From an uncultured Pseudomonadales bacterium (lineage in GTDB: Bacteria > Patescibacteriota > Microgenomatia > UBA1400 > PJMF01), in contig CAZUHV010000001.1 in assembly GCA_964620965.1 (NCBI GenBank), positions 85,839 to 149,838 on the forward strand: a stretch of DNA of 64,000 bases. The letters are read 5' to 3'. Below the pieces are notes generated by a model. It was not told where the DNA came from. It was given only the letters and a program-made list of their open reading frames with translations, and did no database searches. Shown here one piece after another: positions 1 through 64,000 of this stretch. Position numbers and translations under genes: made by a program. Numbering within the stretch: the stretch's first letter is position 1; each line of letters starts with the position of its first letter.

Positions 1-126
1 CTACTTGCGTTTCCAGTTTCAATAAGAATATCTATCAACTGTGTGACAAAAAATTCTCTATCAGATTTAATTTGTTGAGATATTAAACTAGTTATTTTAT
101 TTGCTAGTTTTTTTGTATTACTCATC
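1..126 (-). CDS. partial CDS (N-terminal 42 codons, continues beyond window start); hypothetical protein
   Basis: Reverse complement of 1..126 reads ATG then MSNTKKLANKITSLISQQIKSDREFFVTQLIDILIETGNAS with no stop before the window edge. Too short to appear in the ORF track. An 8-bp perfect inverted repeat CATCTGAT/ATCAGATG overlaps the start codon. Confidence 0.3.
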
Positions 127-157
127 TGATGAGTATCAGATGTGATATAATTAGACA

Positions 158-187
158 TAAAAAAAGTCCCGTGTTTACGGAACTTTC
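158..187 (-). terminator. rho-independent terminator downstream of tRNA-Gln
   Basis: On the minus strand: hairpin AGTTCCGT-aaac-ACGGGACT (8-bp stem, 1 mismatch) followed by a TTTTTTT run, immediately 3' of the tRNA. Confidence 0.5.
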
Positions 188-215
188 TTTATCTAATGTA
201 ATTTTATTTTTCGTG

Positions 216-286
216 ATCCCGAACTAGGATTCGAACCTAGGATAACTGTGCCAGAAACAGTTGTGATGCCACTTCACTATTCGGGA
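216..286 (-). tRNA. tRNA-Gln (anticodon CUG)
   Basis: Hand-folded cloverleaf on the minus strand. Acceptor TCCCGAA/TTCGGGA with a U1-A72 pair (typical of bacterial tRNA-Gln). D stem GTGA/TCAC. Anticodon stem ACTGT/ACAGT with loop TTCTGGC. T arm CTAGG-TTCGAAT-CCTAG. CCA is not encoded. Confidence 0.8.
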
Positions 287-379
287 TAGTAAATACTTTG
301 CAATTATAAATCATCAGTGCAATATTGTTAAGCTTATGTCAGGTTATTGTAAGAATCTATGTGTTAAAATACCCCAAAC

Positions 380-1048
380 ATGAAAAACATACTCATTGTC
401 GAAAATAATAAAACCTTAGCAACAACCCTTGCTACTCACTTAAAAAATAAGAAATTTTTTGTTTCCGTTACTACTACCATAGAAGATTCAATTAAAGAAC
501 TAGAAAACTACTCATATGACTTAGTTATTTTGGATCGAATCTTAGATGACGGTGATGGTATCGAAGTTGCAGAGTTTATCTCGGATTTTTCATATCAAAC
601 AAAGGTTCTAATATTATCAGAAATAGAATCAACAAACGAAAGAATTAGAGGCCTAGAAAGTGGTGCAGATGACTATCTAATCAAACCCTTTTCGCTAACA
701 GAACTTACAATAAAAATCCAAAAACTACTTAATACTCAAAAAATAAAAGAGATTGAGAAACTGTCATTAGGAAAAATAAGTATTATGCCAGAAACTGGTG
801 AACTTAATTTAAATGGAAAAATAAAGCTCATTAGAAAAAAAGAAAGTCAATTACTTTCTTGCTTAATTAGGCACAAAAACCAAGTGGTTAGTAGAGATAA
901 AATCATAAATATTATTTGGTCAGGAAGTTATGATCAACCTACTCAATCAACTTTGGACGTTTATATCAGAAGACTGAGAATTAGGCTAGAAAAATATAGT
1001 TCTTCAATTAAGACTGTAAGAGGCTTTGGTTATATGGCTCTGGAATAG
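380..1048 (+). CDS. OmpR-family response regulator (receiver domain plus winged-helix DNA-binding domain)
   Basis: Receiver motifs LVILD...DGDG and K in LIKPF. C-terminal trans_reg_C-like region (VYIRRLRIRLE...RGFGY). Confidence 0.8.
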   Translation: MKNILIVENNKTLATTLATHLKNKKFFVSVTTTIEDSIKELENYSYDLVILDRILDDGDGIEVAEFISDFSYQTKVLILSEIESTNERIRGLESGADDYLIKPFSLTELTIKIQKLLNTQKIKEIEKLSLGKISIMPETGELNLNGKIKLIRKKESQLLSCLIRHKNQVVSRDKIINIIWSGSYDQPTQSTLDVYIRRLRIRLEKYSSSIKTVRGFGYMALE

Positions 1049-1772
1049 GAAACGTAATTTGAACATGAGTTCCAACTCCATATCCACTTATAATCTTAAA
1101 CGTTCCTTTAAACTCATTTTCTACCGTTTGCTTCACAAAAAATAATCCCAAACCCAAACCATGTTCTTTGTATGAAATACCTCGTACCAATGCTAATTTT
1201 TGAGCAAAATTTGTCATTCCTTTTGCAAAATCTACTATTCCTATAAAAACCTGTCCTTTAATAATCCGAACGGACAAACTAATGTGTGAATGTTTCTTAT
1301 CTTTATATGCTTCATACGCATTGTTTAGTAAGCAAATTATGATTTCCTGAAAGAATAATTTACTGCCAAAAAGTTTTAGTTTTTTAGGCAGATAGTTAGT
1401 GTAAAAGATTGCACAGTTATTTTTATTCTTAAATAACTGTAAAACTTCATTAATCGCCATACCTACCTCGAAAGTATCAGTTTTATTTTCCAAATCCGTA
1501 ATAGAAGCAATTAATTGCGTGAGGTGCTTTACAGCTTGTTCTGCATTTTCCAAATTTTCTATTTTTTCTTTTTCATCTTTTTTATTTTTTAAATTGTCGA
1601 GTGAACAAGACAAAATAGTTAATGGTGTCATACAGGCGTGTCTGAAAACAAAATTATTTTCTAGCCTTACAAGGTCTTGATTTTTTGTGGAATGAAAAAA
1701 TAGTTTATTAACCCTCATGATAGGGTCTACAAGTGACAGCCGGTTAAAAAGGTTCAAAATCCGACTCAACAT
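1008..1772 (-). CDS. sensor histidine kinase (cytoplasmic, HisKA plus HATPase_c)
   Basis: H-box RHACMTPLTIL and G-box GLGLGLFFVKQ. No transmembrane segment. Its 3' end overlaps the convergent response-regulator gene by 41 nt. Confidence 0.7.
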   Translation of the reverse strand: MLSRILNLFNRLSLVDPIMRVNKLFFHSTKNQDLVRLENNFVFRHACMTPLTILSCSLDNLKNKKDEKEKIENLENAEQAVKHLTQLIASITDLENKTDTFEVGMAINEVLQLFKNKNNCAIFYTNYLPKKLKLFGSKLFFQEIIICLLNNAYEAYKDKKHSHISLSVRIIKGQVFIGIVDFAKGMTNFAQKLALVRGISYKEHGLGLGLFFVKQTVENEFKGTFKIISGYGVGTHVQITFPIPEPYNQSLLQS

Positions 1773-1846
1773 AGATTTATCAAATAGCGATTATATGTAA
1801 TGAGTATGTATTTGTAAATACTAAAAAAATTATTAGGTGCGAATAA

Positions 1847-3430
1847 TCAATCTAAAACTAAGTCTTCGAATACACTAGTTATGTTCCAGACTTGCAAACA
1901 TGGACCATTAAAAGGCCTACAATATTCTGCTATCAATAAACTTTTATCTAGCTCAACCTTTAAGTTATCTAACCTATGGGAGTTAACTACAAGCCACTGC
2001 TCATCAAACATTCTTGCACTCTCTGCAAACTTTTGAGGAATTCCAACTACTGGATACCCTACCCCATCTATTGCAATGTTCTCAACATTTCTGTTATGAA
2101 AATATAAATTTAAACCGTCTGGTAATGAGCCAAAAGATCCTTCTGTTGCCACTGCAATTTTTTTTGTTTGTGCTTCTGTTTGAATTAACTCAACCACTTC
2201 CATGAGACCATGTCCGGAAGACCACTCAGTTAAATATTGAACTTTATCCGACTCAACAAACGGAACTTGAGAGCTATTGGTTATAGAAGAGATCATAAAA
2301 ATACTAGAATTACCAATTGTATTTGCTAGTAACAAAACTAAGAAACCCAAAAATAAACTTTTCCATAAGAAGCTTTTGCTCATTTGTTCTGCCCAAATAA
2401 AAAAGTCTTCAATTGCAAAAACGCCGGCTAAAGTTAATGGTAAAACTGCTGGAAATAAGTATCGTGCATAAACCATTCTTCCCATTACTCCGATTGGAAT
2501 AATAAATGCTAATGCTGACCAAAAAAACACATGCACTAACCTTTTATTCTTTTTTGCAAACAACCCCATCAAGATAAACATTATAAAAGTTGGCGTCATG
2601 TATGAAACAAAATAACCAATATAGGTTGGAAAACTTGGAATAGTCTCTTTCCACTTTCCACCTAAAACTTCGGCAAGTGGAAACAAAAAATCGCTTCCTC
2701 TTCCAAATAATTGTGAAAATGAAGGAACTAGTGCAAGTAATCCAAACAAGAAAAATCCAATACTAATACTAAAAAAAACTTTTACTACAGACAAAAAATA
2801 GTTATCTGTTGATTTATTTTTCTTCAAAAAAGGCAGAAAAAACAAAGCAGGTATGAACAAAACCGCAGGAATTTTAGAATACAACGAGAATCCAAAAAAT
2901 AGTCCCGCACCCAATATATTAATCAAGCTTTCTTTTTCAAAAAGTTTCCTTTGCTTCAAACTAACAAATTCTTTTGTTAAAAAGTAAACACTTATTGAAA
3001 TCATTAGTGTCATCAATCCATCAGTTAAAACCATTCGATGATAAAAATACCAAAACGGAAGAATTGTTACGAGCAAACCGGAAAGATATACTGTCTTTTT
3101 ACTTTTAGTTACAAGTGAAGTAATGCCCATTACAACAAAGATCTGTAGTAATCCGATAATTACAGAAACAAAACGTGCAGCATACAGCTGGTTATTAAAT
3201 AGAAACTGAAACGGAGCAACTATCCAAAAAAAGAGTGGTGTTTTTCCGTCGTTCATTGGAAAAAAAAGATATCTAGGTAAGTCGTCAATAATTAGCTGGC
3301 TCCAACGAATATAAATTGCTTCATCAGCAAATACAGGTAATTCTAATAATCCTGAAAGGTGAGTAATTAGATAAAAAAATACAAGCCCTATACTCAATAA
3401 ACCAAACTGTTTCTTTAAAAACGTAAACAT
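1847..3430 (-). CDS. GT-C fold membrane glycosyltransferase (PMT/ArnT-like, polyprenyl-phosphate-sugar dependent)
   Basis: Polytopic membrane protein of 527 aa with an N-terminal FADEAIY motif resembling the DE motif of the GT39/GT83 family. Confidence 0.55.
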   Translation of the reverse strand: MFTFLKKQFGLLSIGLVFFYLITHLSGLLELPVFADEAIYIRWSQLIIDDLPRYLFFPMNDGKTPLFFWIVAPFQFLFNNQLYAARFVSVIIGLLQIFVVMGITSLVTKSKKTVYLSGLLVTILPFWYFYHRMVLTDGLMTLMISISVYFLTKEFVSLKQRKLFEKESLINILGAGLFFGFSLYSKIPAVLFIPALFFLPFLKKNKSTDNYFLSVVKVFFSISIGFFLFGLLALVPSFSQLFGRGSDFLFPLAEVLGGKWKETIPSFPTYIGYFVSYMTPTFIMFILMGLFAKKNKRLVHVFFWSALAFIIPIGVMGRMVYARYLFPAVLPLTLAGVFAIEDFFIWAEQMSKSFLWKSLFLGFLVLLLANTIGNSSIFMISSITNSSQVPFVESDKVQYLTEWSSGHGLMEVVELIQTEAQTKKIAVATEGSFGSLPDGLNLYFHNRNVENIAIDGVGYPVVGIPQKFAESARMFDEQWLVVNSHRLDNLKVELDKSLLIAEYCRPFNGPCLQVWNITSVFEDLVLD

Positions 3431-3432
3431 AC

Positions 3433-4749
3433 TTATATTCTACCTAGTTTTTTCCTGTTTTTAAAAAGATCTTTGATATTAGTAAAAAGATATACCATTG
3501 GAATTACCCAAGTCACTAACCTAGATTGCAACTGAATCTCATCAGAATACTCAAAACTATTTTTTAACCAAGGAACATATCTCAAAAGTGAGCTTAATGA
3601 AAAAATGAGAATCGTGTTTCTTAATGTTTTTTGTTTTATAAACGGAACCCAAACCAAAATCCAGAGCAAATACCATGGTAAAAACTGCTGTGATCTATCG
3701 GTAAAAAGTGGAATGAACAAAACTAAAGCTAAAATTGTTGGAATATATTTTTCAAACCAAGAAGATAGTATCAGTAACCCAGATGCTATGAACTGCGAAG
3801 GAATTGGCAATCTAAATCTGGATTTGATTAAATTGGAATACTTTTCCAAGAAAAATACGAGTAAGAAGACAAATATAAATAATGGCACTATTATAACTGT
3901 TGCTAGCTTAATCGAAATAGAAACTGCAAGTAAAACAGAGGCCAAAACAAAATCTCTAAATAACAATGTTTTAGATTTTTTTAAACTTTGAGGCTGTAGT
4001 AATCTAAGAGTAAGACTTACACCTAAAACTGCCGGAGCCATCATCCATAAATCATTGTGATAGTTTGAAACAACCTCTATTAAAAGCAAAGGATTTAAAA
4101 ATACTAGCGCAAGTTCATGTAAATATAATTTTCTTTTATTTAACGTTTGTGAAAGATGTTGTAATGCAAAATATAAAAAGACCAAACTTACTAGCATAAA
4201 AATTCTAAAGAAAAATAATGTTGGAAGCAATTTTTCCATTCCCAAAAAAGAAGGAATTAAGGACAATCCAGTCCATCCATAGCCATATGGAGCAGTTGTA
4301 TGGGTATTGTGCATAAAACGCACCCAATCATCTATTTGAGCAAAATCGAGCGCAGTTTTTATATGAGGGTTGTATCCCCACTTTAAAACCATTCTTGCAT
4401 TAAATACATAGTTAAAAATATCATGAGAAAGCGCGTTATAAGAAACAAATAACGGTAAAATAATCAAACCATAAACACCCGCATAAACAGACTTAAAACT
4501 AAACTCTGTTTTAGGCTGTTTTTTCTGTAATAAATAAATTGCCCAAATATAACAAAAAAATAACGCCACAATCAAGAAAATATATGCTGCTGTAATAAAC
4601 ACTGGAGCATGATAAAACTCTTTCCACATTCTGAGTTGAAAGTTCCAATAAATAGGATTAGAACTCAAAATTAAGTTTGGCTCTGTCAAGATATATGAGA
4701 ACAGACTATATAAAAATAGTGTTATAATAAAAAATATAGATATAAGCAT
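3433..4749 (-). CDS. polytopic membrane protein, putative GT-C glycosyltransferase
   Basis: At least 10 predicted transmembrane helices. Translationally adjacent to glycosyltransferase genes. No specific motif recognised. Confidence 0.35.
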   Translation of the reverse strand: MLISIFFIITLFLYSLFSYILTEPNLILSSNPIYWNFQLRMWKEFYHAPVFITAAYIFLIVALFFCYIWAIYLLQKKQPKTEFSFKSVYAGVYGLIILPLFVSYNALSHDIFNYVFNARMVLKWGYNPHIKTALDFAQIDDWVRFMHNTHTTAPYGYGWTGLSLIPSFLGMEKLLPTLFFFRIFMLVSLVFLYFALQHLSQTLNKRKLYLHELALVFLNPLLLIEVVSNYHNDLWMMAPAVLGVSLTLRLLQPQSLKKSKTLLFRDFVLASVLLAVSISIKLATVIIVPLFIFVFLLVFFLEKYSNLIKSRFRLPIPSQFIASGLLILSSWFEKYIPTILALVLFIPLFTDRSQQFLPWYLLWILVWVPFIKQKTLRNTILIFSLSSLLRYVPWLKNSFEYSDEIQLQSRLVTWVIPMVYLFTNIKDLFKNRKKLGRI

Positions 4750-4751
4750 CT

Positions 4752-5522
4752 TTATTTGTATTTGCCAAGCATATCAGAAACTCTGATAATAATAATATCT
4801 CGAAGCATCCGTAATGAATCTTTAATTGGACTCACTCTATCAGATTCATGTGCTTGCCAATAGATTGGTACTTCTTTTAATTTGTAGCCTTTTTTTAAAC
4901 CCAAATAGAGAAGCTCAACGTCAAACGCTCCTGTAAATGCGTCTTTTCTTTCTTCCATTTTGCCATAAACATACAAAGAGTTATACAAATCTTCTGTAGC
5001 CTTTTCTGAAAATAACTTGAAACCACACTGAGTATCTAAAATTCCTGGAACAGCTAAAATTCTCACAAACACATTAAAGCCCCAACCCATTAAGTGCCTA
5101 TGAAAAGCTTCTTTGTCTCGTTTCGCACCAACAATCTCTCTAGAACCAATAACAATATCAAAGCCTTCGTTTGCATACTTTAATAATTTTTCGACATCTG
5201 CAAGAGGAGTTGATTGATCAAAATCTGTAAATAATCTCCATTCACCTGTTGCTGCAAGCATCCCAGACTTAACAGTAGGTGCTTTTCCTGCATGCACGTT
5301 ATGTAAAACCTTTATTCTTTTGTCTTTTTTTGCAAAAATATCGAGCTCATCTGCAGTTCCATCTATAGAACCGTCATCACTCATGATAAGTTCCCATTCG
5401 TATGGTTGTTTTTCGAGATATCCCAAAACTTCATCCAAGACACCTCTTTTGAGGTTTTTCATCTCATTATAGGAAGGGATAACTACAGACAAAAATGGTT
5501 TCTTCATATTTGAATCATACAC
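4752..5522 (-). CDS. GT2 glycosyltransferase, dolichyl/polyprenyl-phosphate mannose synthase (Dpm1)-like
   Basis: LSVVIPSYNE...SDDGSIDGT GT-A motifs. No membrane domain. Overlaps the next gene at 5522. Confidence 0.7.
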   Translation of the reverse strand: MYDSNMKKPFLSVVIPSYNEMKNLKRGVLDEVLGYLEKQPYEWELIMSDDGSIDGTADELDIFAKKDKRIKVLHNVHAGKAPTVKSGMLAATGEWRLFTDFDQSTPLADVEKLLKYANEGFDIVIGSREIVGAKRDKEAFHRHLMGWGFNVFVRILAVPGILDTQCGFKLFSEKATEDLYNSLYVYGKMEERKDAFTGAFDVELLYLGLKKGYKLKEVPIYWQAHESDRVSPIKDSLRMLRDIIIIRVSDMLGKYK

Positions 5523-7135
5523 TAATTACTATTTTTCCTTAAGACTGTAATTTCTGGACCATTTGGGATGGTGTACACTTCTGTAGGGATTTTATTTGGA
5601 AAGGTAACAATTTCGTATACTGGAGAGTCAACTTCTTTATCAAACTTCCTCTCTTCATCAATAATGAACAATGTTTCAACTTCACCATATTGCTCTTCAG
5701 GAACTGGAGGTTTTTTAGTTGTAGTTAAAAAGTAACGATAATTTTGCCCATTTATATCACCTGTTGCATTGAGTAAAACAATATTATATTTTTCACCATC
5801 TGCAACTCTATCAACAATTGTGTCAGAAACTGCTTGAATATGTGCAATCGTCCAACCAAGCGAATGTAATATCACTGTGGCGTGATTATAGTTAAACTTA
5901 GCAAAAATAAGTAAATATGCTCCAACAAATAAATAGCCCAATTTTTTTGAAAGCAAGTCGTTCATTACTATTGCTAAAGTAAAGAAAATAACTGGAAAGA
6001 GATATGCTATATAGTGTTCGTAAATATTTTGCTTATATGCTGTTGTTCCCAAAATTCCTGTAAATAGAAAGCTTGCAATAATAAGTTCAGCAGTTATATC
6101 TTTCTTTTTTTGTCTTTTTTTATGAATTACAGCCAAAAATCTCCACAAAATAATACCAGTTAAAATCAAATCAATATATCCTGAATGTTTACCAGCAGCT
6201 ATCTCAGTAACGATCTGTTCTGATCTAAATCGTAAGTCTAGTAAAGTAAGGGTTACTGGATTAGAGTCTTCCGCAATTTCTTTCTTCGAGAAGGCATCTT
6301 CCTTTGTTAAAATATCCAAAAATGCATTTCTATTTAAACCATCATGTTTCAGATCAAATAAAAATAAAGGAGTAAGAGACGCAAAAAAGATGAGTGCTCC
6401 AATTACAGTAGAAACTAACATTGGTTTTATTGTTTTCTTTGCTTTAAGCTTAAGAAATAGCTGATATAGCCACACTAGACCAAAACCTGCCCCAGAAAGC
6501 AGTGTTAAATAGTGCAACTGAATTAAGATTGCAAAACAAACTGTAACTGCAATCCAATATTTCACATCTTTCTTTAGAGCTTTATATGTGAAGAAAATTA
6601 AAAAGAGTGAAACAATTGGTGCTGGATTTGGGTTCCAGCTAAAACGAGTATTATGTGCAACTACAGCAGAAAAACCAAACAGACCACTTGCCCAAAGTGC
6701 AACTTTTTCATCCAAAAACTGCTTGCCAATATAGTACATAAGAAAAACTGTCAAAATTCCTAATAACGCAATTGCATACACAGGTCCCATTGGACTTGGA
6801 TAGGTCAACATTAAAAATGGAACCATAAAGTAATAGTACAAAGGACCTAAGTACATATTACCAACACTCGTTACGGGCCCAATAAAAACAGGATCTAAAT
6901 CTTTAAAAATCTTTGCAACTACCATTGCATCTCGGCCCTGATCTCCCAAAAATTGAACCGTGTTTGGGATGTTATATAAACGTAAAAACGAAGCAATCAA
7001 TAAAATAAATAATAGAACAAAGTGTTTTTGTTCAAATTTTTTAGGCAAGATTTTTTGTAACAAATGCATAAAGAACTTTTTACTTTGTTTTCCAAATAAA
7101 TTTATTATATGCAAAAAAGTTCCAGAACAAACCAA
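5522..7135 (-). CDS. GT-C fold membrane glycosyltransferase (PMT_2/ArnT-like)
   Basis: Polytopic protein with an RLYNIP...GDQGRDA loop and YYYF motifs like ArnT/PMT_2. The true start may be the internal Met at 7069 (MHLLQK), which would reduce the overlap with the upstream gene. Confidence 0.5.
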   Translation of the reverse strand: MVCSGTFLHIINLFGKQSKKFFMHLLQKILPKKFEQKHFVLLFILLIASFLRLYNIPNTVQFLGDQGRDAMVVAKIFKDLDPVFIGPVTSVGNMYLGPLYYYFMVPFLMLTYPSPMGPVYAIALLGILTVFLMYYIGKQFLDEKVALWASGLFGFSAVVAHNTRFSWNPNPAPIVSLFLIFFTYKALKKDVKYWIAVTVCFAILIQLHYLTLLSGAGFGLVWLYQLFLKLKAKKTIKPMLVSTVIGALIFFASLTPLFLFDLKHDGLNRNAFLDILTKEDAFSKKEIAEDSNPVTLTLLDLRFRSEQIVTEIAAGKHSGYIDLILTGIILWRFLAVIHKKRQKKKDITAELIIASFLFTGILGTTAYKQNIYEHYIAYLFPVIFFTLAIVMNDLLSKKLGYLFVGAYLLIFAKFNYNHATVILHSLGWTIAHIQAVSDTIVDRVADGEKYNIVLLNATGDINGQNYRYFLTTTKKPPVPEEQYGEVETLFIIDEERKFDKEVDSPVYEIVTFPNKIPTEVYTIPNGPEITVLRKNSN

Positions 7136-8267
7136 TTATTATTCCAGTTGCGACAAAGACTAACCCTGTATCTATTACTATCCCAATAAGAGGAATTCTG
7201 AACAAATCAAACAAACCAACAAATTTTTCCCCTAAGAAATTTACAATAAGCTGAATAATAATAGAGCCGCTAGAAGTTACATTGAATTGCAAAAATTTGC
7301 CAAATATCTTTGATCTGTCAAGTTTTTTATCAGCAAATGTCCACGCATTATTTAGTAAGAAGTTTGAGGCAATCGCAATTTCTATACTTATAAGAACAGC
7401 CGCTAAAAAGTTTGTGAAAAACCCAACTGTAAATGCTGGTAATAATGCTCGGAAAATTTGTAAAGAAACTAATTGAATCAATGTTCCCATTCCACCAACA
7501 ACTAAAAACTTAAAAATACGGCTTGCTAAAAGATCTGTAGCTCTTAAACGAATTAAATATAGTAATGTATCTTTCATATAATTTAATGGTAATTTTGATT
7601 CCCCAATTGTTCTATCAATAAATTGAAATGGAACTTCTACTATCTTAAAACCTGCCCTAACTGCAGCGTTCAAGAATCCAATCTGGAAAGTATACCCAAG
7701 TAATTCCTTTTCTGTTATTTTTTTAACTACAACATCATAAACTTTTTTGCGAATGGCACGATACCCACCTGTCCAATCTTTTATTTTGAAGTTTGTGAGG
7801 AGTGTCTGTGCAACAAGATTTCCAACTACACTCATAAACTTTCTATGAATTCCCCAGTTTGCTGGAATGCCGCCTCCAGGAATATATCGAGAACCAACAA
7901 CCATATCAGCACCTTCATCAATTGCCTTCATAAATTCTGGTATTTTAGTTGGATCATGAGATAAATCTGCATCAAACTCAAAAACTACTTCAGCTTTAAG
8001 CTCAGTAAATGCTTTTTCCATTCCTTTTAGGTAAGCACCCCCTAAGCCTGCTTTTTTTGGATTTACAAGCAAATGCAAATTTTTATGTTCTTTTTGCATT
8101 TTCTTGACAACTTCGTAAGTTTTATCTGGAGAAGTATCATCTACAACAAGTATCCCCATATTCCAGTTTGAAACTTTTTTGAATTGTTCCTGTAATAACG
8201 GAACAACTTTTTGAATATTTTCCTTTTCGTTATATGTAGGAATAATAACAATTGCTGTTTGTGGCAT
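7080..8267 (-). CDS. GT2 polyprenyl-phosphate sugar synthase fused to a GtrA-like membrane domain
   Basis: IVIIPTYNEKENI...VVDDTSPDKT GT2 motifs. C-terminal four-helix GtrA-like region (FLVVGGMGTLIQL...). Confidence 0.7.
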   Translation of the reverse strand: MPQTAIVIIPTYNEKENIQKVVPLLQEQFKKVSNWNMGILVVDDTSPDKTYEVVKKMQKEHKNLHLLVNPKKAGLGGAYLKGMEKAFTELKAEVVFEFDADLSHDPTKIPEFMKAIDEGADMVVGSRYIPGGGIPANWGIHRKFMSVVGNLVAQTLLTNFKIKDWTGGYRAIRKKVYDVVVKKITEKELLGYTFQIGFLNAAVRAGFKIVEVPFQFIDRTIGESKLPLNYMKDTLLYLIRLRATDLLASRIFKFLVVGGMGTLIQLVSLQIFRALLPAFTVGFFTNFLAAVLISIEIAIASNFLLNNAWTFADKKLDRSKIFGKFLQFNVTSSGSIIIQLIVNFLGEKFVGLFDLFRIPLIGIVIDTGLVFVATGIIIGLFWNFFAYNKFIWKTK

Positions 8268-8302
8268 GGCACTACTTTCTTTTTTGTAGGTCTATTATAG
8301 TG

Positions 8303-9280
8303 TTAATCTTTTGATTTAGCCTCTTTTTCAAGCTCAGACTCAACCATTAATTTAACTAAACCTTCAAAATCAACAGATGGTTTCCATCCAAGCTTTTCAC
8401 GAGCTTTGGTTGGGTCACCAATCAACAAATCAACTTCTGCAGGACGATCAAACTTTGGGTTATGCTTATATATAGCCTCCCAGTCATCGATCTCTGCGAA
8501 TCTACAACTTAGTTGTAAAAACTCTCTCACTGAATGAGTTTCACCTGTAGCAACCACATAATCCTCTGGAGTGTCTTGTTGTAACATCAGCCACATTGCT
8601 TCAACATAATCTTTTGCATATCCCCAGTCACGCTTTGCGTCTAAGTTACCAAGTTCAACAAATTCTTGTTTTCCAAGTTTAACTCTAGCAACTGCATTCG
8701 CAATTTTTCTTGTAACAAACTCTAGTCCACGTCTTGGGGACTCATGGTTAAACAAAATACCAGATACCGCAAACATATCGAAAGACTCTCTATAGTTAAC
8801 AGTAATCCAGTGACCGTATACTTTAGCAACACCATAAGGTGAACGAGGCCAAAATGGGGTTGTTTCTTTTTGAGGAACCTCTTGAACTTTACCAAACATC
8901 TCACTTGAGCTAGCCTGATAAAACTTTGCATGTGGACATGCTAGTCTGACTGCCTCTAAAACACGTGTTACTCCAAGTGCAGTAAATTCACCCGTTAAAA
9001 CTGGTTGATCCCAACTCGCCTTAACAAATGACTGAGCTGCCAAATTATACACTTCATCTGGTTGAATCTCTTTTAATGCATAAGTGAGTGAGTGTTGGTC
9101 AATTAAATCTCCTGAAACTAATTCGAGATTTTCGTTATGAATTAAGTGTTGAATGCGAGCAAAATTTTGAGTACTCGTTCTTCTAGTCAAACCATACACT
9201 TTATACCCTTTTTCTAGAAGTAGTTCTGCAAGGTAAGATCCATCTTGACCAGTAATACCTGTTATAAATGCCTTTTTCAT
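8303..9280 (-). CDS. gmd: GDP-mannose 4,6-dehydratase
   Basis: [31 protein letters not shown]-terminus and the YxxxK SDR core are typical of Gmd. Confidence 0.85.
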
Positions 9281-9295
9281 ATATTCCTTACTATT

Positions 9296-10249
9296 TTAAT
9301 TGTTTCTATACCAATCAATGATTCTTTGTAGTGTTGCATCTAAAGTAATTGTAGGATTCCAACCTAACTCTTTCATTTTAGCATTATTTGCTATCATTTT
9401 TGGAATGTCGTGAGGTCGCATCCTTGACTCGTCAGTAATAACAGAAATCTCTTTTTGAGATAAAGCAAGTAACTTATCCACTATTTCACTCATCTTAATT
9501 CCAACTCCGGAACCAATATTGTATGCTTCACCACTTTTACCAGAATTCATTACTGTTATATATGCACGTACCATATCTTTTACGTCAGTAAAATCTCTAA
9601 TTGTTGAAAGATCACCTACTTTTAACTCAGATGCCTCGCCTCTCTCTATTGCAATTATTTGTTTCACAAAAGCAGGAAGAGCAAAATCGTCAGATTGCCT
9701 CTCGCCGATATGATTAAACGGACGAACTGTAACAATATCTAAACCATAAGAAATGTAATATGAATAAGACAACAAATCTTGAGTAACTTTCGAAACAGCA
9801 TATGGATTGATCGGTCTAAACGGATGATTTTCTGAAACTGGAATTTCGTCATCAGAAATACTCACTCCATACTCTTCTGCAGAGCCAACCACCAGCAATC
9901 GAGTATGTTTACAGTAGTCACGCACAGCCAATAAAACATTTTGTTGCAATTGAATGTTGTTTGCCAATACTGTGTCAGCCTCATCAAAACTTTTTCCAAC
10001 AAACGCTAATGATGCCAAGTGATATATCTGACTTGGCTGTAAATCTTTGATTAGTTGGGCTGTAGCTTCTCTATTGGTTAAGTCAAGAGGATGTATATGA
10101 TCTGCGCCGATCAGTTCAGCTATAAATTCATTCTCACCAGTATACGAAGTGACATGAATATTTGTATATCCTTGCGCAACTAACGCTTCAACTAAGTGTG
10201 ATCCTGCAAACCCTGTTCCACCTGTTATCAATATTTTTGGTTGTTCCAT
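9296..10249 (-). CDS. NAD-dependent epimerase/dehydratase, GDP-4-keto-6-deoxy-D-mannose reductase (Rmd)-like
   Basis: ILITGGTGFAGSHLVEAL Rossmann motif. Located immediately downstream of gmd. Assignment as Rmd versus GDP-fucose synthase is inference. Confidence 0.55.
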   Translation of the reverse strand: MEQPKILITGGTGFAGSHLVEALVAQGYTNIHVTSYTGENEFIAELIGADHIHPLDLTNREATAQLIKDLQPSQIYHLASLAFVGKSFDEADTVLANNIQLQQNVLLAVRDYCKHTRLLVVGSAEEYGVSISDDEIPVSENHPFRPINPYAVSKVTQDLLSYSYYISYGLDIVTVRPFNHIGERQSDDFALPAFVKQIIAIERGEASELKVGDLSTIRDFTDVKDMVRAYITVMNSGKSGEAYNIGSGVGIKMSEIVDKLLALSQKEISVITDESRMRPHDIPKMIANNAKMKELGWNPTITLDATLQRIIDWYRNN

Positions 10250-10252
10250 AAA

Positions 10253-11542
10253 CTATCTTCCAACTCCAAAATAAGTATATCCTTGTTCAACCAATTTTTC
10301 TTTCGAAAACTGGTTTCTTGCATCAATAAAAATTTGTTTTTTATCTTCTTTTACTTTCCCAAAATCAAACGCAACAATCTCAGACCACTCAATCAAAGCA
10401 ATAATTACATCAGCCCCCTTGCAGGCTTCTGAAATTTTTTCATGATATGTTGCATTTTTATCTTCAGGAATAAAATACTTCACAACTTCAAGTGCCTTTG
10501 GATCAAAACCTCTCACAACTGCACCTCGAGATAATAGTTCTGGGATGACTTTTACACTTGGAGCTTCTCTCATATCATCAGTATTTGGTTTAAATGAAAG
10601 ACCTAATACAGCGACTGTTTTACCCTCAAAACCACCAATTTCTTGGGAATATTGTTCTAGTAATTTACCAATCCTGTATTCATTCAGTTCATTTATCTTG
10701 TTAAATAGGTTTCCATCTTCGCCAACTGTTCTTGAATAGTGAGCTAACTCTTTTACATCTTTAGGGAAACAAGAACCGCCGTATCCAAAACCAGGATACC
10801 AATAGTGACCTCCCACTCTCTTATCTTCACTAATTGCGTTAATAACCTCTTGTACATCAGCACCATTTTTTTCACATAAATCAGCAATTTGATTAATAAA
10901 AGTGATTCTTGTTGCTAAATAAGCATTTGCTGCATACTTTGCCATTTGAGCAGATTCTGGACTCACTTTAATTACAGGAGCCTGCAATGGTTTGTGCAGC
11001 TCTTCAAGAATGTCATATGCGTATTTTCTTGTAGCACCAATAACAATTCTATCTGGATGTAACGTATCATGAACTGCGGTTCCTTCTTTTAAGAATTCTG
11101 GAACTGAAGCTGTCGCAAACTCAACTTTTGTTAGTTTTTCAATATGTTCTGCTACCACTGGTAAAGTTCCAGGTGGAACTGTAGATTTAACAACCACAAC
11201 TGCACGTTCTTTTAAATATGGAGCAGCACTTTCGCTGGCAGCAAAAACAAACCTCAGATCAGCATTACCATCTGCAGCCGAAGGAGTTCCAACTGCAATC
11301 ACAATTACATCAGAGTTTGTCACGGCTTCTTGGTATGATGTTGTAAAAGTAAGGTTACCCTCTTTTTGCGTATGAGCAAGTAATTCCTCAAGGTTTGGTT
11401 CAAAAAAAGGAACTTTTGAGTTTCTTAAAGAAGCTATCTTCTTCTCATCTATATCAAGACCAACAACTTCATGACCAAAAGAAGCATAAACAGCAGCTGT
11501 CACAACCCCTACAAATCCTGTACCTATAACTGTAATTTTCAT
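10253..11542 (-). CDS. ugd: UDP-glucose/GDP-mannose 6-dehydrogenase family nucleotide-sugar dehydrogenase
   Basis: MKITVIGTGFVGVVTAAVYA NAD-binding N-terminus. Catalytic GGSCFPKDV motif. Confidence 0.8.
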   Translation of the reverse strand: MKITVIGTGFVGVVTAAVYASFGHEVVGLDIDEKKIASLRNSKVPFFEPNLEELLAHTQKEGNLTFTTSYQEAVTNSDVIVIAVGTPSAADGNADLRFVFAASESAAPYLKERAVVVVKSTVPPGTLPVVAEHIEKLTKVEFATASVPEFLKEGTAVHDTLHPDRIVIGATRKYAYDILEELHKPLQAPVIKVSPESAQMAKYAANAYLATRITFINQIADLCEKNGADVQEVINAISEDKRVGGHYWYPGFGYGGSCFPKDVKELAHYSRTVGEDGNLFNKINELNEYRIGKLLEQYSQEIGGFEGKTVAVLGLSFKPNTDDMREAPSVKVIPELLSRGAVVRGFDPKALEVVKYFIPEDKNATYHEKISEACKGADVIIALIEWSEIVAFDFGKVKEDKKQIFIDARNQFSKEKLVEQGYTYFGVGR

Positions 11543-11600
11543 ATCTATCTCTTTCTATACTATACCAATAAAGCAAAGTCTGTGTGAGATTTCAAGTATA

Positions 11601-12647
11601 TCACTTTTCGACCTGGCTTGTGGCATGAGCTGATCTGGAAACTTCTTCAGGACTAATCCATACATATGAATTAAATACCCAATCAACTAATTTCGTAGTT
11701 TCTAGGTACCTGTCATCACTACCCATAACCACAACTATAATATTGTGATTTTCTCTCTTAAATTGTGTAATAAGTACTTGTGCAGCCCCTTCAGTTGTTC
11801 CCGTCTTGATACCAACTACCGTCGGATCAACTCCTAACAACTTGTGTGTTGATTCAAAAGCATGTGTGTATTCACCAGATAAATCAGTAATCTCTGCAGT
11901 TTTTGTTGCAACCACAGAAGCTAAAAATTCATTTTTCATGAACTCTTTACTTAAAATTACTAAATCGTGTGCAGAGCTTCGTTGGACATCATCGTCAAAA
12001 CCGGCAGGGTTTTTGTACTGAGTGCTTTGCAACTGAAGAGCTTGTGCTTTTGTATTCATTTTTTGCACAAAATTTTCAATCCCTGCCGAAGAACTCAGAG
12101 CAAGGATATACGCTGCATCATTATTAGATTGAATTAAAGTAGCCTTTAATAAATCTTTTACATACATTTGTTCGCCAACAGCAAATTCATAACTAAAGCC
12201 CTCAATACGAGGCAGTTCTGGAACAACAATAACTTGATCCAATTGAAATTCATCAAGTGCAACTAGAGCAGTCATAAGTTTAGTCGTTGAGGCTGGAAGT
12301 AAAATACGTTCACTATTCCTTTCAAATAAAACAGTTCCTGTATCAATATCTTCAACATATGCTGATTTTGCGGTAATTGAATTGGCAAAATCTTGGTAAG
12401 AAACGTAGTTTGTCGCAGAATTCGTTGCAACTAAACCAGCTCCATTTAAATCACTAGGTACATCCAAACCAAGCTTTTCTTTTAATACAGGAATCTTTTG
12501 AACTGGGACCAAATACACTTCATTCACTGGCTCTAGTTGTTCTGTTGTAAAAAACAAAGCATCTAGACCACGATAAATGACAAATGTCACCAATATAACC
12601 AAAAAACTAGCTAGCAAATAATACTTCTTTGCTTGTAAACGTTTCAT
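11601..12647 (-). CDS. D-alanyl-D-alanine carboxypeptidase (peptidase S11, PBP5/DacA-like)
   Basis: N-terminal membrane anchor or signal. SxxK motif ASTTKLMT. SNN motif (IQSNNDAAY). KTG motif (GIKTGTTEGA). Confidence 0.75.
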   Translation of the reverse strand: MKRLQAKKYYLLASFLVILVTFVIYRGLDALFFTTEQLEPVNEVYLVPVQKIPVLKEKLGLDVPSDLNGAGLVATNSATNYVSYQDFANSITAKSAYVEDIDTGTVLFERNSERILLPASTTKLMTALVALDEFQLDQVIVVPELPRIEGFSYEFAVGEQMYVKDLLKATLIQSNNDAAYILALSSSAGIENFVQKMNTKAQALQLQSTQYKNPAGFDDDVQRSSAHDLVILSKEFMKNEFLASVVATKTAEITDLSGEYTHAFESTHKLLGVDPTVVGIKTGTTEGAAQVLITQFKRENHNIIVVVMGSDDRYLETTKLVDWVFNSYVWISPEEVSRSAHATSQVEK

Positions 12648-12670
12648 AAGACTACTCTAATTGTAGCAAT

Positions 12671-14083
12671 TTATTCTTGTTCAGGCAGTACAACTTTTAT
12701 GTGTAGTTCTTTGAGTTGCTCTTCACTAACTTCTGCTGGAGCTCCCATCACTGCAGTTCTTCCTGTAGAAGTCATAGGAAATGCTATTGCCTCTTTAAGT
12801 GATGTTTCACCAGCAAGCAGCATTACCAAACGATCTAAACCTAAAGCGATTCCACCATGTGGAGGAGTTCCAACTTCAAATGCTTCAAGCATGTGACCAA
12901 CACCTTCTTGAATTTCTTCTTCTGAATAACCCATTATTTTGAATGTAGCTTTTAAAACTTCAGCCTTATGAGCACGAATGCTTCCACCACCAGCTTCATA
13001 TCCATTACAAACTAAATCATATTGAGCTGTAACGATTTCTCCAATATTTTCACCTTTTAGATGTTGCTCTACATGTTCAGGAATCGGGGTTGAAAATGGA
13101 TTATGTGTAAATGTCCAGCCACTCTTGCCATCTGCAACTTCCGCTTTATCTGCTGTATCAACTTTCTTAAAAAAAGGAAAACTCACAACCCAAGCAAAGG
13201 CTAAAACACCTTCTTCTTTTTCTTTTTCAGTTCTTAAATCAAACTTATCTGCACCAAACTGTTTGATTGCCTCTTCATAAGTGAAAACTGGGAATGTTTC
13301 GTCTTTGAGCTTTCCTCCGACTGCTTTGACTGCATATTTTGTCATAGCTTCAACGGTGTTCATCACATCTTTTTGCTCAACAAAACTCATTTCTAAGTCA
13401 AGTTGTGTAAATTCAAAACCTCTATCTGCACGAAGGTCTTCATCACGAATACAACGTGCAACTTGAAAATAGTTTTCTACTCCTGCTGTCATCAAAAGCT
13501 GTTTATATTGCTGTGGACTTTGAGGTAATGCATAGAACTTTCCAGGATTAAATCTTGATGGAACAATAAAGTCACGAGCGCCTTCTTTAGTTGCTAATGA
13601 AAGCATTGGTGTTTCTACCTCAACAAAATCTTGCTTAAACAAATATTCTCTGAAAGCTTGAATAAGTGCAGAACGCATTCTTAAGGTTTTACGCATTCTC
13701 TCTCTTCGAAGATCGAGGTATCTGTATTTTAAGCGAACTTCTTCTTTAACCTCATATCCATCACCCTCAACTTGAATTGGAAGCTCTTTTGCTTTGTTAA
13801 GGATTTCATACTCTTGAACTTCAATCTCAACCGTTCCAGTTTCTGAATCTTTATTAATCATTCTTTCTGGACGGGCTTTAACTAATCCCTTAATGGAAAC
13901 TACTGATTCTGGAGTTAAGTCTCCCATCATTTGAAAACCTACGCATTGTACAGAAGCTGTATAGTCTCTTAAATCAATAAAAGTAATCTTTCCATGATCT
14001 CTTTTTGTAGAAACCCAACCTTTAAGTGTTACTGTTTCACCAACTAATTCTGGTGTTTGTTTAATTAATGTACGTTTTGACAT
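12671..14083 (-). CDS. aspS: aspartate--tRNA ligase (archaeal/eukaryal-type class IIb, AspRS)
   Basis: QSPQ flipping-loop motif (LPQSPQQYKQ). Motif 2 FQVARCIRDEDLRADRGFEFTQLDLE. Motif 3 GGGSIRAH...GLDRLVML. The ORF track starts at 14128, but the AAGGAG RBS is positioned for the ATG at 14083 (MSKRTL). Confidence 0.8.
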   Translation of the reverse strand: MSKRTLIKQTPELVGETVTLKGWVSTKRDHGKITFIDLRDYTASVQCVGFQMMGDLTPESVVSIKGLVKARPERMINKDSETGTVEIEVQEYEILNKAKELPIQVEGDGYEVKEEVRLKYRYLDLRRERMRKTLRMRSALIQAFREYLFKQDFVEVETPMLSLATKEGARDFIVPSRFNPGKFYALPQSPQQYKQLLMTAGVENYFQVARCIRDEDLRADRGFEFTQLDLEMSFVEQKDVMNTVEAMTKYAVKAVGGKLKDETFPVFTYEEAIKQFGADKFDLRTEKEKEEGVLAFAWVVSFPFFKKVDTADKAEVADGKSGWTFTHNPFSTPIPEHVEQHLKGENIGEIVTAQYDLVCNGYEAGGGSIRAHKAEVLKATFKIMGYSEEEIQEGVGHMLEAFEVGTPPHGGIALGLDRLVMLLAGETSLKEAIAFPMTSTGRTAVMGAPAEVSEEQLKELHIKVVLPEQE

Positions 14084-14125
14084 ACATCTCCTTTTATCAA
14101 CAGGCTCTTTTTTGCAAAAATGATA

Positions 14126-14295
14126 CAAAAAAACACGTCTTGTGCCCTACTACGTTGAAAGGGCTCTTGGACGTGCGTCAAAAGCGGTGCCACCTTATCT
14201 AATACTTTATTCCTGCTATCACGGGCTTACCCGGGTTAAAAAACCTACGCAGTTTGTTTTTATACAAACACTGGTCTATTGTCAGAAGACTCTCT
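14126..14295 (-). ncRNA. T-box riboswitch leader (candidate Asp specifier GAC) upstream of aspS
   Basis: On the minus strand there is a T-box consensus AAGGTGGCACCGC. It is followed by terminator hairpin CACGTC...GCCC-tttcaacgtagta-GGGC...GACGTG plus a U7 run ending 40 nt before the aspS RBS. The upstream stem-I region has an AGAGA motif and a loop containing GACA. A promoter TTGATA-18-TAAAAT lies at 14301..14330. Confidence 0.6.
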
Positions 14296-14482
14296 AGCGT
14301 ATTTTATTTTGCTAAAAAGTATTGTATCAAATAAATTACTAGATTGCATTCATAAAATAAAAAGCTATAATCAGGAACTGAAAAATATGACCCTTCTACA
14401 AACCACACACAAGCAACAAATGATTACCCTTTTTAGTAATAAGGTGCGGGTTTGATTGGAAAAAAATAGTATAGAAAAAAAA

Positions 14483-14508
14483 TGAAAACCCGCCAAAATA
14501 GGCGGTTT
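14483..14508. terminator. bidirectional rho-independent terminator hairpin
   Basis: CCGCC-aaaata-GGCGG stem with an A-run on one side and a T9 run on the other. On the minus strand it would stop the recJ transcript before the aspS promoter and T-box region. Confidence 0.45.
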
Positions 14509-14521
14509 TTTTTTGAAAAAA

Positions 14522-14893
14522 ATGAGAACGACAATAGAACAAAAAATAACTTCTCCTCCTGAAATTGATCTTGCTACAAAAAAAGCAGAAATTAGTGCAA
14601 GGAAAAAAGAGAAATATAAAAAAAGATTAGAACAAGCATATGCTGAATACGAAGTAATCCGTGCAGAGTTTTTAAGAAGGATTGCTCAAGAAGCTGGGAT
14701 TACAATCAATCAACTCAATGATCCAGAAACTATGGATTGGGCACTCAAAAAAATACGATATCAAGAAATAAAACCTGCGGTCATTAAGGGATCAAAAAGT
14801 GATCCTAGAGTAAAAGCAGAACGAAAAAAAGGTTACGCTCAAAAAATAAGAAGAAAAAGACTCAAACAACTAGGTCGTTTGTATATCTTTTAA
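14522..14893 (+). CDS. hypothetical small basic protein
   Basis: The ORF track starts at TTG 14513, but ATG 14522 (MRTTIEQ) is more plausible. Lys/Arg-rich. Its 3' end overlaps convergent recJ by 24 nt. Confidence 0.4.
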   Translation: MRTTIEQKITSPPEIDLATKKAEISARKKEKYKKRLEQAYAEYEVIRAEFLRRIAQEAGITINQLNDPETMDWALKKIRYQEIKPAVIKGSKSDPRVKAERKKGYAQKIRRKRLKQLGRLYIF

Positions 14894-16549
14894 AATAACT
14901 TGAGGATATTTTTTTTCTCTCCATTCATTGATATCGAGAGTACCAATAAGTGATATTTTTGAGTTTACTTTTAAATCAGAATAAAAATCGCTCATTCTCC
15001 AACCCAAACAATCAAAAGCTGTTGCACCAGAGTTATCAAACTCCTGAACTTTAAGTTTAATATGCTCTTGTTCCTTACCAATTTTTTTTATTTCTAAAAC
15101 TTTTAGGTTTTTGATTTCAAAAACTGGTTGCACATTCGCCATACCATATGGAGCAAACTCTGAAAGTGACTCTATTGTTGCAACAGATATAAGCTGAACA
15201 GGAATCTCACACTCAACTTCTATTCCTCTTTCTAATTGAGATTTTTTTATTTTCTCATTTGCCAACTGAAACAATCTCTTTTTTATAGTTTCTAATTTTT
15301 CTGGCAAAAAGCTAAACCCGGCAGCCATTGGATGACCGCCTACAGAAACCAAATCATCTCTAATTTCTCTGAGAATTTCTGTAATATTTACTTCCTGTAT
15401 TGATCTTGCGGAGGCTTTTGCTAAATCTGCTCCTAGTGAAATTGCAATCGATGGTTTGTAGTATTTTTCTGATAAACCTCCAGCAATTAAACCAAGTATT
15501 CCCTCATGATATTTTTCTGAGTGCACAATAATGAGGTTCTCAGTAATAATCTCAGAAACTTGTAACATGGCATCATCAAGCATTTCTTTTGTAAGATCTT
15601 GTCTTGTTACATTTGTGGCCTGTAAAATACTAGCCAGTTCTTCTGCCTGTTTTTTATTCTTAGTGCACAATAAGCGCAAAGCATCAAGACCATGTTCGAG
15701 TCTTCCCATTGCATTAATTCGCGGGGCAATAACAAAACCAATTGTCCCTTCTGTAATCTCTGTCTGTTTAACTTGGGAAACTTTACAGAGCTCAAGAATA
15801 CCCAAATTTTTGCTTTTACGTAAAGCTTTTATACCAAATGTTGCAAAACTCCTGTTTGCCTTTAAAAGTGGCACTTGATCAGCTATCGTTGCAATACCAG
15901 CTAAATCAAGCAGTTGCTCTGCATATTCTGCATCTAAACCTTTTGCAAGCATCCAAGAAACTGTTGCTCCACATAACTGGGTTGTATGCACAATATGAGT
16001 AGCAAGAGGAAAAATTTCTGTTTCACCTTTTTTTTCTGGTTGATGATGATCTGTGACAATAACGGCAATACCTTTATCCCGTGCATATTGAACAGCCTCG
16101 TGGGCAACAATACCATTATCAACCGTTATGATCAGATCTGGGTTATAACTTGTAACAATTTCATCTATGGCAACTTGAGTAATTCCATAGCCATGTTTTT
16201 CTCTGTGAGGAATAAACGGAGCAGGATGCTTTTTACCTTCTGGATGATGAGTTTTATAGAGTTTAAACAGTACTTGCCATAAAATGGCACTCGCACAAAT
16301 TCCATCTACATCATAATCTCCAAAAATAACAATTCTTTTATCTTCTTTTAGAAACTTTTTAATAAGTTTTAATGCTCCAGAATATTCTGCTTCTGAAATT
16401 TTGAGTTGTGACACCGAAAAATCAACAGGATTTTTTGGATGTAAAAACTCTTCAGTATCTTCTTTTTGTATATTTCTATTCTTAAATACAACTTTCAAAA
16501 GAGATTCTATAGTTTTTGGAACCACATTAGATTTTTTATGCCACTTCAT
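14870..16549 (-). CDS. recJ: single-stranded-DNA-specific exonuclease RecJ (DHH/DHHA1)
   Basis: DHH motifs FGDYDVDGICASAIL, DHHQ (VTDHHQP), and GGHPMAAG in the DHHA1 domain. Confidence 0.85.
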   Translation of the reverse strand: MKWHKKSNVVPKTIESLLKVVFKNRNIQKEDTEEFLHPKNPVDFSVSQLKISEAEYSGALKLIKKFLKEDKRIVIFGDYDVDGICASAILWQVLFKLYKTHHPEGKKHPAPFIPHREKHGYGITQVAIDEIVTSYNPDLIITVDNGIVAHEAVQYARDKGIAVIVTDHHQPEKKGETEIFPLATHIVHTTQLCGATVSWMLAKGLDAEYAEQLLDLAGIATIADQVPLLKANRSFATFGIKALRKSKNLGILELCKVSQVKQTEITEGTIGFVIAPRINAMGRLEHGLDALRLLCTKNKKQAEELASILQATNVTRQDLTKEMLDDAMLQVSEIITENLIIVHSEKYHEGILGLIAGGLSEKYYKPSIAISLGADLAKASARSIQEVNITEILREIRDDLVSVGGHPMAAGFSFLPEKLETIKKRLFQLANEKIKKSQLERGIEVECEIPVQLISVATIESLSEFAPYGMANVQPVFEIKNLKVLEIKKIGKEQEHIKLKVQEFDNSGATAFDCLGWRMSDFYSDLKVNSKISLIGTLDINEWREKKYPQVILKDIQTT

Positions 16550-16586
16550 ATTAGTACTATACCACTTCTCAAATAATTTACTCTGC

Positions 16587-16616
16587 TTGAAACCTGTTTA
16601 TTTAACCTGGTACAAT
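16587..16616 (+). promoter_or_regulatory. sigma70-like promoter for cca
   Basis: TTGAAA - 18 nt - TACAAT, 14 nt upstream of the cca start codon. Confidence 0.4.
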
Positions 16617-16629
16617 CTAAAGTTAGATT

Positions 16630-18216
16630 ATGGTAACTATAGAAAAAATTACAGTTTCAATAGAAGCACTCTATATTTTATATTGTCTGCAAAAACAAAA
16701 ATATGAGGGGTATATTGTTGGAGGAGCTGTCCGCGACACCTTAAGAGATTCTTTACTGTCAAAAAAACTTGATTCAACAAAAATGCTTACCGCTTCTGAC
16801 TATGATTTCACAACAAATGCAAAACCAGAAGAAATCCAAACTATTTTTCCAGAAAACTTTTATGATAATGTTTTTGGTACTGTTGGGATCGCTCAAAAAC
16901 ACCTCCTAGAGCAAATGGGCAAACCAGTTGATCCTAAAATTGAAGAAAAAACTGACCAAAATAACCAGGTGATCAATTTAGACTCTGCAACAAAAATTCA
17001 TGAATCTTTACAAAACTCTAACTCTGAGACAAAAAACTTTGAAAAAAAACAAAAAGATATCTATGAAATAACTACGTTTCGTTCTGATGGCGTGTACAAC
17101 GACCACAGAAGACCAGAAACTGTAACTTGGGGAAACACATTACAAGAAGACTTAAGTAGGAGAGATTTTACTATAAATGCAATGGCAATTAAAATTTCTC
17201 AATCATTTTTAGAAACAATAGATTTTGCAACCGCACAACCAGCTCTAACAGTAACAACAGAAAATTATGAAATTATAGACCTTCATAATGGAATGGAAGA
17301 TCTTGAATCTGAAATTATCAAAACAGTTGGTAATCCAAATAAACGTTTTACTGAAGATGCCTTAAGAATGCTTCGAGCAATTCGATTTTCTGTTCAGTTA
17401 AATATGCAGATTGATGAAGAAACTTTTGAAGCGATTCTCAAAAACTCACATCTGCTTCAACATATTAGCTATGAAAGAATTAGCGATGAGTTTTTAAAAA
17501 TGATTGGAAGTGAGTTTCCTAAAGAAGCAATACAAATTTTGGATGAAACAAAACTCCTAGAATATATCATTCCAGAACTTCTAGATGGAAAAGGAGTCAA
17601 GCAAGGTGGTCATCATACTACCGACGTTTGGACCCACAACCTTGATGCAATTGCTAGTTGCCCTTCTCTAGACCCAATCGTTCGCTTAGCAACTCTCTTG
17701 CACGATATTGCAAAACCTCATACCTATAAAGAAATAGATGGCAAGCCAACATTTTATAACCACGAGATTATTGGTTCGAGAATAGCAAAAAATATTGCTA
17801 GAAGGTTACGGCTCTCAAAAAGTGATGTTGAAAGGGTATTCACTCTAGTTAGATATCACATGTTTTACTATCAGCCAGATCACACAGATGCTTCTATTAG
17901 AAGGTTTATGAGAAAAGTCGGATTAGAGAACATAAATGATATTTTAGATTTACGTGAAGCAGATAGGCTTGGAAGTGGAGCCAAAAAAACAAGTTGGAGA
18001 CTCGAAGAAATGAAAGAAAGAATGGTTTCTCAACTTCACCAACCATTTGCCATAAAAGATTTAGCAATCAATGGACATGATATTATGGATACTTTTAGGA
18101 TAAAACCTGGTCCTGAACTTGGAAAAATTTTAAATGATTTATTTGAAAAAGTTTTAGAAAATCCAGAATTGAACACAAAAGAAATTTTGCTTAAAGAAGT
18201 TGAAAAAATGCTCTAG
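16630..18216 (+). CDS. cca: CCA-adding tRNA nucleotidyltransferase / poly(A) polymerase family with HD domain
   Basis: Pol-beta NTase head GGAVRDTLRD...DYDFTT with RxxRFxxQL. C-terminal HD motif (LLHDIAKP). An unusually long insert lies between the head and neck. Confidence 0.8.
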   Translation: MVTIEKITVSIEALYILYCLQKQKYEGYIVGGAVRDTLRDSLLSKKLDSTKMLTASDYDFTTNAKPEEIQTIFPENFYDNVFGTVGIAQKHLLEQMGKPVDPKIEEKTDQNNQVINLDSATKIHESLQNSNSETKNFEKKQKDIYEITTFRSDGVYNDHRRPETVTWGNTLQEDLSRRDFTINAMAIKISQSFLETIDFATAQPALTVTTENYEIIDLHNGMEDLESEIIKTVGNPNKRFTEDALRMLRAIRFSVQLNMQIDEETFEAILKNSHLLQHISYERISDEFLKMIGSEFPKEAIQILDETKLLEYIIPELLDGKGVKQGGHHTTDVWTHNLDAIASCPSLDPIVRLATLLHDIAKPHTYKEIDGKPTFYNHEIIGSRIAKNIARRLRLSKSDVERVFTLVRYHMFYYQPDHTDASIRRFMRKVGLENINDILDLREADRLGSGAKKTSWRLEEMKERMVSQLHQPFAIKDLAINGHDIMDTFRIKPGPELGKILNDLFEKVLENPELNTKEILLKEVEKML

Positions 18217-18219
18217 GTC

Positions 18220-18708
18220 TTATTTCAATGGCAAGCGCTGTAAAATAGGTAAATGATCAAATGCGACTTTCTCTGGTAAACTCTCTAAAGGAAACCACCT
18301 CGCTGCAACTGTTTCAATTCCATCAATAGTTAATTCTCCAGAAAACTGATTTGCTGTAAAGTAAAAATCAACTACTTGGTTTTTAGCCTTGTTTTGAGGA
18401 GTTGAAAAGACATGAAATAGTTTGAGACTTGCAGGATCAACAAGCAATCCCGTTTCTTCTTTTAGTTCTCGAGCAGCCCCTTGCTCAACTGTTTCATCCC
18501 AATCAAGATATCCTCCAGGCAAGTCCCACCAACCTTTGTCTGGTTCATCTCCTCTTTGAACAAGTAAAATTTGAGAATCTTTTAAAAGTATTACATTTGT
18601 TGCCATTGGCCGAGCATTAAATCGTGCGCAACTCCGACAAAATTCTCCTTTAGCTATTTTTCCTGTTGGATTATCCAACCAAAGTTGATGATCAGAACTA
18701 TTCGGCAT
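18220..18708 (-). CDS. NUDIX hydrolase
   Basis: Nudix box GGYLDWDETVEQGAARELKEETGL. N-terminal CxxC pair (CRSCARF). Confidence 0.75.
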   Translation of the reverse strand: MPNSSDHQLWLDNPTGKIAKGEFCRSCARFNARPMATNVILLKDSQILLVQRGDEPDKGWWDLPGGYLDWDETVEQGAARELKEETGLLVDPASLKLFHVFSTPQNKAKNQVVDFYFTANQFSGELTIDGIETVAARWFPLESLPEKVAFDHLPILQRLPLK

Positions 18709-18723
18709 ACCATGACCTTTGCA

Positions 18724-19605
18724 CTACTTTTTTTTGTTTTTTTGTCTTGCAACAATATCATCCCACAAAAGTAACAGTGGTGCCGCAGTAAATGTTGATG
18801 AATAAGTTCCCGTGATAGCACCAATTAAAAGTGCAACTGCAAACCAACGAATGGTTGCACCACCCAAAAGTGAAAGCGCAGCCAACATAACAATGATTGT
18901 TACCGAGTTATTAATAGATCTGCTTAAAGTTTCTAAAACGGCTGTGTTAACCAATGACTTATACTCCATACCCGCATGTTTTCTTCGCAGTTCACGTATT
19001 CTGTCAAAAACAACAATAGTGTCGTGCACAGAAAATGAAAGTGTTGTTAACAATGCAGTCACAAACAAGACGTCAACTTGAATTCCATAAAAATGACCTA
19101 AAAGACTAAAGGAACCTAGTAACACCAATGAGTCATGAAACATAGCTAAAATTGCGGAGACACCATATTTGAGTTCATTAAACTGTCTCCAGACATAGAT
19201 TGTAATAATTCCCGCGACAAGCAATAAAGCTGTTAAAGTCTTTTGCAGTAATTCTTTACTCAACGTTGGACCAACAGATTCAAATCGTAGTTCCTGCGCT
19301 GTAGGATAAGTTTTTTGTAGTTCACTTAAAGCTACAACCTTTGTTTCATTTTGAATGTCAATACCTTCGATAACATATCTTTCTGACTCTGTTTGAGTAA
19401 TAGATCTTACTTCGTATGTTGGACTAATAATTTCTGTAATACTTTCCACAGAAGCTTGAGAATCATTTATAGAAATTTCAAGTATTGAACCCCCAACAAA
19501 ATCTATTGAAGAATTAAAACCGTATTTTAATAAAGAAATAATACTTGGAATCAATATAAGTAAAGAAATAGCAAAAAATAAATTACGAAATTTCATAATA
19601 TTCAT
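18724..19605 (-). CDS. secF: protein translocase subunit SecF
   Basis: Six-TM SecF topology. Periplasmic loop and a C-terminal SecD/SecF TM bundle (GxxxG-rich TM helices). Directly downstream of secD. Confidence 0.8.
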   Translation of the reverse strand: MNIMKFRNLFFAISLLILIPSIISLLKYGFNSSIDFVGGSILEISINDSQASVESITEIISPTYEVRSITQTESERYVIEGIDIQNETKVVALSELQKTYPTAQELRFESVGPTLSKELLQKTLTALLLVAGIITIYVWRQFNELKYGVSAILAMFHDSLVLLGSFSLLGHFYGIQVDVLFVTALLTTLSFSVHDTIVVFDRIRELRRKHAGMEYKSLVNTAVLETLSRSINNSVTIIVMLAALSLLGGATIRWFAVALLIGAITGTYSSTFTAAPLLLLWDDIVARQKNKKK

Positions 19606-20978
19606 TAGTTGCCTCCTTTCAAGAATAAACGCATTAACGTTCTAGTAACGAGAACTCCTGTAAAGAGCGATAGTAAGACTCCAATTAATAACGTAATACC
19701 AAAGCCTCTTACCATTCCTCCGCTATTAAGGAACGAGAACTCCATTGGGTTTATTAGAATTAATGAAGTAATAATTGTTGCCAAATTGGCATCTTTAATA
19801 CTATCCCATGCACGACCAAAGCCAAGCTCTAAAGCAACATTGAATGGCTTATTAAGTCGCAACTCCTCTTTCATTCTTTCAAAAATTAAAATGTTAGCGT
19901 CAACAGCCATACCTACAGACAATAATAATCCAGCAATACCTGGCAAAGTAAGTGTTACCCCAATTACTTTATACACAGCAATTGTGAGGACTGCATAAAT
20001 CATAAGTGCAATACTCGCAATAAAACCCTTAGTTCCATAGTACAAAATCATAAATAACATGACTAAAGCTATTCCAACAACTCCTGCAAACATGCTTTTT
20101 TCCACAGACTCTTTTCCAAGAGTTGCATTTACATTTCTTTGTTCCAAAACTTTAATTGGCACTGGTAATGCTCCTGCATTCAGTTGAATCTTCAAATTTT
20201 GGGCTTCTTCATAGGTAAATCCACCAGTAATAGTTGCTTGACCGGTAACAATTGCATCTTGAATTGTTGGAGCCATAATTGGGTATCCGTCAATCAAAAT
20301 GGCAAGCTGTTCCCCGACATGTTGTGTTGTGATATCTGCAAATAACTGTCTTCCTTCATCATTAAACTCTATAGCAACTAAAGGTTCACCTGTATTTTGA
20401 TCTGATTGAACAACAGCTCTTTTTAGCTGTGCACCAGATAAACCTGTTGGAACTAAAACTGCTTGCGCCGCTGATGTAGCCTCTTGATCACCTTCTGCAG
20501 GTATCTCAATCTGTTCTATACCGACAAGTTGAAACTCAAGCTGAGCAGTTTGTCCGACTAACAATAATGCATCTTCAGGATTATCAATACCAGGAAGCTC
20601 TACAACAATCCTATACCCACCGTCTTTTACTAAAGTTTTAACTGTTGGTTCTGCTAATCCATATAAATCAACGCGCCTCAAAATAATTTCTCGAGCAGAA
20701 GCCAAAGCTTCTTCTCTATCTTCTTGCGCAATAGCACTCATATCAGCTTCTAAAACAATCTGAATTCCACCTTGAATGTCTAGTCCACGCTTCAGCTCGA
20801 ATTCTTTATGATAGTTTTTGCCAAACAAGTCAAAGTTAATTACAGGACTGCGCAATGTATATGAAACATCCATATTAAACAACGAAAAAGAAAGAGGTAA
20901 TTCTTTTGGCAAGGCAATAAGTCCTGCAACAACTACCAAAACCACTATAAGAAAAAAACGATTGAGATGCTTTTTCAT
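19605..20978 (-). CDS. secD: protein translocase subunit SecD
   Basis: N-terminal TM, a large periplasmic domain, and C-terminal conserved SecD TM helices (IALMIYAVLTIAVYKVIGVTLTLPGIAGLLLSVGMAVDANILIFER). The stop overlaps the secF start. Confidence 0.85.
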   Translation of the reverse strand: MKKHLNRFFLIVVLVVVAGLIALPKELPLSFSLFNMDVSYTLRSPVINFDLFGKNYHKEFELKRGLDIQGGIQIVLEADMSAIAQEDREEALASAREIILRRVDLYGLAEPTVKTLVKDGGYRIVVELPGIDNPEDALLLVGQTAQLEFQLVGIEQIEIPAEGDQEATSAAQAVLVPTGLSGAQLKRAVVQSDQNTGEPLVAIEFNDEGRQLFADITTQHVGEQLAILIDGYPIMAPTIQDAIVTGQATITGGFTYEEAQNLKIQLNAGALPVPIKVLEQRNVNATLGKESVEKSMFAGVVGIALVMLFMILYYGTKGFIASIALMIYAVLTIAVYKVIGVTLTLPGIAGLLLSVGMAVDANILIFERMKEELRLNKPFNVALELGFGRAWDSIKDANLATIITSLILINPMEFSFLNSGGMVRGFGITLLIGVLLSLFTGVLVTRTLMRLFLKGGN

Positions 20979-20996
20979 CTTAAATAAACCTTCTCT

Positions 20997-21596
20997 CTAA
21001 AGTCCAGGCAGATTCTTTTCAACAAACTCTTCTTCACTTCCAATGATCATGACACGACTTCCATACAAAACATCCATGATAAATGGGTCACGGCGTGTTT
21101 TTCTAAAATCAAACTCATCATCACTAAAAACCGCATAGTTAATTTCACGTTCAAGTCGTTTTTCCTCTTGTTTGACGAGGTCTTCAAGTTCTGGTAAAAC
21201 AATATCTCCAACAACAAGAAGATCGAGCTCATTGTGTCTTGGAGGTAAACCTTTAATAAATCGGGCAGAAAACATCACAAATGAAACAGTTCCAAGTTTT
21301 CTTCTTGCTTTTCTAATCTTATTTCCTAAACCTGTGCTTTTTGCAACCATTTGCTGGAGTTCTTGGAAAAATAGGTATTTTGTATTTAAAGAATAATAGA
21401 GTCTATTTCCTCTTTGCTCACTCTTTAAAATTCCAGCAGCAAGCATTCTGTCAAGCTCTCGACGAACAGCATTTATTTCTTCTTTAACTTCTCTAGTTAT
21501 TTCACGAACATAATACATTTCATTTTGGTTGTTAAAAAATAGCTCAACCATCTTGACGCGAACCTTAGAGATCATGAAGTCTTTTAAGCTATTCAT
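20997..21596 (-). CDS. hypothetical protein with N-terminal winged-helix and C-terminal nucleotidyltransferase-like region
   Basis: wHTH-like YVREITREVK...LYYSL. C-terminal DLLVVGD pattern as in minimal NTases. Weak call. Confidence 0.3.
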   Translation of the reverse strand: MNSLKDFMISKVRVKMVELFFNNQNEMYYVREITREVKEEINAVRRELDRMLAAGILKSEQRGNRLYYSLNTKYLFFQELQQMVAKSTGLGNKIRKARRKLGTVSFVMFSARFIKGLPPRHNELDLLVVGDIVLPELEDLVKQEEKRLEREINYAVFSDDEFDFRKTRRDPFIMDVLYGSRVMIIGSEEEFVEKNLPGL

Positions 21597-21600
21597 AGTT

Positions 21601-22827
21601 TTAGTATGTTACCTCTGTATCCGTATCTACTACTGAGATCCAAGTTAATCCTCTTGCAAACTTAATCTCTTCACCTTTTCTGTCTGTAAAGGTGAGCTCA
21701 GATTCTCTCGTTTTCTTGGTCCAAGTTGCTTTTACCACATCTCCATTCATGAAAACAAGTGCATTTCCTGTACCAGTAGTTGTATACAACATATGTTTTA
21801 ACTCATCAATAGGACCTTTTTCTGTTGTTAAGAGCACAATCACATTTGAAGCCTCGATTTGTTTGTCGTTATTTAAGTCTAAATGTGGTTCTCCAGCCAT
21901 TACACGTTTGTATGTGTTTGCTTCTGGAACATATTGCCACTCAACACCATACTCGCTCCACCCATCCCAAAATTCATAACTAATATTTGTTGTTGTACCA
22001 ACAGTTGGAACTGCATCTTGGAATGACCATCCCTTATAGGTTTCATTCCAGTCATCTCCACCAACAGTCGTTCGACCAATTTTTCTTTCTGGAGCAATAT
22101 TTGTCCAATCTCTATCTTCTGCTACTTCCCAAAGTAATTCTGTTGTTGTTTCCATTGTGTGTTCTGTTGCAACATCTCTTCCAACTCTATTTGCATTTCT
22201 TACAAAAGTTGGGTATCCAATAGAAAACTGATTTAAATCGTTTTCTAAATTCCAACCATAACTTGCAAGTTGACCCAATGCATCTGCTGGACCAGGCAAA
22301 TTAGCCCCACCAACGTGAACATAGAGTGGATAGTTGAATCCAGATGCCCAATCAATAAAGTAAGTTCTTGCTGATCTAACTGGAGCAATAACTGTGTCAT
22401 ATCTTTGAACTCCACAGTAGAACATACCCATAAATCTTGTTACCCCACCTTCTGCTAGGGCTTCGAAAACAATATCTGCATCACTTAAACCAGAATGTGG
22501 TCTGGCATCAGGAGAGTTTTCAATCATAACTGCAAGAGGGCGCCTTTTAGCCCATGCTTGCATTTCTGTCTTTGTATACAATTTACCATTCAAAGGACAT
22601 TCTTGATCCTTAGCTTCAGAAGGATCAATTTGTAGAATTTGAGCTAATTTTGTTTGTTCCTCTTCTACTAGATCATCTGTTGTTTTTTTATTTCCGTCTG
22701 AAACCAAGATATCTTGAATGAAGCTTGAGTTCGCAAATGATGAAAACACTGCATAAGAAAGTACTGAGGAAGCTACATATATCCCAAGTGTAAATAATAA
22801 GATTGTTTTATTCATTATTCCTTTCAA
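21601..22827 (-). CDS. hypothetical secreted protein
   Basis: N-terminal signal peptide. No recognised catalytic motif. Confidence 0.4.
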   Translation of the reverse strand: MKGIMNKTILLFTLGIYVASSVLSYAVFSSFANSSFIQDILVSDGNKKTTDDLVEEEQTKLAQILQIDPSEAKDQECPLNGKLYTKTEMQAWAKRRPLAVMIENSPDARPHSGLSDADIVFEALAEGGVTRFMGMFYCGVQRYDTVIAPVRSARTYFIDWASGFNYPLYVHVGGANLPGPADALGQLASYGWNLENDLNQFSIGYPTFVRNANRVGRDVATEHTMETTTELLWEVAEDRDWTNIAPERKIGRTTVGGDDWNETYKGWSFQDAVPTVGTTTNISYEFWDGWSEYGVEWQYVPEANTYKRVMAGEPHLDLNNDKQIEASNVIVLLTTEKGPIDELKHMLYTTTGTGNALVFMNGDVVKATWTKKTRESELTFTDRKGEEIKFARGLTWISVVDTDTEVTY

Positions 22828-22846
22828 AATAAACCGAAGTCACAGT

Positions 22847-23095
22847 CTACCTCATATATATAAATATGGAAAGTAAGACAATAAAGACCAATACCGTAAC
22901 AACTAACGTTTTTAGTAAATCCTTATATAATAATTTTACCTGAGACTGCGTAAAAATTGTAGTTTTAATTTTTTGTTTTGGCTGTTCTAAAACAATTGGC
23001 TCCCTATTTTCAGATACAGAAACAGTTGTTTGAGCAGCTACCTTTACTCTGGAATCTGATTGTTTCTTTTGTTTTTTTGTTTTTTTTCTAGCCAT
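22847..23095 (-). CDS. hypothetical small basic membrane-anchored protein
   Basis: Lys-rich N-terminus and one C-terminal TM. Overlaps the rseP stop by 8 nt, implying translational coupling. Confidence 0.3.
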   Translation of the reverse strand: MARKKTKKQKKQSDSRVKVAAQTTVSVSENREPIVLEQPKQKIKTTIFTQSQVKLLYKDLLKTLVVTVLVFIVLLSIFIYMR

Positions 23096-24215
23096 AAATA
23101 ATCCTCAGTACGTCTTTTATTGTAATCACTACAATAAGCCCAAGTAAAAGTATATACCCACCGTAATTAAAAATGTACTCAATTTTTTTAGTTCGTTTCT
23201 TTGTTAATAAAGACTCCAAGATAACAAAAACTGCTCTTCCACCATCTAACGGAGGAAATGGTAATACATTCATCACCGCTAGATTGATAGAAAGCATTCC
23301 TGTGAATGATAATACTGTTACCCAACCTTCTTCAAAAATTCCTGTGCTTTGGGCCTGATGTACAATCCCAATTGGACCTGCAACATCTTGAGGGATTTTG
23401 CCTCTAGTAAAAAGATCTGTCAAAATTCCACTAAAAGCTTGCACAATCTGCCAACCAAGTAAGAATGCTTGTTCAATACCATACACAGCACTTCGTAGTG
23501 GCATTTCTAGTGGTGGATAGAATGCAAAAACTACTGAATCAAATGCAATTCCCATTGCACCTTCATTTTCTGGGGTTTCTGCTTCTGTTCTCACATAAAT
23601 TTGATATTCATGCTTTTCATCAAGACATATTTTTTGTTCGCAAGCACCTGTTGTTACCAGAGTAACTGTTTCTCCTCTGTACTCATAAACAGCATTAATT
23701 ACTTCTTCTGGAGTAGATACGACAAATTCTTCTTCTCCATGTTTAATTGCAGTTATATTCACGTTTGTTGGTAGACCTGCTTGAGCTGCTGGAGAATTTT
23801 CAACAATAATACCAACCCTTGCTTCTGTAATTTGTTCTGGGATTCCCATTTTCGAAAAAATAATTGTAAAAGCTATCACTCCAAAAACAAAATTAACTGT
23901 TGCTCCTGCAAGAATAATCACTAACTTTTGATAGGTTGTTGCCTGATAAAACTGTCCAGTTTTATGCGCTTTTTTTTCCTTATCTTCAGTTTCTTCAGCA
24001 GGTTCTTCACCTTGCATTCGAACAAATCCACCAAAAGGAATCCAGTTTATTGTAAAATCTGTCCCTTTCCATCTAAAAAGCTTAAGTGCTTTTGGAGGAT
24101 ATCCCAAACCAAATTCATCTGCTTTTACTTTTGCCCACTTCGCTGCAAAAAAATGCCCAAGCTCATGGATAATTACAAGAAATGAAAGAATTAAAATGAA
24201 AACAAGTGCGCTCAT
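23088..24215 (-). CDS. rseP: RIP metalloprotease RseP (site-2 protease, M50, with PDZ)
   Basis: HELGHFFAAK zinc motif and a C-terminal LDGG motif (PFPPLDGGRAV). Confidence 0.85.
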   Translation of the reverse strand: MSALVFILILSFLVIIHELGHFFAAKWAKVKADEFGLGYPPKALKLFRWKGTDFTINWIPFGGFVRMQGEEPAEETEDKEKKAHKTGQFYQATTYQKLVIILAGATVNFVFGVIAFTIIFSKMGIPEQITEARVGIIVENSPAAQAGLPTNVNITAIKHGEEEFVVSTPEEVINAVYEYRGETVTLVTTGACEQKICLDEKHEYQIYVRTEAETPENEGAMGIAFDSVVFAFYPPLEMPLRSAVYGIEQAFLLGWQIVQAFSGILTDLFTRGKIPQDVAGPIGIVHQAQSTGIFEEGWVTVLSFTGMLSINLAVMNVLPFPPLDGGRAVFVILESLLTKKRTKKIEYIFNYGGYILLLGLIVVITIKDVLRIIYG

Positions 24216-24236
24216 AAGTGTACCTAAAACCGTATT

Positions 24237-24791
24237 TTATATAGTTAATAAATCTTTTTCTTTTTTAGCAGAAATCTCATCTAGCTTGGTCATGTATTCT
24301 TTTAAAATTTCATCCAAATTGTGTAGATCTGCTTTGATGTCATCTTCACTCACGCCCTCTGAACCTTTTTGAGCTTCAATATCTCTCTTGCCATCGGCTC
24401 TAATGCTACGAAGCATAACCCTGCCATTTTCAATCTTTTTTTGAAGAACTTTAACCATTTCTCTTCTTTTTTCTTCTGTGAGAGGAGCAATCTTTATTCT
24501 AATAATGTCTCCATCAACAACAGGATTTAAGTTAAGGTCCGCAGTTGCAATAGCGCGCTCAATATTTGCAAGAATTGATTTATCCCAAGGGCTTACTGTG
24601 AGCAATGTTGCATCTGGAGCCTGAACAGTTGCAAGTTCTGCAATTCTCATTCTCGTTCCATATGCTTCAACCATAACAGGGTCAAGTAATTGCACAGTTG
24701 CTTTTCCTGTTCTTAATGATGAGATATCTCTGGTAACGTGGTCAACTGCTTTCTCAAGCTTTTCTCTGACCTCTGAAAAATTAAATGCCAT
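24237..24791 (-). CDS. frr: ribosome recycling factor
   Basis: 184 aa. Characteristic RRF sequence, including VRTGRA-like LRTGKAT and the RIKIAPLTEEKRREMVK helix. Confidence 0.9.
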   Translation of the reverse strand: MAFNFSEVREKLEKAVDHVTRDISSLRTGKATVQLLDPVMVEAYGTRMRIAELATVQAPDATLLTVSPWDKSILANIERAIATADLNLNPVVDGDIIRIKIAPLTEEKRREMVKVLQKKIENGRVMLRSIRADGKRDIEAQKGSEGVSEDDIKADLHNLDEILKEYMTKLDEISAKKEKDLLTI

Positions 24792-24893
24792 ATTAGCTTT
24801 CTAAGTAAAAACTTTTTGTTTTTCTAACAAGTCCTTATTGTAACAAAATTTGTATCCGGATGGTAGAAGCGATATACTACAATACATAAAGCT

Positions 24894-25745
24894 ATGAATA
24901 TAAAAACATTTTTCAACACAATACAACAACCTTTTGTAAATTTTGATTACTATAAAAAGTCGATTCATACTCCAATTTCCCAAGCACTCTTAACTTTTTT
25001 CGGATTTTTATTTTTAATGGCCACAATTTCTGGATTTTATTTCGTAAAGACTCAGTTACCTGGAATGGTGAGCTCTACAGAATCTGTAATTACAGAAGCA
25101 CAAACTCATTACCCAGAAGATTTAGAGATTAAGTGGGATGGGACTGAGTTGGATGCAAATAGAGAAACTTTTGAAATCTATTGGCCAAATAACCTCAATG
25201 AACAAAGCCCAACTATCCCAAAGAAATTAGTACTTTTTAAAAATTCCCAAGAAACTCCAGATGAATTAGGCATTGATACTCACGAATATTTATTTTTTAT
25301 AAATAAATCGAGTATGTACCACGTCTCGGAAGAAGAAAATCAAGTCTGGGTACAACAAAATCTTTCTGAACTTTCGGAAGCTGATATGCCATTTACACTT
25401 ACCAAAGAAGTTGTGAATACTACTGCAGAACAAGTGCTTAATTTAATAGAAACAAAGTACAAAAATATAGAGCTTGGAGCTTTTCTTATTTTGGCACTTC
25501 TATTTGTGAGTAGCAAAATTTGGTTTTTAGCTATCGAAACCTTGTTTGTGATCTTGGTGTTCAAACTATATTCCATTGCAATTTCAACAAAGCAAACACT
25601 TTCATTAACGCTACACGTTATGATTCCAACAGTTGTAGTAAACACAATTGCAGAGTTACTCTATGGAAATATCACAATTCCACTACAAACAATTACCTTT
25701 TGGATTTTGATTATTATAATCAGTTTCCAATTGAAGAAAAAATAA
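24894..25745 (+). CDS. hypothetical membrane protein
   Basis: Several TM helices. Promoter-like TTGTAT-17-TATACT upstream. Confidence 0.4.
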   Translation: MNIKTFFNTIQQPFVNFDYYKKSIHTPISQALLTFFGFLFLMATISGFYFVKTQLPGMVSSTESVITEAQTHYPEDLEIKWDGTELDANRETFEIYWPNNLNEQSPTIPKKLVLFKNSQETPDELGIDTHEYLFFINKSSMYHVSEEENQVWVQQNLSELSEADMPFTLTKEVVNTTAEQVLNLIETKYKNIELGAFLILALLFVSSKIWFLAIETLFVILVFKLYSIAISTKQTLSLTLHVMIPTVVVNTIAELLYGNITIPLQTITFWILIIIISFQLKKK

Positions 25746-25766
25746 TAATTTTGAAAAAAAGGCAGT

Positions 25767-25797
25767 AAAAAGGGGCGTTATTACTAACGCCCCTTTT
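25767..25797. terminator. bidirectional rho-independent terminator
   Basis: Perfect 9-bp stem GGGGCGTTA/TAACGCCCC with a 4-nt loop, flanked by an A-run upstream and a T4 run downstream, between convergent genes. Confidence 0.7.
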
Positions 25798-25842
25798 CAC
25801 ATTATGCTACAAAAATTTTGAAACTAACGGCCGCGCTTAGGA

Positions 25843-26457
25843 TTATCCTTCGTCTTGCATCGTCATCTCTTCGGAGAGCAAAACGGTAGGGTCTTCCTTG
25901 AAAAGGTCTGCGGCGAATTCAGCCTGGACTTTGTCGGCCTCGGCCTGCGCCAGCAATTCTGCCAGATTGGCAACGGCCGTGCCGCGCTCAACGGTTTCAG
26001 CGCCGAGCAGTTTCCGCAGGTCTTCCAACGACATCCCAGTCAGGCCAGTGAGCCAGCCCAAACCAATCTTGAGTTTCTTCAACTCGCGCTGGGTAGAGCG
26101 AAGCTGTTGTTTGGCTTCCTTGAGTTCATCCGCCAGATCAACGTATTCCGGAATGTCTGCCAAAAAGTCCTGGCGGGTGTAGGTACCCTCAGGCAATTTG
26201 CGGCGGCCGCCTTCAACAGGCAGGCTCTCGGCGACATCCAGGAAAAAGTCAATCAAATCGGTCGCAGGCACTTTTTCCTCAATCACTTGGGAAATCTGGG
26301 GCCAAATCTCGCGCAAGGATTCATCATCCAGGCTGGAGAGATAGGTCACAGTGGCGTTGCGGGCCTCATTCGTCGGCAACATCAACAGCGCCCGGCGTTG
26401 AACCGAAAGAAGGATTTCGTCGCGCATATTGCGGGAGGTAGGAGTCTGATCGTTCAT
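25843..26457 (-). CDS. hypothetical acidic coiled-coil protein encoded in a GC-rich foreign island
   Basis: 204-aa ORF with G/C-ending codon usage (CGC, CTG, GCC, GGC), in sharp contrast to all neighbouring genes. The plus-strand ORF 25855..26502 is its mirror-frame shadow. Confidence 0.5.
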   Translation of the reverse strand: MNDQTPTSRNMRDEILLSVQRRALLMLPTNEARNATVTYLSSLDDESLREIWPQISQVIEEKVPATDLIDFFLDVAESLPVEGGRRKLPEGTYTRQDFLADIPEYVDLADELKEAKQQLRSTQRELKKLKIGLGWLTGLTGMSLEDLRKLLGAETVERGTAVANLAELLAQAEADKVQAEFAADLFKEDPTVLLSEEMTMQDEG

Positions 26458-26976
26458 AGTTTTGTTTCACCTTTGAAAAAATTTGTGTTGGCCAGCGCTT
26501 AAGGGCGACTGGCATTAGTAAGATATTTTGGGCCCGGCATGTTTTTCATGGGCCCGAACAGGATTTGCCCGGCTTTGATCAGAAGCCGAATGGCGTTCTG
26601 TGGCCTTTTTCTAGAATTGGCACACAGAAGCAAAGACCAACTATAATAATTAGTCTCTCTTTCTGCGGGCCAATCCCACGAAGCAAATTCAAATATCTTA
26701 CAAATCCAAAAGGTAAAACAAATATGTTTCTTTTGTAGTAATAATGTGAATGTGCAGTTGCTAATTCTCTTTTTTTGCCGCATTGGCATGCAAGTTAATT
26801 AACAACAAGAATGGTATTCTAACATAAAAATCCTATAGTGTCAATAGTTTAAGTTATTAAGATATCAATTGTTAAAAAATTACACATAAAGCCTGGTAGA
26901 AACAGACTTATAACGTTAAAATAAGGAATATATGAAAATTCCCATAACATTAAAATGAAGAATTATTAAGATAAAA

Positions 26977-27360
26977 TTACTTTACTTTAGGGTCTAAACG
27001 AAGCTCTAAATCAACTGGAGGAAATGCCAAATCTTGCTTAGCAGGGTCTGCAATATCCAAAAGTTCTCGTGAATCTTCTATCCTCTGCTGAATCGGACCA
27101 AGTTCATTTGCAACAACTGGATTCGTATCTTCACCTACTTCTTGAGTTGATCCTCTGCCTCTCATTGCCATAACCAAAACTAACAAAAGAATAATAAAGA
27201 TAAAGCCAATAACACCAATTATTATAAAAAGCTTCTTTCTGCTCTTAGGCTTTTGCTCTAAATCTTCCGGCTTATCTTCTCTATATACAGTCTCGTTTTC
27301 AAAGATCGGCTCTTCAAATGAAAACTGTGTTTGGTTGATTGGTATCTCTTGTTCTGCCAT
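26977..27360 (-). CDS. hypothetical single-pass membrane protein
   Basis: One central TM (LFIIIGVIGFIFIILLLVLVMAM). ATG overlap with the upstream gene. Confidence 0.4.
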   Translation of the reverse strand: MAEQEIPINQTQFSFEEPIFENETVYREDKPEDLEQKPKSRKKLFIIIGVIGFIFIILLLVLVMAMRGRGSTQEVGEDTNPVVANELGPIQQRIEDSRELLDIADPAKQDLAFPPVDLELRLDPKVK

Positions 27361-27363
27361 ATG

Positions 27364-28218
27364 TTACAAACTAAGTAGTTCCTCTAAATGATCTAGTGTT
27401 CTAGAAAGGCGAGCATATACTGGGCTCAGGTCTTCTAAAATCCTCTCGTAAAAACCACGTTTAAAACCGTCTCTTCTTGCTACAAGAAAATCTTCATTTA
27501 ACTTTGCTAAGTCTTGATTCGTTACTTTAAAGTCCTTTTCTACCTCTGCGTATGCTCTTTCACGTTTTGCGGTTACAACAGAACTTGCCTCTTCTGAATC
27601 ATGCTCTTTAATAATATCTGCTTCAATAATTTCTGCTTTATCTTGCACTTCTTGAATTTTTCCAATTCTTATTAAAGAAAGAGTTTTATAAACTAAACTC
27701 TCATACTGAATCGCCACTGGCTCAAAATCATCTGCTAGCAAAGCCATAGCTGGTCTATCCTTTGCGACTTGAACATTCTCTTGGTGAATTTTTAAAAGAT
27801 TAATCATTCCAACCAGCTCTGAGTGTGTTTGCTCTTTGATGTCTAGTTCAATACCATTGGTTTCTACAAGAACCGCGTCAATAAGTTCTGCATAGGTAAT
27901 CATGACTCTCAAGCGATCTGCCATTACAGTTCGTGTTGCATTTACTGCTTCCTCTAGCGCTGCCAAAGTCTGAACCTGCTCATGATTAGTTTTTGCAATA
28001 GAAAAATCCTTCTCAGATTTTCTATATACTTCAACTTGGTCACGATACAAAATACGTAGTTGCCTAATCTTTTCTGTTTCTCTTTCTTTAGTGAAAATCT
28101 GTGTCGTTGCCTCTGAGGTTGCTGTCGCTTCTGCTGTTGCAGTTTCTTGTGCAAAAATTGCAGTACCAAAAAAAGAACCTAAAATAACGAGTAGTAAAGC
28201 AATAAATATTTTTTTCAC
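27364..28218 (-). CDS. hypothetical secreted coiled-coil protein
   Basis: Signal peptide followed by a Glu/Lys-rich helical region. Confidence 0.4.
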   Translation of the reverse strand: MKKIFIALLLVILGSFFGTAIFAQETATAEATATSEATTQIFTKERETEKIRQLRILYRDQVEVYRKSEKDFSIAKTNHEQVQTLAALEEAVNATRTVMADRLRVMITYAELIDAVLVETNGIELDIKEQTHSELVGMINLLKIHQENVQVAKDRPAMALLADDFEPVAIQYESLVYKTLSLIRIGKIQEVQDKAEIIEADIIKEHDSEEASSVVTAKRERAYAEVEKDFKVTNQDLAKLNEDFLVARRDGFKRGFYERILEDLSPVYARLSRTLDHLEELLSL

Positions 28219-28227
28219 AAGTAGTAC

Positions 28228-28950
28228 CTATTTATTAGATGCAAGCTCTCTTTCTCTAGCAAACATGATTGCTTCATGGAGTGACTCAAAAGTACCAGTG
28301 TCAAGCCACTTGCCTTCAACAAACGCAACATCTAATGTTCCTTCTTTTAAGTATACATTATTTAAGTCTGTAATTTCCAACTCACCTCGTGCACTTGGTT
28401 GCAAAGACTTTGCCTTTTGCACAACAGTATTGTCATAAATGTACATACCCGTCACTGCATAATTAGATTTTGGTTCTGCAGGTTTTTCTTCTATTGAAAC
28501 AACCTTGTGATCTGCATCAAACTCAGCAACGCCGAATCTCTCTGGATCTGTCACCTCTTTAATAAAAATACGCCCACCCTTTTGGAAAGATTGAATTGGT
28601 TGTGAAAAATCGTCTTCATATAAGTTATCTCCGAGAATTAAAGTAACGCTGTCATCACCAATGAAGTTTTCTCCAATAATAAATGCTTGGGCTAAACCTT
28701 CTGGCTTATCCTGAATTTCGTAGGTAAACTTACAACCAAACTCTTTACCACTACCAAGTAGTTTCAAAAAATCTCCAGCATGATCTGGAGCAACGATGAT
28801 AAGAATATCCTTAATTCCTGCTTTTAACAAAGTTTCAAGGGGGTAATAAATCATTGGTTTATTATAAATTGGCAGTAACTGCTTGCTTGTAACTTGAGTA
28901 AGAGGTCTTAATCTTGTTCCTGACCCTCCTGCGAGAATAATTCCCTTCAT
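28228..28950 (-). CDS. sugar-phosphate nucleotidyltransferase (short RmlA/GlmU N-terminal-like)
   Basis: [18 protein letters not shown]...KQLLPI motif of glucose-1-phosphate nucleotidyltransferases. Confidence 0.75.
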
Positions 28951-29022
28951 ATTTGACTCCTTTTTTTATTTTTTACCTGTATTTGATCATCATACTTTGT
29001 ATGATAGGTCCTTAGTGTACCA

Positions 29023-29280
29023 CTAGTTCAATAAAAGTAGTAATAGAGAAATGCCCAAAACTGATACTGCTAAATACTCTAAAACCACATGAGAATTAAT
29101 GTGCTTATTAGTCGTATGTACAACAATTCCCCAAATAAAATAGAATATCCCCATTGCAATTGCTACGATTTTTTGTTGAAAATGATCTGGCCAAACATGC
29201 AAGAAAGTTACCACAAATCCAATCAGAACAAAGAATAATACTATATATGCAATTTTATGATTTCGGATATCTTGTATCAT
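29023..29280 (-). CDS. hypothetical small membrane protein
   Basis: Two to three TM helices. Stop overlaps the upstream gene start. Confidence 0.3.
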   Translation of the reverse strand: MIQDIRNHKIAYIVLFFVLIGFVVTFLHVWPDHFQQKIVAIAMGIFYFIWGIVVHTTNKHINSHVVLEYLAVSVLGISLLLLLLN

Positions 29281-30272
29281 GGGCCAACCACTCCACCTCT
29301 AAATGCTACTATAAGGTACATCACTATTATAAAAAAGATTATGTGTGCAACATTTTTGCCTACGAATCGGACTGAATCTCTATGTCCTGCAACAACTGCA
29401 TCATAAATAAGCACTGCAAGCAGAATTAAAATGATGCTTAAGAAAAATGCTTTAAGGACATGCTGAGGAGAAAAGAGAATCCCATTTGAAAGTTCTCCTT
29501 GAGGAACTACTGCCTCTGCAAGAACTTCTTCTGTTTGTGAATCTTCTAATTCTTGAGTTTGCATTTCATTTTCTAATTCTAGGGCTTGATCTTCTTGATT
29601 TTCTAGACTCTCTTCTGTCGCAATGTTGCTATTTATAGTAGTACTACTTGCCACTGCAGGCACTGAAACACTCGGTGCTTTTGCTACTGCTTGTGTTTCT
29701 GGAGTTCCAAACATTTGAACCACTAGTGTAGTCTCAACTCCATTTAATTGGCCATCTACAACAGCAATTCCAATTTCTTGATATCTAGGATTCATGATGT
29801 TAGCTCTGTGAGTTGGGGAGTTCATCCAGGCGCTCATCATTGGACTTGTAGAATCAAAGTCTCTTGCAAGATTTTCTCCTGCTATCTTATATACATACCC
29901 TGCAGATTTAATAAAATCCCAAGGTTCCTTTCCAGAAGGAGAAGTGTGTGCCCAATACCCTTCAGAAAACATGTTTTGTGCCTTTGCAATGGCGGCTTGA
30001 GCTAACAAAGTATTATAAGAAAGCGTTCCTAACCCCGATGCTAACCGCTGAGAATTTGTAGATTCAACAACTTGAGCAACAGTTATGTTAGAAGCATACC
30101 CGAGTATATTTCCTTTAGCTGGATGCACTGTAGACAATAAACCAACTAATTGATAGAAACCAATTGCAATTATTGATAAAAACAAAAGTGGTTTTGGGTG
30201 CAAAAATCTAGGTCTCTGGTTGTTAGACCTCTGTGGATGAAATAGATGCTTAAGAGTTTTTGATAATCCCAC
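29277..30272 (-). CDS. CAP/SCP/PR-1 domain protein (YkwD-like) with membrane anchors
   Basis: GYWAHTSPSGKEPWDF...GENLA...MMSAWMNSPTHRANIMNPRYQEIGIAV CAP-domain motifs. N- and C-terminal TM segments. Confidence 0.7.
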   Translation of the reverse strand: MGLSKTLKHLFHPQRSNNQRPRFLHPKPLLFLSIIAIGFYQLVGLLSTVHPAKGNILGYASNITVAQVVESTNSQRLASGLGTLSYNTLLAQAAIAKAQNMFSEGYWAHTSPSGKEPWDFIKSAGYVYKIAGENLARDFDSTSPMMSAWMNSPTHRANIMNPRYQEIGIAVVDGQLNGVETTLVVQMFGTPETQAVAKAPSVSVPAVASSTTINSNIATEESLENQEDQALELENEMQTQELEDSQTEEVLAEAVVPQGELSNGILFSPQHVLKAFFLSIILILLAVLIYDAVVAGHRDSVRFVGKNVAHIIFFIIVMYLIVAFRGGVVGP

Positions 30273-30315
30273 ACACTCTTTCTATATAGTTCATTATGCT
30301 AAGAAAATTTCTGAG

Positions 30316-31440
30316 TTACAAGGGGGATTCTGTAACAATTTGGCAAAAATCAGAGAAGTAACAACGTTTTAAAATAATTTTTTTTGTTTCTGGAGGTACA
30401 TCTGTATATACAAGGTTATGATAAAAAAATCCTGGAGTTTCAAAATAGTATATTTGAGGAAGCATAAACTGATGATGTTTTTTTTCTGCTAAATTTTTAA
30501 GGAAGTTATCCGACCAAGCTTCTGCGATAAAATAGCTAGAACTAGCATATTGATTTTCGTACTCAAAAAAGACTGAAACTTCATTTTCAGTTTCCTTGTT
30601 AACTTGGACTTCTATAACTTTGTCTTTTGAATCTGTTTGATTTGCATTATTGAAATAAGAAATATTCATAACTTTTTCTGCTTCTTTATTCCCAAATAAA
30701 TCTTCTGACCAATACTTTATTTCATTACCTACTAAATTTTTTGGAATAAAAAACTGGTATATTTCTTCATTGTTTTTCAATTCCTTAACTAGATTCGTCA
30801 CTATGCTAACTTCTTTTGAATCTTCGTACACAAAATATGAAACACTGATCAAAGAAACTGGTTTGTTTGCTCGAAACTGTAAAACAGAGTTTTCTGTAAC
30901 AAACAATTGCGTTGTTGTCATATCCCTAATTTGAAAGTTTGGTTTATAACTAGAATCAAATACATTGTTATTTGTAAAATGTATATCGTATATTCCCTTT
31001 TCAAATGTAAATCTTGATAAATCTATTACTACCTGATGCCAAGCATCAGTAACCGACTGTATTGATAATTGAGAAACTGGAACGTCTCCAATAAAAACTG
31101 TTAGTTGTGGTACATCTGTGATTTCAAAAAATTCTGGTTTGTTTTGACTATCATCTTTAATATAAAAAGATAAAAATTGAGTTGCATCTGTAATTTCTAT
31201 TTGATACTTATCCTGATCTATATCTACATACGAGATTACACTTTCTTTGTTTGAATACTGTTTCCCAGATTGTAAGAGCAAAAATTCGGTTTCAGCACTT
31301 ACCCATTCACCAGTTGCAAAAGTAATAGTTTCACTCTGAACAACACTGTCAAAAAATGCAAAAGAACGGAAATGCACTATTAAATTGAAACCTACAAAAA
31401 AAATAACAAATAATAAGAAACAGACACTAATTTTTTTCAT
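30316..31440 (-). CDS. secreted protein with SipW-cognate-like signal (AFFDS), possible matrix or anchoring protein
   Basis: Signal peptide followed by SFAFFDSVV, similar to the TasA-class motif. Located downstream of sipW. Confidence 0.4.
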   Translation of the reverse strand: MKKISVCFLLFVIFFVGFNLIVHFRSFAFFDSVVQSETITFATGEWVSAETEFLLLQSGKQYSNKESVISYVDIDQDKYQIEITDATQFLSFYIKDDSQNKPEFFEITDVPQLTVFIGDVPVSQLSIQSVTDAWHQVVIDLSRFTFEKGIYDIHFTNNNVFDSSYKPNFQIRDMTTTQLFVTENSVLQFRANKPVSLISVSYFVYEDSKEVSIVTNLVKELKNNEEIYQFFIPKNLVGNEIKYWSEDLFGNKEAEKVMNISYFNNANQTDSKDKVIEVQVNKETENEVSVFFEYENQYASSSYFIAEAWSDNFLKNLAEKKHHQFMLPQIYYFETPGFFYHNLVYTDVPPETKKIILKRCYFSDFCQIVTESPL

Positions 31441-31904
31441 ATATTTTTTTCTTTAAAACTTTTGATCTTGTTACCTACCACAAAAGATAAATAGAAAATG
31501 CTCCCAGTTAAGATAAGTAAAAGAGAATATTTAGACTTCATAAATAAAACTAAAAAACCTATTTTTGGGATACTAAAAAAAATCTTTCCAATAACTTGTT
31601 CTTTTTTAATTAGTGACAAATCAGAAAAAGTATTTGCATCTCCTTTAACTTCGTATAAGGTTTCAGAACTTTTGTGAATAGAAACTATTCTGTGAGTAAC
31701 TGTTATTCCTTCAATTTCATAACTTACTATGTCATTAGGAGAATACTGCTCCTGGCTTTTAGCCAGGAGCACATCCCCAAATACAAACTCTGGTTTCATT
31801 GAATTAGAGGTAACTATGAGTAATTTCACTTTTAATATCTGCATTGAAATAATAATTGTGAGATACGGTATTAAGAGAAAAAACCACACTACCTGTATTT
31901 TCAT
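31437..31904 (-). CDS. sipW: signal peptidase I, SipW/archaeal-eukaryal type (S26B)
   Basis: VTSNSMKPEFVFGDVLLAK catalytic Ser region. C-terminal TM. Confidence 0.65.
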   Translation of the reverse strand: MKIQVVWFFLLIPYLTIIISMQILKVKLLIVTSNSMKPEFVFGDVLLAKSQEQYSPNDIVSYEIEGITVTHRIVSIHKSSETLYEVKGDANTFSDLSLIKKEQVIGKIFFSIPKIGFLVLFMKSKYSLLLILTGSIFYLSFVVGNKIKSFKEKNI

Positions 31905-31909
31905 AAAAT

Positions 31910-32485
31910 TTAATATCCTGATGGCCAGCTAGCCCCTTGAAGTACTTGTTTTGCACCCACGTGTAAACTACTCGTGAAACCTTGATTTTGATATTCATTT
32001 GAAACTGAATCACTCAACTTTACAGAGATTCTCAAATGTTCCTGCTGTTGTGATAACACATCAATAAGTGTGTTTTCTGTTCCATCTTCACTGATATAAA
32101 ACTCACCTCCAACTTCAAAATTTGTTGGGGTGATATCTACCCAACCAAATTCTGTGAGTCGTTCCACCAAAGTTATCTCAACCATATTTGGATCAAGTTG
32201 AGCATCAGTCCAAAATCCATCAAGATATCCTTTAATATTTATCGGAAAGTCTCCAGAATTAAGTAAATCAAACTCCATAACGTGTACTTCACCAGGCTGC
32301 CAGTTTGAAACAGACAATACAGAATCTTGGTTCATTGTCAGCTCCAAATCACCAGAAACAAAAATGTTATCTGCTGAATTTGCTGATGCAGTAAAGTATG
32401 CCTTTGTAACAGCAAACGTAAATAATGATAAAAGAACAATAAACAGCAACGGGATATTGATCTTAGAAATTGGTATTGTTTTCAC
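31910..32485 (-). CDS. TasA/camelysin-family secreted protein (SipW-cognate signal peptide)
   Basis: Signal peptide ending KAYFTASANS then FVSGDLELT, the hallmark of the TasA/CalY family. Immediately upstream of sipW. Confidence 0.6.
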   Translation of the reverse strand: MKTIPISKINIPLLFIVLLSLFTFAVTKAYFTASANSADNIFVSGDLELTMNQDSVLSVSNWQPGEVHVMEFDLLNSGDFPINIKGYLDGFWTDAQLDPNMVEITLVERLTEFGWVDITPTNFEVGGEFYISEDGTENTLIDVLSQQQEHLRISVKLSDSVSNEYQNQGFTSSLHVGAKQVLQGASWPSGY

Positions 32486-32581
32486 GATACTCCTTTCAAT
32501 ACTTAATATTTTCTTGATAATAAGACCAAATTCTTACATTGAGCTGTCATTATCAAAAAAATGTGTGTACAATAAAAAATA

Positions 32582-32977
32582 TTGATGTCATACAACAAAT
32601 TGACAAAACAAGAAAAAGAAGTAATTGAAAATCGTGGAACAGAACGCCCATTTACTGGTGAGTATGATGATTTCTATGAACCAGGTACTTTTATTTGTAG
32701 GAAATGTAATACTCCACTTTTTTCATCTCAGGCAAAATTTGATGCCGGCTGTGGATGGCCAGCCTTTGAAGATACCTTTGCAAACGCTGTAAAAAGAATT
32801 CGTGGTCCTTTTACACCTTGGGCAGAAATTCGCTGTGCCCATTGTGATGCACATCTTGGGCATGTGTTTGAAGGCGAACAATTTACTATCAAAAACACTA
32901 GACATTGTGTAAACTCAGTTTCAATACGATTTATTAAAGAAGGTGAAAATCTTCCACCAATTTTAGAAGAAGATTAA
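32582..32977 (+). CDS. msrB: peptide-methionine (R)-S-oxide reductase MsrB
   Basis: Two CxxC zinc motifs (CRKC...CAHC). Active-site RCAHCDAHLGHVF. Confidence 0.9.
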   Translation: MMSYNKLTKQEKEVIENRGTERPFTGEYDDFYEPGTFICRKCNTPLFSSQAKFDAGCGWPAFEDTFANAVKRIRGPFTPWAEIRCAHCDAHLGHVFEGEQFTIKNTRHCVNSVSIRFIKEGENLPPILEED

Positions 32978-32978
32978 T

Positions 32979-33512
32979 ATGAATCTTGAAACCGCAACTA
33001 TAGCAAATGGATGCTTTTGGTGCACAGAGGCAATCTTTCAACAATTAAAAGGTGTTGTTTCCGTTACACCAGGCTATTCTGGTGGAAGAAGGAAAAATCC
33101 AAGTTATGAGCAAGTTTCTACAGGAGTAAGTGGACATGCAGAAGCAATCCAAATTGAGTTCGATCCTACTGTCATTTCCTTTAAAACTCTTTTAGACGTG
33201 TTTTGGCACACACATAATCCAACTACACTAAATAGGCAAGGATATGACGTTGGAACTGAATATAGGTCAGCAATCTTCTATAATTCGGAAGAGCAAAAAA
33301 AGACTGCAGAGCAATCATTACAAGATTTTGAAAAAGAAGGCTTATACGACAAACCAGTTGTCACAGAAATTACCAAATTTGATGCATTCTACCCTGCAGA
33401 AAACTATCACAAAAATTTTTATAAAAATAATCCCAATGCTCCATACTGCACGTTTGTAATAGAACCAAAATTGAAAAAATTTTGGGAAAAATACAAGGAC
33501 TTAACAAAATAA
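32979..33512 (+). CDS. msrA: peptide-methionine (S)-S-oxide reductase MsrA
   Basis: GCFWC active-site motif near the N-terminus. Confidence 0.9.
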   Translation: MNLETATIANGCFWCTEAIFQQLKGVVSVTPGYSGGRRKNPSYEQVSTGVSGHAEAIQIEFDPTVISFKTLLDVFWHTHNPTTLNRQGYDVGTEYRSAIFYNSEEQKKTAEQSLQDFEKEGLYDKPVVTEITKFDAFYPAENYHKNFYKNNPNAPYCTFVIEPKLKKFWEKYKDLTK

Positions 33513-33516
33513 CTAA

Positions 33517-34077
33517 CTAGTTAATCATCCACAATGTGTAGTTTAAAACTCCAGCAAAGGTAACCCAAGCAAGATATGGGAGCAGTAATAGACCTGCCCA
33601 TTTGCTAAATCTTATAAACACATAAATTAAAGTTGCAATCATTATCCATAATAAAGAAATTACTACAAATGCTGCACCAAGCTCTTTCATGCCAAAAAAT
33701 ACCAATGACCAAATAGAATTAACAACTAAATGAATTAAAAAGAAAATGACTGCAGAGTACATCTGTTCTCTTTTCTTTGCTTGCAATTTATATTTAAACC
33801 ACGCAATGATTCCTGTTGGTTTCTGAAGCTGAACCCAAATTAAATAGAGAGAGATACCCATTAGGGTGTATAAAATGAACCAGACTGGTGCAAAAACCCA
33901 GTTTGGGGGGTTAAAGTTTGGCTTTGCAAGTGTGACATACCATGTTGTAATTGACTGCTGGGTTGCAAATGAACCTACAAAACCAGCTAAGTGTGAAAGT
34001 AAAATGGATACACCTAATAACAGAGGAGATTTAATTTCAATTTTGTTTTTTTTCTTCATATAAAAAAAGTATAACAA
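33517..34077 (-). CDS. tspO: TspO/MBR family tryptophan-rich sensory protein
   Basis: Five-TM protein with W/Y-rich motifs (WFILYTLMGISLYLIW and KPNFNPPNWVFAPVW). Confidence 0.75.
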   Translation of the reverse strand: MLYFFYMKKKNKIEIKSPLLLGVSILLSHLAGFVGSFATQQSITTWYVTLAKPNFNPPNWVFAPVWFILYTLMGISLYLIWVQLQKPTGIIAWFKYKLQAKKREQMYSAVIFFLIHLVVNSIWSLVFFGMKELGAAFVVISLLWIMIATLIYVFIRFSKWAGLLLLPYLAWVTFAGVLNYTLWMIN

Positions 34078-34151
34078 ATATTAGTCTGCAATAGTACTGA
34101 AGAACTGATATAATAGTGGTCTTAATTGCACTTTTATAAAAAATCGTTAAT

Positions 34152-34225
34152 GGCCCCATCGTCTAGCGGTTAGGACACCAGGTTCTCATCCTGGTAACCA
34201 GAGTTCGATTCTCTGTGGGGTCACC
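34152..34225 (+). tRNA. tRNA-Glu (anticodon CUC)
   Basis: Acceptor GGCCCCA/TGGGGTC. D arm TCGTCTAGCGGTTAGGACA. Anticodon stem CCAGG/CCTGG with loop TTCTCAT. T arm AGAGTTCGATTCTCT. Discriminator A then CC encoded. Confidence 0.8.
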
Positions 34226-35743
34226 TAAAGCAACACCCTGTGTATTAAAGTTAAATAATGATTGATACATAGGGTTTATTTCAGGGTTCAATGTTCCATT
34301 AAAGTCATATGTGACACCTTTGGGAAAGATTGAACCAAATAAAGCTTTTATCTGAGGTACGGTCGATTTTTTGTACGTAGCTCCTAAATCACTCAAAGTT
34401 TCTTTTATAAAAGCTGTTAGCTTGTTGATATCATATTTTTCAAGCGTTGAGTCTGCTTTGGCAACATGAGCTTTCTGTAGTTTATTCTCTATTAATGCGT
34501 TTTGTTCCATGAATATTTCATCGGTATACACACCCATCATGTTTTTTTGCACCAACACTTTTCTCATATCTTTGAGTCTTTGAATTTCATCATCTGCTAC
34601 GTTTTTGGCTTTCTTTACATTGGCAAGCCTCCTTTCATATTCTTCAACTACATACTGTGTAAATAACTCAATACATTCTTTACTTGGTGAAATGGATCTC
34701 AACAATCGAACCACTTCTTCATCTAACTGTTCAGCTCTAATAGAAGCGGCCTGACATTTAGTAGAACATCGGTAGTATGGATACTTTTTACTTCTACCTT
34801 TACTCCAACCAGCAGTTATTCCTTTGCCACACTCAGAACACTTAACAATCCTTCTTAACGGAAATGTTTTATTATTTCTAACTCGTTTTGTATTTACTAC
34901 AGGTTTAAAAACTCTTCTACCATCTAAAGCATCCTGAACTTTATAGAACTGTTCTAATGAAATCATTGGCCTGTGTTGACCTTGGACTTCTTCTTTATAA
35001 GTATCTGACGTCAAAATTCCTGCATAAAATTTATTACGAAGCATTCGTTGAACGGTAGGCACCTTTAATTTTATTCTTTTGCCTTTATGAACAGTGTATA
35101 AGCCCAGCTCGTTCATGATTTTCGTTATTTCAATGAGGCTTTTGTTTCCAAGCGCCATCAAATCCCACGCCTGCACCATCTTGTCCCATGATTCTGGGTC
35201 TTCGATTGGAAATTTGTTAACATCCATCATGTACCCAAGTGGAGGTTTTCTTGTGATTAATCCAGACTTGAACCTTGCATACATGCCATTTCTTGTTCTC
35301 TCGCTGCGTACATCATTATCATGCTGAGCAAAACTGGCCATGATAGTTTCTAGCAGTGTATCTGTTGGAGACGTTCCTGTGGGTTCTGAGGCTGAAATTA
35401 GCTGTATATTATTGCTGATCAAGGTCTTTCTGATTGAAAGATAATCTGAAGTTTGTCGAGAAAGTCGATCTAGTCTGTAGATAATAACAGCACCAAGCGT
35501 TCTTTTATTTTTCTTGCAATAATGCAGTAACTCGACTAATTCTGGACGACCAGCTATAGTTTTGGCAGACTTACCTTCCTCACGAAATATTTTGATAACT
35601 TTCAAGCCTTTTCTAATAGCTTCTTTTCGACACAGTTCTTCTTGAGTATCTAATGAAAAATTATCAACTTGCTCTTCGGTTGAAACTCTGAGGTAAATAA
35701 TTGCATCAGTTTTAGTAGTATTTTGAGCTTTATTTCTAGTCAT
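34163..35743 (-). CDS. large serine recombinase (resolvase catalytic domain, recombinase domain and zinc ribbon)
   Basis: IIYLRVSTEEQ catalytic Ser motif. Recombinase domain. Zinc ribbon CSECG...YYRCSTKC. C-terminal coiled coil. The last about 21 codons are encoded antisense to the 3' two-thirds of tRNA-Glu. Confidence 0.8.
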   Translation of the reverse strand: MTRNKAQNTTKTDAIIYLRVSTEEQVDNFSLDTQEELCRKEAIRKGLKVIKIFREEGKSAKTIAGRPELVELLHYCKKNKRTLGAVIIYRLDRLSRQTSDYLSIRKTLISNNIQLISASEPTGTSPTDTLLETIMASFAQHDNDVRSERTRNGMYARFKSGLITRKPPLGYMMDVNKFPIEDPESWDKMVQAWDLMALGNKSLIEITKIMNELGLYTVHKGKRIKLKVPTVQRMLRNKFYAGILTSDTYKEEVQGQHRPMISLEQFYKVQDALDGRRVFKPVVNTKRVRNNKTFPLRRIVKCSECGKGITAGWSKGRSKKYPYYRCSTKCQAASIRAEQLDEEVVRLLRSISPSKECIELFTQYVVEEYERRLANVKKAKNVADDEIQRLKDMRKVLVQKNMMGVYTDEIFMEQNALIENKLQKAHVAKADSTLEKYDINKLTAFIKETLSDLGATYKKSTVPQIKALFGSIFPKGVTYDFNGTLNPEINPMYQSLFNFNTQGVALGDPTENRTLVTRMRTWCPNR

Positions 35744-35939
35744 AATTCAGCTGGTTTAGTAATTCATCTAACGTTTTTCCTTCAAACATTTCTTTTTCAA
35801 AGTCGTCTAACCAACTAGTTGCCAAAAATTTAATTTCAACAACTGAATCTTGCAAAATTTCTTGAGGAATTGGTGAGTTTTCACCAGTGTAGGTATTGGG
35901 GTTATTGTCTAATTCGTGGCTATTTTTCATCTCGATCAA
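35736..35939 (-). CDS. hypothetical small acidic protein (candidate recombination directionality factor)
   Basis: 67 aa, pI acidic. Its stop overlaps the recombinase start by 8 nt. The functional assignment is speculative. Confidence 0.3.
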   Translation of the reverse strand: MIEMKNSHELDNNPNTYTGENSPIPQEILQDSVVEIKFLATSWLDDFEKEMFEGKTLDELLNQLNYD

Positions 35940-35948
35940 CCCTTATTT

Positions 35949-35991
35949 AACTATCCATATACGGTTAGTATATATACTATTACGGATAGTT
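35949..35991. promoter_or_regulatory. nested palindrome (candidate operator or recombinase-binding site) upstream of the T4CP gene
   Basis: Outer inverted repeat AACTATCC/GGATAGTT encloses a perfect 14-bp palindrome TAGTATATATACTA. A TTGCCA-17-TATACT promoter follows at 36009..36037. Confidence 0.4.
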
Positions 35992-36071
35992 GTCAACACT
36001 AATTTATTGCCAAAAACCAGAGGTTGGGGTATACTCCAACACAACATTGTCTGCCCAAAGAAAAGAAGGGC

Positions 36072-38660
36072 ATGGCTACTGATTTAAACCAAATACTCTC
36101 ATACTTTCCTGCCACAGTAATTCCATCAATCAACTGGTCTGTTCTTTATTTTTCCCTCAGCATTTTTTTCATTTTTCTTGTTTCACTCTTCTTAGCTTTT
36201 CAGCTCATTCGGCTTGCCTTGTTATATAGACTTCACACTGCAAAACATGTCTATTTAGAAATTAAGCCACTCAAAAAGACAGAGCTTAATCCATATTCTA
36301 CCGAGCAACTCTTTAATCTCTTTCATAGCATTACCAATCAAAGGTCTTTTATTGAGAGAATATTTAGAGTTACAAAAAGTATTAGCCTGGAGATTGTCTC
36401 CACCAAGGCCGATGGTATTCGCTATGTGATTCGAGCACCTCAGTCTTTATCAGGACTTATCAAAAATAGCTTGCTGTCATATCTGCCAGGAATTCAGATC
36501 AACAAAACCGCTGAGTATCTACAGAAAAGTGAAAATAGTTTTACCACACAACTAAAACTTGCCAAACACTTTGCTTTCCCTCTAAAGGCTCATGAAAGTT
36601 TAGATAAAAATGACCCTATCGCGTACTTAACTGGGGCTATGACTAAACTCAAGGAAAACGAGTTACTTGCCTATCAAATTGTTATCAGCCCTGTTTCAAA
36701 ATCAAAACTTCCTGAAGTTAAACGACTCCAAAAACTCATCAAGAGTAAACAAGACTTAACTGCCGAAATTGCCCATGCACATTCAGGTGCTTGGTTGTAT
36801 CTGACAATTTCTTACGCACTACAAATCTTACTTTTACCACTTGGTTTATTAGTGTTCCTAGCTACCGATGGTAGAGATGGGCCATTATTACCACTGCCTA
36901 AAATTCTAAAAGGCAAGAAATCAAGTAATGCCTACCAGAGTGAAATTGAAAAGCTAGTTAAAAAGAAAATTGATCAGCCTTTATACAAGGCTTCAATCAG
37001 AGTGCTTTCTCAATCAACAAATGAATATTGGGCTAAGAAAAAATCAAAAGGTTTTGTTTCAACGCTCAAGTCAATGAGTGGTACTCAATATCAACATCTT
37101 ACTAAAAGTCTTAAACTTCCAATCAAGCAACTTAACACTTTCAAGAACTTATTGTTTAGAAATCGGCTATTACTCCCTTTTAACAACACAATACTGTCTG
37201 CATCCGAACTTGGAGATTTATATCACTTCCCATTCACCAAGACGACAAAAACTGAAGATATGCAAAAGCAGTTTAGCAAGGATTTACCTGCACCGCTGTC
37301 ACTCAAAAAAGGTAATAAGCTTGATGTAGTATTTGCCCAAAATACGTATGGTAATTCCAGAACATTGATCGGCTTAACCGAGGATGAACGCAGAAGACAC
37401 ATGTACATCTTGGGAGCTACAGGTACGGGCAAATCAACCATGCTACTGAGCATGATCAACTCCGATATTCAAAACGGCAAAGGATTGGCAGTTGTTGATC
37501 CTCATGGAGATTTGATTGAACAAATTTTACATCTAATACCAAAAGAGCGGATCAAAGATGTTGTGTACTTTAACCCTGATGATATTGAGTATCCGATGGG
37601 AATCAACTTACTTGAGTTATCACAAGGCTTAGGTGAAGAAGCTGCATTAAGAGAAAAAGAATACATCTCTGAAAGCATTATTTCTTTGTTCCATAAAATC
37701 TATACCGAAAAATACTCGGGCCCAAGGATGGAGTATATCCTCAGAAACACCATTCATACTGCCTTTACTGTTCCTGGAGCAACATTATTTACTGTCTATA
37801 AATTACTAATCAATACTAAGTTTAGAAAATCAGTGGTTAAACAACTAACCGATGAAAACCTCAAAGACTTTTGGAAGTATGAGTTTGCCAAAGCTGGAGA
37901 CTACCAGAAAGTAAAAATGATCTCACCAATTACTAACAAAATTGGTCGTTTCCTGTTTTCTCCAACAGCTAAAAGAATCTTGGAGCAAGAAAAATCTACC
38001 ATAAACTTTGAAGAAATAATGAATGAAGGCAAGATCTTGCTTTGTAACTTATCCAAAGGAAAGCTTGGAGAAGATAACTCAAAAGTGTTTGGCGTGGTGG
38101 TTATGGCAAAACTACAGCTTGCTTCTCTAAGGCGTGCTCGAATGGCTGAGAAAGATAGAAAAGACTTCTACTTATATGTTGATGAATTCCAAAACTTTGC
38201 CACTCCCGCTTTTGCACAAATATTGTCTGAGGCTAGAAAGTATAGACTAGGGGCAATACTAGCCCATCAAACAACTTCACAGTTGGAAGACAAGTCATTA
38301 GTTAATGTGACACTGGCTAACACTGGAACAGTAATTTGCTTTAGAACTGCTAACCCAGAAGATGAGACACTCATCTTGCCTCAATTCAGGCCATATGTTG
38401 AACAAGGTGATATTGCTGGATTACCGTCATACAGATTCTTTATGAGACTAGGTGCTTTAAACCCTGAAGAGCCTTTTTCTGGGATTACTATGCCTGTTGA
38501 AATTAGGGAAAACAAAGGAAGAGTGAATGAGGTGATTGAGAATTCTAGAAAGCACTTTGCCATGAAATACGAGCCGTCAGCAACAACACAAGTTTTTCGT
38601 AGATATAAAAAGGTAAGTAAACCCAAATCTAAAACACAGGCATTTTCGACCTTGCCTTAG
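36072..38660 (+). CDS. type IV coupling protein-like ATPase (TraD/TrwB/VirD4 or TraG-D_C family, membrane-anchored)
   Basis: N-terminal TM helices. Walker A YILGATGTGKST. VVDPHGDL. Walker B YLYVDEFQNF. The ORF track starts at 36024, which lies inside the predicted promoter, so the ATG at 36072 (MATDLNQ) is preferred. Confidence 0.55.
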   Translation: MATDLNQILSYFPATVIPSINWSVLYFSLSIFFIFLVSLFLAFQLIRLALLYRLHTAKHVYLEIKPLKKTELNPYSTEQLFNLFHSITNQRSFIERIFRVTKSISLEIVSTKADGIRYVIRAPQSLSGLIKNSLLSYLPGIQINKTAEYLQKSENSFTTQLKLAKHFAFPLKAHESLDKNDPIAYLTGAMTKLKENELLAYQIVISPVSKSKLPEVKRLQKLIKSKQDLTAEIAHAHSGAWLYLTISYALQILLLPLGLLVFLATDGRDGPLLPLPKILKGKKSSNAYQSEIEKLVKKKIDQPLYKASIRVLSQSTNEYWAKKKSKGFVSTLKSMSGTQYQHLTKSLKLPIKQLNTFKNLLFRNRLLLPFNNTILSASELGDLYHFPFTKTTKTEDMQKQFSKDLPAPLSLKKGNKLDVVFAQNTYGNSRTLIGLTEDERRRHMYILGATGTGKSTMLLSMINSDIQNGKGLAVVDPHGDLIEQILHLIPKERIKDVVYFNPDDIEYPMGINLLELSQGLGEEAALREKEYISESIISLFHKIYTEKYSGPRMEYILRNTIHTAFTVPGATLFTVYKLLINTKFRKSVVKQLTDENLKDFWKYEFAKAGDYQKVKMISPITNKIGRFLFSPTAKRILEQEKSTINFEEIMNEGKILLCNLSKGKLGEDNSKVFGVVVMAKLQLASLRRARMAEKDRKDFYLYVDEFQNFATPAFAQILSEARKYRLGAILAHQTTSQLEDKSLVNVTLANTGTVICFRTANPEDETLILPQFRPYVEQGDIAGLPSYRFFMRLGALNPEEPFSGITMPVEIRENKGRVNEVIENSRKHFAMKYEPSATTQVFRRYKKVSKPKSKTQAFSTLP

Positions 38661-39322
38661 TTGCTTTTAACAATTTTTCCATCTTTGATTATTGGAAAGA
38701 AATTGAATGTATCAACCTCTAGTGCCAAGTGAAAGTCATCCTCGGGAAAATTATCATTTTGAGGATTAAGAAAGCTATTCAATATCCATTCATGTTGTTC
38801 AAGCTTTGCTTTCACTTCCTCGAGAGAAGGATGTGTCTCACCTTTTAATTTACTTACCATGTACTCAGCAAAAAGTTGATCTTCTAAAGCATACATTGGG
38901 ACGAATGTAATATCTTCAGATTGACTGGCTTTTAAGAAATCCAAAATTGCTTGAGCAGAAACGAATGACCCAAATATTATTTGATTTGCATTTGTAGAAT
39001 TAACTAAGCCTTGTGTGCCAGTTGAACTTCTATGAATAACCTTTTTTCCATCCAAATTATTAAGGGTTTTTATAACTGATGGAGAATTACCGATATCAAA
39101 ACCATCAATCTTAATTCCCTTATTTTCACCAACAAGCAACACTTCTTCATCCTTCATCTTAAAGTCAAAAGCCTCTTCTGGGGTTGCAACAGGATGAATT
39201 GAAGTCACACCTTTATCAAGTAAATATGATGCAACAGTTGCTGCCCTCAGAACGTCAATTATTATCGCAATACCATTAGCACTTTGCGCCCCTTTAATTC
39301 CTTTGACAATTTTAATATTCAT
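38657..39322 (-). CDS. 2-phosphosulfolactate phosphatase (ComB) family protein
   Basis: IIDVLRAATVASY and GIKIDGFDIGNSP motifs typical of PF04029. Confidence 0.55.
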   Translation of the reverse strand: MNIKIVKGIKGAQSANGIAIIIDVLRAATVASYLLDKGVTSIHPVATPEEAFDFKMKDEEVLLVGENKGIKIDGFDIGNSPSVIKTLNNLDGKKVIHRSSTGTQGLVNSTNANQIIFGSFVSAQAILDFLKASQSEDITFVPMYALEDQLFAEYMVSKLKGETHPSLEEVKAKLEQHEWILNSFLNPQNDNFPEDDFHLALEVDTFNFFPIIKDGKIVKSN

Positions 39323-39348
39323 ATTTTTCCCTTAAGCATATAAGTTCA

Positions 39349-40083
39349 TTATGCTTTACTCATACTATTTATTGTTCGTGCAATACTTAGCCAATCACTT
39401 TTTTTTAATCCATACGCTACTGGGTGTGGGATTACAAAGAAATGAGTAGTACCTTTTCTGCAATGATATAGATTTTTATTTTTCCTAAACTTCTCAGAAA
39501 CAATATCACTCCATTTATCTAAATATGATAAAGAATAAAAAATTACTACCTTTGGATTATGTTTTTTTAGTAACTTTTTAAATAAATCAATTCTTATTGG
39601 CATTACATGCTCTAAATATGTTTTTCTTGTTTCTAAATAATCAATCTTAAATTGGTCATAAAACCAATCTTTTTTTCTGACTGACTTACAAGGAAGTGGC
39701 ATGAACTCTAAAACACAGTGATCACTATGTGATCTAGCAAAGTTATTTCGTTGATATTGTTTTATTACATCTAGACTAACTTCTTCACTTGAATACAACA
39801 TAAGTAATATGAGAATAAGTTTTGACCAGGTTCTCTGACTTGGAGCATCTGGTAAAAACCATTTAATGTGATCAGGGACATGCTTCATATCAGATTTGAT
39901 ATCTATGACAGATTTATCTTTGGTCTTAGTAAACCTTTTTTCTAAATCTGATAGGCTGCCATCAAAACCTTCCTCCATACCAACAAACCAAGTATCAGAG
40001 TCAAGATTCCCATACCCCCAGTAGTTTTTTATTCTATTTTCGATTAATTCTTTATTTAACATACCTAATGCTTGATTATACAT
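39349..40083 (-). CDS. hypothetical protein (possible UDG-superfamily-like fold; weak)
   Basis: 244 aa. N-terminal GMEEGFDG and C-terminal VIPHPVAYG are spaced like UDG motifs A and B. This is inference only. Confidence 0.3.
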   Translation of the reverse strand: MYNQALGMLNKELIENRIKNYWGYGNLDSDTWFVGMEEGFDGSLSDLEKRFTKTKDKSVIDIKSDMKHVPDHIKWFLPDAPSQRTWSKLILILLMLYSSEEVSLDVIKQYQRNNFARSHSDHCVLEFMPLPCKSVRKKDWFYDQFKIDYLETRKTYLEHVMPIRIDLFKKLLKKHNPKVVIFYSLSYLDKWSDIVSEKFRKNKNLYHCRKGTTHFFVIPHPVAYGLKKSDWLSIARTINSMSKA

Positions 40084-40262
40084 TGATTTAAACTTAAGAT
40101 TACTCTATTAAAAAACTGCCCCTACCGTCTAGGACAAAAATAAGATACTTTCCCAGATACGAATCAAAATATTCTTTACCTCTATTCCCTTATATAATAA
40201 GGGGAGGGAATGATACAATACCTCACAATACAGAAAATAGCCTGCCCATAGTAAATAACACT

Positions 40263-41030
40263 ATGGATACCATAACTCCTAAACAATTAGAAATCCTCAT
40301 ACTAATATATCGTTTCCGTTTCCTTAATCGTCACCAAATCCAAATACTCCTTAATCATAAAGACCCCAAACGAATAAACTCCTGGCTTAAAGATCTCAAT
40401 CAAAAAAATATCCTCGGTAGAATCTACTCAACTAAACTCAAAGAAAATACCAAACCAGCGATATACTACCTAGCTACCAAATCAAGAAAAATACTTCTTG
40501 AACAAGAAAATACTAACGAGAAAATTTTAAGAAGAGCCTACAGGGACAAAAATGCTTCTCAAAAATTAATAAATCACAGCATCTTTCTAGCCAATGTCTA
40601 TTTATTACTTAAAGAACAAGCCCTCAAAAACAAACAAGAACTTCATTTTTATACAAAAACTGATTTAGCAGAACACTACTACCTGCCATATAACCGACCA
40701 GATGTGTATATTTCCCTGAAAGGGAATGACTTAACAAAGCGTTATTTCCTAGAAATCATTGACAAAGGTACACCACGCTTTATGCTTCGAAAGAAAATCT
40801 CTCAATACATTGAGTACTTTGACGAAGGAACCTGGCAAAATAGGACGTTACATGAAAAACCATCACTTTTATTTATCTCTCCAAATCAAAATATCTACAA
40901 CTTCCTCACCAAACATATTGCTCAAGTTTTGGAGGAGGAGACTTCAGACTTACAATTTTTCCTAAGTCTGAAGTCAGAGATACAAGAAGCTGGCTTAACT
41001 GCCAACACTTGGCACCTCATCAGCGAGTAA
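40263..41030 (+). CDS. replication-relaxation family protein (PF13814-like, putative relaxase or mobilisation protein)
   Basis: N-terminal ITPKQLEILILIYRFRFLNRHQIQ winged-helix signature of the Replic_Relax family. Confidence 0.55.
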   Translation: MDTITPKQLEILILIYRFRFLNRHQIQILLNHKDPKRINSWLKDLNQKNILGRIYSTKLKENTKPAIYYLATKSRKILLEQENTNEKILRRAYRDKNASQKLINHSIFLANVYLLLKEQALKNKQELHFYTKTDLAEHYYLPYNRPDVYISLKGNDLTKRYFLEIIDKGTPRFMLRKKISQYIEYFDEGTWQNRTLHEKPSLLFISPNQNIYNFLTKHIAQVLEEETSDLQFFLSLKSEIQEAGLTANTWHLISE

Positions 41031-41780
41031 TACCGCCAGCACTTTTTCAACTGTTCCCATCGCCTTAGTTATGGCAATGAGTGGATCATCTGAATAGTGG
41101 CTAATATAGCTCCAAGCTTTCCCGCTAGAATCTCCCATGCCGTACAAGTCCATCAATACTGCAGATGTAAACTCGGCTACTGTTTCTTGTGTCTTGTTTT
41201 GTCCTTGCTTTAGCTCTCCATCTATTCGCGCGTGTATCGCATGGGCTAATTCATGAAAAAATACTCCTGCATCGTGTGTACCAAGTCTGATTTTGCTACC
41301 ATCAGTTTGACAATCACCAAGCTTATCAGGACTAATAGGTGCATACTCAACATCTATACCAAATTTTTTAGCCACATCTAGCAACGGAGGATATTCTACT
41401 GGCTCGTAGGTTGATACCATTTCATCACCCTCAGTGCATGAAGCTGCAAATACTGGAATAGGAGCAAACCCAACACAAATATTTTTTGTATCCTCTTCGT
41501 TTTCCTGATCAACCTTTGCGAGCTTGGGTCTGAGTATATACACTGCTTTACTACCTTTTTTGACCGTTCTGCCTTCTTTTTGCCACTGTTTATACCCTCG
41601 GCAATCAAGCTCATCTGACTGTAAAAAGGCTAGCACTTTATTTGATAAACTCCACTTATTAACTGGAGCATCACTAGCAACTTGAATGCGAGCTATTCTT
41701 GTCACAGTTGATAAGTCTCCAGTTTGAAATTTTTCTATTACTTTGTTGATGCTTGCCTGTGCTTTTGCTGATAGTTTCAT
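40995..41780 (-). CDS. ArdC-like antirestriction protein (ssDNA-binding ArdC-N plus zincin metalloprotease-like domain)
   Basis: KWSLSNKVL...RGYKQWQKEGRTVKKGSKAVYI matches the ArdC-N pattern. C-terminal HExxH (FHELAHAIH). Confidence 0.55.
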   Translation of the reverse strand: MKLSAKAQASINKVIEKFQTGDLSTVTRIARIQVASDAPVNKWSLSNKVLAFLQSDELDCRGYKQWQKEGRTVKKGSKAVYILRPKLAKVDQENEEDTKNICVGFAPIPVFAASCTEGDEMVSTYEPVEYPPLLDVAKKFGIDVEYAPISPDKLGDCQTDGSKIRLGTHDAGVFFHELAHAIHARIDGELKQGQNKTQETVAEFTSAVLMDLYGMGDSSGKAWSYISHYSDDPLIAITKAMGTVEKVLAVLLADEVPSVGS

Positions 41781-41952
41781 TTTTTCCCCCTTTAAAATTT
41801 TTTAATTGGAAGCAGGTTAGCCTGCTTCCATTACATGGAGCTTTAAAAGCGGGGTGAGTTTTGCAAGGGTCCCGACTTTCAGTCGAGACTTGCTATAGCC
41901 CTTGCAAAATGAGGGGTAAGACCCCTAATAACTACAGTCGTATAATTGAGAT

Positions 41953-42495
41953 ATGAAACAAAACACTAAACTTCCAAAAAACTATCCAACAAGTATCACT
42001 GAAGCATATGACTTAATTGTCAAAGCATTGCTTTCTGAAGATAAAGAACTAATAGCTAAAACCTGGAAATTCATTAATGAGGCAGAAGGTGATTGGGTTT
42101 GGGTAAGAGCAAAATTAATTACCGATTGTTATGAAGCTGCAGATGCAAAAGGAAGGGAAGAGTTTTGCTTGCTTGCATTAAGTGAGCATGTTAAAAATGG
42201 TCGAGCTTTGCCTCTAGCTGAGTTATTTACTGATCCCGATACAAACATTGATTATCTCGAATATCTAATGGGAGATATGACAATTTATCGACTGCCAATT
42301 GCAACTCCTGAGATAGGTAAATATGAATATCAAAAGGCATTAGAAAAAAAGTTTCTTGGAGATTTTATCGAAACACATTCTGTAGATGAAGTTACATACA
42401 CTCCACTAGATACTCAAGAGAAAATTGATGCATACAATAGCGGTGAGTATTATGAAAAGTTTGTGTATGGTAAAAGAAGAAAAAAGAAAAAATGA
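41953..42495 (+). CDS. hypothetical protein
   Basis: 180 aa with a Lys-rich C-terminus. TATAAT lies only 6 nt upstream of the ATG, suggesting a possible leaderless mRNA. Confidence 0.35.
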   Translation: MKQNTKLPKNYPTSITEAYDLIVKALLSEDKELIAKTWKFINEAEGDWVWVRAKLITDCYEAADAKGREEFCLLALSEHVKNGRALPLAELFTDPDTNIDYLEYLMGDMTIYRLPIATPEIGKYEYQKALEKKFLGDFIETHSVDEVTYTPLDTQEKIDAYNSGEYYEKFVYGKRRKKKK

Positions 42496-42535
42496 CGAAT
42501 TGCTCTGAGAAACTCTCAAAGCAATTAGGTATTAA
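42496..42535. repeat. 40-bp palindromic repeat, copy 1 (direct repeat of 48161..48200, 39/40 identical)
   Basis: CGAATTGCTCTGAGAAACTCTCAAAGCAATTAGGTATTAA. Contains a 13-bp-stem hairpin AATTGCTCTGAGA-aac-TCTCAAAGCAATT. Confidence 0.8.
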
Positions 42536-42592
42536 CTTTTACAGTCTAAAAATGTTTTTCTGCTGAAAGGTGAGTATTTTATAATTGAAGAA

Positions 42593-43090
42593 CTATTCTT
42601 CATTTAAAATCATTTCCATTAAGTACTGATCATAAAAACGATCGTCAATCTTAACTGCCATCTTTAGCTCACCTACTTTTTCAAAACCCACTGATTCATA
42701 TAAATTTAATGCTGAAATTTGGGTTGCTATAACTCCCAATTGTATTTTTTTTATCTCTGGCTTAGATTTTATCTCTTCAATAACAGTCAACAATAGTTTT
42801 TTCCCAATTCCTTTTCCTCTACATTCTGGGCTCACATAAACACGTACTATGTTTGCAATATGTGCCAATTTTTTCTTTTCCTCACAATAAAAACCAGCCA
42901 TACCGACAAGTTTTTCATCATCAGTAATTGCAAAAAACATATTTTTTATCCTGTCTTGCCACTCAGAATCTTCTTTTGAACTTATTTCTTCTTTGCTCCA
43001 CAAAAATGCTTGTGGTGAATTAGCAATGGACTCCATATAGAGATTTTTATAATCGAGCCATCTTGAAATTGGTAATTTAGTAATTTTCAT
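42593..43090 (-). CDS. GNAT family N-acetyltransferase
   Basis: Acetyl-CoA binding motif RGKGIGKKLL. Confidence 0.7.
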   Translation of the reverse strand: MKITKLPISRWLDYKNLYMESIANSPQAFLWSKEEISSKEDSEWQDRIKNMFFAITDDEKLVGMAGFYCEEKKKLAHIANIVRVYVSPECRGKGIGKKLLLTVIEEIKSKPEIKKIQLGVIATQISALNLYESVGFEKVGELKMAVKIDDRFYDQYLMEMILNEE

Positions 43091-43153
43091 TATTATTCAA
43101 ATTCTAACTGATTTTTACATTATTTCGCCACCATAAACAAGCTAAAAAATTAA

Positions 43154-44518
43154 CTATTTACTTCTGTAATATTCAAACATATCTTGATTCCAATCAGCGC
43201 TTATCAATGCCTCCCAGGCTGATTCTGCTTGACCAGGATGTTTAGTCTTCCAATCTGCTAACCAAGTTTGAATAATATATCTTTCATCCCTCTCAAGCAT
43301 TGCAGAAATTATTCTTCGTGCTAATAATTCTCTTGGTATCAATACACCTTGCAAGAGTAAGTTTGAAAATTCAATTTCTTCTAAACGACTTAAACCATTT
43401 GAATCAACCTTAACTGGAACTTCAACAAAAGTTTCATCATCAAGTCCTTTAATTGCACCTTTATTTGGAATACTCAATTGTAATTCTGCACCTGTATTAT
43501 TTTCCCTCGCATCAATATATGGGATAATATCCCACTCTGATCTATGCAACCCAAATGTTCTTGTAGCAGATTGAGAGGGACTAAAATTATTTACATTTTT
43601 AACAATGTTTGTTAACCACGAGAGATTCATATTATGTCCAATATCACCATCGAAACCTTGAGTAGGACCAAACCATTTCTCTTTAGTCTGAGGACTATCA
43701 GCATACCACCAAAATTCTGGCATAACACCTCTAACAGTATCTCCAACTGGAAAAAGACCATACCGCTTGTACATATCTAATGCTACCTTACTAATTTGAT
43801 AGTCCGCATGATGTGATACTGGGGTGTAAAATTTATAAAATGATTCTGCAGCAGTATTAATCCAATCGTCTAACATTGGATAAGCATTTTCTCCTTTATA
43901 AGTGAAATTTTTTAACCATATATTATGATTTATTCCAGCTACTTGTGAACTCACCAATCCAAAATCAGAAATACCTAATAAACCATATAACTTTTTTAAT
44001 TCATGATGTCCATGACAAATACCAATGGTATCAACTCCTGTAGCTTGATGAATAAGTCCACAGCCCTCTGGAACTGGATTTGCTGCCATAATCAATGTAG
44101 CATCTGGGCATCTATCTGCCATCGTTTCACCAACATCCATCATTAACTTAAGTTGTCTAAATGGTGTATTGATTCCTATACCTCTATAATATCCATGTTC
44201 TTCAAGTAAAGCTCTGTCTTGATCCATTGCATCTCTTCCACCAGCCAAAGCCGCTAAAATAACATAATCAACTGCTCCTCTCAACGGTTTTTCCCAAGAA
44301 GTTTCTGTTTGGAAAGTATAACCTGCATTCATTTCATCGTTATAAGATTGTGCAACTCTTGCAATAGCATTCAAACGTTCTTCATCTTTGTCCACTAAAA
44401 TAATGTTTGAATTATGTAACCCTGGTGTAATTATTAAATCTCTAATAATATCCAAAGAAAAAGTAGCACTTCCTGCGCCTATAACCTCAATATTGTTTCT
44501 TTTCATTTTTGTTCCCAA
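43154..44518 (-). CDS. glycoside hydrolase family 4 (NAD/Mn-dependent alpha-glucosidase / 6-phospho-glucosidase-like)
   Basis: N-terminal Rossmann IEVIGAGSATFS. Conserved CHGH region (IGICHGHHE). Size 454 aa. Confidence 0.6.
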   Translation of the reverse strand: MGTKMKRNNIEVIGAGSATFSLDIIRDLIITPGLHNSNIILVDKDEERLNAIARVAQSYNDEMNAGYTFQTETSWEKPLRGAVDYVILAALAGGRDAMDQDRALLEEHGYYRGIGINTPFRQLKLMMDVGETMADRCPDATLIMAANPVPEGCGLIHQATGVDTIGICHGHHELKKLYGLLGISDFGLVSSQVAGINHNIWLKNFTYKGENAYPMLDDWINTAAESFYKFYTPVSHHADYQISKVALDMYKRYGLFPVGDTVRGVMPEFWWYADSPQTKEKWFGPTQGFDGDIGHNMNLSWLTNIVKNVNNFSPSQSATRTFGLHRSEWDIIPYIDARENNTGAELQLSIPNKGAIKGLDDETFVEVPVKVDSNGLSRLEEIEFSNLLLQGVLIPRELLARRIISAMLERDERYIIQTWLADWKTKHPGQAESAWEALISADWNQDMFEYYRSK

Positions 44519-44598
44519 TCAAATTGATTTGCGGATAATTATATCATAAGGTACAATTATATATCTAAATATATCATTAGAAGTTTTGAAAGCTAACA

Positions 44599-45495
44599 AT
44601 GCCAAATAAAAGTAAAGAACACCATATAGACCACAGACACTATGATAACCTGTTAACAGAGGGAAGAAGAATGTTATGGCATGACCCAATATGGAGACAA
44701 GGACCAGAAAGGGCATATTCTGTTACTTCAGAAGCAATTGATATTTTCTTAGAGTATTCTGACTCCTTAGAGGTACCTTATATGGAAATTGGTTCTGGAC
44801 CTTATTCTCCTTTGGGAGTGTCAACAGTTATGTATCTAAATGGCGTTGAAAGTACAATTGCATTAGACATAACACAAGCGGATCTCCAAAGATCAGCCGA
44901 AGCTTTATATGATTTGTTGGCAGCTTGTGCACTTGAACCAGATAAGTGGAATATGTCTGGAAAACCAAATGAAGAATTCTTACAAAGAATAAGACAATTT
45001 AACATTCCTGCATTAAAAAAAGGTGATTTACTCACCGGAGTTTCTAGTACAAATTTAAGTTATGTTTTAGGTAGCTTAGAAAATATGCCTTTAACTAATG
45101 AGCAAGTTTCTCTAGTTTCCTCAAGAGCAACTCTGGAACATATTTTAAATTTCAAACAAGGCATGCAAGAATTATTTAGAGTTATGCAACACGGTGGTGT
45201 AGCATTCCATTCCATTGATTTAGTTGACCATCGAGTTTACAGAGAACCTGAAAAATATAATATGTGGTCATTCCTCACTGAGGAGAAAAATCCTATTAAC
45301 AAATGGTGCAACCGTCTTAGAGCGGACGAAATCTTGAAAATTGCAGAGAATGTAGGATTTGAAACACATGTTATTAAAACAGGAAAAAATGAGATTCCTC
45401 CTGAAGTGCTAAACAACCTACACCCACATTATGCAAAGATGGATTTAGAGGATCTTAAGACTACTAATCTTGTATGTGTGTTTTACAAGAAATAG
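44599..45495 (+). CDS. class I SAM-dependent methyltransferase-like protein
   Basis: EIGSGPYSPLG glycine-rich motif. Weak call. Confidence 0.4.
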   Translation: MPNKSKEHHIDHRHYDNLLTEGRRMLWHDPIWRQGPERAYSVTSEAIDIFLEYSDSLEVPYMEIGSGPYSPLGVSTVMYLNGVESTIALDITQADLQRSAEALYDLLAACALEPDKWNMSGKPNEEFLQRIRQFNIPALKKGDLLTGVSSTNLSYVLGSLENMPLTNEQVSLVSSRATLEHILNFKQGMQELFRVMQHGGVAFHSIDLVDHRVYREPEKYNMWSFLTEEKNPINKWCNRLRADEILKIAENVGFETHVIKTGKNEIPPEVLNNLHPHYAKMDLEDLKTTNLVCVFYKK

Positions 45496-45502
45496 TACAT
45501 CT

Positions 45503-46675
45503 ATGAATCCAAACGAATCGTTAATTTTAAGGCCAGCAATAAACAGAGAAATCACTAAAAGTAGAAAGTGGCTTGATGTCCCGAACCCTGATGTCTTGGG
45601 CATGGGTTTAGCAGATATGGATTTTCAAACAGCTCCTCCTGTGATTGAAGCAATTAAATTACGGGTTGAACATGGTATTTTTGGATATGACCAATTACCA
45701 GATTTTCTTTTTGAAACAATTATCAAAAGATTAGAATTATTACACAACTGGAAGGTTAAGCCAGAATGGATTCTTCTAACACCTGGAATTATTCCTAGCT
45801 TATATGCTACAAACAGAGCAATCGGAAGCTCTCATGATGATGTGATCACACTAGTACCTACTTACGGAGAAATAATGAATTCTGCTCTCAGAGCAAATCA
45901 AAATTTAATACAGGTTGAAATGAATTTTGATGGTAAAAACTGGGCAATAGATTTTGACAAGTTTGAAGAATCTATAACACCCAAGACGAAAGTTTTAAAT
46001 TTTTGCAACCCACATAATCCAATAGGTCATGTGTACAATGTCCAAGAACTAACTAAAATAGCAGAAATATGTAAAAGACATAACATAGTTATTTCTTCTG
46101 ACGAAGTCTATGCAGATTTAATATTAGATGAAAATAAAAGACATATTCCGATAGCTTCGATCGATGATCAAATAGCACAAAATACTATCACTCATTTATC
46201 AGCAAGTAAAACTTTTAATTTATCTGGATTAAGATTTTCATATACAATTATTCCCAATGAAGGTTTACGAGAAAAGTTTATTCAAAATACTTCAAGAATT
46301 TTACCTGGTGTTAACTTTTTAGGTGCAATAGCAACATTGGCAGCATATCAATATGGTGAAGAATGGAGAGGTGAACTGATAAATTATTTAAGAATCAATA
46401 GAGATTTAATCTATCAGTACTTTGATCCTATCCCCAATGTATCAGTTTCAAAAATTGAAGGAACATTTTTAGCATGGATAGACATAAGATCCTTAGGACT
46501 AAATAATCCCACTGATTTTTTCGCTACTCATGCTAAAGTACAGTTGCTTGATGGAAATGATTTTTCAGCACCAGGATTCATTAGGCTTAATTTTGGGTGT
46601 GAAACTAGCAAACTAGAACAAGCACTTATCAAAATTAAACAAGCAATTCTTACACATCAAGAGCGAATTCATTAA
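45503..46675 (+). CDS. PLP-dependent aminotransferase class I/II, MalY/PatB-type C-S lyase
   Basis: PLP-lysine motif LSASKTFNLSGLRFSY. The ORF track starts at 45470 and overlaps the methyltransferase gene, so the internal Met (MNPNES) is preferred. Confidence 0.7.
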   Translation: MNPNESLILRPAINREITKSRKWLDVPNPDVLGMGLADMDFQTAPPVIEAIKLRVEHGIFGYDQLPDFLFETIIKRLELLHNWKVKPEWILLTPGIIPSLYATNRAIGSSHDDVITLVPTYGEIMNSALRANQNLIQVEMNFDGKNWAIDFDKFEESITPKTKVLNFCNPHNPIGHVYNVQELTKIAEICKRHNIVISSDEVYADLILDENKRHIPIASIDDQIAQNTITHLSASKTFNLSGLRFSYTIIPNEGLREKFIQNTSRILPGVNFLGAIATLAAYQYGEEWRGELINYLRINRDLIYQYFDPIPNVSVSKIEGTFLAWIDIRSLGLNNPTDFFATHAKVQLLDGNDFSAPGFIRLNFGCETSKLEQALIKIKQAILTHQERIH

Positions 46676-47072
46676 TATAATTTTTTAGAAAATCTAGAAA
46701 TGGATTTGTATAATCAATTTCTGCCAATAATGTTTTTACATTTTCTTGAGAAAAAAATTTCAGCTGTTTCCCTTCACCAAGCTTAATTTTATCTTTCTGA
46801 GTATCAACTCTAGCTTGAAAAATTAGTGCATCCCAGTCTTCATTAAAAGCTAATGAACCAACCCTTACCACATCTGAAGCAACAAGTGATGTCTCCTCAA
46901 AAACTTCTCTTTCTGCGGCATTTTCTGGTAGTTCACCTGGTTCAATACCACCACCTACTAAACTCCATTGGTTAGTCATTAATGGAGTATTTCCATCTCT
47001 AAGATGCAAAAGAAATTCACCATTTTGATTGATAATTATTATACCTACTCCAACTTTTTTATTTTTTTTCAT
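46650..47072 (-). CDS. NUDIX hydrolase
   Basis: Nudix box GGGIEPGELPENAAEREVFEETSL. Confidence 0.75.
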   Translation of the reverse strand: MKKNKKVGVGIIIINQNGEFLLHLRDGNTPLMTNQWSLVGGGIEPGELPENAAEREVFEETSLVASDVVRVGSLAFNEDWDALIFQARVDTQKDKIKLGEGKQLKFFSQENVKTLLAEIDYTNPFLDFLKNYINEFALDV

Positions 47073-47119
47073 TCTGAATAATTATAACAAAATTTGACCT
47101 ATTATTTTTTTCTAAAAAA

Positions 47120-48064
47120 TTATTTACCACTTTTTTGAGATTGGATTGTCAATTTTATGCCTTCATTTATATCAACTTTAGGTGACCAACCCAATCTTTG
47201 ACCTGCCTTTTTGTTGTCTAAAACATTTCTTCTGACATCACCGGGCCTATCTGGACCAAAAATTGCTGGTTGTCCAGAGTTTAAAGCATTCTTAACAGCT
47301 TCAAATACCTCAAGATTTGATACCTCAACTCCAGAAGATATATTGAAGTAATCTGATTCTTTATGAATCATACTAAGCATTATTGCATCAACAAGATCAT
47401 GTACATAGAGATAATCTCTTGTATGTTTTCCGTCACCATTAATTATAGGAATTTCACCATTAAGCATTTTATTAATAAATATTGCTATAATACCTGCTTC
47501 TCCCTGAGAGTCTTGTCTAGGCCCATAAATATTTGCCAAACGTAAAGAAACCCAAATCATATTATATAAATTTCCAAAAAGCCTCATATAATATTCCCCT
47601 GATAATTTTGAAATATTATAAAAAGATGCTGGTTTTAAAATTTTTACATCTTCATCCGTAGGCAGCATTTCATCAGGTTGTTCACCATATAATGCACCTC
47701 CAGTGTTTGTATATATTATTCTTTCACCACCATTCTTCCTTGCTGCATCTAAAACATTAAACATCCCACGAACATTTACCTCCAAATCAAAACGAGGATC
47801 TTTCATTGAAGCTGGAACTTGATTTTGAGCCGCAGTGTGAACAACTACTTCAGGTTTAACTTTATCAAAAACTTTCTCTAAACTTTCCTCATCGCAAATA
47901 TCAACTTGATAAAACTTTGTACTATCATTTAAATTTTCGATTTTACCACTAACCAAATTATCAACAACAGTAACATTATAGCCCTCAGCTATACATCTAT
48001 CTTGAACATGAGATCCAATAAATCCAGCACCACCTGTTACTAAAATTTCCCGTCCTTTTTTCAT
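47120..48064 (-). CDS. NAD-dependent epimerase/dehydratase (UDP-glucose 4-epimerase-like)
   Basis: ILVTGGAGFIGSHV. Catalytic YxxxK (YNISKLSGE). The ORF track extends to 48184, but that extension overlaps the 40-bp repeat, so the start at MKKGREIL is preferred. Confidence 0.7.
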   Translation of the reverse strand: MKKGREILVTGGAGFIGSHVQDRCIAEGYNVTVVDNLVSGKIENLNDSTKFYQVDICDEESLEKVFDKVKPEVVVHTAAQNQVPASMKDPRFDLEVNVRGMFNVLDAARKNGGERIIYTNTGGALYGEQPDEMLPTDEDVKILKPASFYNISKLSGEYYMRLFGNLYNMIWVSLRLANIYGPRQDSQGEAGIIAIFINKMLNGEIPIINGDGKHTRDYLYVHDLVDAIMLSMIHKESDYFNISSGVEVSNLEVFEAVKNALNSGQPAIFGPDRPGDVRRNVLDNKKAGQRLGWSPKVDINEGIKLTIQSQKSGK

Positions 48065-48160
48065 TTTGACCCCTTTATTATTAAAATGATATAAATTGTT
48101 ATAGAAAGCAATTGTAATCGAGTTATATAAGATAATCAAGACTAATACAATAAAAAATTT

Positions 48161-48200
48161 CGAATTGCTCTGAGAAACTCTCAAAGCAATTAAGTATTAA
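48161..48200. repeat. 40-bp palindromic repeat, copy 2
   Basis: CGAATTGCTCTGAGAAACTCTCAAAGCAATTAAGTATTAA. On the minus strand the hairpin is followed by a T-run, so it may act as the terminator of 48190..48495. Confidence 0.8.
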
Positions 48201-48495
48201 AAATCAAATAATCATACAGAAACATAACTGCCCACAAACAAAAGATTGAGATAATCAAATAAGCAAGCTTTCTATTCCAACCCCGCTTCAACTGTGCCAA
48301 CGAGCCCAACAGAATTACTATCTCAAATGGATAAGTAATAAAATCACAGTAACTTCCACACCAATTCTTTTCTAAAATAACTACATCTGTTGCAAAGCTA
48401 TTTAAACCAAAACTTTGCTGCACATCTCTAACAATATGAAACACTGAGAAAAGTACTAACAAACCAAAAACATATTTGTATGCATTCTTTCTCAT
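48190..48495 (-). CDS. hypothetical small membrane protein
   Basis: Three TM helices. ATGA overlap with the upstream nuclease gene. Confidence 0.35.
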   Translation of the reverse strand: MRKNAYKYVFGLLVLFSVFHIVRDVQQSFGLNSFATDVVILEKNWCGSYCDFITYPFEIVILLGSLAQLKRGWNRKLAYLIISIFCLWAVMFLYDYLIFNT

Positions 48496-49997
48496 ATCAC
48501 TTTTTGTAACTCTTCCAATATCCTCACCATCGCAAAAGTATCAAGTGTGCAATAACGGCTCAAATCATCCATAATCATTGGTCGTTTTTCTCTGTTTTTA
48601 CCTTCCAAAACGGTTTGTGTCCACATTCTGCGAGCTAGTAATCCATCAGAAACATTAAGCTCTTTGTAGCTTAACTCAGGAGCTAATACTGGCATAACTT
48701 TCTTGACCGAGGCACTGCCAAAAAAATCTTTATCAAAAAACCACATCTTAGCAAATGGAGTCATCAAATCGTCTATGCGATCATTGAGATCTGCCAGGAA
48801 ATCTGCATACTCTGGAAACAGTTCTGCCATTCGATCATTACAACCTTTTTCATAACTCATGTTCCAAGTAAGCACAGTACCAGTTGTACCAATATCTTGC
48901 TTGAGCTGAGCTAATAATCCTGGCATTGGATCTGTTGCTTGGTTATGTAAATACTCTAAGTGTTTTAACTCTGCACCTGGGCTTTCAATTATGTGTAACG
49001 AATATTGGAATGGATAATCCTTGTATGGGCTATATCCATCAAATTGAGGAACTACTGTTGAGAGTGTTTCGTAATCAAAAAAGTAGAGTGGATACTGGAA
49101 CGTATCTAAAAAGGCTTTAATCTTGTCTTTATCAATAATTCGCTGACCAGTTTTAGTGGTTCTAATTTGAACTCGTTGTTTATCTCTTAAAGCTTGGTCT
49201 TCTGTCATCTCGTGAATTGAAGAAATGCCAAGATCTTCTAGATCCCCAAGTTGTTCTGGGCTTGGATAAGCAAGGTTGTAAATGGAGTAGGTGTCATATT
49301 CACCTTTGATGTTTTTATAAATCTCCATCCATTCTTCAAGCCACTGTGATGATTTGTTTGGAATACAAAGTTGATTAATAAATCTTGGTGAAACATCTGG
49401 CATAGTTCTATTTGCCAATACTTCAAAGGCCATATCTACTTGTAAAAGTGTGGTGCTCATCAAGGCGCGAACTTTATCTGTGATATCTGTTTTATCAACC
49501 AAACCAGCAGGATCAATTTCCCCCTCACGCACATATTCTTTGTTTGCATGCATCACAGCTACATTGCGAATTTTTAGTCCTGCTTTTTCTAGTACCAACA
49601 GTTGAAATGCTAAATCATATTCGTGTTCTGGTTTAGCTTTAGTGCTAGCTTTAATTTCAATTAAGTCAAAAGTTTCATCCGGATGTTTGAATAATACATC
49701 AGTAATACAAGTTAAATTATCAACTTCAAACCTGCCTTGAAAAATAACTTCTGCGCCTTGTTGTAAAGCTTGCTGAGTTCGAGCAGGTAGACTCAAATAC
49801 TCATCATAATTATTGAATCCAAGTCGAACCCCATTGGGAAATAGGCTTTCGGCATATTGCTCAAAGTCATGACCTGCATCAAACATGGCTTGCGTATTGT
49901 CATCAACTGGAGGTAATTTATTTTTGTCATACTTCTTTAGCCACAACCATGCAGGATGGCGAAGAAAGAGCATGTAGTCGGATTTACTTAATATCAT
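48492..49997 (-). CDS. dual-nuclease protein: N-terminal PD-(D/E)XK (Cas4/RecB-like) plus C-terminal DnaQ/RNase H-like exonuclease-like domain (DUF2779-like)
   Basis: D...FDLIEIKAS fits the PD-(D/E)XK core. C-terminal LYFFDYETL resembles DEDD exonuclease motif I. The start ATG overlaps the RloC-like stop (ATGA). Confidence 0.5.
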   Translation of the reverse strand: MILSKSDYMLFLRHPAWLWLKKYDKNKLPPVDDNTQAMFDAGHDFEQYAESLFPNGVRLGFNNYDEYLSLPARTQQALQQGAEVIFQGRFEVDNLTCITDVLFKHPDETFDLIEIKASTKAKPEHEYDLAFQLLVLEKAGLKIRNVAVMHANKEYVREGEIDPAGLVDKTDITDKVRALMSTTLLQVDMAFEVLANRTMPDVSPRFINQLCIPNKSSQWLEEWMEIYKNIKGEYDTYSIYNLAYPSPEQLGDLEDLGISSIHEMTEDQALRDKQRVQIRTTKTGQRIIDKDKIKAFLDTFQYPLYFFDYETLSTVVPQFDGYSPYKDYPFQYSLHIIESPGAELKHLEYLHNQATDPMPGLLAQLKQDIGTTGTVLTWNMSYEKGCNDRMAELFPEYADFLADLNDRIDDLMTPFAKMWFFDKDFFGSASVKKVMPVLAPELSYKELNVSDGLLARRMWTQTVLEGKNREKRPMIMDDLSRYCTLDTFAMVRILEELQKVI

Positions 49998-52213
49998 ATT
50001 TTCTCAAGCAAACTTAAAAAGTCGTCTAATTTCTGTATTTTTTCAGGTTCATTCAACTTCATGATTTCGTGTTGATCATGCATATGTTCATGCCAGTTAT
50101 TTTCTAAAATATCATCTTTAACCAAACACTTGTCACCAATTTTTTCTAGATATGCAGAAATACTCCCCTCAGAAAGAGTCTTTTCATCCAAAGAGAAATA
50201 ATACTTGTGTCTCAAAATTCTTTCCAAGCACTTACGTACCTTACCAATTGCTTCATCAACATTTCTATTGTTATCAACTGAATCTTTAATAAACTTTACG
50301 CTTTTGAAAAATTCTTCCTCAATAACGTTTTCCACATCACACTTTACTATGCTAGAGCCTGCAGAACCTGAGTTTTTAATTTGAAGAAATTTGGTTTCAT
50401 TTTTTGGTATTTTGCTTTGCAATCTAGCCAAAAAGCTATCATCATGAGTAAGTATAATTACCTGCTCTGGCTCTTCATTTGATTGATTTTTAATTTTGAC
50501 TATAGTCCTAACCAACGCGTCCTTGCGATTTGAATCTAAACTTGAAAAAGGATCGTCAAAGACAACAATTTTTTTGTTTAAAAATTTATCTGTTTGTAAT
50601 TTTGATATAAAAATTGCAATTGCCAACAATCTTCTATCGCTATCACTTAACGTATTCCCAAAGTAATATTTATCCTTAGGCTCAATGTCGTCCTGAGATC
50701 TTTTATTTGAAATAGGAACAACTTGACTGCCAAATGCAAATTCGTAGTCAACAAAATGTGATTTTGATCTAGTTAAGTTCGAGCGACTATCTAATTTCTG
50801 TATTGAGAACTCTGCCCTAAGTTCATTTTTCAATACTTTTTCAATTTCTTTTTGATTATCTACAATTGTTTTTTTTGTCTCCTGATTAATTTCGTCTCTT
50901 AGGTTTTTCACTTCCTTCTTCTTGTCTTTGATGAGTTTTTCTGCATCAAAATAGTCTTTTGTTAAACTCACTCCTTCTTTGCTATGCCTGTATTTAGATA
51001 GCTTTAACTTTTTTAACTGATTTAGTAAATTTCGATAATCTTGTTCAGAGAATTCCTGTTTAAGTATTGAATCAAATACAGGGTGAAGTTTTTTAATTTC
51101 AATCAAGAATAATTGAAATGGTTTATCTTTTGAGATTAAATCAATCGAATAGTTTAAATTCTTTAATTTTTTATCAATTTCTTTGTCTAGATCCGCTTTA
51201 TTTTCCAGTAACTCCTTCTTATTTAACAATTCATCACAGTTAATTCCTAGAGGGTTAAGTTTTGCTATTTCTGCTTCAGGATCAAATCGCAAAAAGTTTT
51301 CTCCCGCTGATTCAATTTCTTTTTGAACTTGTCTATACGTTGCGCCAAAAACGCTCTTAAAATCTTTTATTAAATCTTTTACAGGCTCTAAGTCTTGCCC
51401 ACAAAAAACACAGTTTTTAGACTCATCTTTTAAGATAGCAACACCTTCTGAAATAAAATTCTTAGATGCACTTGCGTCTTTCCAATGATTATGAATATGA
51501 TTTTCAATGCTTACTTCAGCTGAAGTATCTAACGATTTCTCCATTGCTAACTTAAAGTTCTCAAATTTTGACGCCAATGGGGAATGCTTAATCTGTTCCT
51601 TAATTGATGAAATATTATTTAGGCGTTTAATTTCTGTTTCTTTTTTTGAAATTTTGTCATCAACACTCTCTACTTTTTCTGCTTTAAGAAATTCCTCAAA
51701 AGTTCCCAGATCAACTTTTATATATTTATTTTTTACTTTGTCTCTATCACTTTCTAAATCTGCTTGTTCATTACGAAGCCTCTTGAGAGCAAGTACTTTA
51801 TCACCTATGTTTTCTCCTACAAATATTCCATGAAGTGAAGCTTTATGTTCAAAATCAATTTGATCTCCTAGATAAACGTAATTTTGAACAAAGTTACTAT
51901 CAAATACAACAATATTTGGATTACTCCAGTTACCGTTTGATAGAGTGGAATGTTTATTATTTTCATCCAAAATATCAATCTCAGAACTTTCTGAATATCC
52001 GAAAGTCTTTTTACCCTTCAACAATCCTTGATCAGAATTTTTTAAGGATCTAAATATCGTTGTCAAAGTGCTTTTGCCATAAGTGTTATGTCCAAAAATA
52101 ACAGTTCTTTTGAAAAAACGTAATTCATCATCTCCAGAACATGTAAATTGCTTGAACTTTCCAATTCCTTTGATTTTTATAATTTTACTAATCATTTTTT
52201 CCCTTACTACCAC
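49994..52213 (-). CDS. RloC/PrrC-like ABC-type ATPase with coiled-coil zinc-hook insert, putative restriction-linked anticodon nuclease
   Basis: Walker A FGHNTYGKSTL. Long Lys/Glu coiled coil containing CVFC (CxxC hook). D-loop/Walker B VVFDDPFSSLD. C-terminal R-x3-H (RILRH) and a His cluster. Co-operonic with hsdR. Alternative start at 52195 (MISKIIKIKG). Confidence 0.55.
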   Translation of the reverse strand: MVVREKMISKIIKIKGIGKFKQFTCSGDDELRFFKRTVIFGHNTYGKSTLTTIFRSLKNSDQGLLKGKKTFGYSESSEIDILDENNKHSTLSNGNWSNPNIVVFDSNFVQNYVYLGDQIDFEHKASLHGIFVGENIGDKVLALKRLRNEQADLESDRDKVKNKYIKVDLGTFEEFLKAEKVESVDDKISKKETEIKRLNNISSIKEQIKHSPLASKFENFKLAMEKSLDTSAEVSIENHIHNHWKDASASKNFISEGVAILKDESKNCVFCGQDLEPVKDLIKDFKSVFGATYRQVQKEIESAGENFLRFDPEAEIAKLNPLGINCDELLNKKELLENKADLDKEIDKKLKNLNYSIDLISKDKPFQLFLIEIKKLHPVFDSILKQEFSEQDYRNLLNQLKKLKLSKYRHSKEGVSLTKDYFDAEKLIKDKKKEVKNLRDEINQETKKTIVDNQKEIEKVLKNELRAEFSIQKLDSRSNLTRSKSHFVDYEFAFGSQVVPISNKRSQDDIEPKDKYYFGNTLSDSDRRLLAIAIFISKLQTDKFLNKKIVVFDDPFSSLDSNRKDALVRTIVKIKNQSNEEPEQVIILTHDDSFLARLQSKIPKNETKFLQIKNSGSAGSSIVKCDVENVIEEEFFKSVKFIKDSVDNNRNVDEAIGKVRKCLERILRHKYYFSLDEKTLSEGSISAYLEKIGDKCLVKDDILENNWHEHMHDQHEIMKLNEPEKIQKLDDFLSLLEKI

Positions 52214-55047
52214 TCAAACATATCTACTATATTCTCAATAGCACTCCTCACACGATCGATGATGCTTTGACGTTCTAAAATTCTTGGGGCTTCTGGGAGA
52301 AGATCAACAATATCTTGTCCATGTGGAAGTTTTTGTGTATATAAATACTCGCCAATAATATTTTCAAACTTTTCTAGTGGAATATTTTCAGCTTGTGCTA
52401 CTTCTCGCAGTGCAGAGGAGCGTTCACTTGCCCAGAATTTCTCAAAGGCTTCTTCAACATTTTCATCTTCTCTGATCTTAGGTAGATTCTCCTCAATAAA
52501 TTTACGGATAAGTTCTTTCTTTTTGCGAAGCTTCACATCGCGATCAAATAATCTGAGAATATCTTCTGTTTTCTTCTCACGAACTACATCTGAACTAATG
52601 TCTTTAAGTCCAGCAATAAGCTGAATAATGTAGTCAAAATCAACTACATCACGAACAGTGAGCTCTAATTCAAAGTCGATTTGATCCAAAATGGATTCTT
52701 TTTCAGGCTCATGAGTTTTTCTTTCCTCATGAATATCAAGATACTTACTTTGGTAATCATAAAATTCTTGTTCTGTAATACCCAAGTCATCAAATGAGAA
52801 TTCTGCAAAGGTTTCGAGTGAAGACTTAATTCGAAGCAAATCTCTAAAGCTTTTAACAAATGCAGCCTTATCTTCTTCACCTCGCAAATCATCAACTGAA
52901 GAAACAGTAGGTACTTTTACTCGTAAGTGAGCAAGCTTTTCTTCAAACTCCTTTTTCTGAACTTCATATGGCTTCTTGAAAACAACTTCCTTAGCGTTTT
53001 CATCACCAAACAAAGCAAGAGCTTTGTCAGTATTCAGTTTAAGGTTTCTAAAAGAAACAATGTTTCCATGCGGTTTGTCAGAGTTCAGCAAACGATTTGT
53101 TCTGGAATAAGCCTGGATTAGTCCGTGATATCTCAAATTCTTATCAACGTACAAAGTGTTGAGTCTTGGGCTATCAAATCCAGTTAAGAACATGTTTACC
53201 ACAATAGTTAGATCAACTTCTTTGTTTTTAATTCGCTTCTGTAGATCTCGATAATAGTCATAGAATCTGTCAGTAGAGTAATTTGTGCCGAAATCCTTGT
53301 TGTAGTTTTTGATACAGCTTTCTAAGAAATCTCTTGAATGCTGATTTATCACATCACCCTTATCAGCAAACACGTCAACATCAAGCATGTCTGCACTATC
53401 ATCCTCATTTGCTTGATAGGTAAAAATTGTAGCGATTTTAAAATCATCAGGTTTCTTAGCAGAAAGCAGAGTGTAGTATTTCTTTAATATCTCAATACTT
53501 GGAGTGCAAAAAAGAGCATTAAACTTGCCATTCTTTGTTTTACGCTTCCAATCATGAAGGATATATTCAGCAATTTTTTCTATTCGCTCATCACTTTCGA
53601 GAACTTCTTTGGTGTCAATACCTTCAACCATAGTTTCAGCAAAGATGTCAGCATCTAGAGTATCAGGGTCTTTTTTCTTGTACTTACCAACATACTCAAC
53701 TGCAAAACCAAGCACATTATTGTCATCAATAGCGTGGGTAATAATATAGCGGTGCAAGCATTCACCAAATACATCTTTTGTAGTTACACCACCAACATTG
53801 TTATCAGCAAATATCGGTGTTCCAGTAAAACCAAAGAGTTGAGCTTTATTAAAATGACTCTTTATTCTATTGTGGGTTAATCCAAACTGACTGCGGTGAC
53901 ACTCATCAAAAATAATGACTACTTTTTCATCTTGCAGATCTTCAAATTGTTTAAGATACGATTCTCTGGAAACTGCAATATCTAGCTTTTGGATTGTAGT
54001 AACTATGAGTTTTCTCTTTGGCTCTTTAAGCTGTTTTACTAAGTTACGAGTATTATCCGTTCCATCAACAGAACCATCAGAAAAGTGATTAAACTCTTTT
54101 GTTGTTTGAATATCGAGGTCTTTACGATCAACTACAAAGATAACTTTTTTAATTTCGGGTAACTGTGAAAGAATCTGACTGGCTTTGTATGAAGTCAAGG
54201 TTTTTCCAGAACCAGTGGTATGCCAAATATAGCCATTCTGGTTAGTTTCTTTAACCTTTTGCTCAATAGCTCTGACTGCATAGTACTGATAAGGGCGGAG
54301 TACCATTGGAATTTTAAGAGATTCATGCAACACAATATATTCAGCAATCATGGATGAGATTTTGCATTTTTCTAAAAACGCCTCAGCAAATTGATTAAGT
54401 TGTGTAATTTTTTTGTTTTCTTCATCTGTCCAATAGAAGGTTTGTTCAAATGATTGCTTTGGATTATTAGAAAAGTATTTTGTGTTTACACCATTAGAGA
54501 TAATAAAAATCTGGACGTATTCGAATAAAGTTCCTGAAAAAGAATGTTTGTGATAGCGTTGAATCTGATTGAAAGCCTCCTTCATTTCAACGCCACGGCG
54601 TTTGAGCTCAATTTGCACTAAGGGAAGACCATTTATGAGAAGGGTAACGTCATAGCGATTTTCATACCTTCCAGCTTGAGTGACTTGATTTGTGACTTGG
54701 TACTCATTCTTGCACCACTTATCCATGTTGAAAAATCGAACCCAGAACTTTGTCTCATCATCACGAGTCAGCACAAATCTATCTCGCAAAGTTTTTGCTT
54801 TTACAAAGCGGTCACCTTTTTCAAGATGATTGAGTATGCGAGAAAATTCGGTATCAGAGAAAATTGTGTTGTTAAACTTTTCTAGTTGTGACTTAAGATT
54901 TTGATTTAATGACTCTACATCTGGCAAAGAAACCCTATCAAAACCCAAGTTTCCAAGTTGTGCTATTAATTCGTTTTCTAGTTGTAGTTCTGATTGCGCC
55001 ATAATTTTATCTATACAAACATTTGTTGTAACAGTCCCTTTTTCCAC
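52207..55047 (-). CDS. hsdR: type I restriction enzyme R subunit
   Basis: SF2 helicase motif I GYIWHTTGSGKTLTS. DEAH box FDECHRSQ. N-terminal nuclease region. The likely true start is 55002 (MAQSELQ). Confidence 0.85.
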   Translation of the reverse strand: MEKGTVTTNVCIDKIMAQSELQLENELIAQLGNLGFDRVSLPDVESLNQNLKSQLEKFNNTIFSDTEFSRILNHLEKGDRFVKAKTLRDRFVLTRDDETKFWVRFFNMDKWCKNEYQVTNQVTQAGRYENRYDVTLLINGLPLVQIELKRRGVEMKEAFNQIQRYHKHSFSGTLFEYVQIFIISNGVNTKYFSNNPKQSFEQTFYWTDEENKKITQLNQFAEAFLEKCKISSMIAEYIVLHESLKIPMVLRPYQYYAVRAIEQKVKETNQNGYIWHTTGSGKTLTSYKASQILSQLPEIKKVIFVVDRKDLDIQTTKEFNHFSDGSVDGTDNTRNLVKQLKEPKRKLIVTTIQKLDIAVSRESYLKQFEDLQDEKVVIIFDECHRSQFGLTHNRIKSHFNKAQLFGFTGTPIFADNNVGGVTTKDVFGECLHRYIITHAIDDNNVLGFAVEYVGKYKKKDPDTLDADIFAETMVEGIDTKEVLESDERIEKIAEYILHDWKRKTKNGKFNALFCTPSIEILKKYYTLLSAKKPDDFKIATIFTYQANEDDSADMLDVDVFADKGDVINQHSRDFLESCIKNYNKDFGTNYSTDRFYDYYRDLQKRIKNKEVDLTIVVNMFLTGFDSPRLNTLYVDKNLRYHGLIQAYSRTNRLLNSDKPHGNIVSFRNLKLNTDKALALFGDENAKEVVFKKPYEVQKKEFEEKLAHLRVKVPTVSSVDDLRGEEDKAAFVKSFRDLLRIKSSLETFAEFSFDDLGITEQEFYDYQSKYLDIHEERKTHEPEKESILDQIDFELELTVRDVVDFDYIIQLIAGLKDISSDVVREKKTEDILRLFDRDVKLRKKKELIRKFIEENLPKIREDENVEEAFEKFWASERSSALREVAQAENIPLEKFENIIGEYLYTQKLPHGQDIVDLLPEAPRILERQSIIDRVRSAIENIVDMFEW

Positions 55048-56237
55048 TCTTTTGCTTCTTTTATTTGGTTAACTTTTAATTCTATTAACTGGTCAATGGA
55101 TGAAACAAAATCAACGATTTTTGCTTGTTCTTCTTCGGAAGGATATGGTATCGGCATATCCATTAAATCTGAGGTTGATATTGCCATACGGTCGTGACGT
55201 GCTCCGTAGTTTGCAACTTTTTTCATATATTTATGCCAAAGACTAGTGTCGAAATATTTTTCATAAAAATACTTGTTTCCTTTTTTCAATTCAAGAACTG
55301 TATATAATGGAGACATTACACCAGTTTGGAGTGAATTCATTTTCATAGGACCAACGGGAGCACTTGTTGATATTCTAGGGTTGTATACAAAGTCATCAAT
55401 TTCAACAACATAATAATTCATTAAATTATTCTGATTCACAATATCTCTATCAAAATAATCATTTTGGCTCACAATCCCTTCTGAAGCTGAATTAGTCAAA
55501 ACATGATTTATTTTATTGTTAGTATTCTTTTTTGTTTTTCTTAAAAAAATATCTTTGAGTTTTCTCATTTCCCAATCTGGGTATTTTTTACTATCTTTAC
55601 CATTAAATCTTAATTCTTTTGTAAAAATCTTTTGAGTCATTCCTTTCTTATATTCTTCAAGCGTATCCTTTTGTTTTTCTAGGTTAATAATCCAACCATT
55701 TATTGTTGATAAAAAAGATGCCAATTTTTTTTGTTCGTCAATGGTTGGAATATTTACTTTAATTGATGAAAAATTTTCATAGAATAAGTATTGTCTTACT
55801 CCACCCTCAACATATCTTTTGACAAATCTATTAAATAAGTCAGACTTAAAAAAATGATACATAAATATATCATCAACATTGTCTGTTGTTGAAAAACAAA
55901 CATAAAGTGAGCTAATGATGACATTGTCTAAATCACCACTAAATCCAATGGAACCCACATTTATTCTGGCAGGGTTATATGCAAATGTATTTCTCTTAAC
56001 TACTTTATACATTGAAGTATCATAATTTCTCTCATTACTATCAAGTCCATCAAATTGTTCAGATTGTGGTAAAAAACCTCTTACATTATTAATCGAATAT
56101 ATTGGATATTTTTTTCCACTTTTATTTTTATTATTTTTTTTCTTTGTAATCTCACCAAGTTTATATTGAGTCCACATTCCAAAGAATCCTGGGAACCTCA
56201 ATTGTGGCTTTGCTTGCATATTTTTACTACTTTTCAT
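55011..56237 (-). CDS. hsdS: type I restriction-modification specificity subunit
   Basis: Two target-recognition domains separated by conserved helical spacers (LEKQKDTLEEYKKGMTQKIF ... LKVNQIKEAKEWKKGLLQQMF). Confidence 0.8.
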   Translation of the reverse strand: MKSSKNMQAKPQLRFPGFFGMWTQYKLGEITKKKNNKNKSGKKYPIYSINNVRGFLPQSEQFDGLDSNERNYDTSMYKVVKRNTFAYNPARINVGSIGFSGDLDNVIISSLYVCFSTTDNVDDIFMYHFFKSDLFNRFVKRYVEGGVRQYLFYENFSSIKVNIPTIDEQKKLASFLSTINGWIINLEKQKDTLEEYKKGMTQKIFTKELRFNGKDSKKYPDWEMRKLKDIFLRKTKKNTNNKINHVLTNSASEGIVSQNDYFDRDIVNQNNLMNYYVVEIDDFVYNPRISTSAPVGPMKMNSLQTGVMSPLYTVLELKKGNKYFYEKYFDTSLWHKYMKKVANYGARHDRMAISTSDLMDMPIPYPSEEEQAKIVDFVSSIDQLIELKVNQIKEAKEWKKGLLQQMFV

Positions 56238-57816
56238 ACTTAAAAGGATTGTCTATTCCTAACTCATCACAAAATGTATCTAGTTCTTTTCTATATTTTT
56301 GTTCTTTATGTTGATAATCTTTCAAATTTTTTGCAACTAGATCTAAATCCACAGGCTCTTCCTCTTCAAATGAATCAATATATCTAGGTATATTGAGATT
56401 AAAGTCATTTTCATATATCTCTTTCAGACTAACTCTACGAGAATATTTATCAACTTCTTTTCTTTCATTATATGTATGAAATATTTTATCAATGTGACTA
56501 TCACTAAGACGGTTTTGTGTGCCAACCTTTTCAAATTCGCTTGATGCATCAATAAAAAAAATATCATCATCTTCTTGTCTGCATTTTTTGAAAACTAATA
56601 CTATCGTTGGGATGCCTGTTCCATAAAACAAGTTTGCTGGCAAGCCAATAACAGCATCTAAGTAATTTTGCTTCTCAATAATATATTGTCTAATAGTTGC
56701 ATTTGACCCTCCAGTGAAAAGCACGCCATGTGGCAAAATAACAGCCATAGTTCCATTTTCGGTCAGGTGGTAAAGCATATGTGTCACAAATGCATAATCA
56801 GCTCTACTTTTAGGAGCTAACCTTCCATATTGTGAAAACCTTTCATCATGTAACAAAGCTGGATCTGACTCTCCCTTCCATTTTGCTGAAAATGGAGGAT
56901 TGGCTACCACTGCCTCAGCTTGCAGATCTATGTGCATATCATCTGTAAGCGTGTCACCTTGTCTAATGCTGAAATGATCAAAGTGAACTCCATGAAGGAT
57001 CATATTCATGCGAGCTAAGTTGTATGTAGTCGGGTTAAGCTCTTGTCCATAATAGGAAACTACGTCTGCATACTCACCAATTCTTAAGAGAAGAGAACCA
57101 GATCCACAGGTTGGGTCATAGACTGATTTAACTCGTTTTTTGCCATGAGTCACAATCTTTGCAAGAAGTCTAGAAACTTGAGCTGGAGTATAGAACTCTC
57201 CGCCTTTTTTACCTGCCCCTGCGGCAAACTCACCAATTAGATACTCATATGCATCACCAAGCAAGTCACTTTTTGTGTCTTCAAGTTTAAAATCAATACC
57301 ACTAAGCAGAGTCAGCACTTCAACAATTACTTCATTCTTTTTGTTTTCTGACTTACCCAACTTGGTTGAAGTTAAATCTACGTCATCAAATAATCCTTTG
57401 AAATCATCTTCGCTAGCTGTTCCCATTGAGGTTTGCTCAATAGAGTTAAGGACATTCTTGAGGTTTTCTAAAATAAAAATATCTTGACCTTTAACTTCAC
57501 CATTACCTTTTCTGACAATGTAAGAAAAAAGCTCTGTAGGTTTGAGGAAAAAGCCTAAGTGATCAATGGTAGCTTTTTTAATATGCTCGACAATCTGTTG
57601 ACCTTCGTCAGTTGAGTCATCTACCTCAGCAAAAGAGAATTTTTCACTAGCCAGAAGTTTTTCATCAATATAGCGAGCAAGTTTTTCTGAAAGATATTTA
57701 TAGAAAATGAAGCCAAGAATATAGTTTTTATATTCGTCTGCATTCATTTTTCCCCGGAGAACATTGGCTACAGCCCAAAGTTGCTTTTCAAGTAATCGTT
57801 TTTGTTCTCCAGACAT
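56227..57816 (-). CDS. hsdM: type I restriction-modification N6-adenine DNA methyltransferase subunit
   Basis: N-terminal HsdM_N (LWAVANVLRG). SAM motif DPTCGSGSLL. Catalytic NPPF (VANPPFSAKW). Confidence 0.85.
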   Translation of the reverse strand: MSGEQKRLLEKQLWAVANVLRGKMNADEYKNYILGFIFYKYLSEKLARYIDEKLLASEKFSFAEVDDSTDEGQQIVEHIKKATIDHLGFFLKPTELFSYIVRKGNGEVKGQDIFILENLKNVLNSIEQTSMGTASEDDFKGLFDDVDLTSTKLGKSENKKNEVIVEVLTLLSGIDFKLEDTKSDLLGDAYEYLIGEFAAGAGKKGGEFYTPAQVSRLLAKIVTHGKKRVKSVYDPTCGSGSLLLRIGEYADVVSYYGQELNPTTYNLARMNMILHGVHFDHFSIRQGDTLTDDMHIDLQAEAVVANPPFSAKWKGESDPALLHDERFSQYGRLAPKSRADYAFVTHMLYHLTENGTMAVILPHGVLFTGGSNATIRQYIIEKQNYLDAVIGLPANLFYGTGIPTIVLVFKKCRQEDDDIFFIDASSEFEKVGTQNRLSDSHIDKIFHTYNERKEVDKYSRRVSLKEIYENDFNLNIPRYIDSFEEEEPVDLDLVAKNLKDYQHKEQKYRKELDTFCDELGIDNPFKYEK

Positions 57817-57937
57817 AATTGTGCTTTCTGTTTTCTTGACTAAATGTATTATTAAGATTCATATAAAAATCTCGGTTAACAATCACCATTATAGTACAAC
57901 CTCAAGAGTTACGGGATATCAAAATCACTTTTCTCTC

Positions 57938-57965
57938 TTGATATACACCAGACTACTGATATAAT
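57938..57965 (+). promoter_or_regulatory. sigma70-like promoter upstream of the T4SS-like operon
   Basis: TTGATA - 16 nt - TATAAT. A hairpin AGCTGCC-n9-GGTAGCT plus T7 follows in the roughly 100-nt leader at 58005..58034. Confidence 0.4.
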
Positions 57966-58079
57966 CTGATACAATTTACAACCAAAAGTAAAGCGTTATA
58001 ACAAGAGCTGCCCACTAGTGAGGTAGCTTTTTTTGTAACACCTGCCCAACAAACTTTAATTAGTGAAAGGGTCGTGTTT

Positions 58080-58412
58080 ATGAAAAAACTCATAGTTCTC
58101 CAAAGCATATTACTTACTTCCTTAGTCGTGGCGAGTCCAGCATTTGCTCAGTCCGCAGAAGTAGGACAAATTCAATCATTTATCCAAGAAGTGATTCAGA
58201 TCATGGTCACTTTGTCTGGCTTTATCGCAGCAGGCTTTATTGTCTGGGGCGGAGTTGGTTACATTACTAGCTCTGGAAATCCAGAAGCTTTAGAAAAATC
58301 TAAAAAGACTATTCTGTATTCTGCAGTCGGGCTGACCTTAGTACTCGGTGCGTTTGTTATCTCAAACATGGTGAGCCAGGTAGCAACTACTGCATTTGGA
58401 TCTGGAATGTAA
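58080..58412 (+). CDS. VirB2/TrbC-like pilin
   Basis: Signal peptide ending AFAQS, then two hydrophobic helices separated by SSGNPEALEKSKKT. The ORF track starts at GTG 58074. The ATG at 58080 has an AAAGGG RBS. Confidence 0.5.
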   Translation: MKKLIVLQSILLTSLVVASPAFAQSAEVGQIQSFIQEVIQIMVTLSGFIAAGFIVWGGVGYITSSGNPEALEKSKKTILYSAVGLTLVLGAFVISNMVSQVATTAFGSGM

Positions 58413-58437
58413 TTGATTAGAAAAGGAATACGTATTG

Positions 58438-59736
58438 ATGAGAAGAGTACTATCAACTATTGGAACAACCGCACTTGTTTTCCTTTTCTTTAGTTCTCCT
58501 GTTTTTGCTCAATCAACTAACCCTGATGTCATAGAATATACAAACAGTACATTACAAATCATCACTTTAATAGCGACCGCATCAGCGGTCTTTTTTTTAG
58601 TTAAAGCAGGATATCTCTACATCACCTCAGCTGGAAAACCTGAAGTTCTTGAGTCTGCCAAGAAAACTATCCGTAATGCAGTTATTGGCTTAACTTTAGT
58701 TTTAGCTGCAAATGTTGTCACCTCTGTTTTTCAGCATGCTTTAAATTCGCAAACAACTACTGGCTCTGGCACACCCATAGATATCGTCAGTATAGAAGCT
58801 GTTGAACCATCTGAAGGACTCACTCAAGTTTTAATTGATGCCATTGGAGGCTTTATCCAAAATATTGTGGAGAGTTCTACTGAGCCAATTGTGAATGGGG
58901 TGCTTGGATACCTGACAACCACACCAACACTTTTAAACAATGAGGTGGTTCGCAATTTTTGGTTTATTTCAGTCGGTATTGTGGACGCTTTATTCATCTT
59001 GGTTGTAGCCCTAATGGGCTTGCAAGTCATGAGTGCTAGTACCTTTGGTTTTGATGAAGTAGAGCTTAAACAACTGCTTCCAAGGTTAGGACTTACTTTC
59101 TTGGCTGCAAATATTTCACTCTTTCTAGCAGACTACGCCATTATCACCTGCAATATGTTGGTAAAAGTTATCTTAGATTCAACAGGAGGACTGAACCATG
59201 CTTGGATAGAAGCTGCTTTTAACCCTACAGCAGTCATTTCTGGAACTACGCCACTGATCATTTTGATATTTATGGTGCTGTTTTTAATTGTCTCAATCGT
59301 GTTACTGCTTATGTACATCAGTAGGCTCATTTTTATTTCCCTTGGGGCAGTTTTGTCACCATTTATCTTTCTGCTTTCAGCTCTGCCTAAATTTTCTGAC
59401 TTTGCCTTGATTGCCATAAAGACTTACCTTGTTAGTATTTTTATCGTGTTTGTTCATGTGGTGATTATTCAGCTCGCCAGCTCATTTTTAACTCTGCCAG
59501 ACCACAGTGAAAACTCAATCATTTCAATTGCCGTCGGGATTGGACTTTTTATCACCTTACTTAAAACCCCAAACCTCATGATTCAGATGGTGATGTATAC
59601 CGCTAATTCTGGAATAATGAAAAAGCTCGGGAACCAAATTATTAACGTGATGACAACAGATAACGCATCCGTTGCTAGTAGAGCTCAAGCTCAAAATACT
59701 GCCTCAAAACTAACTAGAAAGGCCATCAAAATATGA
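58438..59736 (+). CDS. fusion of VirB2-like pilin module to VirB6/TrbL-like polytopic membrane protein
   Basis: The first roughly 100 aa are a paralogue of the preceding pilin (VFAQS...SAGKPEVLESAKKT...). These are followed by at least 6 TM helices typical of VirB6. ATGA overlap with the next gene. Confidence 0.5.
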   Translation: MRRVLSTIGTTALVFLFFSSPVFAQSTNPDVIEYTNSTLQIITLIATASAVFFLVKAGYLYITSAGKPEVLESAKKTIRNAVIGLTLVLAANVVTSVFQHALNSQTTTGSGTPIDIVSIEAVEPSEGLTQVLIDAIGGFIQNIVESSTEPIVNGVLGYLTTTPTLLNNEVVRNFWFISVGIVDALFILVVALMGLQVMSASTFGFDEVELKQLLPRLGLTFLAANISLFLADYAIITCNMLVKVILDSTGGLNHAWIEAAFNPTAVISGTTPLIILIFMVLFLIVSIVLLLMYISRLIFISLGAVLSPFIFLLSALPKFSDFALIAIKTYLVSIFIVFVHVVIIQLASSFLTLPDHSENSIISIAVGIGLFITLLKTPNLMIQMVMYTANSGIMKKLGNQIINVMTTDNASVASRAQAQNTASKLTRKAIKI

Positions 59737-60239
59737 GAAGCCAAGTCATACCAGCTCAAATAACCACAGTAGAAGATAAGATTGCAGGCAACTTTAGTCT
59801 GACACAGATCATGCTACTGCTTATGCCAGTCTTGATTGCAACATTTATCTACACTTTCCTACCACCTACCATGACTTTTGTTATCTATAAGCTAGTTCTA
59901 GCAAGTATCTTTGCAGTTTTAAGTATCACGCTAGCTGTCAGAGTCAAAGGCAGAATCATCTCCAGTTGGTTAGTTGTTTTGATTCGGTACAACATTAGAC
60001 CAAAGTATTACATCTATAACAAAAACTCAGTGATTTACCGAGAAGTTATAAAGCCAGAAGTTCAAAATATTGTTGTTAAACAGAAACATGATGAAAAAGT
60101 TGCACAAAAACAACTTAACTCCCCAGATATCAAAGATGTATTAAAACTTCGCCATCTTCTAGACACAACTGATTTCAATCTAACCTATCGCTCTGGCAAG
60201 AAAGGAGGACTCAATGTGGCTTTTGAAAAAATCTCTTAA
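59733..60239 (+). CDS. VirB3/PrgI-like small two-TM protein
   Basis: N-terminal hydrophilic region, two adjacent TM helices, cytoplasmic tail. Sits between the VirB6-like and VirB4 genes. Confidence 0.4.
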   Translation: MRSQVIPAQITTVEDKIAGNFSLTQIMLLLMPVLIATFIYTFLPPTMTFVIYKLVLASIFAVLSITLAVRVKGRIISSWLVVLIRYNIRPKYYIYNKNSVIYREVIKPEVQNIVVKQKHDEKVAQKQLNSPDIKDVLKLRHLLDTTDFNLTYRSGKKGGLNVAFEKIS

Positions 60240-60834
60240 CAAAATTAGCTCTCGTAACCAAATTGCTATCAAAGAAGTTCGTGATGGAATCTTGGTTCTA
60301 CCAAATAACGAACACCGACTGATTATTGAAACTTCCTCAGTTAACTTTGAGCTTAAAAGTGAAGCGGAACAAGATGTATTAATTGATAGCTTTCAAACAT
60401 TTCTAAACTCACTGCCCTCTCAACTGCAAATCCTGATTCGCATTCGTGAAGTAGATATTGACCAATACGTTGATTCCATTGATCTACTCAAAGAAACGGA
60501 AGATGAAAAGCAATACATAGAACAAATTAATGACTACACTCAATTTATTCGCCAACTCGTATCTGGCAACAAAATCTTGTCTCGCAAGTTTTACATCGTC
60601 CTACCTTACAAACCGGAAACCAAAGGCAATACTTTTGAGCTAGCCCAAGCTCAACTCAATTTAACTCAAGATATGGTAATTAAAGCTCTAGAAAAACTAG
60701 GAATGAAGGCAAGGAAGCTCGATAGCTTAGAAGTTTTACATCTCTTTTATAGCTTCTACAACAAGGGACAGATAAAAACTCAGGAATTAACCAGCACTAC
60801 TATGAAAGCAATACTACAACACAACTATGTTTAA
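60214..60834 (+). CDS. VirB4 N-terminal domain protein (split VirB4, part 1)
   Basis: Pattern AIKEVRDGILVLPNNEHRLIIETSSVNFELKSEAEQ...FQTFLNSLPSQLQI resembles the VirB4/TcpF N-terminal domain. Its stop overlaps the next start (ATGTTTAA). Confidence 0.45.
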   Translation: MWLLKKSLNKISSRNQIAIKEVRDGILVLPNNEHRLIIETSSVNFELKSEAEQDVLIDSFQTFLNSLPSQLQILIRIREVDIDQYVDSIDLLKETEDEKQYIEQINDYTQFIRQLVSGNKILSRKFYIVLPYKPETKGNTFELAQAQLNLTQDMVIKALEKLGMKARKLDSLEVLHLFYSFYNKGQIKTQELTSTTMKAILQHNYV

Positions 60835-62641
60835 TACTGTTCAAAACTACTACCACAACTTACAAAAATGGAAGCGAAAAAAGGTTCGTAAGTTTAAAAC
60901 CCAACAAGAGAAAAAACGAAGAGAACGCCTTTCACTTCAGTTTAGTTTTGGTGAACAAGATCAAGTTGACTTAATTTCTTATTCTGGCTTGATGGAAGAA
61001 TCTACCTACCTACAAATGGGTGATACCTATGTTCGAACGCTTTTTATCTCTGGCTACCCATATGTTGCTAATGTTGGTTGGCTCAATATGCTAATTAACT
61101 TCAACCATGACTTAGATATTTCATATCACATTGAGCACGTTGACCCTTTGATGGCATTGCCAAAACTGAATCGAAAAATTACTGAGCTTGAGTCAACCAA
61201 ACGAAGCATGCTAAAGGCAGGAAAAGTGATTGGTTCTGAAATCACTGACCCACTTGAATCTGCTATGGAACTGAAAGACAAAATCCAAAGAGGTCAGGAA
61301 AAACTGTTTCAAATTTCTATTTACATGACCTTGAGTGCAAATAGTTTGGAAGAGCTCAATAAAACCACACAAGTTCTTGAAACCATCATGGCATCTAGAA
61401 TGTTTTACATCAAAACTGCCACTTTCCAACAACTTGAAGGCTTGCAATCAATTCTGCCAAGAGGCGAAAACCAACTCAATCAAAAACGAAACTTGGATAG
61501 CTCCAGTGCAGCTTTAACTTTCCCATTTGTTTCATCCGAACTTGTCCAAGAATCAGGTATTTTATATGGAATTAATAAATCAAATAATTCACTGGTAATT
61601 GTAGATCGCTTCTCTTTAAATAACGCTAACTCAATTATCTTTGCTCAATCAGGAAGTGGTAAAAGTTACACTGCCAAAGTTGAAATTTTAAGACAACTAA
61701 TGCAACAAACAAAAGTTATCGTTATTGATCCTGAACGGGAGTATAAACAACTAGCAAAATCAGTTAAAGGCACATACATTCGCTTATCTGCCACTTCTAA
61801 AGAAAAGATTAACCCCTTTGATTTCTCACTCAAATCATTTACGGGTCAAAACGGATTAGCTGAACATATTCAAGATCTAACTGAAATTATTTCCCTGATG
61901 GCAGGCTCACTCACAGATGAAGAGCGTGCTGTAGTCGATAAAGCTTTAATTGAAACCTACAAACAATTTGGCATTAGCATGCGAAAAGGCAACTACGAAG
62001 CTGATCAAAAATTTCCGCTACTTAAAGATTTCTATAAGGTGCTCAAGAAAATGAAACAAAAAGAGCTATGTCACAGGCTGGATAAATTCGTTTCTGGCTC
62101 GCTTTCCAGTGTGTTTGATTCTCAAACCAATGTAGATCTTTCCAACCGCTTAGTCATTTTTGATATCAAAGATTTGGATGAGTCACTCAGGCAAATAATG
62201 ATTCTAGCCACTGCTAATTTTGTACACTCTGAAGTTAAATCTAACCCACAAAAACGTATCTTAGTAATTGATGAAGCCTGGTTGCTTTTGCAACATGAAG
62301 AAAGCGCGAGGTTCTTAGCAGGATTGGTCAGACGTGCACGCAAACACTACTTGGGAGTCACTCTCATTTCTCAGCAAGCTAATGACTTTTTAAACCAAGA
62401 ATATGGCAGAGCAATTGCCTCGCAATCATCACTCAGAATATTGATGAAGCAGGATACAACTTCAATTAAAAAAGTAGTCCAGGAATTTAACTTGAGTGAG
62501 TACGAGCAACAATTTCTACTTACTTGTGACCGAGGTGAAGCTTTAATAATTGCTGACCAAAACCATGTGGCTGTAAAAATAGTTGCCTCAGAAAAAGAAC
62601 ATCCAATGTTAACCACTGATCCGAAAGATTTATATTTATAG
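60827..62641 (+). CDS. virB4: VirB4/TrbE-family type IV secretion ATPase (split VirB4, part 2)
   Basis: Walker A AQSGSGKSYT. Walker B RILVIDEAWLLL. GVTLISQQANDF motif. Confidence 0.75.
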   Translation: MFNTVQNYYHNLQKWKRKKVRKFKTQQEKKRRERLSLQFSFGEQDQVDLISYSGLMEESTYLQMGDTYVRTLFISGYPYVANVGWLNMLINFNHDLDISYHIEHVDPLMALPKLNRKITELESTKRSMLKAGKVIGSEITDPLESAMELKDKIQRGQEKLFQISIYMTLSANSLEELNKTTQVLETIMASRMFYIKTATFQQLEGLQSILPRGENQLNQKRNLDSSSAALTFPFVSSELVQESGILYGINKSNNSLVIVDRFSLNNANSIIFAQSGSGKSYTAKVEILRQLMQQTKVIVIDPEREYKQLAKSVKGTYIRLSATSKEKINPFDFSLKSFTGQNGLAEHIQDLTEIISLMAGSLTDEERAVVDKALIETYKQFGISMRKGNYEADQKFPLLKDFYKVLKKMKQKELCHRLDKFVSGSLSSVFDSQTNVDLSNRLVIFDIKDLDESLRQIMILATANFVHSEVKSNPQKRILVIDEAWLLLQHEESARFLAGLVRRARKHYLGVTLISQQANDFLNQEYGRAIASQSSLRILMKQDTTSIKKVVQEFNLSEYEQQFLLTCDRGEALIIADQNHVAVKIVASEKEHPMLTTDPKDLYL

Positions 62642-63253
62642 ATGCATGCTGTACTTACCGCTCACACCATTTGGTCTTATAGAAGGGAATTTCAGTTTGT
62701 TGCGTTTTCATTTTTGGTTTTAATCTCACTGCCCATCATTGCAGTAGTTATCCTGATGCACACAGGAATCAACATTGTCTCTGATGCTCTGATTGACGTT
62801 GAGCCAGAAACACAAACTATTCAAATCAAAAACCCTGCAGATGGGTCTGTCGTTAAAGAAGTATCAAAAAAAGTGGCATGGCCTGTTCAAGGAGTAACAA
62901 CACTTGAATTTGCTAAATCTAGTGGCTACCAAAAGTTTCATGCAGGAATCGATATTGCCAACTCTCAAGGGAAAGTGGGAGATAAAATATCACCTTTTAT
63001 GGATGGGACTGTAACTTATGCTGGCGAGATTTTTTGGGGATATGGAAAACACGTAATTATTGATCATGGAGACAACATGACATCTGTATATGCTCACTTA
63101 AATCGAATTACTGTTTATGAAGGAGAGGAAGTAAAAGTGAGTGATTCAATTGGAGAAATGGGGAGTACCGGCTGGTCTACAGGACCGCATTTGCATTTTG
63201 AGATTAGAGTCTATGGAGTGCCAATAGATCCTACGATGATTCTAGGTATCTAA
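62642..63253 (+). CDS. M23 family metallopeptidase (LytM-like peptidoglycan hydrolase, VirB1 functional analogue)
   Basis: HAGIDIA, DxGxNM (IIDHGDNM) and GSTGWSTGPHLHFEIR motifs. N-terminal TM. Starts 1 nt after the VirB4 stop. Confidence 0.8.
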   Translation: MHAVLTAHTIWSYRREFQFVAFSFLVLISLPIIAVVILMHTGINIVSDALIDVEPETQTIQIKNPADGSVVKEVSKKVAWPVQGVTTLEFAKSSGYQKFHAGIDIANSQGKVGDKISPFMDGTVTYAGEIFWGYGKHVIIDHGDNMTSVYAHLNRITVYEGEEVKVSDSIGEMGSTGWSTGPHLHFEIRVYGVPIDPTMILGI

Positions 63254-63385
63254 GATTGAACTCTTCTTGCAATTATCTGTATATATGCCAGAGAGCAATC
63301 AAAAAGTTAGAACTAGCGTACAATCATCGAATATATGCGGTAGAAGCGTGTATGGCTAATAATTATTTGTGGTAGTATCTAAGTA

Positions 63386-63934
63386 ATGTTTGAAAAAATA
63401 CTCCCTATAACTATAGTTTTTGTTTTTTTGTTAAACCTATACATGTTTCTAATTCCCTCAACAAGCAACTCCTATAGTATTACTCAAACATTCGATGATT
63501 ACCACGCCGTAGATAATTGGAACTCACCTGATTATGCAGATGGGTTTTTTGACGATGATGAACATCTAGATCTAGTTTTCAATGATGGTTGCATATATCT
63601 AACAAGAGCTGAGACTAAAATAGAAATGCATAGTAGTGAATGTGAACAAAAGAACCCTGCATTCAGAACACAAGCCAACCAGGGCCCCAAGATTGGGGGA
63701 CAAAAGGTATTCCAAGGACTCTCAACAAGCAGACCACACTTTGCAATCTTGCAATCATTTGCTGCCAAAAAGAGTGAACAAAATTGGAAGGTATACGAAC
63801 AGGTGAATTTGAATACTACTGTTTGGGAAATCCTGCCAGATGGAATAATAGTAACTGCAGAAGCAAGTACTGCCGACAAATTAGATGCCGCATGGTACTT
63901 CGTCAGTCACCTTTTCACTTTTATACTAAACTAG
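63386..63934 (+). CDS. hypothetical secreted protein
   Basis: N-terminal signal peptide. Cys-containing. No recognised motifs. Confidence 0.35.
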   Translation: MFEKILPITIVFVFLLNLYMFLIPSTSNSYSITQTFDDYHAVDNWNSPDYADGFFDDDEHLDLVFNDGCIYLTRAETKIEMHSSECEQKNPAFRTQANQGPKIGGQKVFQGLSTSRPHFAILQSFAAKKSEQNWKVYEQVNLNTTVWEILPDGIIVTAEASTADKLDAAWYFVSHLFTFILN

Positions 63935-64000
63935 TTCCAGCATTAGTAATTACTTAAAGTATTTTTTTATGCTTTAGTTCTTACTAAAGGTTTTTTTGCC

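Follow-up and report, generated by a model that had tools for sequence, protein, structure and literature searches.

The 733-aa open reading frame (ORF) that follows hsdR in a type I restriction-modification (R-M) operon is, judged from its sequence, a member of the RloC family, and it is of the RloC type, with a coiled-coil insert that contains a CxxC motif, not of the PrrC type. In our overall explanation, this gene encodes a RloC-family ABC-HEPN RNase that is coupled to the type I R-M system, occupies an exchangeable slot and would serve as an anticodon-cleaving back-up to restriction. We give this explanation a probability of roughly 0.68. The core of the earlier note on this DNA, an ABC ATPase with a predicted C-terminal RNase as R-M back-up, is borne out by a match to Pfam AAA_13, an alignment to a listed RloC ortholog from Rhodoferax and the prediction of a HEPN domain. 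All positions below refer to the window, the whole stretch of 64,000 nucleotides that was analysed, and all features lie on the minus strand.

Organization of the operon

Four ORFs, hsdM, hsdS, hsdR and a long ABC-ATPase ORF, are arranged head to tail, and this arrangement, which had been read from the sequence before, was confirmed by coordinates and profile matches. The hsdM gene (56227..57816) encodes a methyltransferase subunit of 529 aa, which matches TIGR00497 (4.6e-146, model positions 3-513 of 515) and also Pfam N6_Mtase and HsdM_N. It overlaps by 11 nt with hsdS (55011..56237), and the 408-aa specificity subunit encoded by hsdS has two target-recognition domains (Pfam Methylase_S in two stretches; PADLOC Specificity_I, 8.6e-107). 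The restriction subunit HsdR (52207..55002, 931 aa) matches TIGR00348 (4.2e-146) and EcoR124_C (1.9e-57) and contains the further Pfam domains HSDR_N, SWI2_SNF2 and T1R_D3-like; its C-terminal domain is EcoR124-like, i.e., type IC-like. The start of hsdR is likely the ATG at 55002 and not the GTG at 55047 of the ORF call (946 aa), as relatives are recorded with 931 aa. All three subunit genes, with full-length matches to TIGR00497, Methylase_S (twice) and TIGR00348 plus EcoR124_C, stand complete in this operon and make up an intact, EcoR124-like type I system.

For the RloC-family gene (49994..52195), the ATG at 52195 is the most likely start, because AAGGGA precedes it, it lies 11 nt past the hsdR stop, and nearly all close homologs also have 733 aa. 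The length of 739 aa that the earlier note gave is therefore to be replaced by 733 aa. The 11-nt junction between hsdR and this gene (52196..52206) carries the ribosome-binding site TAAGGGAAAAA. The frame stays open for 2.2 kb in DNA of 30% GC, and homologs of full length match it at E = 0, so it is not a chance feature.

The operon extends further than 49994-57816, the limits first drawn, as co-directional genes continue to a hairpin. A 501-aa gene (48492..49997; DUF2779 4.8e-38, Cas_Cas4 9.4e-5), whose Cas4-like PD-(D/E)XK plus DUF2779 product is a predicted 3'-5' exonuclease, overlaps with its start the stop of the RloC-like gene via ATGA. It is followed by a hydrophobic ORF of 101 aa (48190..48495), which overlaps the DUF2779 stop by 4 nt and gave no match in Pfam and PADLOC searches. 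The terminator-like hairpin (48163..48191), with a 13-bp stem and a T-run, is the probable end of a six-gene operon. In a promoter scan, the number of matches equalled the expectation from shuffled sequence. Taken at the level of gene layout, the RloC-like gene is predicted to be co-transcribed and translationally coupled with the type I R-M system.

ATPase head and zinc-hook insert

Conservation of motifs was scored on an alignment of 36 sequences that are 21-62% identical. All four ABC ATPase motifs are present in the 733-aa protein, with key residues that are invariant or conserved in at least 90% of these relatives: Walker A (P-loop) GHNTYGKST (52067..52093; N37, G40, K41 and T43 invariant), the ABC signature-like motif LSDSDRR (50630..50650; S517 at least 90%, D520 invariant), Walker B and D-loop VVFDDPFSSLD (50534..50566; D547, D548, P549, S552 and D554 invariant) and the H-loop or switch histidine in ILTHDD (50438..50455; H584 invariant). 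The CxxC "zinc hook" motif CVFCGQ (51395..51412), in which C262 and C265 are invariant and Q267 is conserved in at least 90%, lies near the middle of a helical insert of about 345 residues (residues about 115-458). Translation verified GHNTYGKST, CVFCGQ, VVFDDPFSSLD and HEHMHD; the first, CVFC, the third and a His cluster had been pointed out before. The ORF is of full length and contains every invariant residue of the family.

An AF2 model of the full-length protein (pLDDT 87.3) agrees with an alpha-helical insert with a central CX2C. In this model, long helices (residues 115-159 and 406-458) flank the helical region, which is broken into many helices, and C262 and C265 lie in a short strand-loop. 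The CxxC hook may bind zinc, and the activity of the protein may depend on it. In a Foldseek search with the full-length model, the ATPase part matched SMC/Rad50 heads with coiled coil (E down to 3.5e-10); the hits were SMC/Rad50-type heads only, with no PrrC or RloC structure among them. When the PDB was searched by sequence and by profile, both the full protein and its C-terminal domain gave only spurious low-complexity or helical matches.

C-terminal domain and predicted triad

The earlier note had proposed a profile-HMM search and a structure prediction of the C-terminal domain, and it had set a domain unlike the PrrC nuclease against its own reading. AAA_13 was matched by the search, and the all-helical C-terminal domain (residues 621-733; 49997..50335) is predicted with high confidence to have the HEPN fold, which is the fold assigned to PrrC/RloC nucleases (PMC3710099), so that the refuting case did not arise. 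The domain contains a predicted triad, R654-x3-E658-x47-H706 (R660, E664 and H712 in the 739-aa numbering), which fits Arg-X3-Glu-X36-52-His of the published RloC definition; the triad was validated by mutagenesis in RloC of Geobacillus kaustophilus (PMC2610378). Arg654 and Glu658 lie in RKCLE (50222..50236), and His706 (50078..50080) lies in HEHMHD (50075-50092). Among the 36 sequences, the Arg and the His are invariant and the Glu is conserved in at least 90%. The active site had been sought in RILRH (R-x3-H) instead, but these residues vary across the family and this candidate was rejected in favour of R654, E658 and H706. The canonical HEPN motif Rx4-6H is not evident, as relatives have variable residues ([N/R/K]-x3-4) and no conserved Arg ahead of the invariant H706; the PrrC/RloC versions have been called distinct in sequence from classical HEPN (Anantharaman et al. 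2013, PMC3710099). By analogy with these nucleases, the domain would be an RNase with tRNA as its target.

Membership in the RloC family

The match to Pfam AAA_13 (PF13166, 3e-24) reaches model position 703 of 713 and extends to the C-terminus of the protein. The best PADLOC match is model PDLC04895 of PDC-S06 (3e-59), and PDC-S06 is also the best match of all 36 aligned relatives. A tblastn search found a gene on a Rhodoferax T118 plasmid (E 2e-13). By organism, length and helicase neighbour, its 770-aa product corresponds to entry 39 of Table S1 in PMC2610378. This Rhodoferax protein aligned with our family end to end in hhalign (748 columns, probability 100, E 4.2e-93) and in register at both CxFCGQ and R-x3-E...H, RKCLE standing opposite vRlflE and H706 opposite fHHD. 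Furthermore, the signature C-x-F-C-G is common to the 733-aa protein, the Rhodoferax RloC and the RloC orthologs in the supplement of PMC2610378. The inferred bridge to the original RloC list runs through a listed, uncharacterised ortholog. PDLC04895 is the best match of this ortholog too, and PDC-S06 appears to be another name for the RloC-like proteins described here because of this; it is a candidate label without an attached mechanism.

The earlier label of a RloC/PrrC-like zinc-hook ATPase holds for RloC, given the insert with CxxC and the Rhodoferax alignment, and fails for PrrC. The PADLOC profile for PrrC (PDLC02360) gave no match to the 733-aa protein at E < 0.01. It matches 9 of the 36 relatives; the matched region was inspected in 3 of the 10 distant relatives scanned individually, and there it covered only the ATPase part (model positions about 111-264 of 372). 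Searches with the 733-aa protein and with a profile of its C-terminal domain did not reach the PrrC nuclease domain in sequence. An exhaustive search with the C-domain profile gave 1,150 clusters; ten matches of 340-404 aa were examined as possible PrrC and rejected as truncated RloC halves. No relative of the RloC clade was found among the viral contigs of IMG/VR.

An exchangeable slot behind hsdR

Between hsdR and the resident DUF2779 gene there is an exchangeable cargo slot, which the RloC-like gene occupies. This was observed by comparison with a syntenic sister genome (L034), in which the flanks are about 92% identical and hsdR is 92% identical. In the sister genome, Gabija (GajA 2e-64, GajB 1.8e-50) stands exactly where the RloC-like gene would be. 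Homology ends at 52196, the left breakpoint of the swap, and the same ribosome-binding site precedes GajA there. As Gabija occupies precisely this slot, the position holds second-line defence cargo. The 101-aa ORF occupies a second variable slot, in which the sister genome carries other genes, and the hairpin region is conserved (48200-48149 corresponds to 22352-22401 of L034). At the DNA level, hsdS cannot be aligned with that of the sister genome, which suggests that its specificity has diverged. The surroundings had been called a mobile-element-rich region, but this was not borne out: the sister genome has the T4SS-like neighbours as well (86.6% identity), and the defence cargo is the variable part.

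The DUF2779 gene was considered as a functional partner of the RloC-like gene and rejected. None of the 17 other contexts of homologs contains it, and the sister genome retains a copy of 91.7% identity beside Gabija, without an RloC-like gene. DUF2779 is better described as a conserved flank of the cargo slot than as a conserved partner, as far as gene neighbourhoods indicate.

Linkage to R-M systems among relatives

Reference genomes were scanned for relatives with an alignment of 15 closer sequences. An R-M system adjoins the homolog in 14 of 18 distinct contexts, and these systems are of at least six kinds: type I, type IIS, type ISP/IIG, type III, an EcoRI methylase with GmrSD/HNH, and DUF1156/DUF499. 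Orthologs that are 58-63% identical adjoin an AlwI type IIS system, a type III-like mod/res pair, a type ISP fusion and an EcoRI methylase with HNH. A DUF2130 neighbour of the PD-(D/E)XK type occurs in 4 of the 18 contexts, and a Cas4-like ORF occurs in L024. One relative, L033, looks split and has a non-defence context.

Proposed working and alternative explanations

The proposed working, including its trigger, is modelled on characterised RloC. The R-M enzyme would be the first line of defence, and the ATPase/hook region would hold the RNase off until DNA breaks or failed restriction signal phage entry, upon which it would activate the RNase. The HEPN domain would then cut tRNA anticodon loops, so that translation halts and infection is aborted. 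If so, the operon is a clean, well-delimited layered defence in an ultra-small CPR genome, with restriction first and a predicted translation-killing RNase second. The nucleotide-precise swap of RloC and Gabija marks the position after hsdR as a plug-in socket for second-line systems. None of this amounts to a new type of system: R-M operons with ABC-HEPN genes of the RloC kind, and R-M loci with embedded defence genes, are already known (PMC2610378, PMC3710099, bioRxiv 10.1101/2024.01.29.577857).

More tentatively, with perhaps one chance in four in mind, the family may be a CPR-centred clade of portable, partner-independent guards against restriction failure, which sense a generic consequence of that failure, with DUF2130 maybe as an accessory factor. 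In this reading, a protein of about 60% identity stands behind at least six mechanistically different R-M kinds and shares slots, and even the ribosome-binding site of the upstream gene, with ABC-ATPase back-ups such as Gabija. What it senses would then be, e.g., unmodified DNA in replication or free DNA ends, rather than a particular enzyme.

It is rather unlikely that the protein is instead docked on and silenced by its own HsdMSR and released by a phage anti-restriction protein, as in the PrrC scheme. The tight coupling to hsdR (11-nt gap and shared ribosome-binding site), the EcoR124_C domain of HsdR, whose type IC family includes EcoprrI, the partner of PrrC (PMC2610378), and the frequent R-M adjacency would all fit such docking. 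However, the orthologs of 58-63% identity adjoin unrelated R-M types that have no common subunits, which makes a conserved docking surface on HsdR unlikely, and the sister genome keeps its 92%-identical hsdR yet carries Gabija. The architecture with coiled coil and hook, moreover, is that of RloC, which is reported to be self-regulated via its hook and DNA-dependent ATPase (as described in PMC3458546), and the 733-aa protein lacks a match to the PrrC model.

We consider it quite unlikely that the ATPase controls a HEPN RNase with a target other than the anticodon, such as mRNA or rRNA, like RnlA/LsoA-type or Csm6-type enzymes. No tRNA-recognition residues could be identified, and similarity to the nuclease domains of validated enzymes is confined to the triad, both of which would allow another target. 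Against this, the spacing of R-x3-E...H is a hallmark of PrrC/RloC nucleases, both characterised ABC-HEPN members are reported as anticodon nucleases, and the protein aligns end to end with a listed RloC ortholog.

A DNA-targeting pair like Rad50/Mre11, formed with the DUF2779 nuclease and with the C-terminal helical domain as a mere adaptor, is very improbable. The ATGA overlap, the resemblance of the ATPase to Rad50/SMC and Lamassu LmuB, and the nuclease genes that flank some relatives (DUF2130, Cas4-like ORF) speak for it, but the synteny comparison and the 17 contexts without DUF2779 largely refute it. In addition, DUF2779 is widespread, one being quasi-essential in a minimal Mycoplasma (PMC13621843), and an adaptor would not require an invariant triad. 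That the R-M operon harbours an inactive or decaying relic here is hardly credible: some RloC orthologs do have poor ATPase or ACNase motifs (PMC2610378) and L033 looks split, but this ORF is full length with all invariant residues, a good ribosome-binding site and coupled translation.

Comparison with known systems

Like the 733-aa protein, Rad50, SMC and Lamassu LmuB have a split ABC head with antiparallel coiled coil and a CxxC-bearing insert, but they lack the HEPN domain at the C-terminus and act together with separate partners (nuclease or kleisin), and the insert here is much shorter. Gabija, which takes this position behind hsdR in the sister genome, is likewise an ABC-ATPase-based second-line defence. 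It consists, however, of two genes (GajA, an OLD-family ABC ATPase/TOPRIM nuclease, and GajB, a UvrD helicase), its nuclease is a TOPRIM DNA nuclease and not a HEPN RNase, and it has no homology to the RloC-like protein beyond the ABC fold. Gabija has been reported to respond to anti-restriction proteins (bioRxiv 10.1101/2024.01.29.577857).

PrrC, from the E. coli prr locus with the type Ic system EcoprrI, resembles the protein here in its ABC-ATPase N-domain and its C-terminal triad (R320/E324/H356 in EcoPrrC), in being linked to an R-M system of the EcoR124 family (type IC-like) and in presumably backing up restriction by disabling translation. With 396 aa, PrrC is much shorter than the 733-aa protein and lacks a coiled-coil/zinc-hook insert, which here takes up about 345 residues. 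The prrC gene is located between hsdS and hsdR. It is embedded in its type Ic locus, whereas the gene here lies 3' of hsdR in an EcoR124_C-type system and its close orthologs stand beside other R-M types. Given this variety of neighbours, regulation by a specific R-M partner, as in PrrC, is unlikely.

The closest likeness is to RloC (restriction-linked ORF C; COG4694, "wobble nucleotide-excising tRNase"; Davidov & Kaufmann 2008; prototype G. kaustophilus RloC), a Zn-responsive anticodon nuclease with which the protein shares the ABC ATPase motifs, the CxFCG hook insert, the triad and the occurrence beside type I, III and IIS R-M genes. Its 733 aa compare with 683-897 aa for orthologs listed in Table S1 of PMC2610378. 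One difference is that GkaRloC-type sequences have a His 6-7 residues before the CxxC; here that His is missing, and the invariant His is another one, located 29 residues upstream. Another is the linkage to R-M systems: a survey in 2008 found 8 of 72 RloC genes at a type I or III R-M locus (PMC2610378), compared with the 14 of 18 contexts in the family sampled here. Because linkage is frequent here and was rare there, this clade could help to find the signal that couples RloC to restriction.

Operon structure

ORF calling revealed six co-directional ORFs with minimal spacing on the minus strand across 48190-57816 of the window. The first three are hsdM (56227-57816, −; TIGR00497, 4.6e-146), hsdS (55011-56237, −; Methylase_S in two stretches) and hsdR (52207-55002, −; TIGR00348, 4.2e-146). 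HsdR contains HSDR_N, SWI2_SNF2, T1R_D3-like and EcoR124_C domains and is therefore EcoR124/type IC-like. The fourth ORF (49994-52213 as called, −) matches Pfam AAA_13 (3e-24) and is referred to here as the RloC-like gene. It is followed by a Cas4-like and DUF2779 ORF (48492-49997, −; DUF2779, 4.8e-38), a 101-aa hydrophobic ORF (48190-48495, −) and, directly after the latter, a hairpin with a 13-bp stem and a T-run (48191-48163). Thus, the four genes and the peptide motifs quoted in the earlier note are real, because profile identifications and translations agree, but the operon does not end with the fourth gene, since the DUF2779 and 101-aa ORFs continue the string.

The sequence around the RloC-like start suggests that translation most likely begins at the ATG at 52195, giving a protein of 733 aa. 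This codon has AAGGGA ahead of it and lies 11 nt past the hsdR stop, and 733 aa is the length of nearly all close homologs. The stop codon of the RloC-like gene and the start codon of DUF2779 overlap in the sequence ATGA. The type I R-M operon is intact, and a full-length RloC-family gene is coupled to it. A 108-aa ORF on the opposite strand (51507-51833, +), wholly within the RloC-like gene, is presumably spurious.

RloC family membership and protein anatomy

By the original definition, RloC is an ABC ATPase related to PrrC but roughly double its size; it contains a coiled-coil/CX2C insert and, near the C-terminus, an Arg-X3-Glu-X36-52-His triad (Davidov & Kaufmann 2008, PMC2610378). Mutation of R692, E696 or H737 in Geobacillus kaustophilus RloC abolishes anticodon nuclease activity (PMC2610378). 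All of these sequence features are found in the window protein. In an alignment of 36 relatives (21-62% identity), invariant or near-invariant residues are N37, G40, K41 and T43 of Walker A, Cys262, Cys265 and Gln267 (CxFCGQ), D547, D548, P549, S552 and D554 of Walker B and the D-loop, the switch His584 and, among the 110 C-terminal residues, Arg654, Glu658 (at least 90%) and His706. The conserved C-terminal pattern is R-x3-E-x47-H; RILRH (R659-H663), which had been proposed as the active-site motif, is not conserved in this alignment. GkaRloC-type sequences in the 2008 supplement have a His 6-7 residues before CxxC (PMC2610378). The window clade lacks it and instead has His233 (51496-51498), which is invariant in 36/36 family members and lies 29 residues ahead of CxxC. 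His233 could be an additional zinc ligand.

The same alignment served as input to AlphaFold2, which modelled the protein confidently (pLDDT 87.3). In this model, two long helices (115-159 and 406-458) divide the ABC head, and between them lies a helical region that has CxxC close to its centre. A Foldseek comparison with the PDB matched the model to coiled-coil-bearing SMC and Rad50 heads (E down to 3.5e-10). The C-terminal helical domain (621-733) is predicted to have a HEPN fold.

A tblastn search against plasmids matched an annotated 770-aa ATPase gene on a plasmid of Rhodoferax ferrireducens T118, which agrees with entry 39 of Table S1 of the original survey (PMC2610378) in organism, length and helicase neighbour. 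Using hhalign, the family alignment matched this protein with a probability of 100 (E 4.2e-93, 748 columns), and CxFCGQ/CPFCGQ, R-x3-E and the His all line up. The PADLOC candidate-defence model PDC-S06 PDLC04895 is the best model for both the window and Rhodoferax proteins, and because it is common to them this label appears to be RloC under another name. C-domain-only fragments carry the COG4694 label "wobble nucleotide-excising tRNase" in JGI data, and both this and the shared PADLOC model add support for family membership. PrrC-type identity of the window protein was rejected, as the insert is present and the PADLOC PrrC model was unmatched; PrrC-model matches of relatives, mapped for three of them, are confined to the ATPase region. 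An exhaustive C-domain profile search (E <= 0.001) found 1,150 clusters; among the 150 matches listed, the full-length proteins are of ~730-790 aa, and the ten matches of 340-404 aa that were inspected are truncated RloC halves. The core of the earlier reading, namely an RloC/PrrC-like ATPase with a zinc-hook motif attached to a type I R-M operon, is borne out, although its active-site motif was wrong and its operon boundary incomplete.

Exchange of cargo in a sister genome

Relatives of HsdR and DUF2779 with at least 90% identity were found on another contig (584 kb), and the RloC-like protein is the sole member of its 90% cluster. This sister genome (L034-L037) is syntenic with the window, with T4SS-like genes, hsdM, hsdS, hsdR, cargo, DUF2779, cargo, hairpin and epimerase. 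By blastn, 55100-52196 of the window corresponds to L034 9902-12807 (91.6%) and 49986-48507 to L034 17030-18509 (91.7%); the hairpin region is also matched. Homology ends one base ahead of the RloC-like ATG and restarts 11 nt inside DUF2779. Between these break points the sister genome encodes GajA (2e-64) and GajB (1.8e-50), a Gabija system, and the inherited RBS TAAGGGAAAAA is common to both cargos. Thus, the slot between hsdR and DUF2779 holds different cargos, the RloC-like gene in the window and Gabija, another second-line defence, in the sister genome. The GC content is 30.4% for the RloC-like gene versus 35.5% for hsdR and 37.4% for DUF2779. DUF2779 is a resident flank of the slot, because it is retained in the sister genome beside the swapped cargo. 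This family is a predicted fusion of a Cas4-like nuclease and a 3'-5' exonuclease, and is quasi-essential in JCVI-syn3.0 (PMC13621843).

The hsdM and hsdR genes of the two genomes are ~87% and ~92% identical, respectively. hsdS (55101-56232 versus L034:8752-9901) is the only shared part of the R-M operon without DNA-level similarity, so specificity has diverged. This fits the specificity-subunit turnover typical of type I systems.

A second variable slot is flanked by DUF2779 on one side and by the conserved terminator hairpin on the other (48190-48495, −; L034:18561-22297). It holds the 101-aa ORF, which has no family match, in the window, and a GmrSD_N/AlbA_2 protein (PADLOC HEC-05-like), a 123-aa PD-T4-3-like ORF, DUF2726 and an acetyltransferase in the sister genome. 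A divergently oriented T4SS-like cluster (58074-63253, +) is kept in the sister genome at 86.6% identity; by synteny with L034 it encodes a TrbC/VirB2-like pilin, T4SS_pilin, PrgI-like and TraC-like proteins, a VirB4-like ATPase and Peptidase_M23. It looks resident rather than a recently arrived mobile element.

Genomic context of relatives

An R-M system adjoins the RloC-like gene in 14 of 18 distinct contexts; the 2008 survey gave type I or III loci for only 8 of 72 RloC genes (PMC2610378). The system is type I with the gene after hsdR (the window), embedded among hsd genes (L019, L029, L030, L031, L032) or directly before hsdR with the upstream part cut by the contig end (L016). Others are type IIS (AlwI; L001), type III (L021; L004, type III-like), a type ISP/IIG fusion (L009), EcoRI-methylase with GmrSD/HNH (L007, L013) and DUF1156/DUF499/SNF2 (L015). 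L017 (AlbA_2 neighbour) and L033 (gene apparently split) have no R-M system, and the contexts of L024 and L026 are uninformative. L019 has the R-M system most similar to that of the window (HsdM 60%, HsdR 53%); there, an RloC-like gene 22% identical to that of the window lies between hsdS and hsdR. This indicates that the two genes were captured independently. Description of the source as an AT-rich small-genome lineage is reasonable, because relatives of the RloC-like protein come mostly from Patescibacteria/CPR genomes and the DUF2779 protein clusters at 90% identity with Dojkabacteria proteins.

Several other genes lie near the relatives. An RtcB RNA ligase gene (L009:1690-2853; also L011, L012) lies upstream on the opposite strand, at ~5 kb from the RloC-like gene and ~2 kb from the type ISP gene preceding it. 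RtcB seals 2',3'-cyclic-phosphate/5'-OH breaks, as made by anticodon nucleases. Its presence could reflect a repair or reset function, or coincidence. On a Saccharibacteria contig, a 152-aa Cas4-like PD-(D/E)XK ORF (L024:2689-3147) overlaps the RloC-like gene start by 4 nt, and an hsdS-like fragment lies ~1.9 kb upstream of the RloC-like gene. Four independent contexts have a DUF2130 gene immediately beside the RloC-like gene, twice upstream and twice downstream (L009:10208-11614, L021:1908-3182, L026:2814-4130, L029:2884-4128). DUF2130, a PD-(D/E)XK family without assigned function (PMC3424549), has no PADLOC match and may be a recurrent accessory or co-travelling defence gene. In a Cytophagia genome, a Fic/DOC-HTH gene (L032:9457-10515) lies between the RloC-like gene and hsdR, which fits the neighbourhoods of RloC-like, DOC toxin and R-M genes described by Anantharaman et al. 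2013 (PMC3710099).

Proposed function and comparison with known systems

By analogy with characterised RloC and PrrC, the ATPase/hook region would keep the RNase inactive and set it free in response to a signal tied to failed restriction or damaged DNA, whereupon the HEPN domain would cleave tRNA anticodon loops and infection would be aborted. A dedicated physical partnership with the window HsdMSR, like that of PrrC, is argued against by the varied types of R-M neighbours among relatives and by the swap of Gabija into the slot in the sister genome. Because of these two observations, we favour an autonomous RloC-type sensor that would be co-expressed and co-transferred with the restriction genes.

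The window protein is a new member of the known RloC family. Its arrangement has been described previously, both as RloC-like ABC-HEPN genes in R-M operons (PMC3710099) and as defence genes embedded in R-M loci (bioRxiv 10.1101/2024.01.29.577857). Only the precise exchange of RloC and Gabija cassettes and the frequent linkage to R-M in the sampled family are mildly new.

Follow-up and report, generated by a model that had tools for sequence, protein, structure and literature searches.

Tandem VirB2/TrbC-type pilin modules, the second fused to a VirB6-like domain, in a conserved type IV secretion cassette of Patescibacteria

In a 64,000-nucleotide stretch of DNA, here called the window, two consecutive pilin-like genes stand at the head of a six-gene type IV secretion system (T4SS) cassette with the order pilin, pilin::VirB6, PrgI, TrsD, VirB4 and M23 hydrolase (Table 1). 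An earlier note on this DNA had described the first two as sharing one N-terminal architecture, and both open reading frames, with the motifs quoted for them, are literally present. The likely start of gene 1 is the ATG at 58080, and gene 2 (58438-59736, 432 aa) begins at the ATG at 58438, with an AAAGG-type ribosome-binding site 8-14 nt upstream of each. The last nucleotide of the gene 2 stop codon is 59736, and the gene shares 4 nt (ATGA) with the start of the PrgI gene.

Table 1. Coordinates of the features in the window, with the evidence for each.
Feature	Position	Strand	Evidence
Large serine recombinase, 526 aa, candidate integrase	34163..35743	-	Pfam Resolvase + Recombinase + Zn_ribbon_recom
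VirD4-like coupling protein, 878 aa	36024..38660	+	Pfam TrwB_AAD_bind + TraG-D_C
Replic_Relax-family protein, 255 aa, candidate relaxase/replication initiator	40263..41030	+	Pfam PF13814 E 2e-13
Promoter-like site TTGATA-16 nt-TG-TATAAT	57938..57965	+	11/12 consensus positions
Free VirB2/TrbC-type pilin, 110 aa	58080..58412	+	Pfam, NCBIfam, hydropathy, orthologue alignment
Fusion gene, N-terminal part: signal peptide and paralogous pilin hairpin	58438..58746	+	PF18895, BLASTP, AF2
Intrinsic-terminator-like element GACCGC-ATCA-GCGGTC + T8, inside fusion ORF	58575..58598	+	Scan, folding
Linker, 23 residues (104-126), pilin module to VirB6-like domain	58747..58815	+	AF2, orthologue alignment
VirB6/TrbL-like polytopic domain, residues 127-432	58816..59736	+	Family profile, AF2, synteny
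PrgI/VirB3-like protein, 168 aa	59733..60239	+	Pfam PrgI PF12666 E 7.5e-7, 30.1 bits vs 27
TrsD-like protein, 206 aa	60214..60834	+	NCBIfam matches
VirB4-type ATPase, 604 aa (monoderm CD1110 type)	60827..62641	+	NCBIfam, Pfam
M23 peptidoglycan endopeptidase, 203 aa, N-terminal TM	62642..63253	+	Pfam Peptidase_M23 E 8e-31

By hydropathy and motifs, both pilin modules consist of a predicted cleavable signal peptide, two transmembrane (TM) helices and a short charged loop. In the free pilin the signal peptide spans residues 1-23 (ending in SPAFA and followed by QS) and precedes TM1, the loop SSGNPEALEKSKKTI and TM2, and in the fused module it spans residues 1-24 (ending in SPVFA and followed by QS) and precedes a hairpin at residues 25-103 made up of TM1, the loop SAGKPEVLESAKKTI and TM2. 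The A-x-A site and the loop are kept among orthologues of these modules. The VirB2/TrbC pilin layout previously proposed for both is borne out by curated Pfam thresholds: the free pilin scores 41.8 bits against T4SS_pilin PF18895 (threshold 26.6, E 1e-10) and 35.3 bits against TrbC/VirB2 PF04956 (threshold 27.9, E 1e-8), and the fused module scores 39.1 bits against PF18895 (threshold 26.6, E 8e-10), with no PF04956 match found for it in the Pfam search of the window proteins. A search of PDB sequences with the free-pilin profile found no solved T4SS pilin. Judged by family threshold, by layout and by its location alongside VirB4 and VirB6 in a T4SS locus, the gene 1 product is a VirB2/TrbC-type pilin.

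The alignment of the two N-terminal modules that the earlier note proposed as a check gives 39% identity over 114 aa (BLASTP with composition adjustment, E 9e-17); given this E-value and a hydrophilic loop that is itself conserved, composition alone is ruled out as the cause of the similarity. In the fused copy the motif of that loop, G-x-P-x-x-L-x-x-A-K-K-T, is under equal constraint, with G67, P69, K76 and T78 invariant in the orthologue alignment, and the AlphaFold2 (AF2) model places the fused module in a helical hairpin (H29-63/H68-102) at a pLDDT of 81-88. Same-layout ORFs of 425-461 aa occur in all 80 species-level loci except where a contig end cuts them, and also in more than 100 protein clusters (60-95% identity); since the long ORF is conserved across related genomes, we could rule out a frameshift or assembly artefact. 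An exact look-up of the window protein matched no record, and a tblastn search of 72,556 plasmids found no plasmid match to the fusion.

The linker that follows the hairpin has a high content of S, T, P and G. It is predicted to lie outside the cytoplasm and to be disordered, with pLDDT below 50 over residues 104-127 of the AF2 model. Its length is exactly 23 residues in 79 of 79 orthologues, and its column entropy, about 2.2 bits, is the highest in the protein. The earlier note had counted at least six TM helices in the roughly 330 residues that gene 2 adds to the pilin module, in agreement with the six hydrophobic segments seen by hydropathy and the seven long helices of the AF2 model (core pLDDT 80-94). 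The VirB6-like domain itself, of about 305 residues, has first a highly conserved amphipathic helix (GLTQVLIDA...QNIVESS), next a set of long hydrophobic helices, five in number, and last a polar helix at the C-terminus. The model of the whole fusion (hairpin, disordered linker and seven long helices; pLDDT 76.7, pTM 0.69) is the one made from an 80-sequence alignment, 33 close homologues having given a pLDDT of only 56.

The VirB6/TrbL identity suggested for this domain is supported at the level of the family and not by the window protein alone, which reaches the Pfam threshold for no TrbL model and matches TrbL_4 at 12.6 bits (threshold 27, E 0.09) over 260 of 276 profile positions. Among the 79 full-length relatives of the C-terminal domain, TrbL_4 is matched in 25 (best E 1e-12) and TrbL PF04610 in 16 (best E 1e-7), precomputed TrbL_3 matches are also present within the family, and one relative, P0139, combines an N-terminal T4SS_pilin with a C-terminal TrbL PF04610 (28.2 bits, threshold 25.9). 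Among solved structures, the family profile matches R388 TrwI/VirB6 best, if only marginally (E 0.01). Foldseek returned no significant E-value (best 0.03); its highest probabilities fall on TrwI chains (0.92, TM 0.45, E 0.07-0.9), and GPCRs and helical repeat proteins come first when matches are ranked by E-value. On the strength of the TrbL matches in the family, P0139, the TrwI profile match, and PrgI, TrsD and VirB4 genes directly downstream, the assignment of the gene 2 C-terminal domain as a VirB6/TrbL platform protein is supported at the family level.

The remaining cassette genes encode proteins of a monoderm-type T4SS. The TrsD-like protein matches positions 11-178 of the 752-position CD1110-type VirB4 model (NCBIfam, E 4e-14) as well as the TrsD/TraD family (NCBIfam, E 3e-7). 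It is the counterpart of the VirB4 N-terminal domain, here with a gene of its own, and every related locus likewise has a distinct ORF of about 206 aa for it. The VirB4 protein that follows scores 370 bits against NCBIfam conju_CD1110 (cut-off 325, positions 183-733) and matches Pfam P-loop_TraG and AAA_10. The M23 gene holds the place of the cell-wall hydrolase (the VirB1 role), a position conserved in related loci; a distant relative, L084, has a CHAP hydrolase in place of M23. VirB5, VirB8-10 and VirB11 were not detected in the cassette, and across the related loci we found no conserved protease gene in it other than that of the cell-wall M23 enzyme.

The same six-gene order is found in all 80 related loci with flanks long enough to show it, in genomes that are mostly Microgenomates-type Patescibacteria. 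This genome-locus search was run from alignment A1, alignment A3 being too divergent. Several genomes carry two copies of the cassette, and in distant relatives, too, the virB6-like gene lies next to virB3/virB4. The fusion had been flagged as unusual, which is true relative to the literature; within Patescibacteria the pilin-VirB6 fusion is common and strongly conserved.

Beyond the cassette, the window holds genes that point to a mobile element. The VirD4-like gene lies about 19 kb upstream of the cassette; in 10 other genomes a homologue of its product is encoded immediately upstream of the cassette (the best four at 55-66% identity), and in L084 one is encoded immediately downstream of it (42% identity over 790 aa). 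The protein is the cassette's probable partner. The serine recombinase is XisF/CcrB-like by NCBIfam, the 3' end of its gene overlaps a tRNA-Glu (34152-34225, +), and L020, L053 and L083 each have a homologue upstream of their coupling-protein gene. The Replic_Relax-family protein is the only relaxase candidate in the window, and in 11 other genomes a homologue of it is encoded between coupling protein and cassette; we know of no biochemical proof of oriT nicking by this family. Recombinase, coupling protein and cassette are contiguous in L020, L047, L053 and L054. The window thus contains an integrase candidate, a coupling protein and mating-pair-formation genes, and because the recombinase, the coupling protein and Replic_Relax adjoin the cassette in at least 10 genomes and all three occur in the window, the cassette likely belongs to an integrative conjugative element (ICE). 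No att-type repeat of the tRNA-Glu 3' end was found between positions 33000 and 64000; the element's right end, if it exists, would be beyond the window.

We also considered that the cassette could instead be a chromosomal host-interaction T4SS of the kind reported as essential for Saccharibacteria, with the pilin pair forming a conduit to the host cell. T4SS genes are essential for epibiotic growth and seldom lie near a relaxase (PMC10633639; PMC12102498), and coupling-protein homologues, common in Patescibacteria, are usually far from virB4 (PMC12102498). The adjoining mobility genes in at least 10 genomes speak against such a system, however, as do the two cassette copies in several genomes, the highly variable cassette flanks, rich in defence genes and cargo, and the different VirB6-like protein of S. 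epibionticum, and we regard this alternative as possible though rather doubtful. It bears on the cargo and not on the role of the fusion, since the same pilus base could serve both.

Comparison of the pilin modules across loci suggests how the fusion came about. The nearest neighbor of each module stays within its own group, free with free and fused with fused, in 65 of 65 cases each, and mean identity is 68% within the free group, 55% within the fused group and 33% between them; by these measures the two are separate orthologous groups with an ancient split. The pilin module is present in 44 of 79 family representatives, including all closer relatives. Because a free pilin gene immediately precedes virB6, at a distance of 3-32 nt, in distant relatives without the fusion, the pattern suggests that the fusion arose by duplication of a pilin gene followed by joining to virB6.

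Two candidate regulatory elements accompany the pilin genes. The promoter-like site lies 115 nt before the pilin ATG, within the 263-nt spacer between the divergent hsdM and pilin genes, and scores best in the region; as the number of such sites there is no higher than in shuffled sequence, a promoter at this position is suggestive only. The terminator-like element starts 137 nt past the fusion ATG and has a predicted hairpin of -11 kcal/mol in near-identical orthologous segments. Of 77 orthologous loci, 36 have both stem and T8 and 31 have neither (Fisher p 2e-11, with kinship ignored), and 76.8% of cells in the stem are paired, compared with 29-58% for slid partners, while pair covariation is modest, a level reached by 24 of 500 shuffles.

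Taken together, we think it fairly probable that these genes open a monoderm-type T4SS operon in which VirB6-tethered pilin hairpins seed or anchor a pilus of free pilin. This scheme, like the membrane-anchored pilus base suggested in the earlier note, is an inference. Cleavage of the signal peptide would leave the fused hairpin in the membrane with both ends outside, in agreement with reports that the N-terminus of VirB6 faces outwards. The VirB6 domain would oligomerise, as a pentamer if R388 TrwI is a guide, and five tethered hairpins would sit beside the VirB6 helices proposed to recruit VirB2, forming a permanent adapter or first ring. This ring would act as seed or anchor when free pilin, extracted from the membrane by VirB4/TrsD, polymerises. 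The intragenic terminator-like hairpin may keep the level of free pilin above those of the fusion and the machinery. Counting against a tether, growth from the base would need a fixed first layer with subunits inserting above it, which is not part of the published model.

The former pilin hairpin might, alternatively, have become a structural anchor, providing extra TM helices for insertion, oligomerisation or VirB3/VirB4 docking and making no contact with polymerising pilin. The fused modules do evolve somewhat faster, as the 55% against 68% mean identity indicates, and they lack the C-terminal A..AFG motif that the orthologue alignment finds conserved in the free pilin. Constraint in the fused copy nevertheless extends beyond the hydrophobic helices to the hydrophilic loop motif, and the signal peptide and outside-in-outside topology are kept, so that a purely structural role seems unlikely to us. 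A second possibility is that gene 2 encodes a polyprotein, from which a cut in or near the linker would free VirB6 in its normal form along with a second pilin, minor or tip, so that the fusion would do no more than ensure a 1:1 ratio of the two. The fused TM2 is oriented in-to-out like a signal peptide, a conserved A-L-x and then a flexible S/T/G-rich stretch follow it, and the pilin loop motif is kept. An A-x-A-type signal-peptidase site was not found after TM2 (VFQHALNSQ), however, the cassette conserves no protease but the cell-wall M23 enzyme, and no stretch of the linker is conserved that might serve a protease as a recognition site; since the linker is constant in length and variable in sequence, a spacer fits better than a cleavage site, and we consider processing of this kind quite improbable. 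Finally, a generic polytopic permease adjoining T4SS genes by chance, the outcome that the earlier note had named as refuting its reading, might appeal to the weak TrbL_4 match of the window protein and to the GPCRs and helical repeat proteins that lead Foldseek by E-value, but it is extremely unlikely and we rule it out on the TrbL matches in the family and TrwI as the best PDB sequence match, with VirB3/VirB4 synteny invariant and no transporter family matched at any threshold in Pfam or NCBIfam by the window protein or its relatives.

Patescibacterial T4SSs with pilin arrays have already been published, and the pilin-VirB6 fusion is apparently undescribed: we found no description of a VirB2-VirB6 or pilin-VirB6 fusion in the literature, of which subscription journals were thinly covered. 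A 2025 survey reports VirB6 to be scarce in Microgenomatia; its table lists each protein under a single label, with lengths omitted, and in the part that we covered we found no clear instance of the cassette described here (PMC12102498). The fusion may explain the reported scarcity, because it would be scored as a pilin. With due reserve, we can entertain the broader idea that the fusion marks a distinct, widespread T4SS clade in which the base layer of the pilus is built into VirB6, and which serves as the apparatus of self-transmissible Patescibacteria ICEs with a serine integrase, a VirD4-like protein and a Replic_Relax candidate. If this tentative idea is true, the fusion would be the "missing" VirB6 of Microgenomatia and evidence of conjugation by pilus in ultra-small bacteria. 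More generally, T4SS pilus nucleation is still a model, drawn largely from co-evolution, docking and AlphaFold; a conserved VirB2::VirB6 fusion with a fixed tether is independent "Rosetta stone" evidence of direct contact and 1:1 stoichiometry, supports the current idea of a pilus built directly on VirB6, and offers a simple test system, six genes in size, in which one pilin is free and the other tethered. The genes for an integrase, a coupling protein and Replic_Relax that are linked to the cassette further suggest that at least this type of Patescibacteria T4SS is conjugative, which bears on T4SS function in these bacteria.

Among known systems, the T4SSs described for Patescibacteria likewise have PF18895-type pilins, PrgI/VirB3, a separate TrsD and a monoderm-type VirB4, with tandem pilin genes adjoining virB4 (PMC10633639, PMC12102498). 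The pilins of the published arrays, however, are free and diverge strongly (mean identity 25%), and VirB6 is a separate protein, which in S. epibionticum exceeds 1000 aa and is without a pilin domain, whereas here VirB6 itself is one of the two "tandem pilins", conservation is good in both pilin modules, and an integrase, a coupling protein and Replic_Relax are linked; fusion is mentioned in these papers only for VirB3-VirB4, of which none was found (PMC10633639, PMC12102498). In R388, VirB2 is proposed to be recruited on a VirB6 TM helix, with a five-start pilus standing on a VirB6 pentamer (PMC9259494). The AF2 model has seven long helices, and seven long, mostly hydrophobic helices are described for VirB6 (PMC9259494). 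TrwI/VirB6 and TrwL/VirB2 of R388 are separate proteins of a diderm machine with VirB5, VirB7-10 and VirB11 (PMC9259494), whereas VirB2 and VirB6 are here joined covalently in a six-gene, monoderm-type cassette.

The ICEs of Mycoplasma, which belong to wall-less monoderms, come close in two proteins, the free pilin scoring 39.9 bits against the NCBIfam Mbov_0395 pilin-like family (cut-off 40) and VirB4 291 bits against Mbov_0397, both under the equivalog cut-offs. The Mycoplasma VirB4 model includes a VirB3-like N-terminus, and the PrgI-like protein matches its positions 2-117 weakly (NCBIfam), whereas VirB3, TrsD and VirB4 are three genes here. The gene order of pCF10 we take to be PrgF (VirB2-like), PrgH (VirB6), PrgI (VirB3), PrgJ (VirB4) and PrgK (hydrolase), and our cassette shares with it a two-TM pilin-like protein, VirB6, VirB3, VirB4 and a cell-wall hydrolase, with the pilin-like gene near virB6. 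The Gram-positive VirB2-like PrgF has been modelled as a pilus on pentameric PrgH/VirB6, but no fusion is reported for the Gram-positive modules (10.64898/2025.12.18.695078). VirB4 differs too, being divided into TrsD and VirB4 in our cassette. The Gram-positive pilin-like proteins are, moreover, almost without sequence similarity to VirB2, whereas the free pilin described here passes the TrbC/VirB2 Pfam threshold.

The two genes are co-directional, an AAAGG-type ribosome-binding site lies ahead of each likely ATG, and the choice of starts is matched by the lengths of homologues (110 aa for the free pilin, 432 aa for the pilin-VirB6 fusion). As the earlier note had described, both N-termini run from a basic n-region through a hydrophobic core to an A/V-F-A↓Q-S site and continue into two hydrophobic helices, with the connecting loops SSGNPEALEKSKKTI and SAGKPEVLESAKKTI. 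When aligned, the two pilin modules are 39% identical over 114 residues (BLASTP, E 9e-17), and the VirB2/TrbC layout proposed for them is confirmed by profile matches: free and fused proteins alike exceed the curated Pfam threshold for T4SS_pilin (PF18895), the free pilin also passes that for TrbC/VirB2 (PF04956), and it scores 39.9 bits on an NCBIfam Mycoplasma-ICE pilin-like family (cut-off 40). A C-terminal A-x-x-A-F-G motif is invariant in an alignment of free-pilin orthologues (A4) and absent from fused modules; it may serve in processing or in contact between subunits. Beyond its pilin module, the second protein has about 330 further residues, in which hydropathy marks six hydrophobic segments, in agreement with the at least six transmembrane helices first noted.

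The fusion is widespread among relatives. A homologue search returned 907 proteins, of which the 120 top-ranked are, with few exceptions, close to 430 aa in length, show 60-95% identity and are matched by PF18895, several also by TrbL_3 (PF19590). In a scan restricted to one genome per species, each of the 80 loci returned has both parts in a single ORF of 425-461 aa, contig-end truncations aside. Recurrence of the long ORF across species-level loci and homologues rules out an artefact.

Against TrbL_4 the window protein alone gives a weak match (E 0.09), yet one covering 260 of 276 profile positions, and we therefore searched its C-terminal 324 residues separately against 1.84 billion cluster representatives; 508 matches reach E <= 1e-3, and 47 of them E <= 1e-30. 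Among 79 full-length representatives of this C-terminal domain, 43 match T4SS_pilin, 25 match TrbL_4 (best E 1e-12) and 16 match TrbL (PF04610; best E 1e-7). Both ends are recognized on single proteins: two relatives (P0131 and P0139) pair an N-terminal T4SS_pilin with a C-terminal TrbL, with P0139 exceeding the Pfam threshold, and a third (P0169) carries T4SS_pilin and TrbL_4. Among all PDB sequences, the one that the family profile matches best is R388 TrwI/VirB6 (E 0.01), whose residues 138-317 align with profile positions 253-414. AlphaFold2, given 80 diverse sequences, yields a model (pLDDT 76.7, pTM 0.69) with a signal helix, a helical hairpin (29-63 and 68-102), disorder at 104-127 and seven long helices; for R388 VirB6, seven long helices have been reported, of which five are hydrophobic (PMC9259494). 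Taken together, the family TrbL matches, the TrwI match and the modeled helices favor the suggestion that the second gene ends in a VirB6-like domain, which is well supported at the level of the family but marginal for the window protein taken alone.

Free and fused modules form separate groups: across 65 loci, every free module has another free module as its nearest neighbor and every fused module another fused one (65/65 each). Free modules are 68% identical to one another and fused modules 55%, and a free and a fused module share 33% identity (27-44% when both come from one locus). It follows that the pilin duplication is old and that both copies are under purifying selection, unlike the hypervariable pilin arrays of Saccharimonadia (PMC12102498). 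Searched with a module HMM, 44 of the 79 representatives prove to bear one, including all closer relatives of the C-domain with an intact N-terminus. In those further away (E 1e-12 to 1e-9), the N-terminus has a single hydrophobic segment only. The loci of two unfused relatives read free pilin, VirB6-like protein (TrbL_3) and PrgI, with VirB4 next in one (L089), and only 3-32 nt separate pilin and virB6. Around P0131, which is more distant and fused, the order is free pilin, fusion, PrgI-like, TraC-like, VirB4, CHAP hydrolase and coupling protein. The most parsimonious account is that the pilin gene was duplicated and that its proximal copy then became fused to virB6.

The four genes 3' of the fusion have reading frames that overlap or abut (see table), and the order pilin, pilin-VirB6, PrgI, TrsD, VirB4, M23 is identical in all related loci with long enough flanks. 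Compared with the window, VirB4 is on average 79% identical, the free pilin 67%, the VirB6 domain 66%, the fused module 58% and PrgI 47%. VirB4 is represented by two overlapping genes matching complementary parts of one NCBIfam model; the split is kept in all related loci and is therefore not a pseudogene, and the TrsD-like gene is the counterpart of the TrsD component that earlier work describes in Patescibacteria. In several genomes the complete six-gene cassette is present as two diverged copies (L004/L007, which share contig CAJQIG010000001.1, and, each pair within one assembly, L005/L010, L031/L036, L040/L041 and L046/L071); in one example the fusion proteins are 95% and 88% identical to that of the window and the copies lie about 250 kb apart. 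The promoter-like site ahead of the pilin gene looks strong, but the count of such sites in the region is not above chance.

Features of the cassette and its surroundings, in window coordinates
Feature	Position	Strand	Basis or remark
tRNA-Glu	34152-34225	+	tRNA scan
Large serine recombinase	34163..35743	-	3' end overlaps tRNA-Glu on opposite strand
VirD4-like coupling protein	within 34152-41780	+	domain matches
Replic_Relax protein and protein with ArdC-N-like domain	within 34152-41780		domain matches
52-nt direct repeat	42484-42535 and 48149-48200		92% identical
DUF2779/Cas4-like nuclease (501 aa) and AAA_13 ATPase (739 aa)	48492-52213	-	between cargo block and restriction system
Type I restriction-modification system	52207-57816	-	adjoins cassette
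Promoter-like site TTGATA-16-TG-TATAAT	115 nt upstream of pilin gene	+	sequence scan
Gene 1 ORF, free pilin	58074-58412	+	likely start ATG 58080, 110 aa
Free-pilin A-x-x-A-F-G motif	58383-58409		alignment A4
Gene 2 ORF, pilin-VirB6 fusion	58435-59736	+	likely start ATG 58438, 432 aa
Hairpin and T run, GACCGC-ATCA-GCGGTC then eight T	58575-58598	+	starts 137 nt after gene 2 ATG; sequence scan
PrgI/VirB3	59733-60239	+	Pfam/NCBIfam matches
TrsD-like protein, 206 aa	60214-60834	+	CD1110-type VirB4 model positions 11-178
VirB4 ATPase, 604 aa	60827-62641	+	same model, positions 183-733, 370 bits
TrsD-like and VirB4 genes together	60214-62641		two overlapping genes
M23 peptidoglycan endopeptidase	62642-63253	+	Pfam/NCBIfam matches

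Within gene 2 lies what looks, from its sequence, like an intrinsic terminator or attenuator, with a hairpin folding energy of -11 kcal/mol in near-identical orthologous segments. In codon-aligned segments from 77 orthologous loci, the GC-rich 6-bp stem and the unbroken T8 occur together in 36, are both missing from 31 and occur singly in 10 (Fisher p 2e-11, phylogeny not corrected for). Where F-F-L is encoded after the stem, TTTTTTTT(A/G) is used by 36 of 40 loci with the stem versus 4 of 25 without it. Stem pairing is kept in 76.8% of cells, versus 29-58% with the partners slid, and paired changes include doubles that alter amino acids (for example, ACC..GTC to GCC..GCC). Such an attenuator may set the ratio of pilin to machinery, with free pilin output above that of the fusion and machinery, a predicted excess that fits a major subunit beside a stoichiometric base.

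Together with the genes upstream, the cassette is probably an integrative conjugative element (ICE), and the stretch that starts at 34 kb and continues past 64 kb looks like one interrupted by cargo. The tRNA-Glu is followed by the recombinase, the coupling protein, the Replic_Relax protein (a candidate relaxase) with the ArdC-N-like protein, and about 17 kb of metabolic and defense genes, including the DUF2779 nuclease, the AAA_13 ATPase and the restriction-modification system; no att repeat was found in the 64-kb window. Elsewhere, homologues lie directly upstream of the cassette for the recombinase (3 loci), Replic_Relax (11 loci) and the coupling protein (10 loci, the best four at 55-66% identity), and in locus L084 a coupling protein 42% identical over 790 aa lies directly downstream. 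Other flanks are highly variable, with PLD nucleases, DUF2958, DGR reverse transcriptases, methylases, heavy-metal ATPases, and Abi and Qat defense genes. That the cassette is a host-interaction system and not a conjugative one is less likely.

Within the cargo, the 52-nt repeats, each containing a 13-bp imperfect inverted repeat (AATTGCTCTGAGA...TCTCAAAGCAATT), flank a 5.7-kb sugar/metabolic block (GNAT, GH4, methyltransferase, aminotransferase, NUDIX, epimerase) and may either delimit an inserted cargo module or represent a terminator or regulatory hairpin common to the two sites. The DUF2779/Cas4-like and AAA_13 genes are a probable defense pair, and DUF2779 proteins are found again close to related cassettes in L008 and L084. 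The closest genome, an uncultured Patescibacteria bin (L004), shares 87-92% nucleotide identity from hsdR through the M23 gene, divergent hsdS excepted; HsdR is 98% identical (931-aa alignment) and HsdM 86%, but HsdS only 30%, and the specificity subunit has therefore been swapped.

Pilins of this type usually have both ends of the hairpin outside, and the N-terminus of Agrobacterium tumefaciens VirB6 faces outside. By analogy, the mature fused hairpin would have both ends outside and its K/R-rich loop inside, so that its outer end would run naturally into the outside-facing VirB6 N-terminus. In R388, a VirB2 recruitment site has been placed on a VirB6 transmembrane helix and a five-start pilus modeled atop a VirB6 pentamer (Mace et al., PMC9259494); for pCF10, the VirB2-like PrgF is modeled as a pilus on pentameric PrgH/VirB6, and VirB2-like genes adjoin virB6 in most Gram-positive systems (2025 preprint, 10.64898/2025.12.18.695078). 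The fused hairpins may thus amount to five permanently attached pilin subunits, which would act as an adapter or first ring for polymerization of the free pilin, powered by VirB4/TrsD. A tethered layer of this kind needs new subunits to enter above it, a step that the published model does not have. It seems unlikely that the hairpin is a mere membrane anchor.

The linker bears on how the two parts are held. In the fusion protein, sequence varies most at residues 104-126 (about 2.2 bits column entropy), an S/T/P/G-rich stretch with predicted disorder. Its length is nevertheless 23 residues without exception across the 79 orthologues; the most conserved segment is the helix right after it (GLTQVLIDA...QNIVESS). 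Because length is fixed while sequence is free, the linker may be a spacer holding the hairpin at a set distance, an argument that is suggestive rather than strong because the family has few indels overall. Cleavage of the fusion as a polyprotein is a poorer fit to these properties and quite improbable, as the 79 aligned orthologues show no conserved linker motif and no A-x-A site.

Most named loci belong to Microgenomates-type lineages (Pace-, Shapiro-, Davies-, Levy- and Gottesmanbacteria), WWE3 and some Saccharibacteria. About one-third of related loci stand under titles naming non-CPR taxa (uncultured Gammaproteobacteria/Pseudomonadales, Micrarchaeota, Methanobacterium, Anaerolineae and others), which are probably automatic labels or mis-binned contigs; some of these contigs are about 1 Mb, a typical CPR genome size.

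Patescibacteria T4SSs with PF18895 pilin arrays, PrgI, TrsD and VirB4 are already published (PMC12102498; PMC10633639), so the system as such is known. The fusion is also latent in databases, since precomputed Pfam matches already combine PF18895 with TrbL models on single proteins. The searchable literature makes no mention of a VirB2-VirB6 or pilin-VirB6 fusion, discussing fusion for VirB3-VirB4 only, and as far as we can tell the present one is undescribed. A 2025 survey gives VirB6 as scarce in Microgenomatia (PMC12102498), which may be explained by scoring of the fusion as a pilin. The fusion matters chiefly as evidence, supplied by nature, that VirB2 and VirB6 are direct partners, with the ICE context a second point of interest, and its cassette offers a compact test case for the seeding of T4SS pili. 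In S. epibionticum, by comparison, the VirB6-like protein is separate and longer than 1000 aa, whereas that of the window is fused to a pilin.
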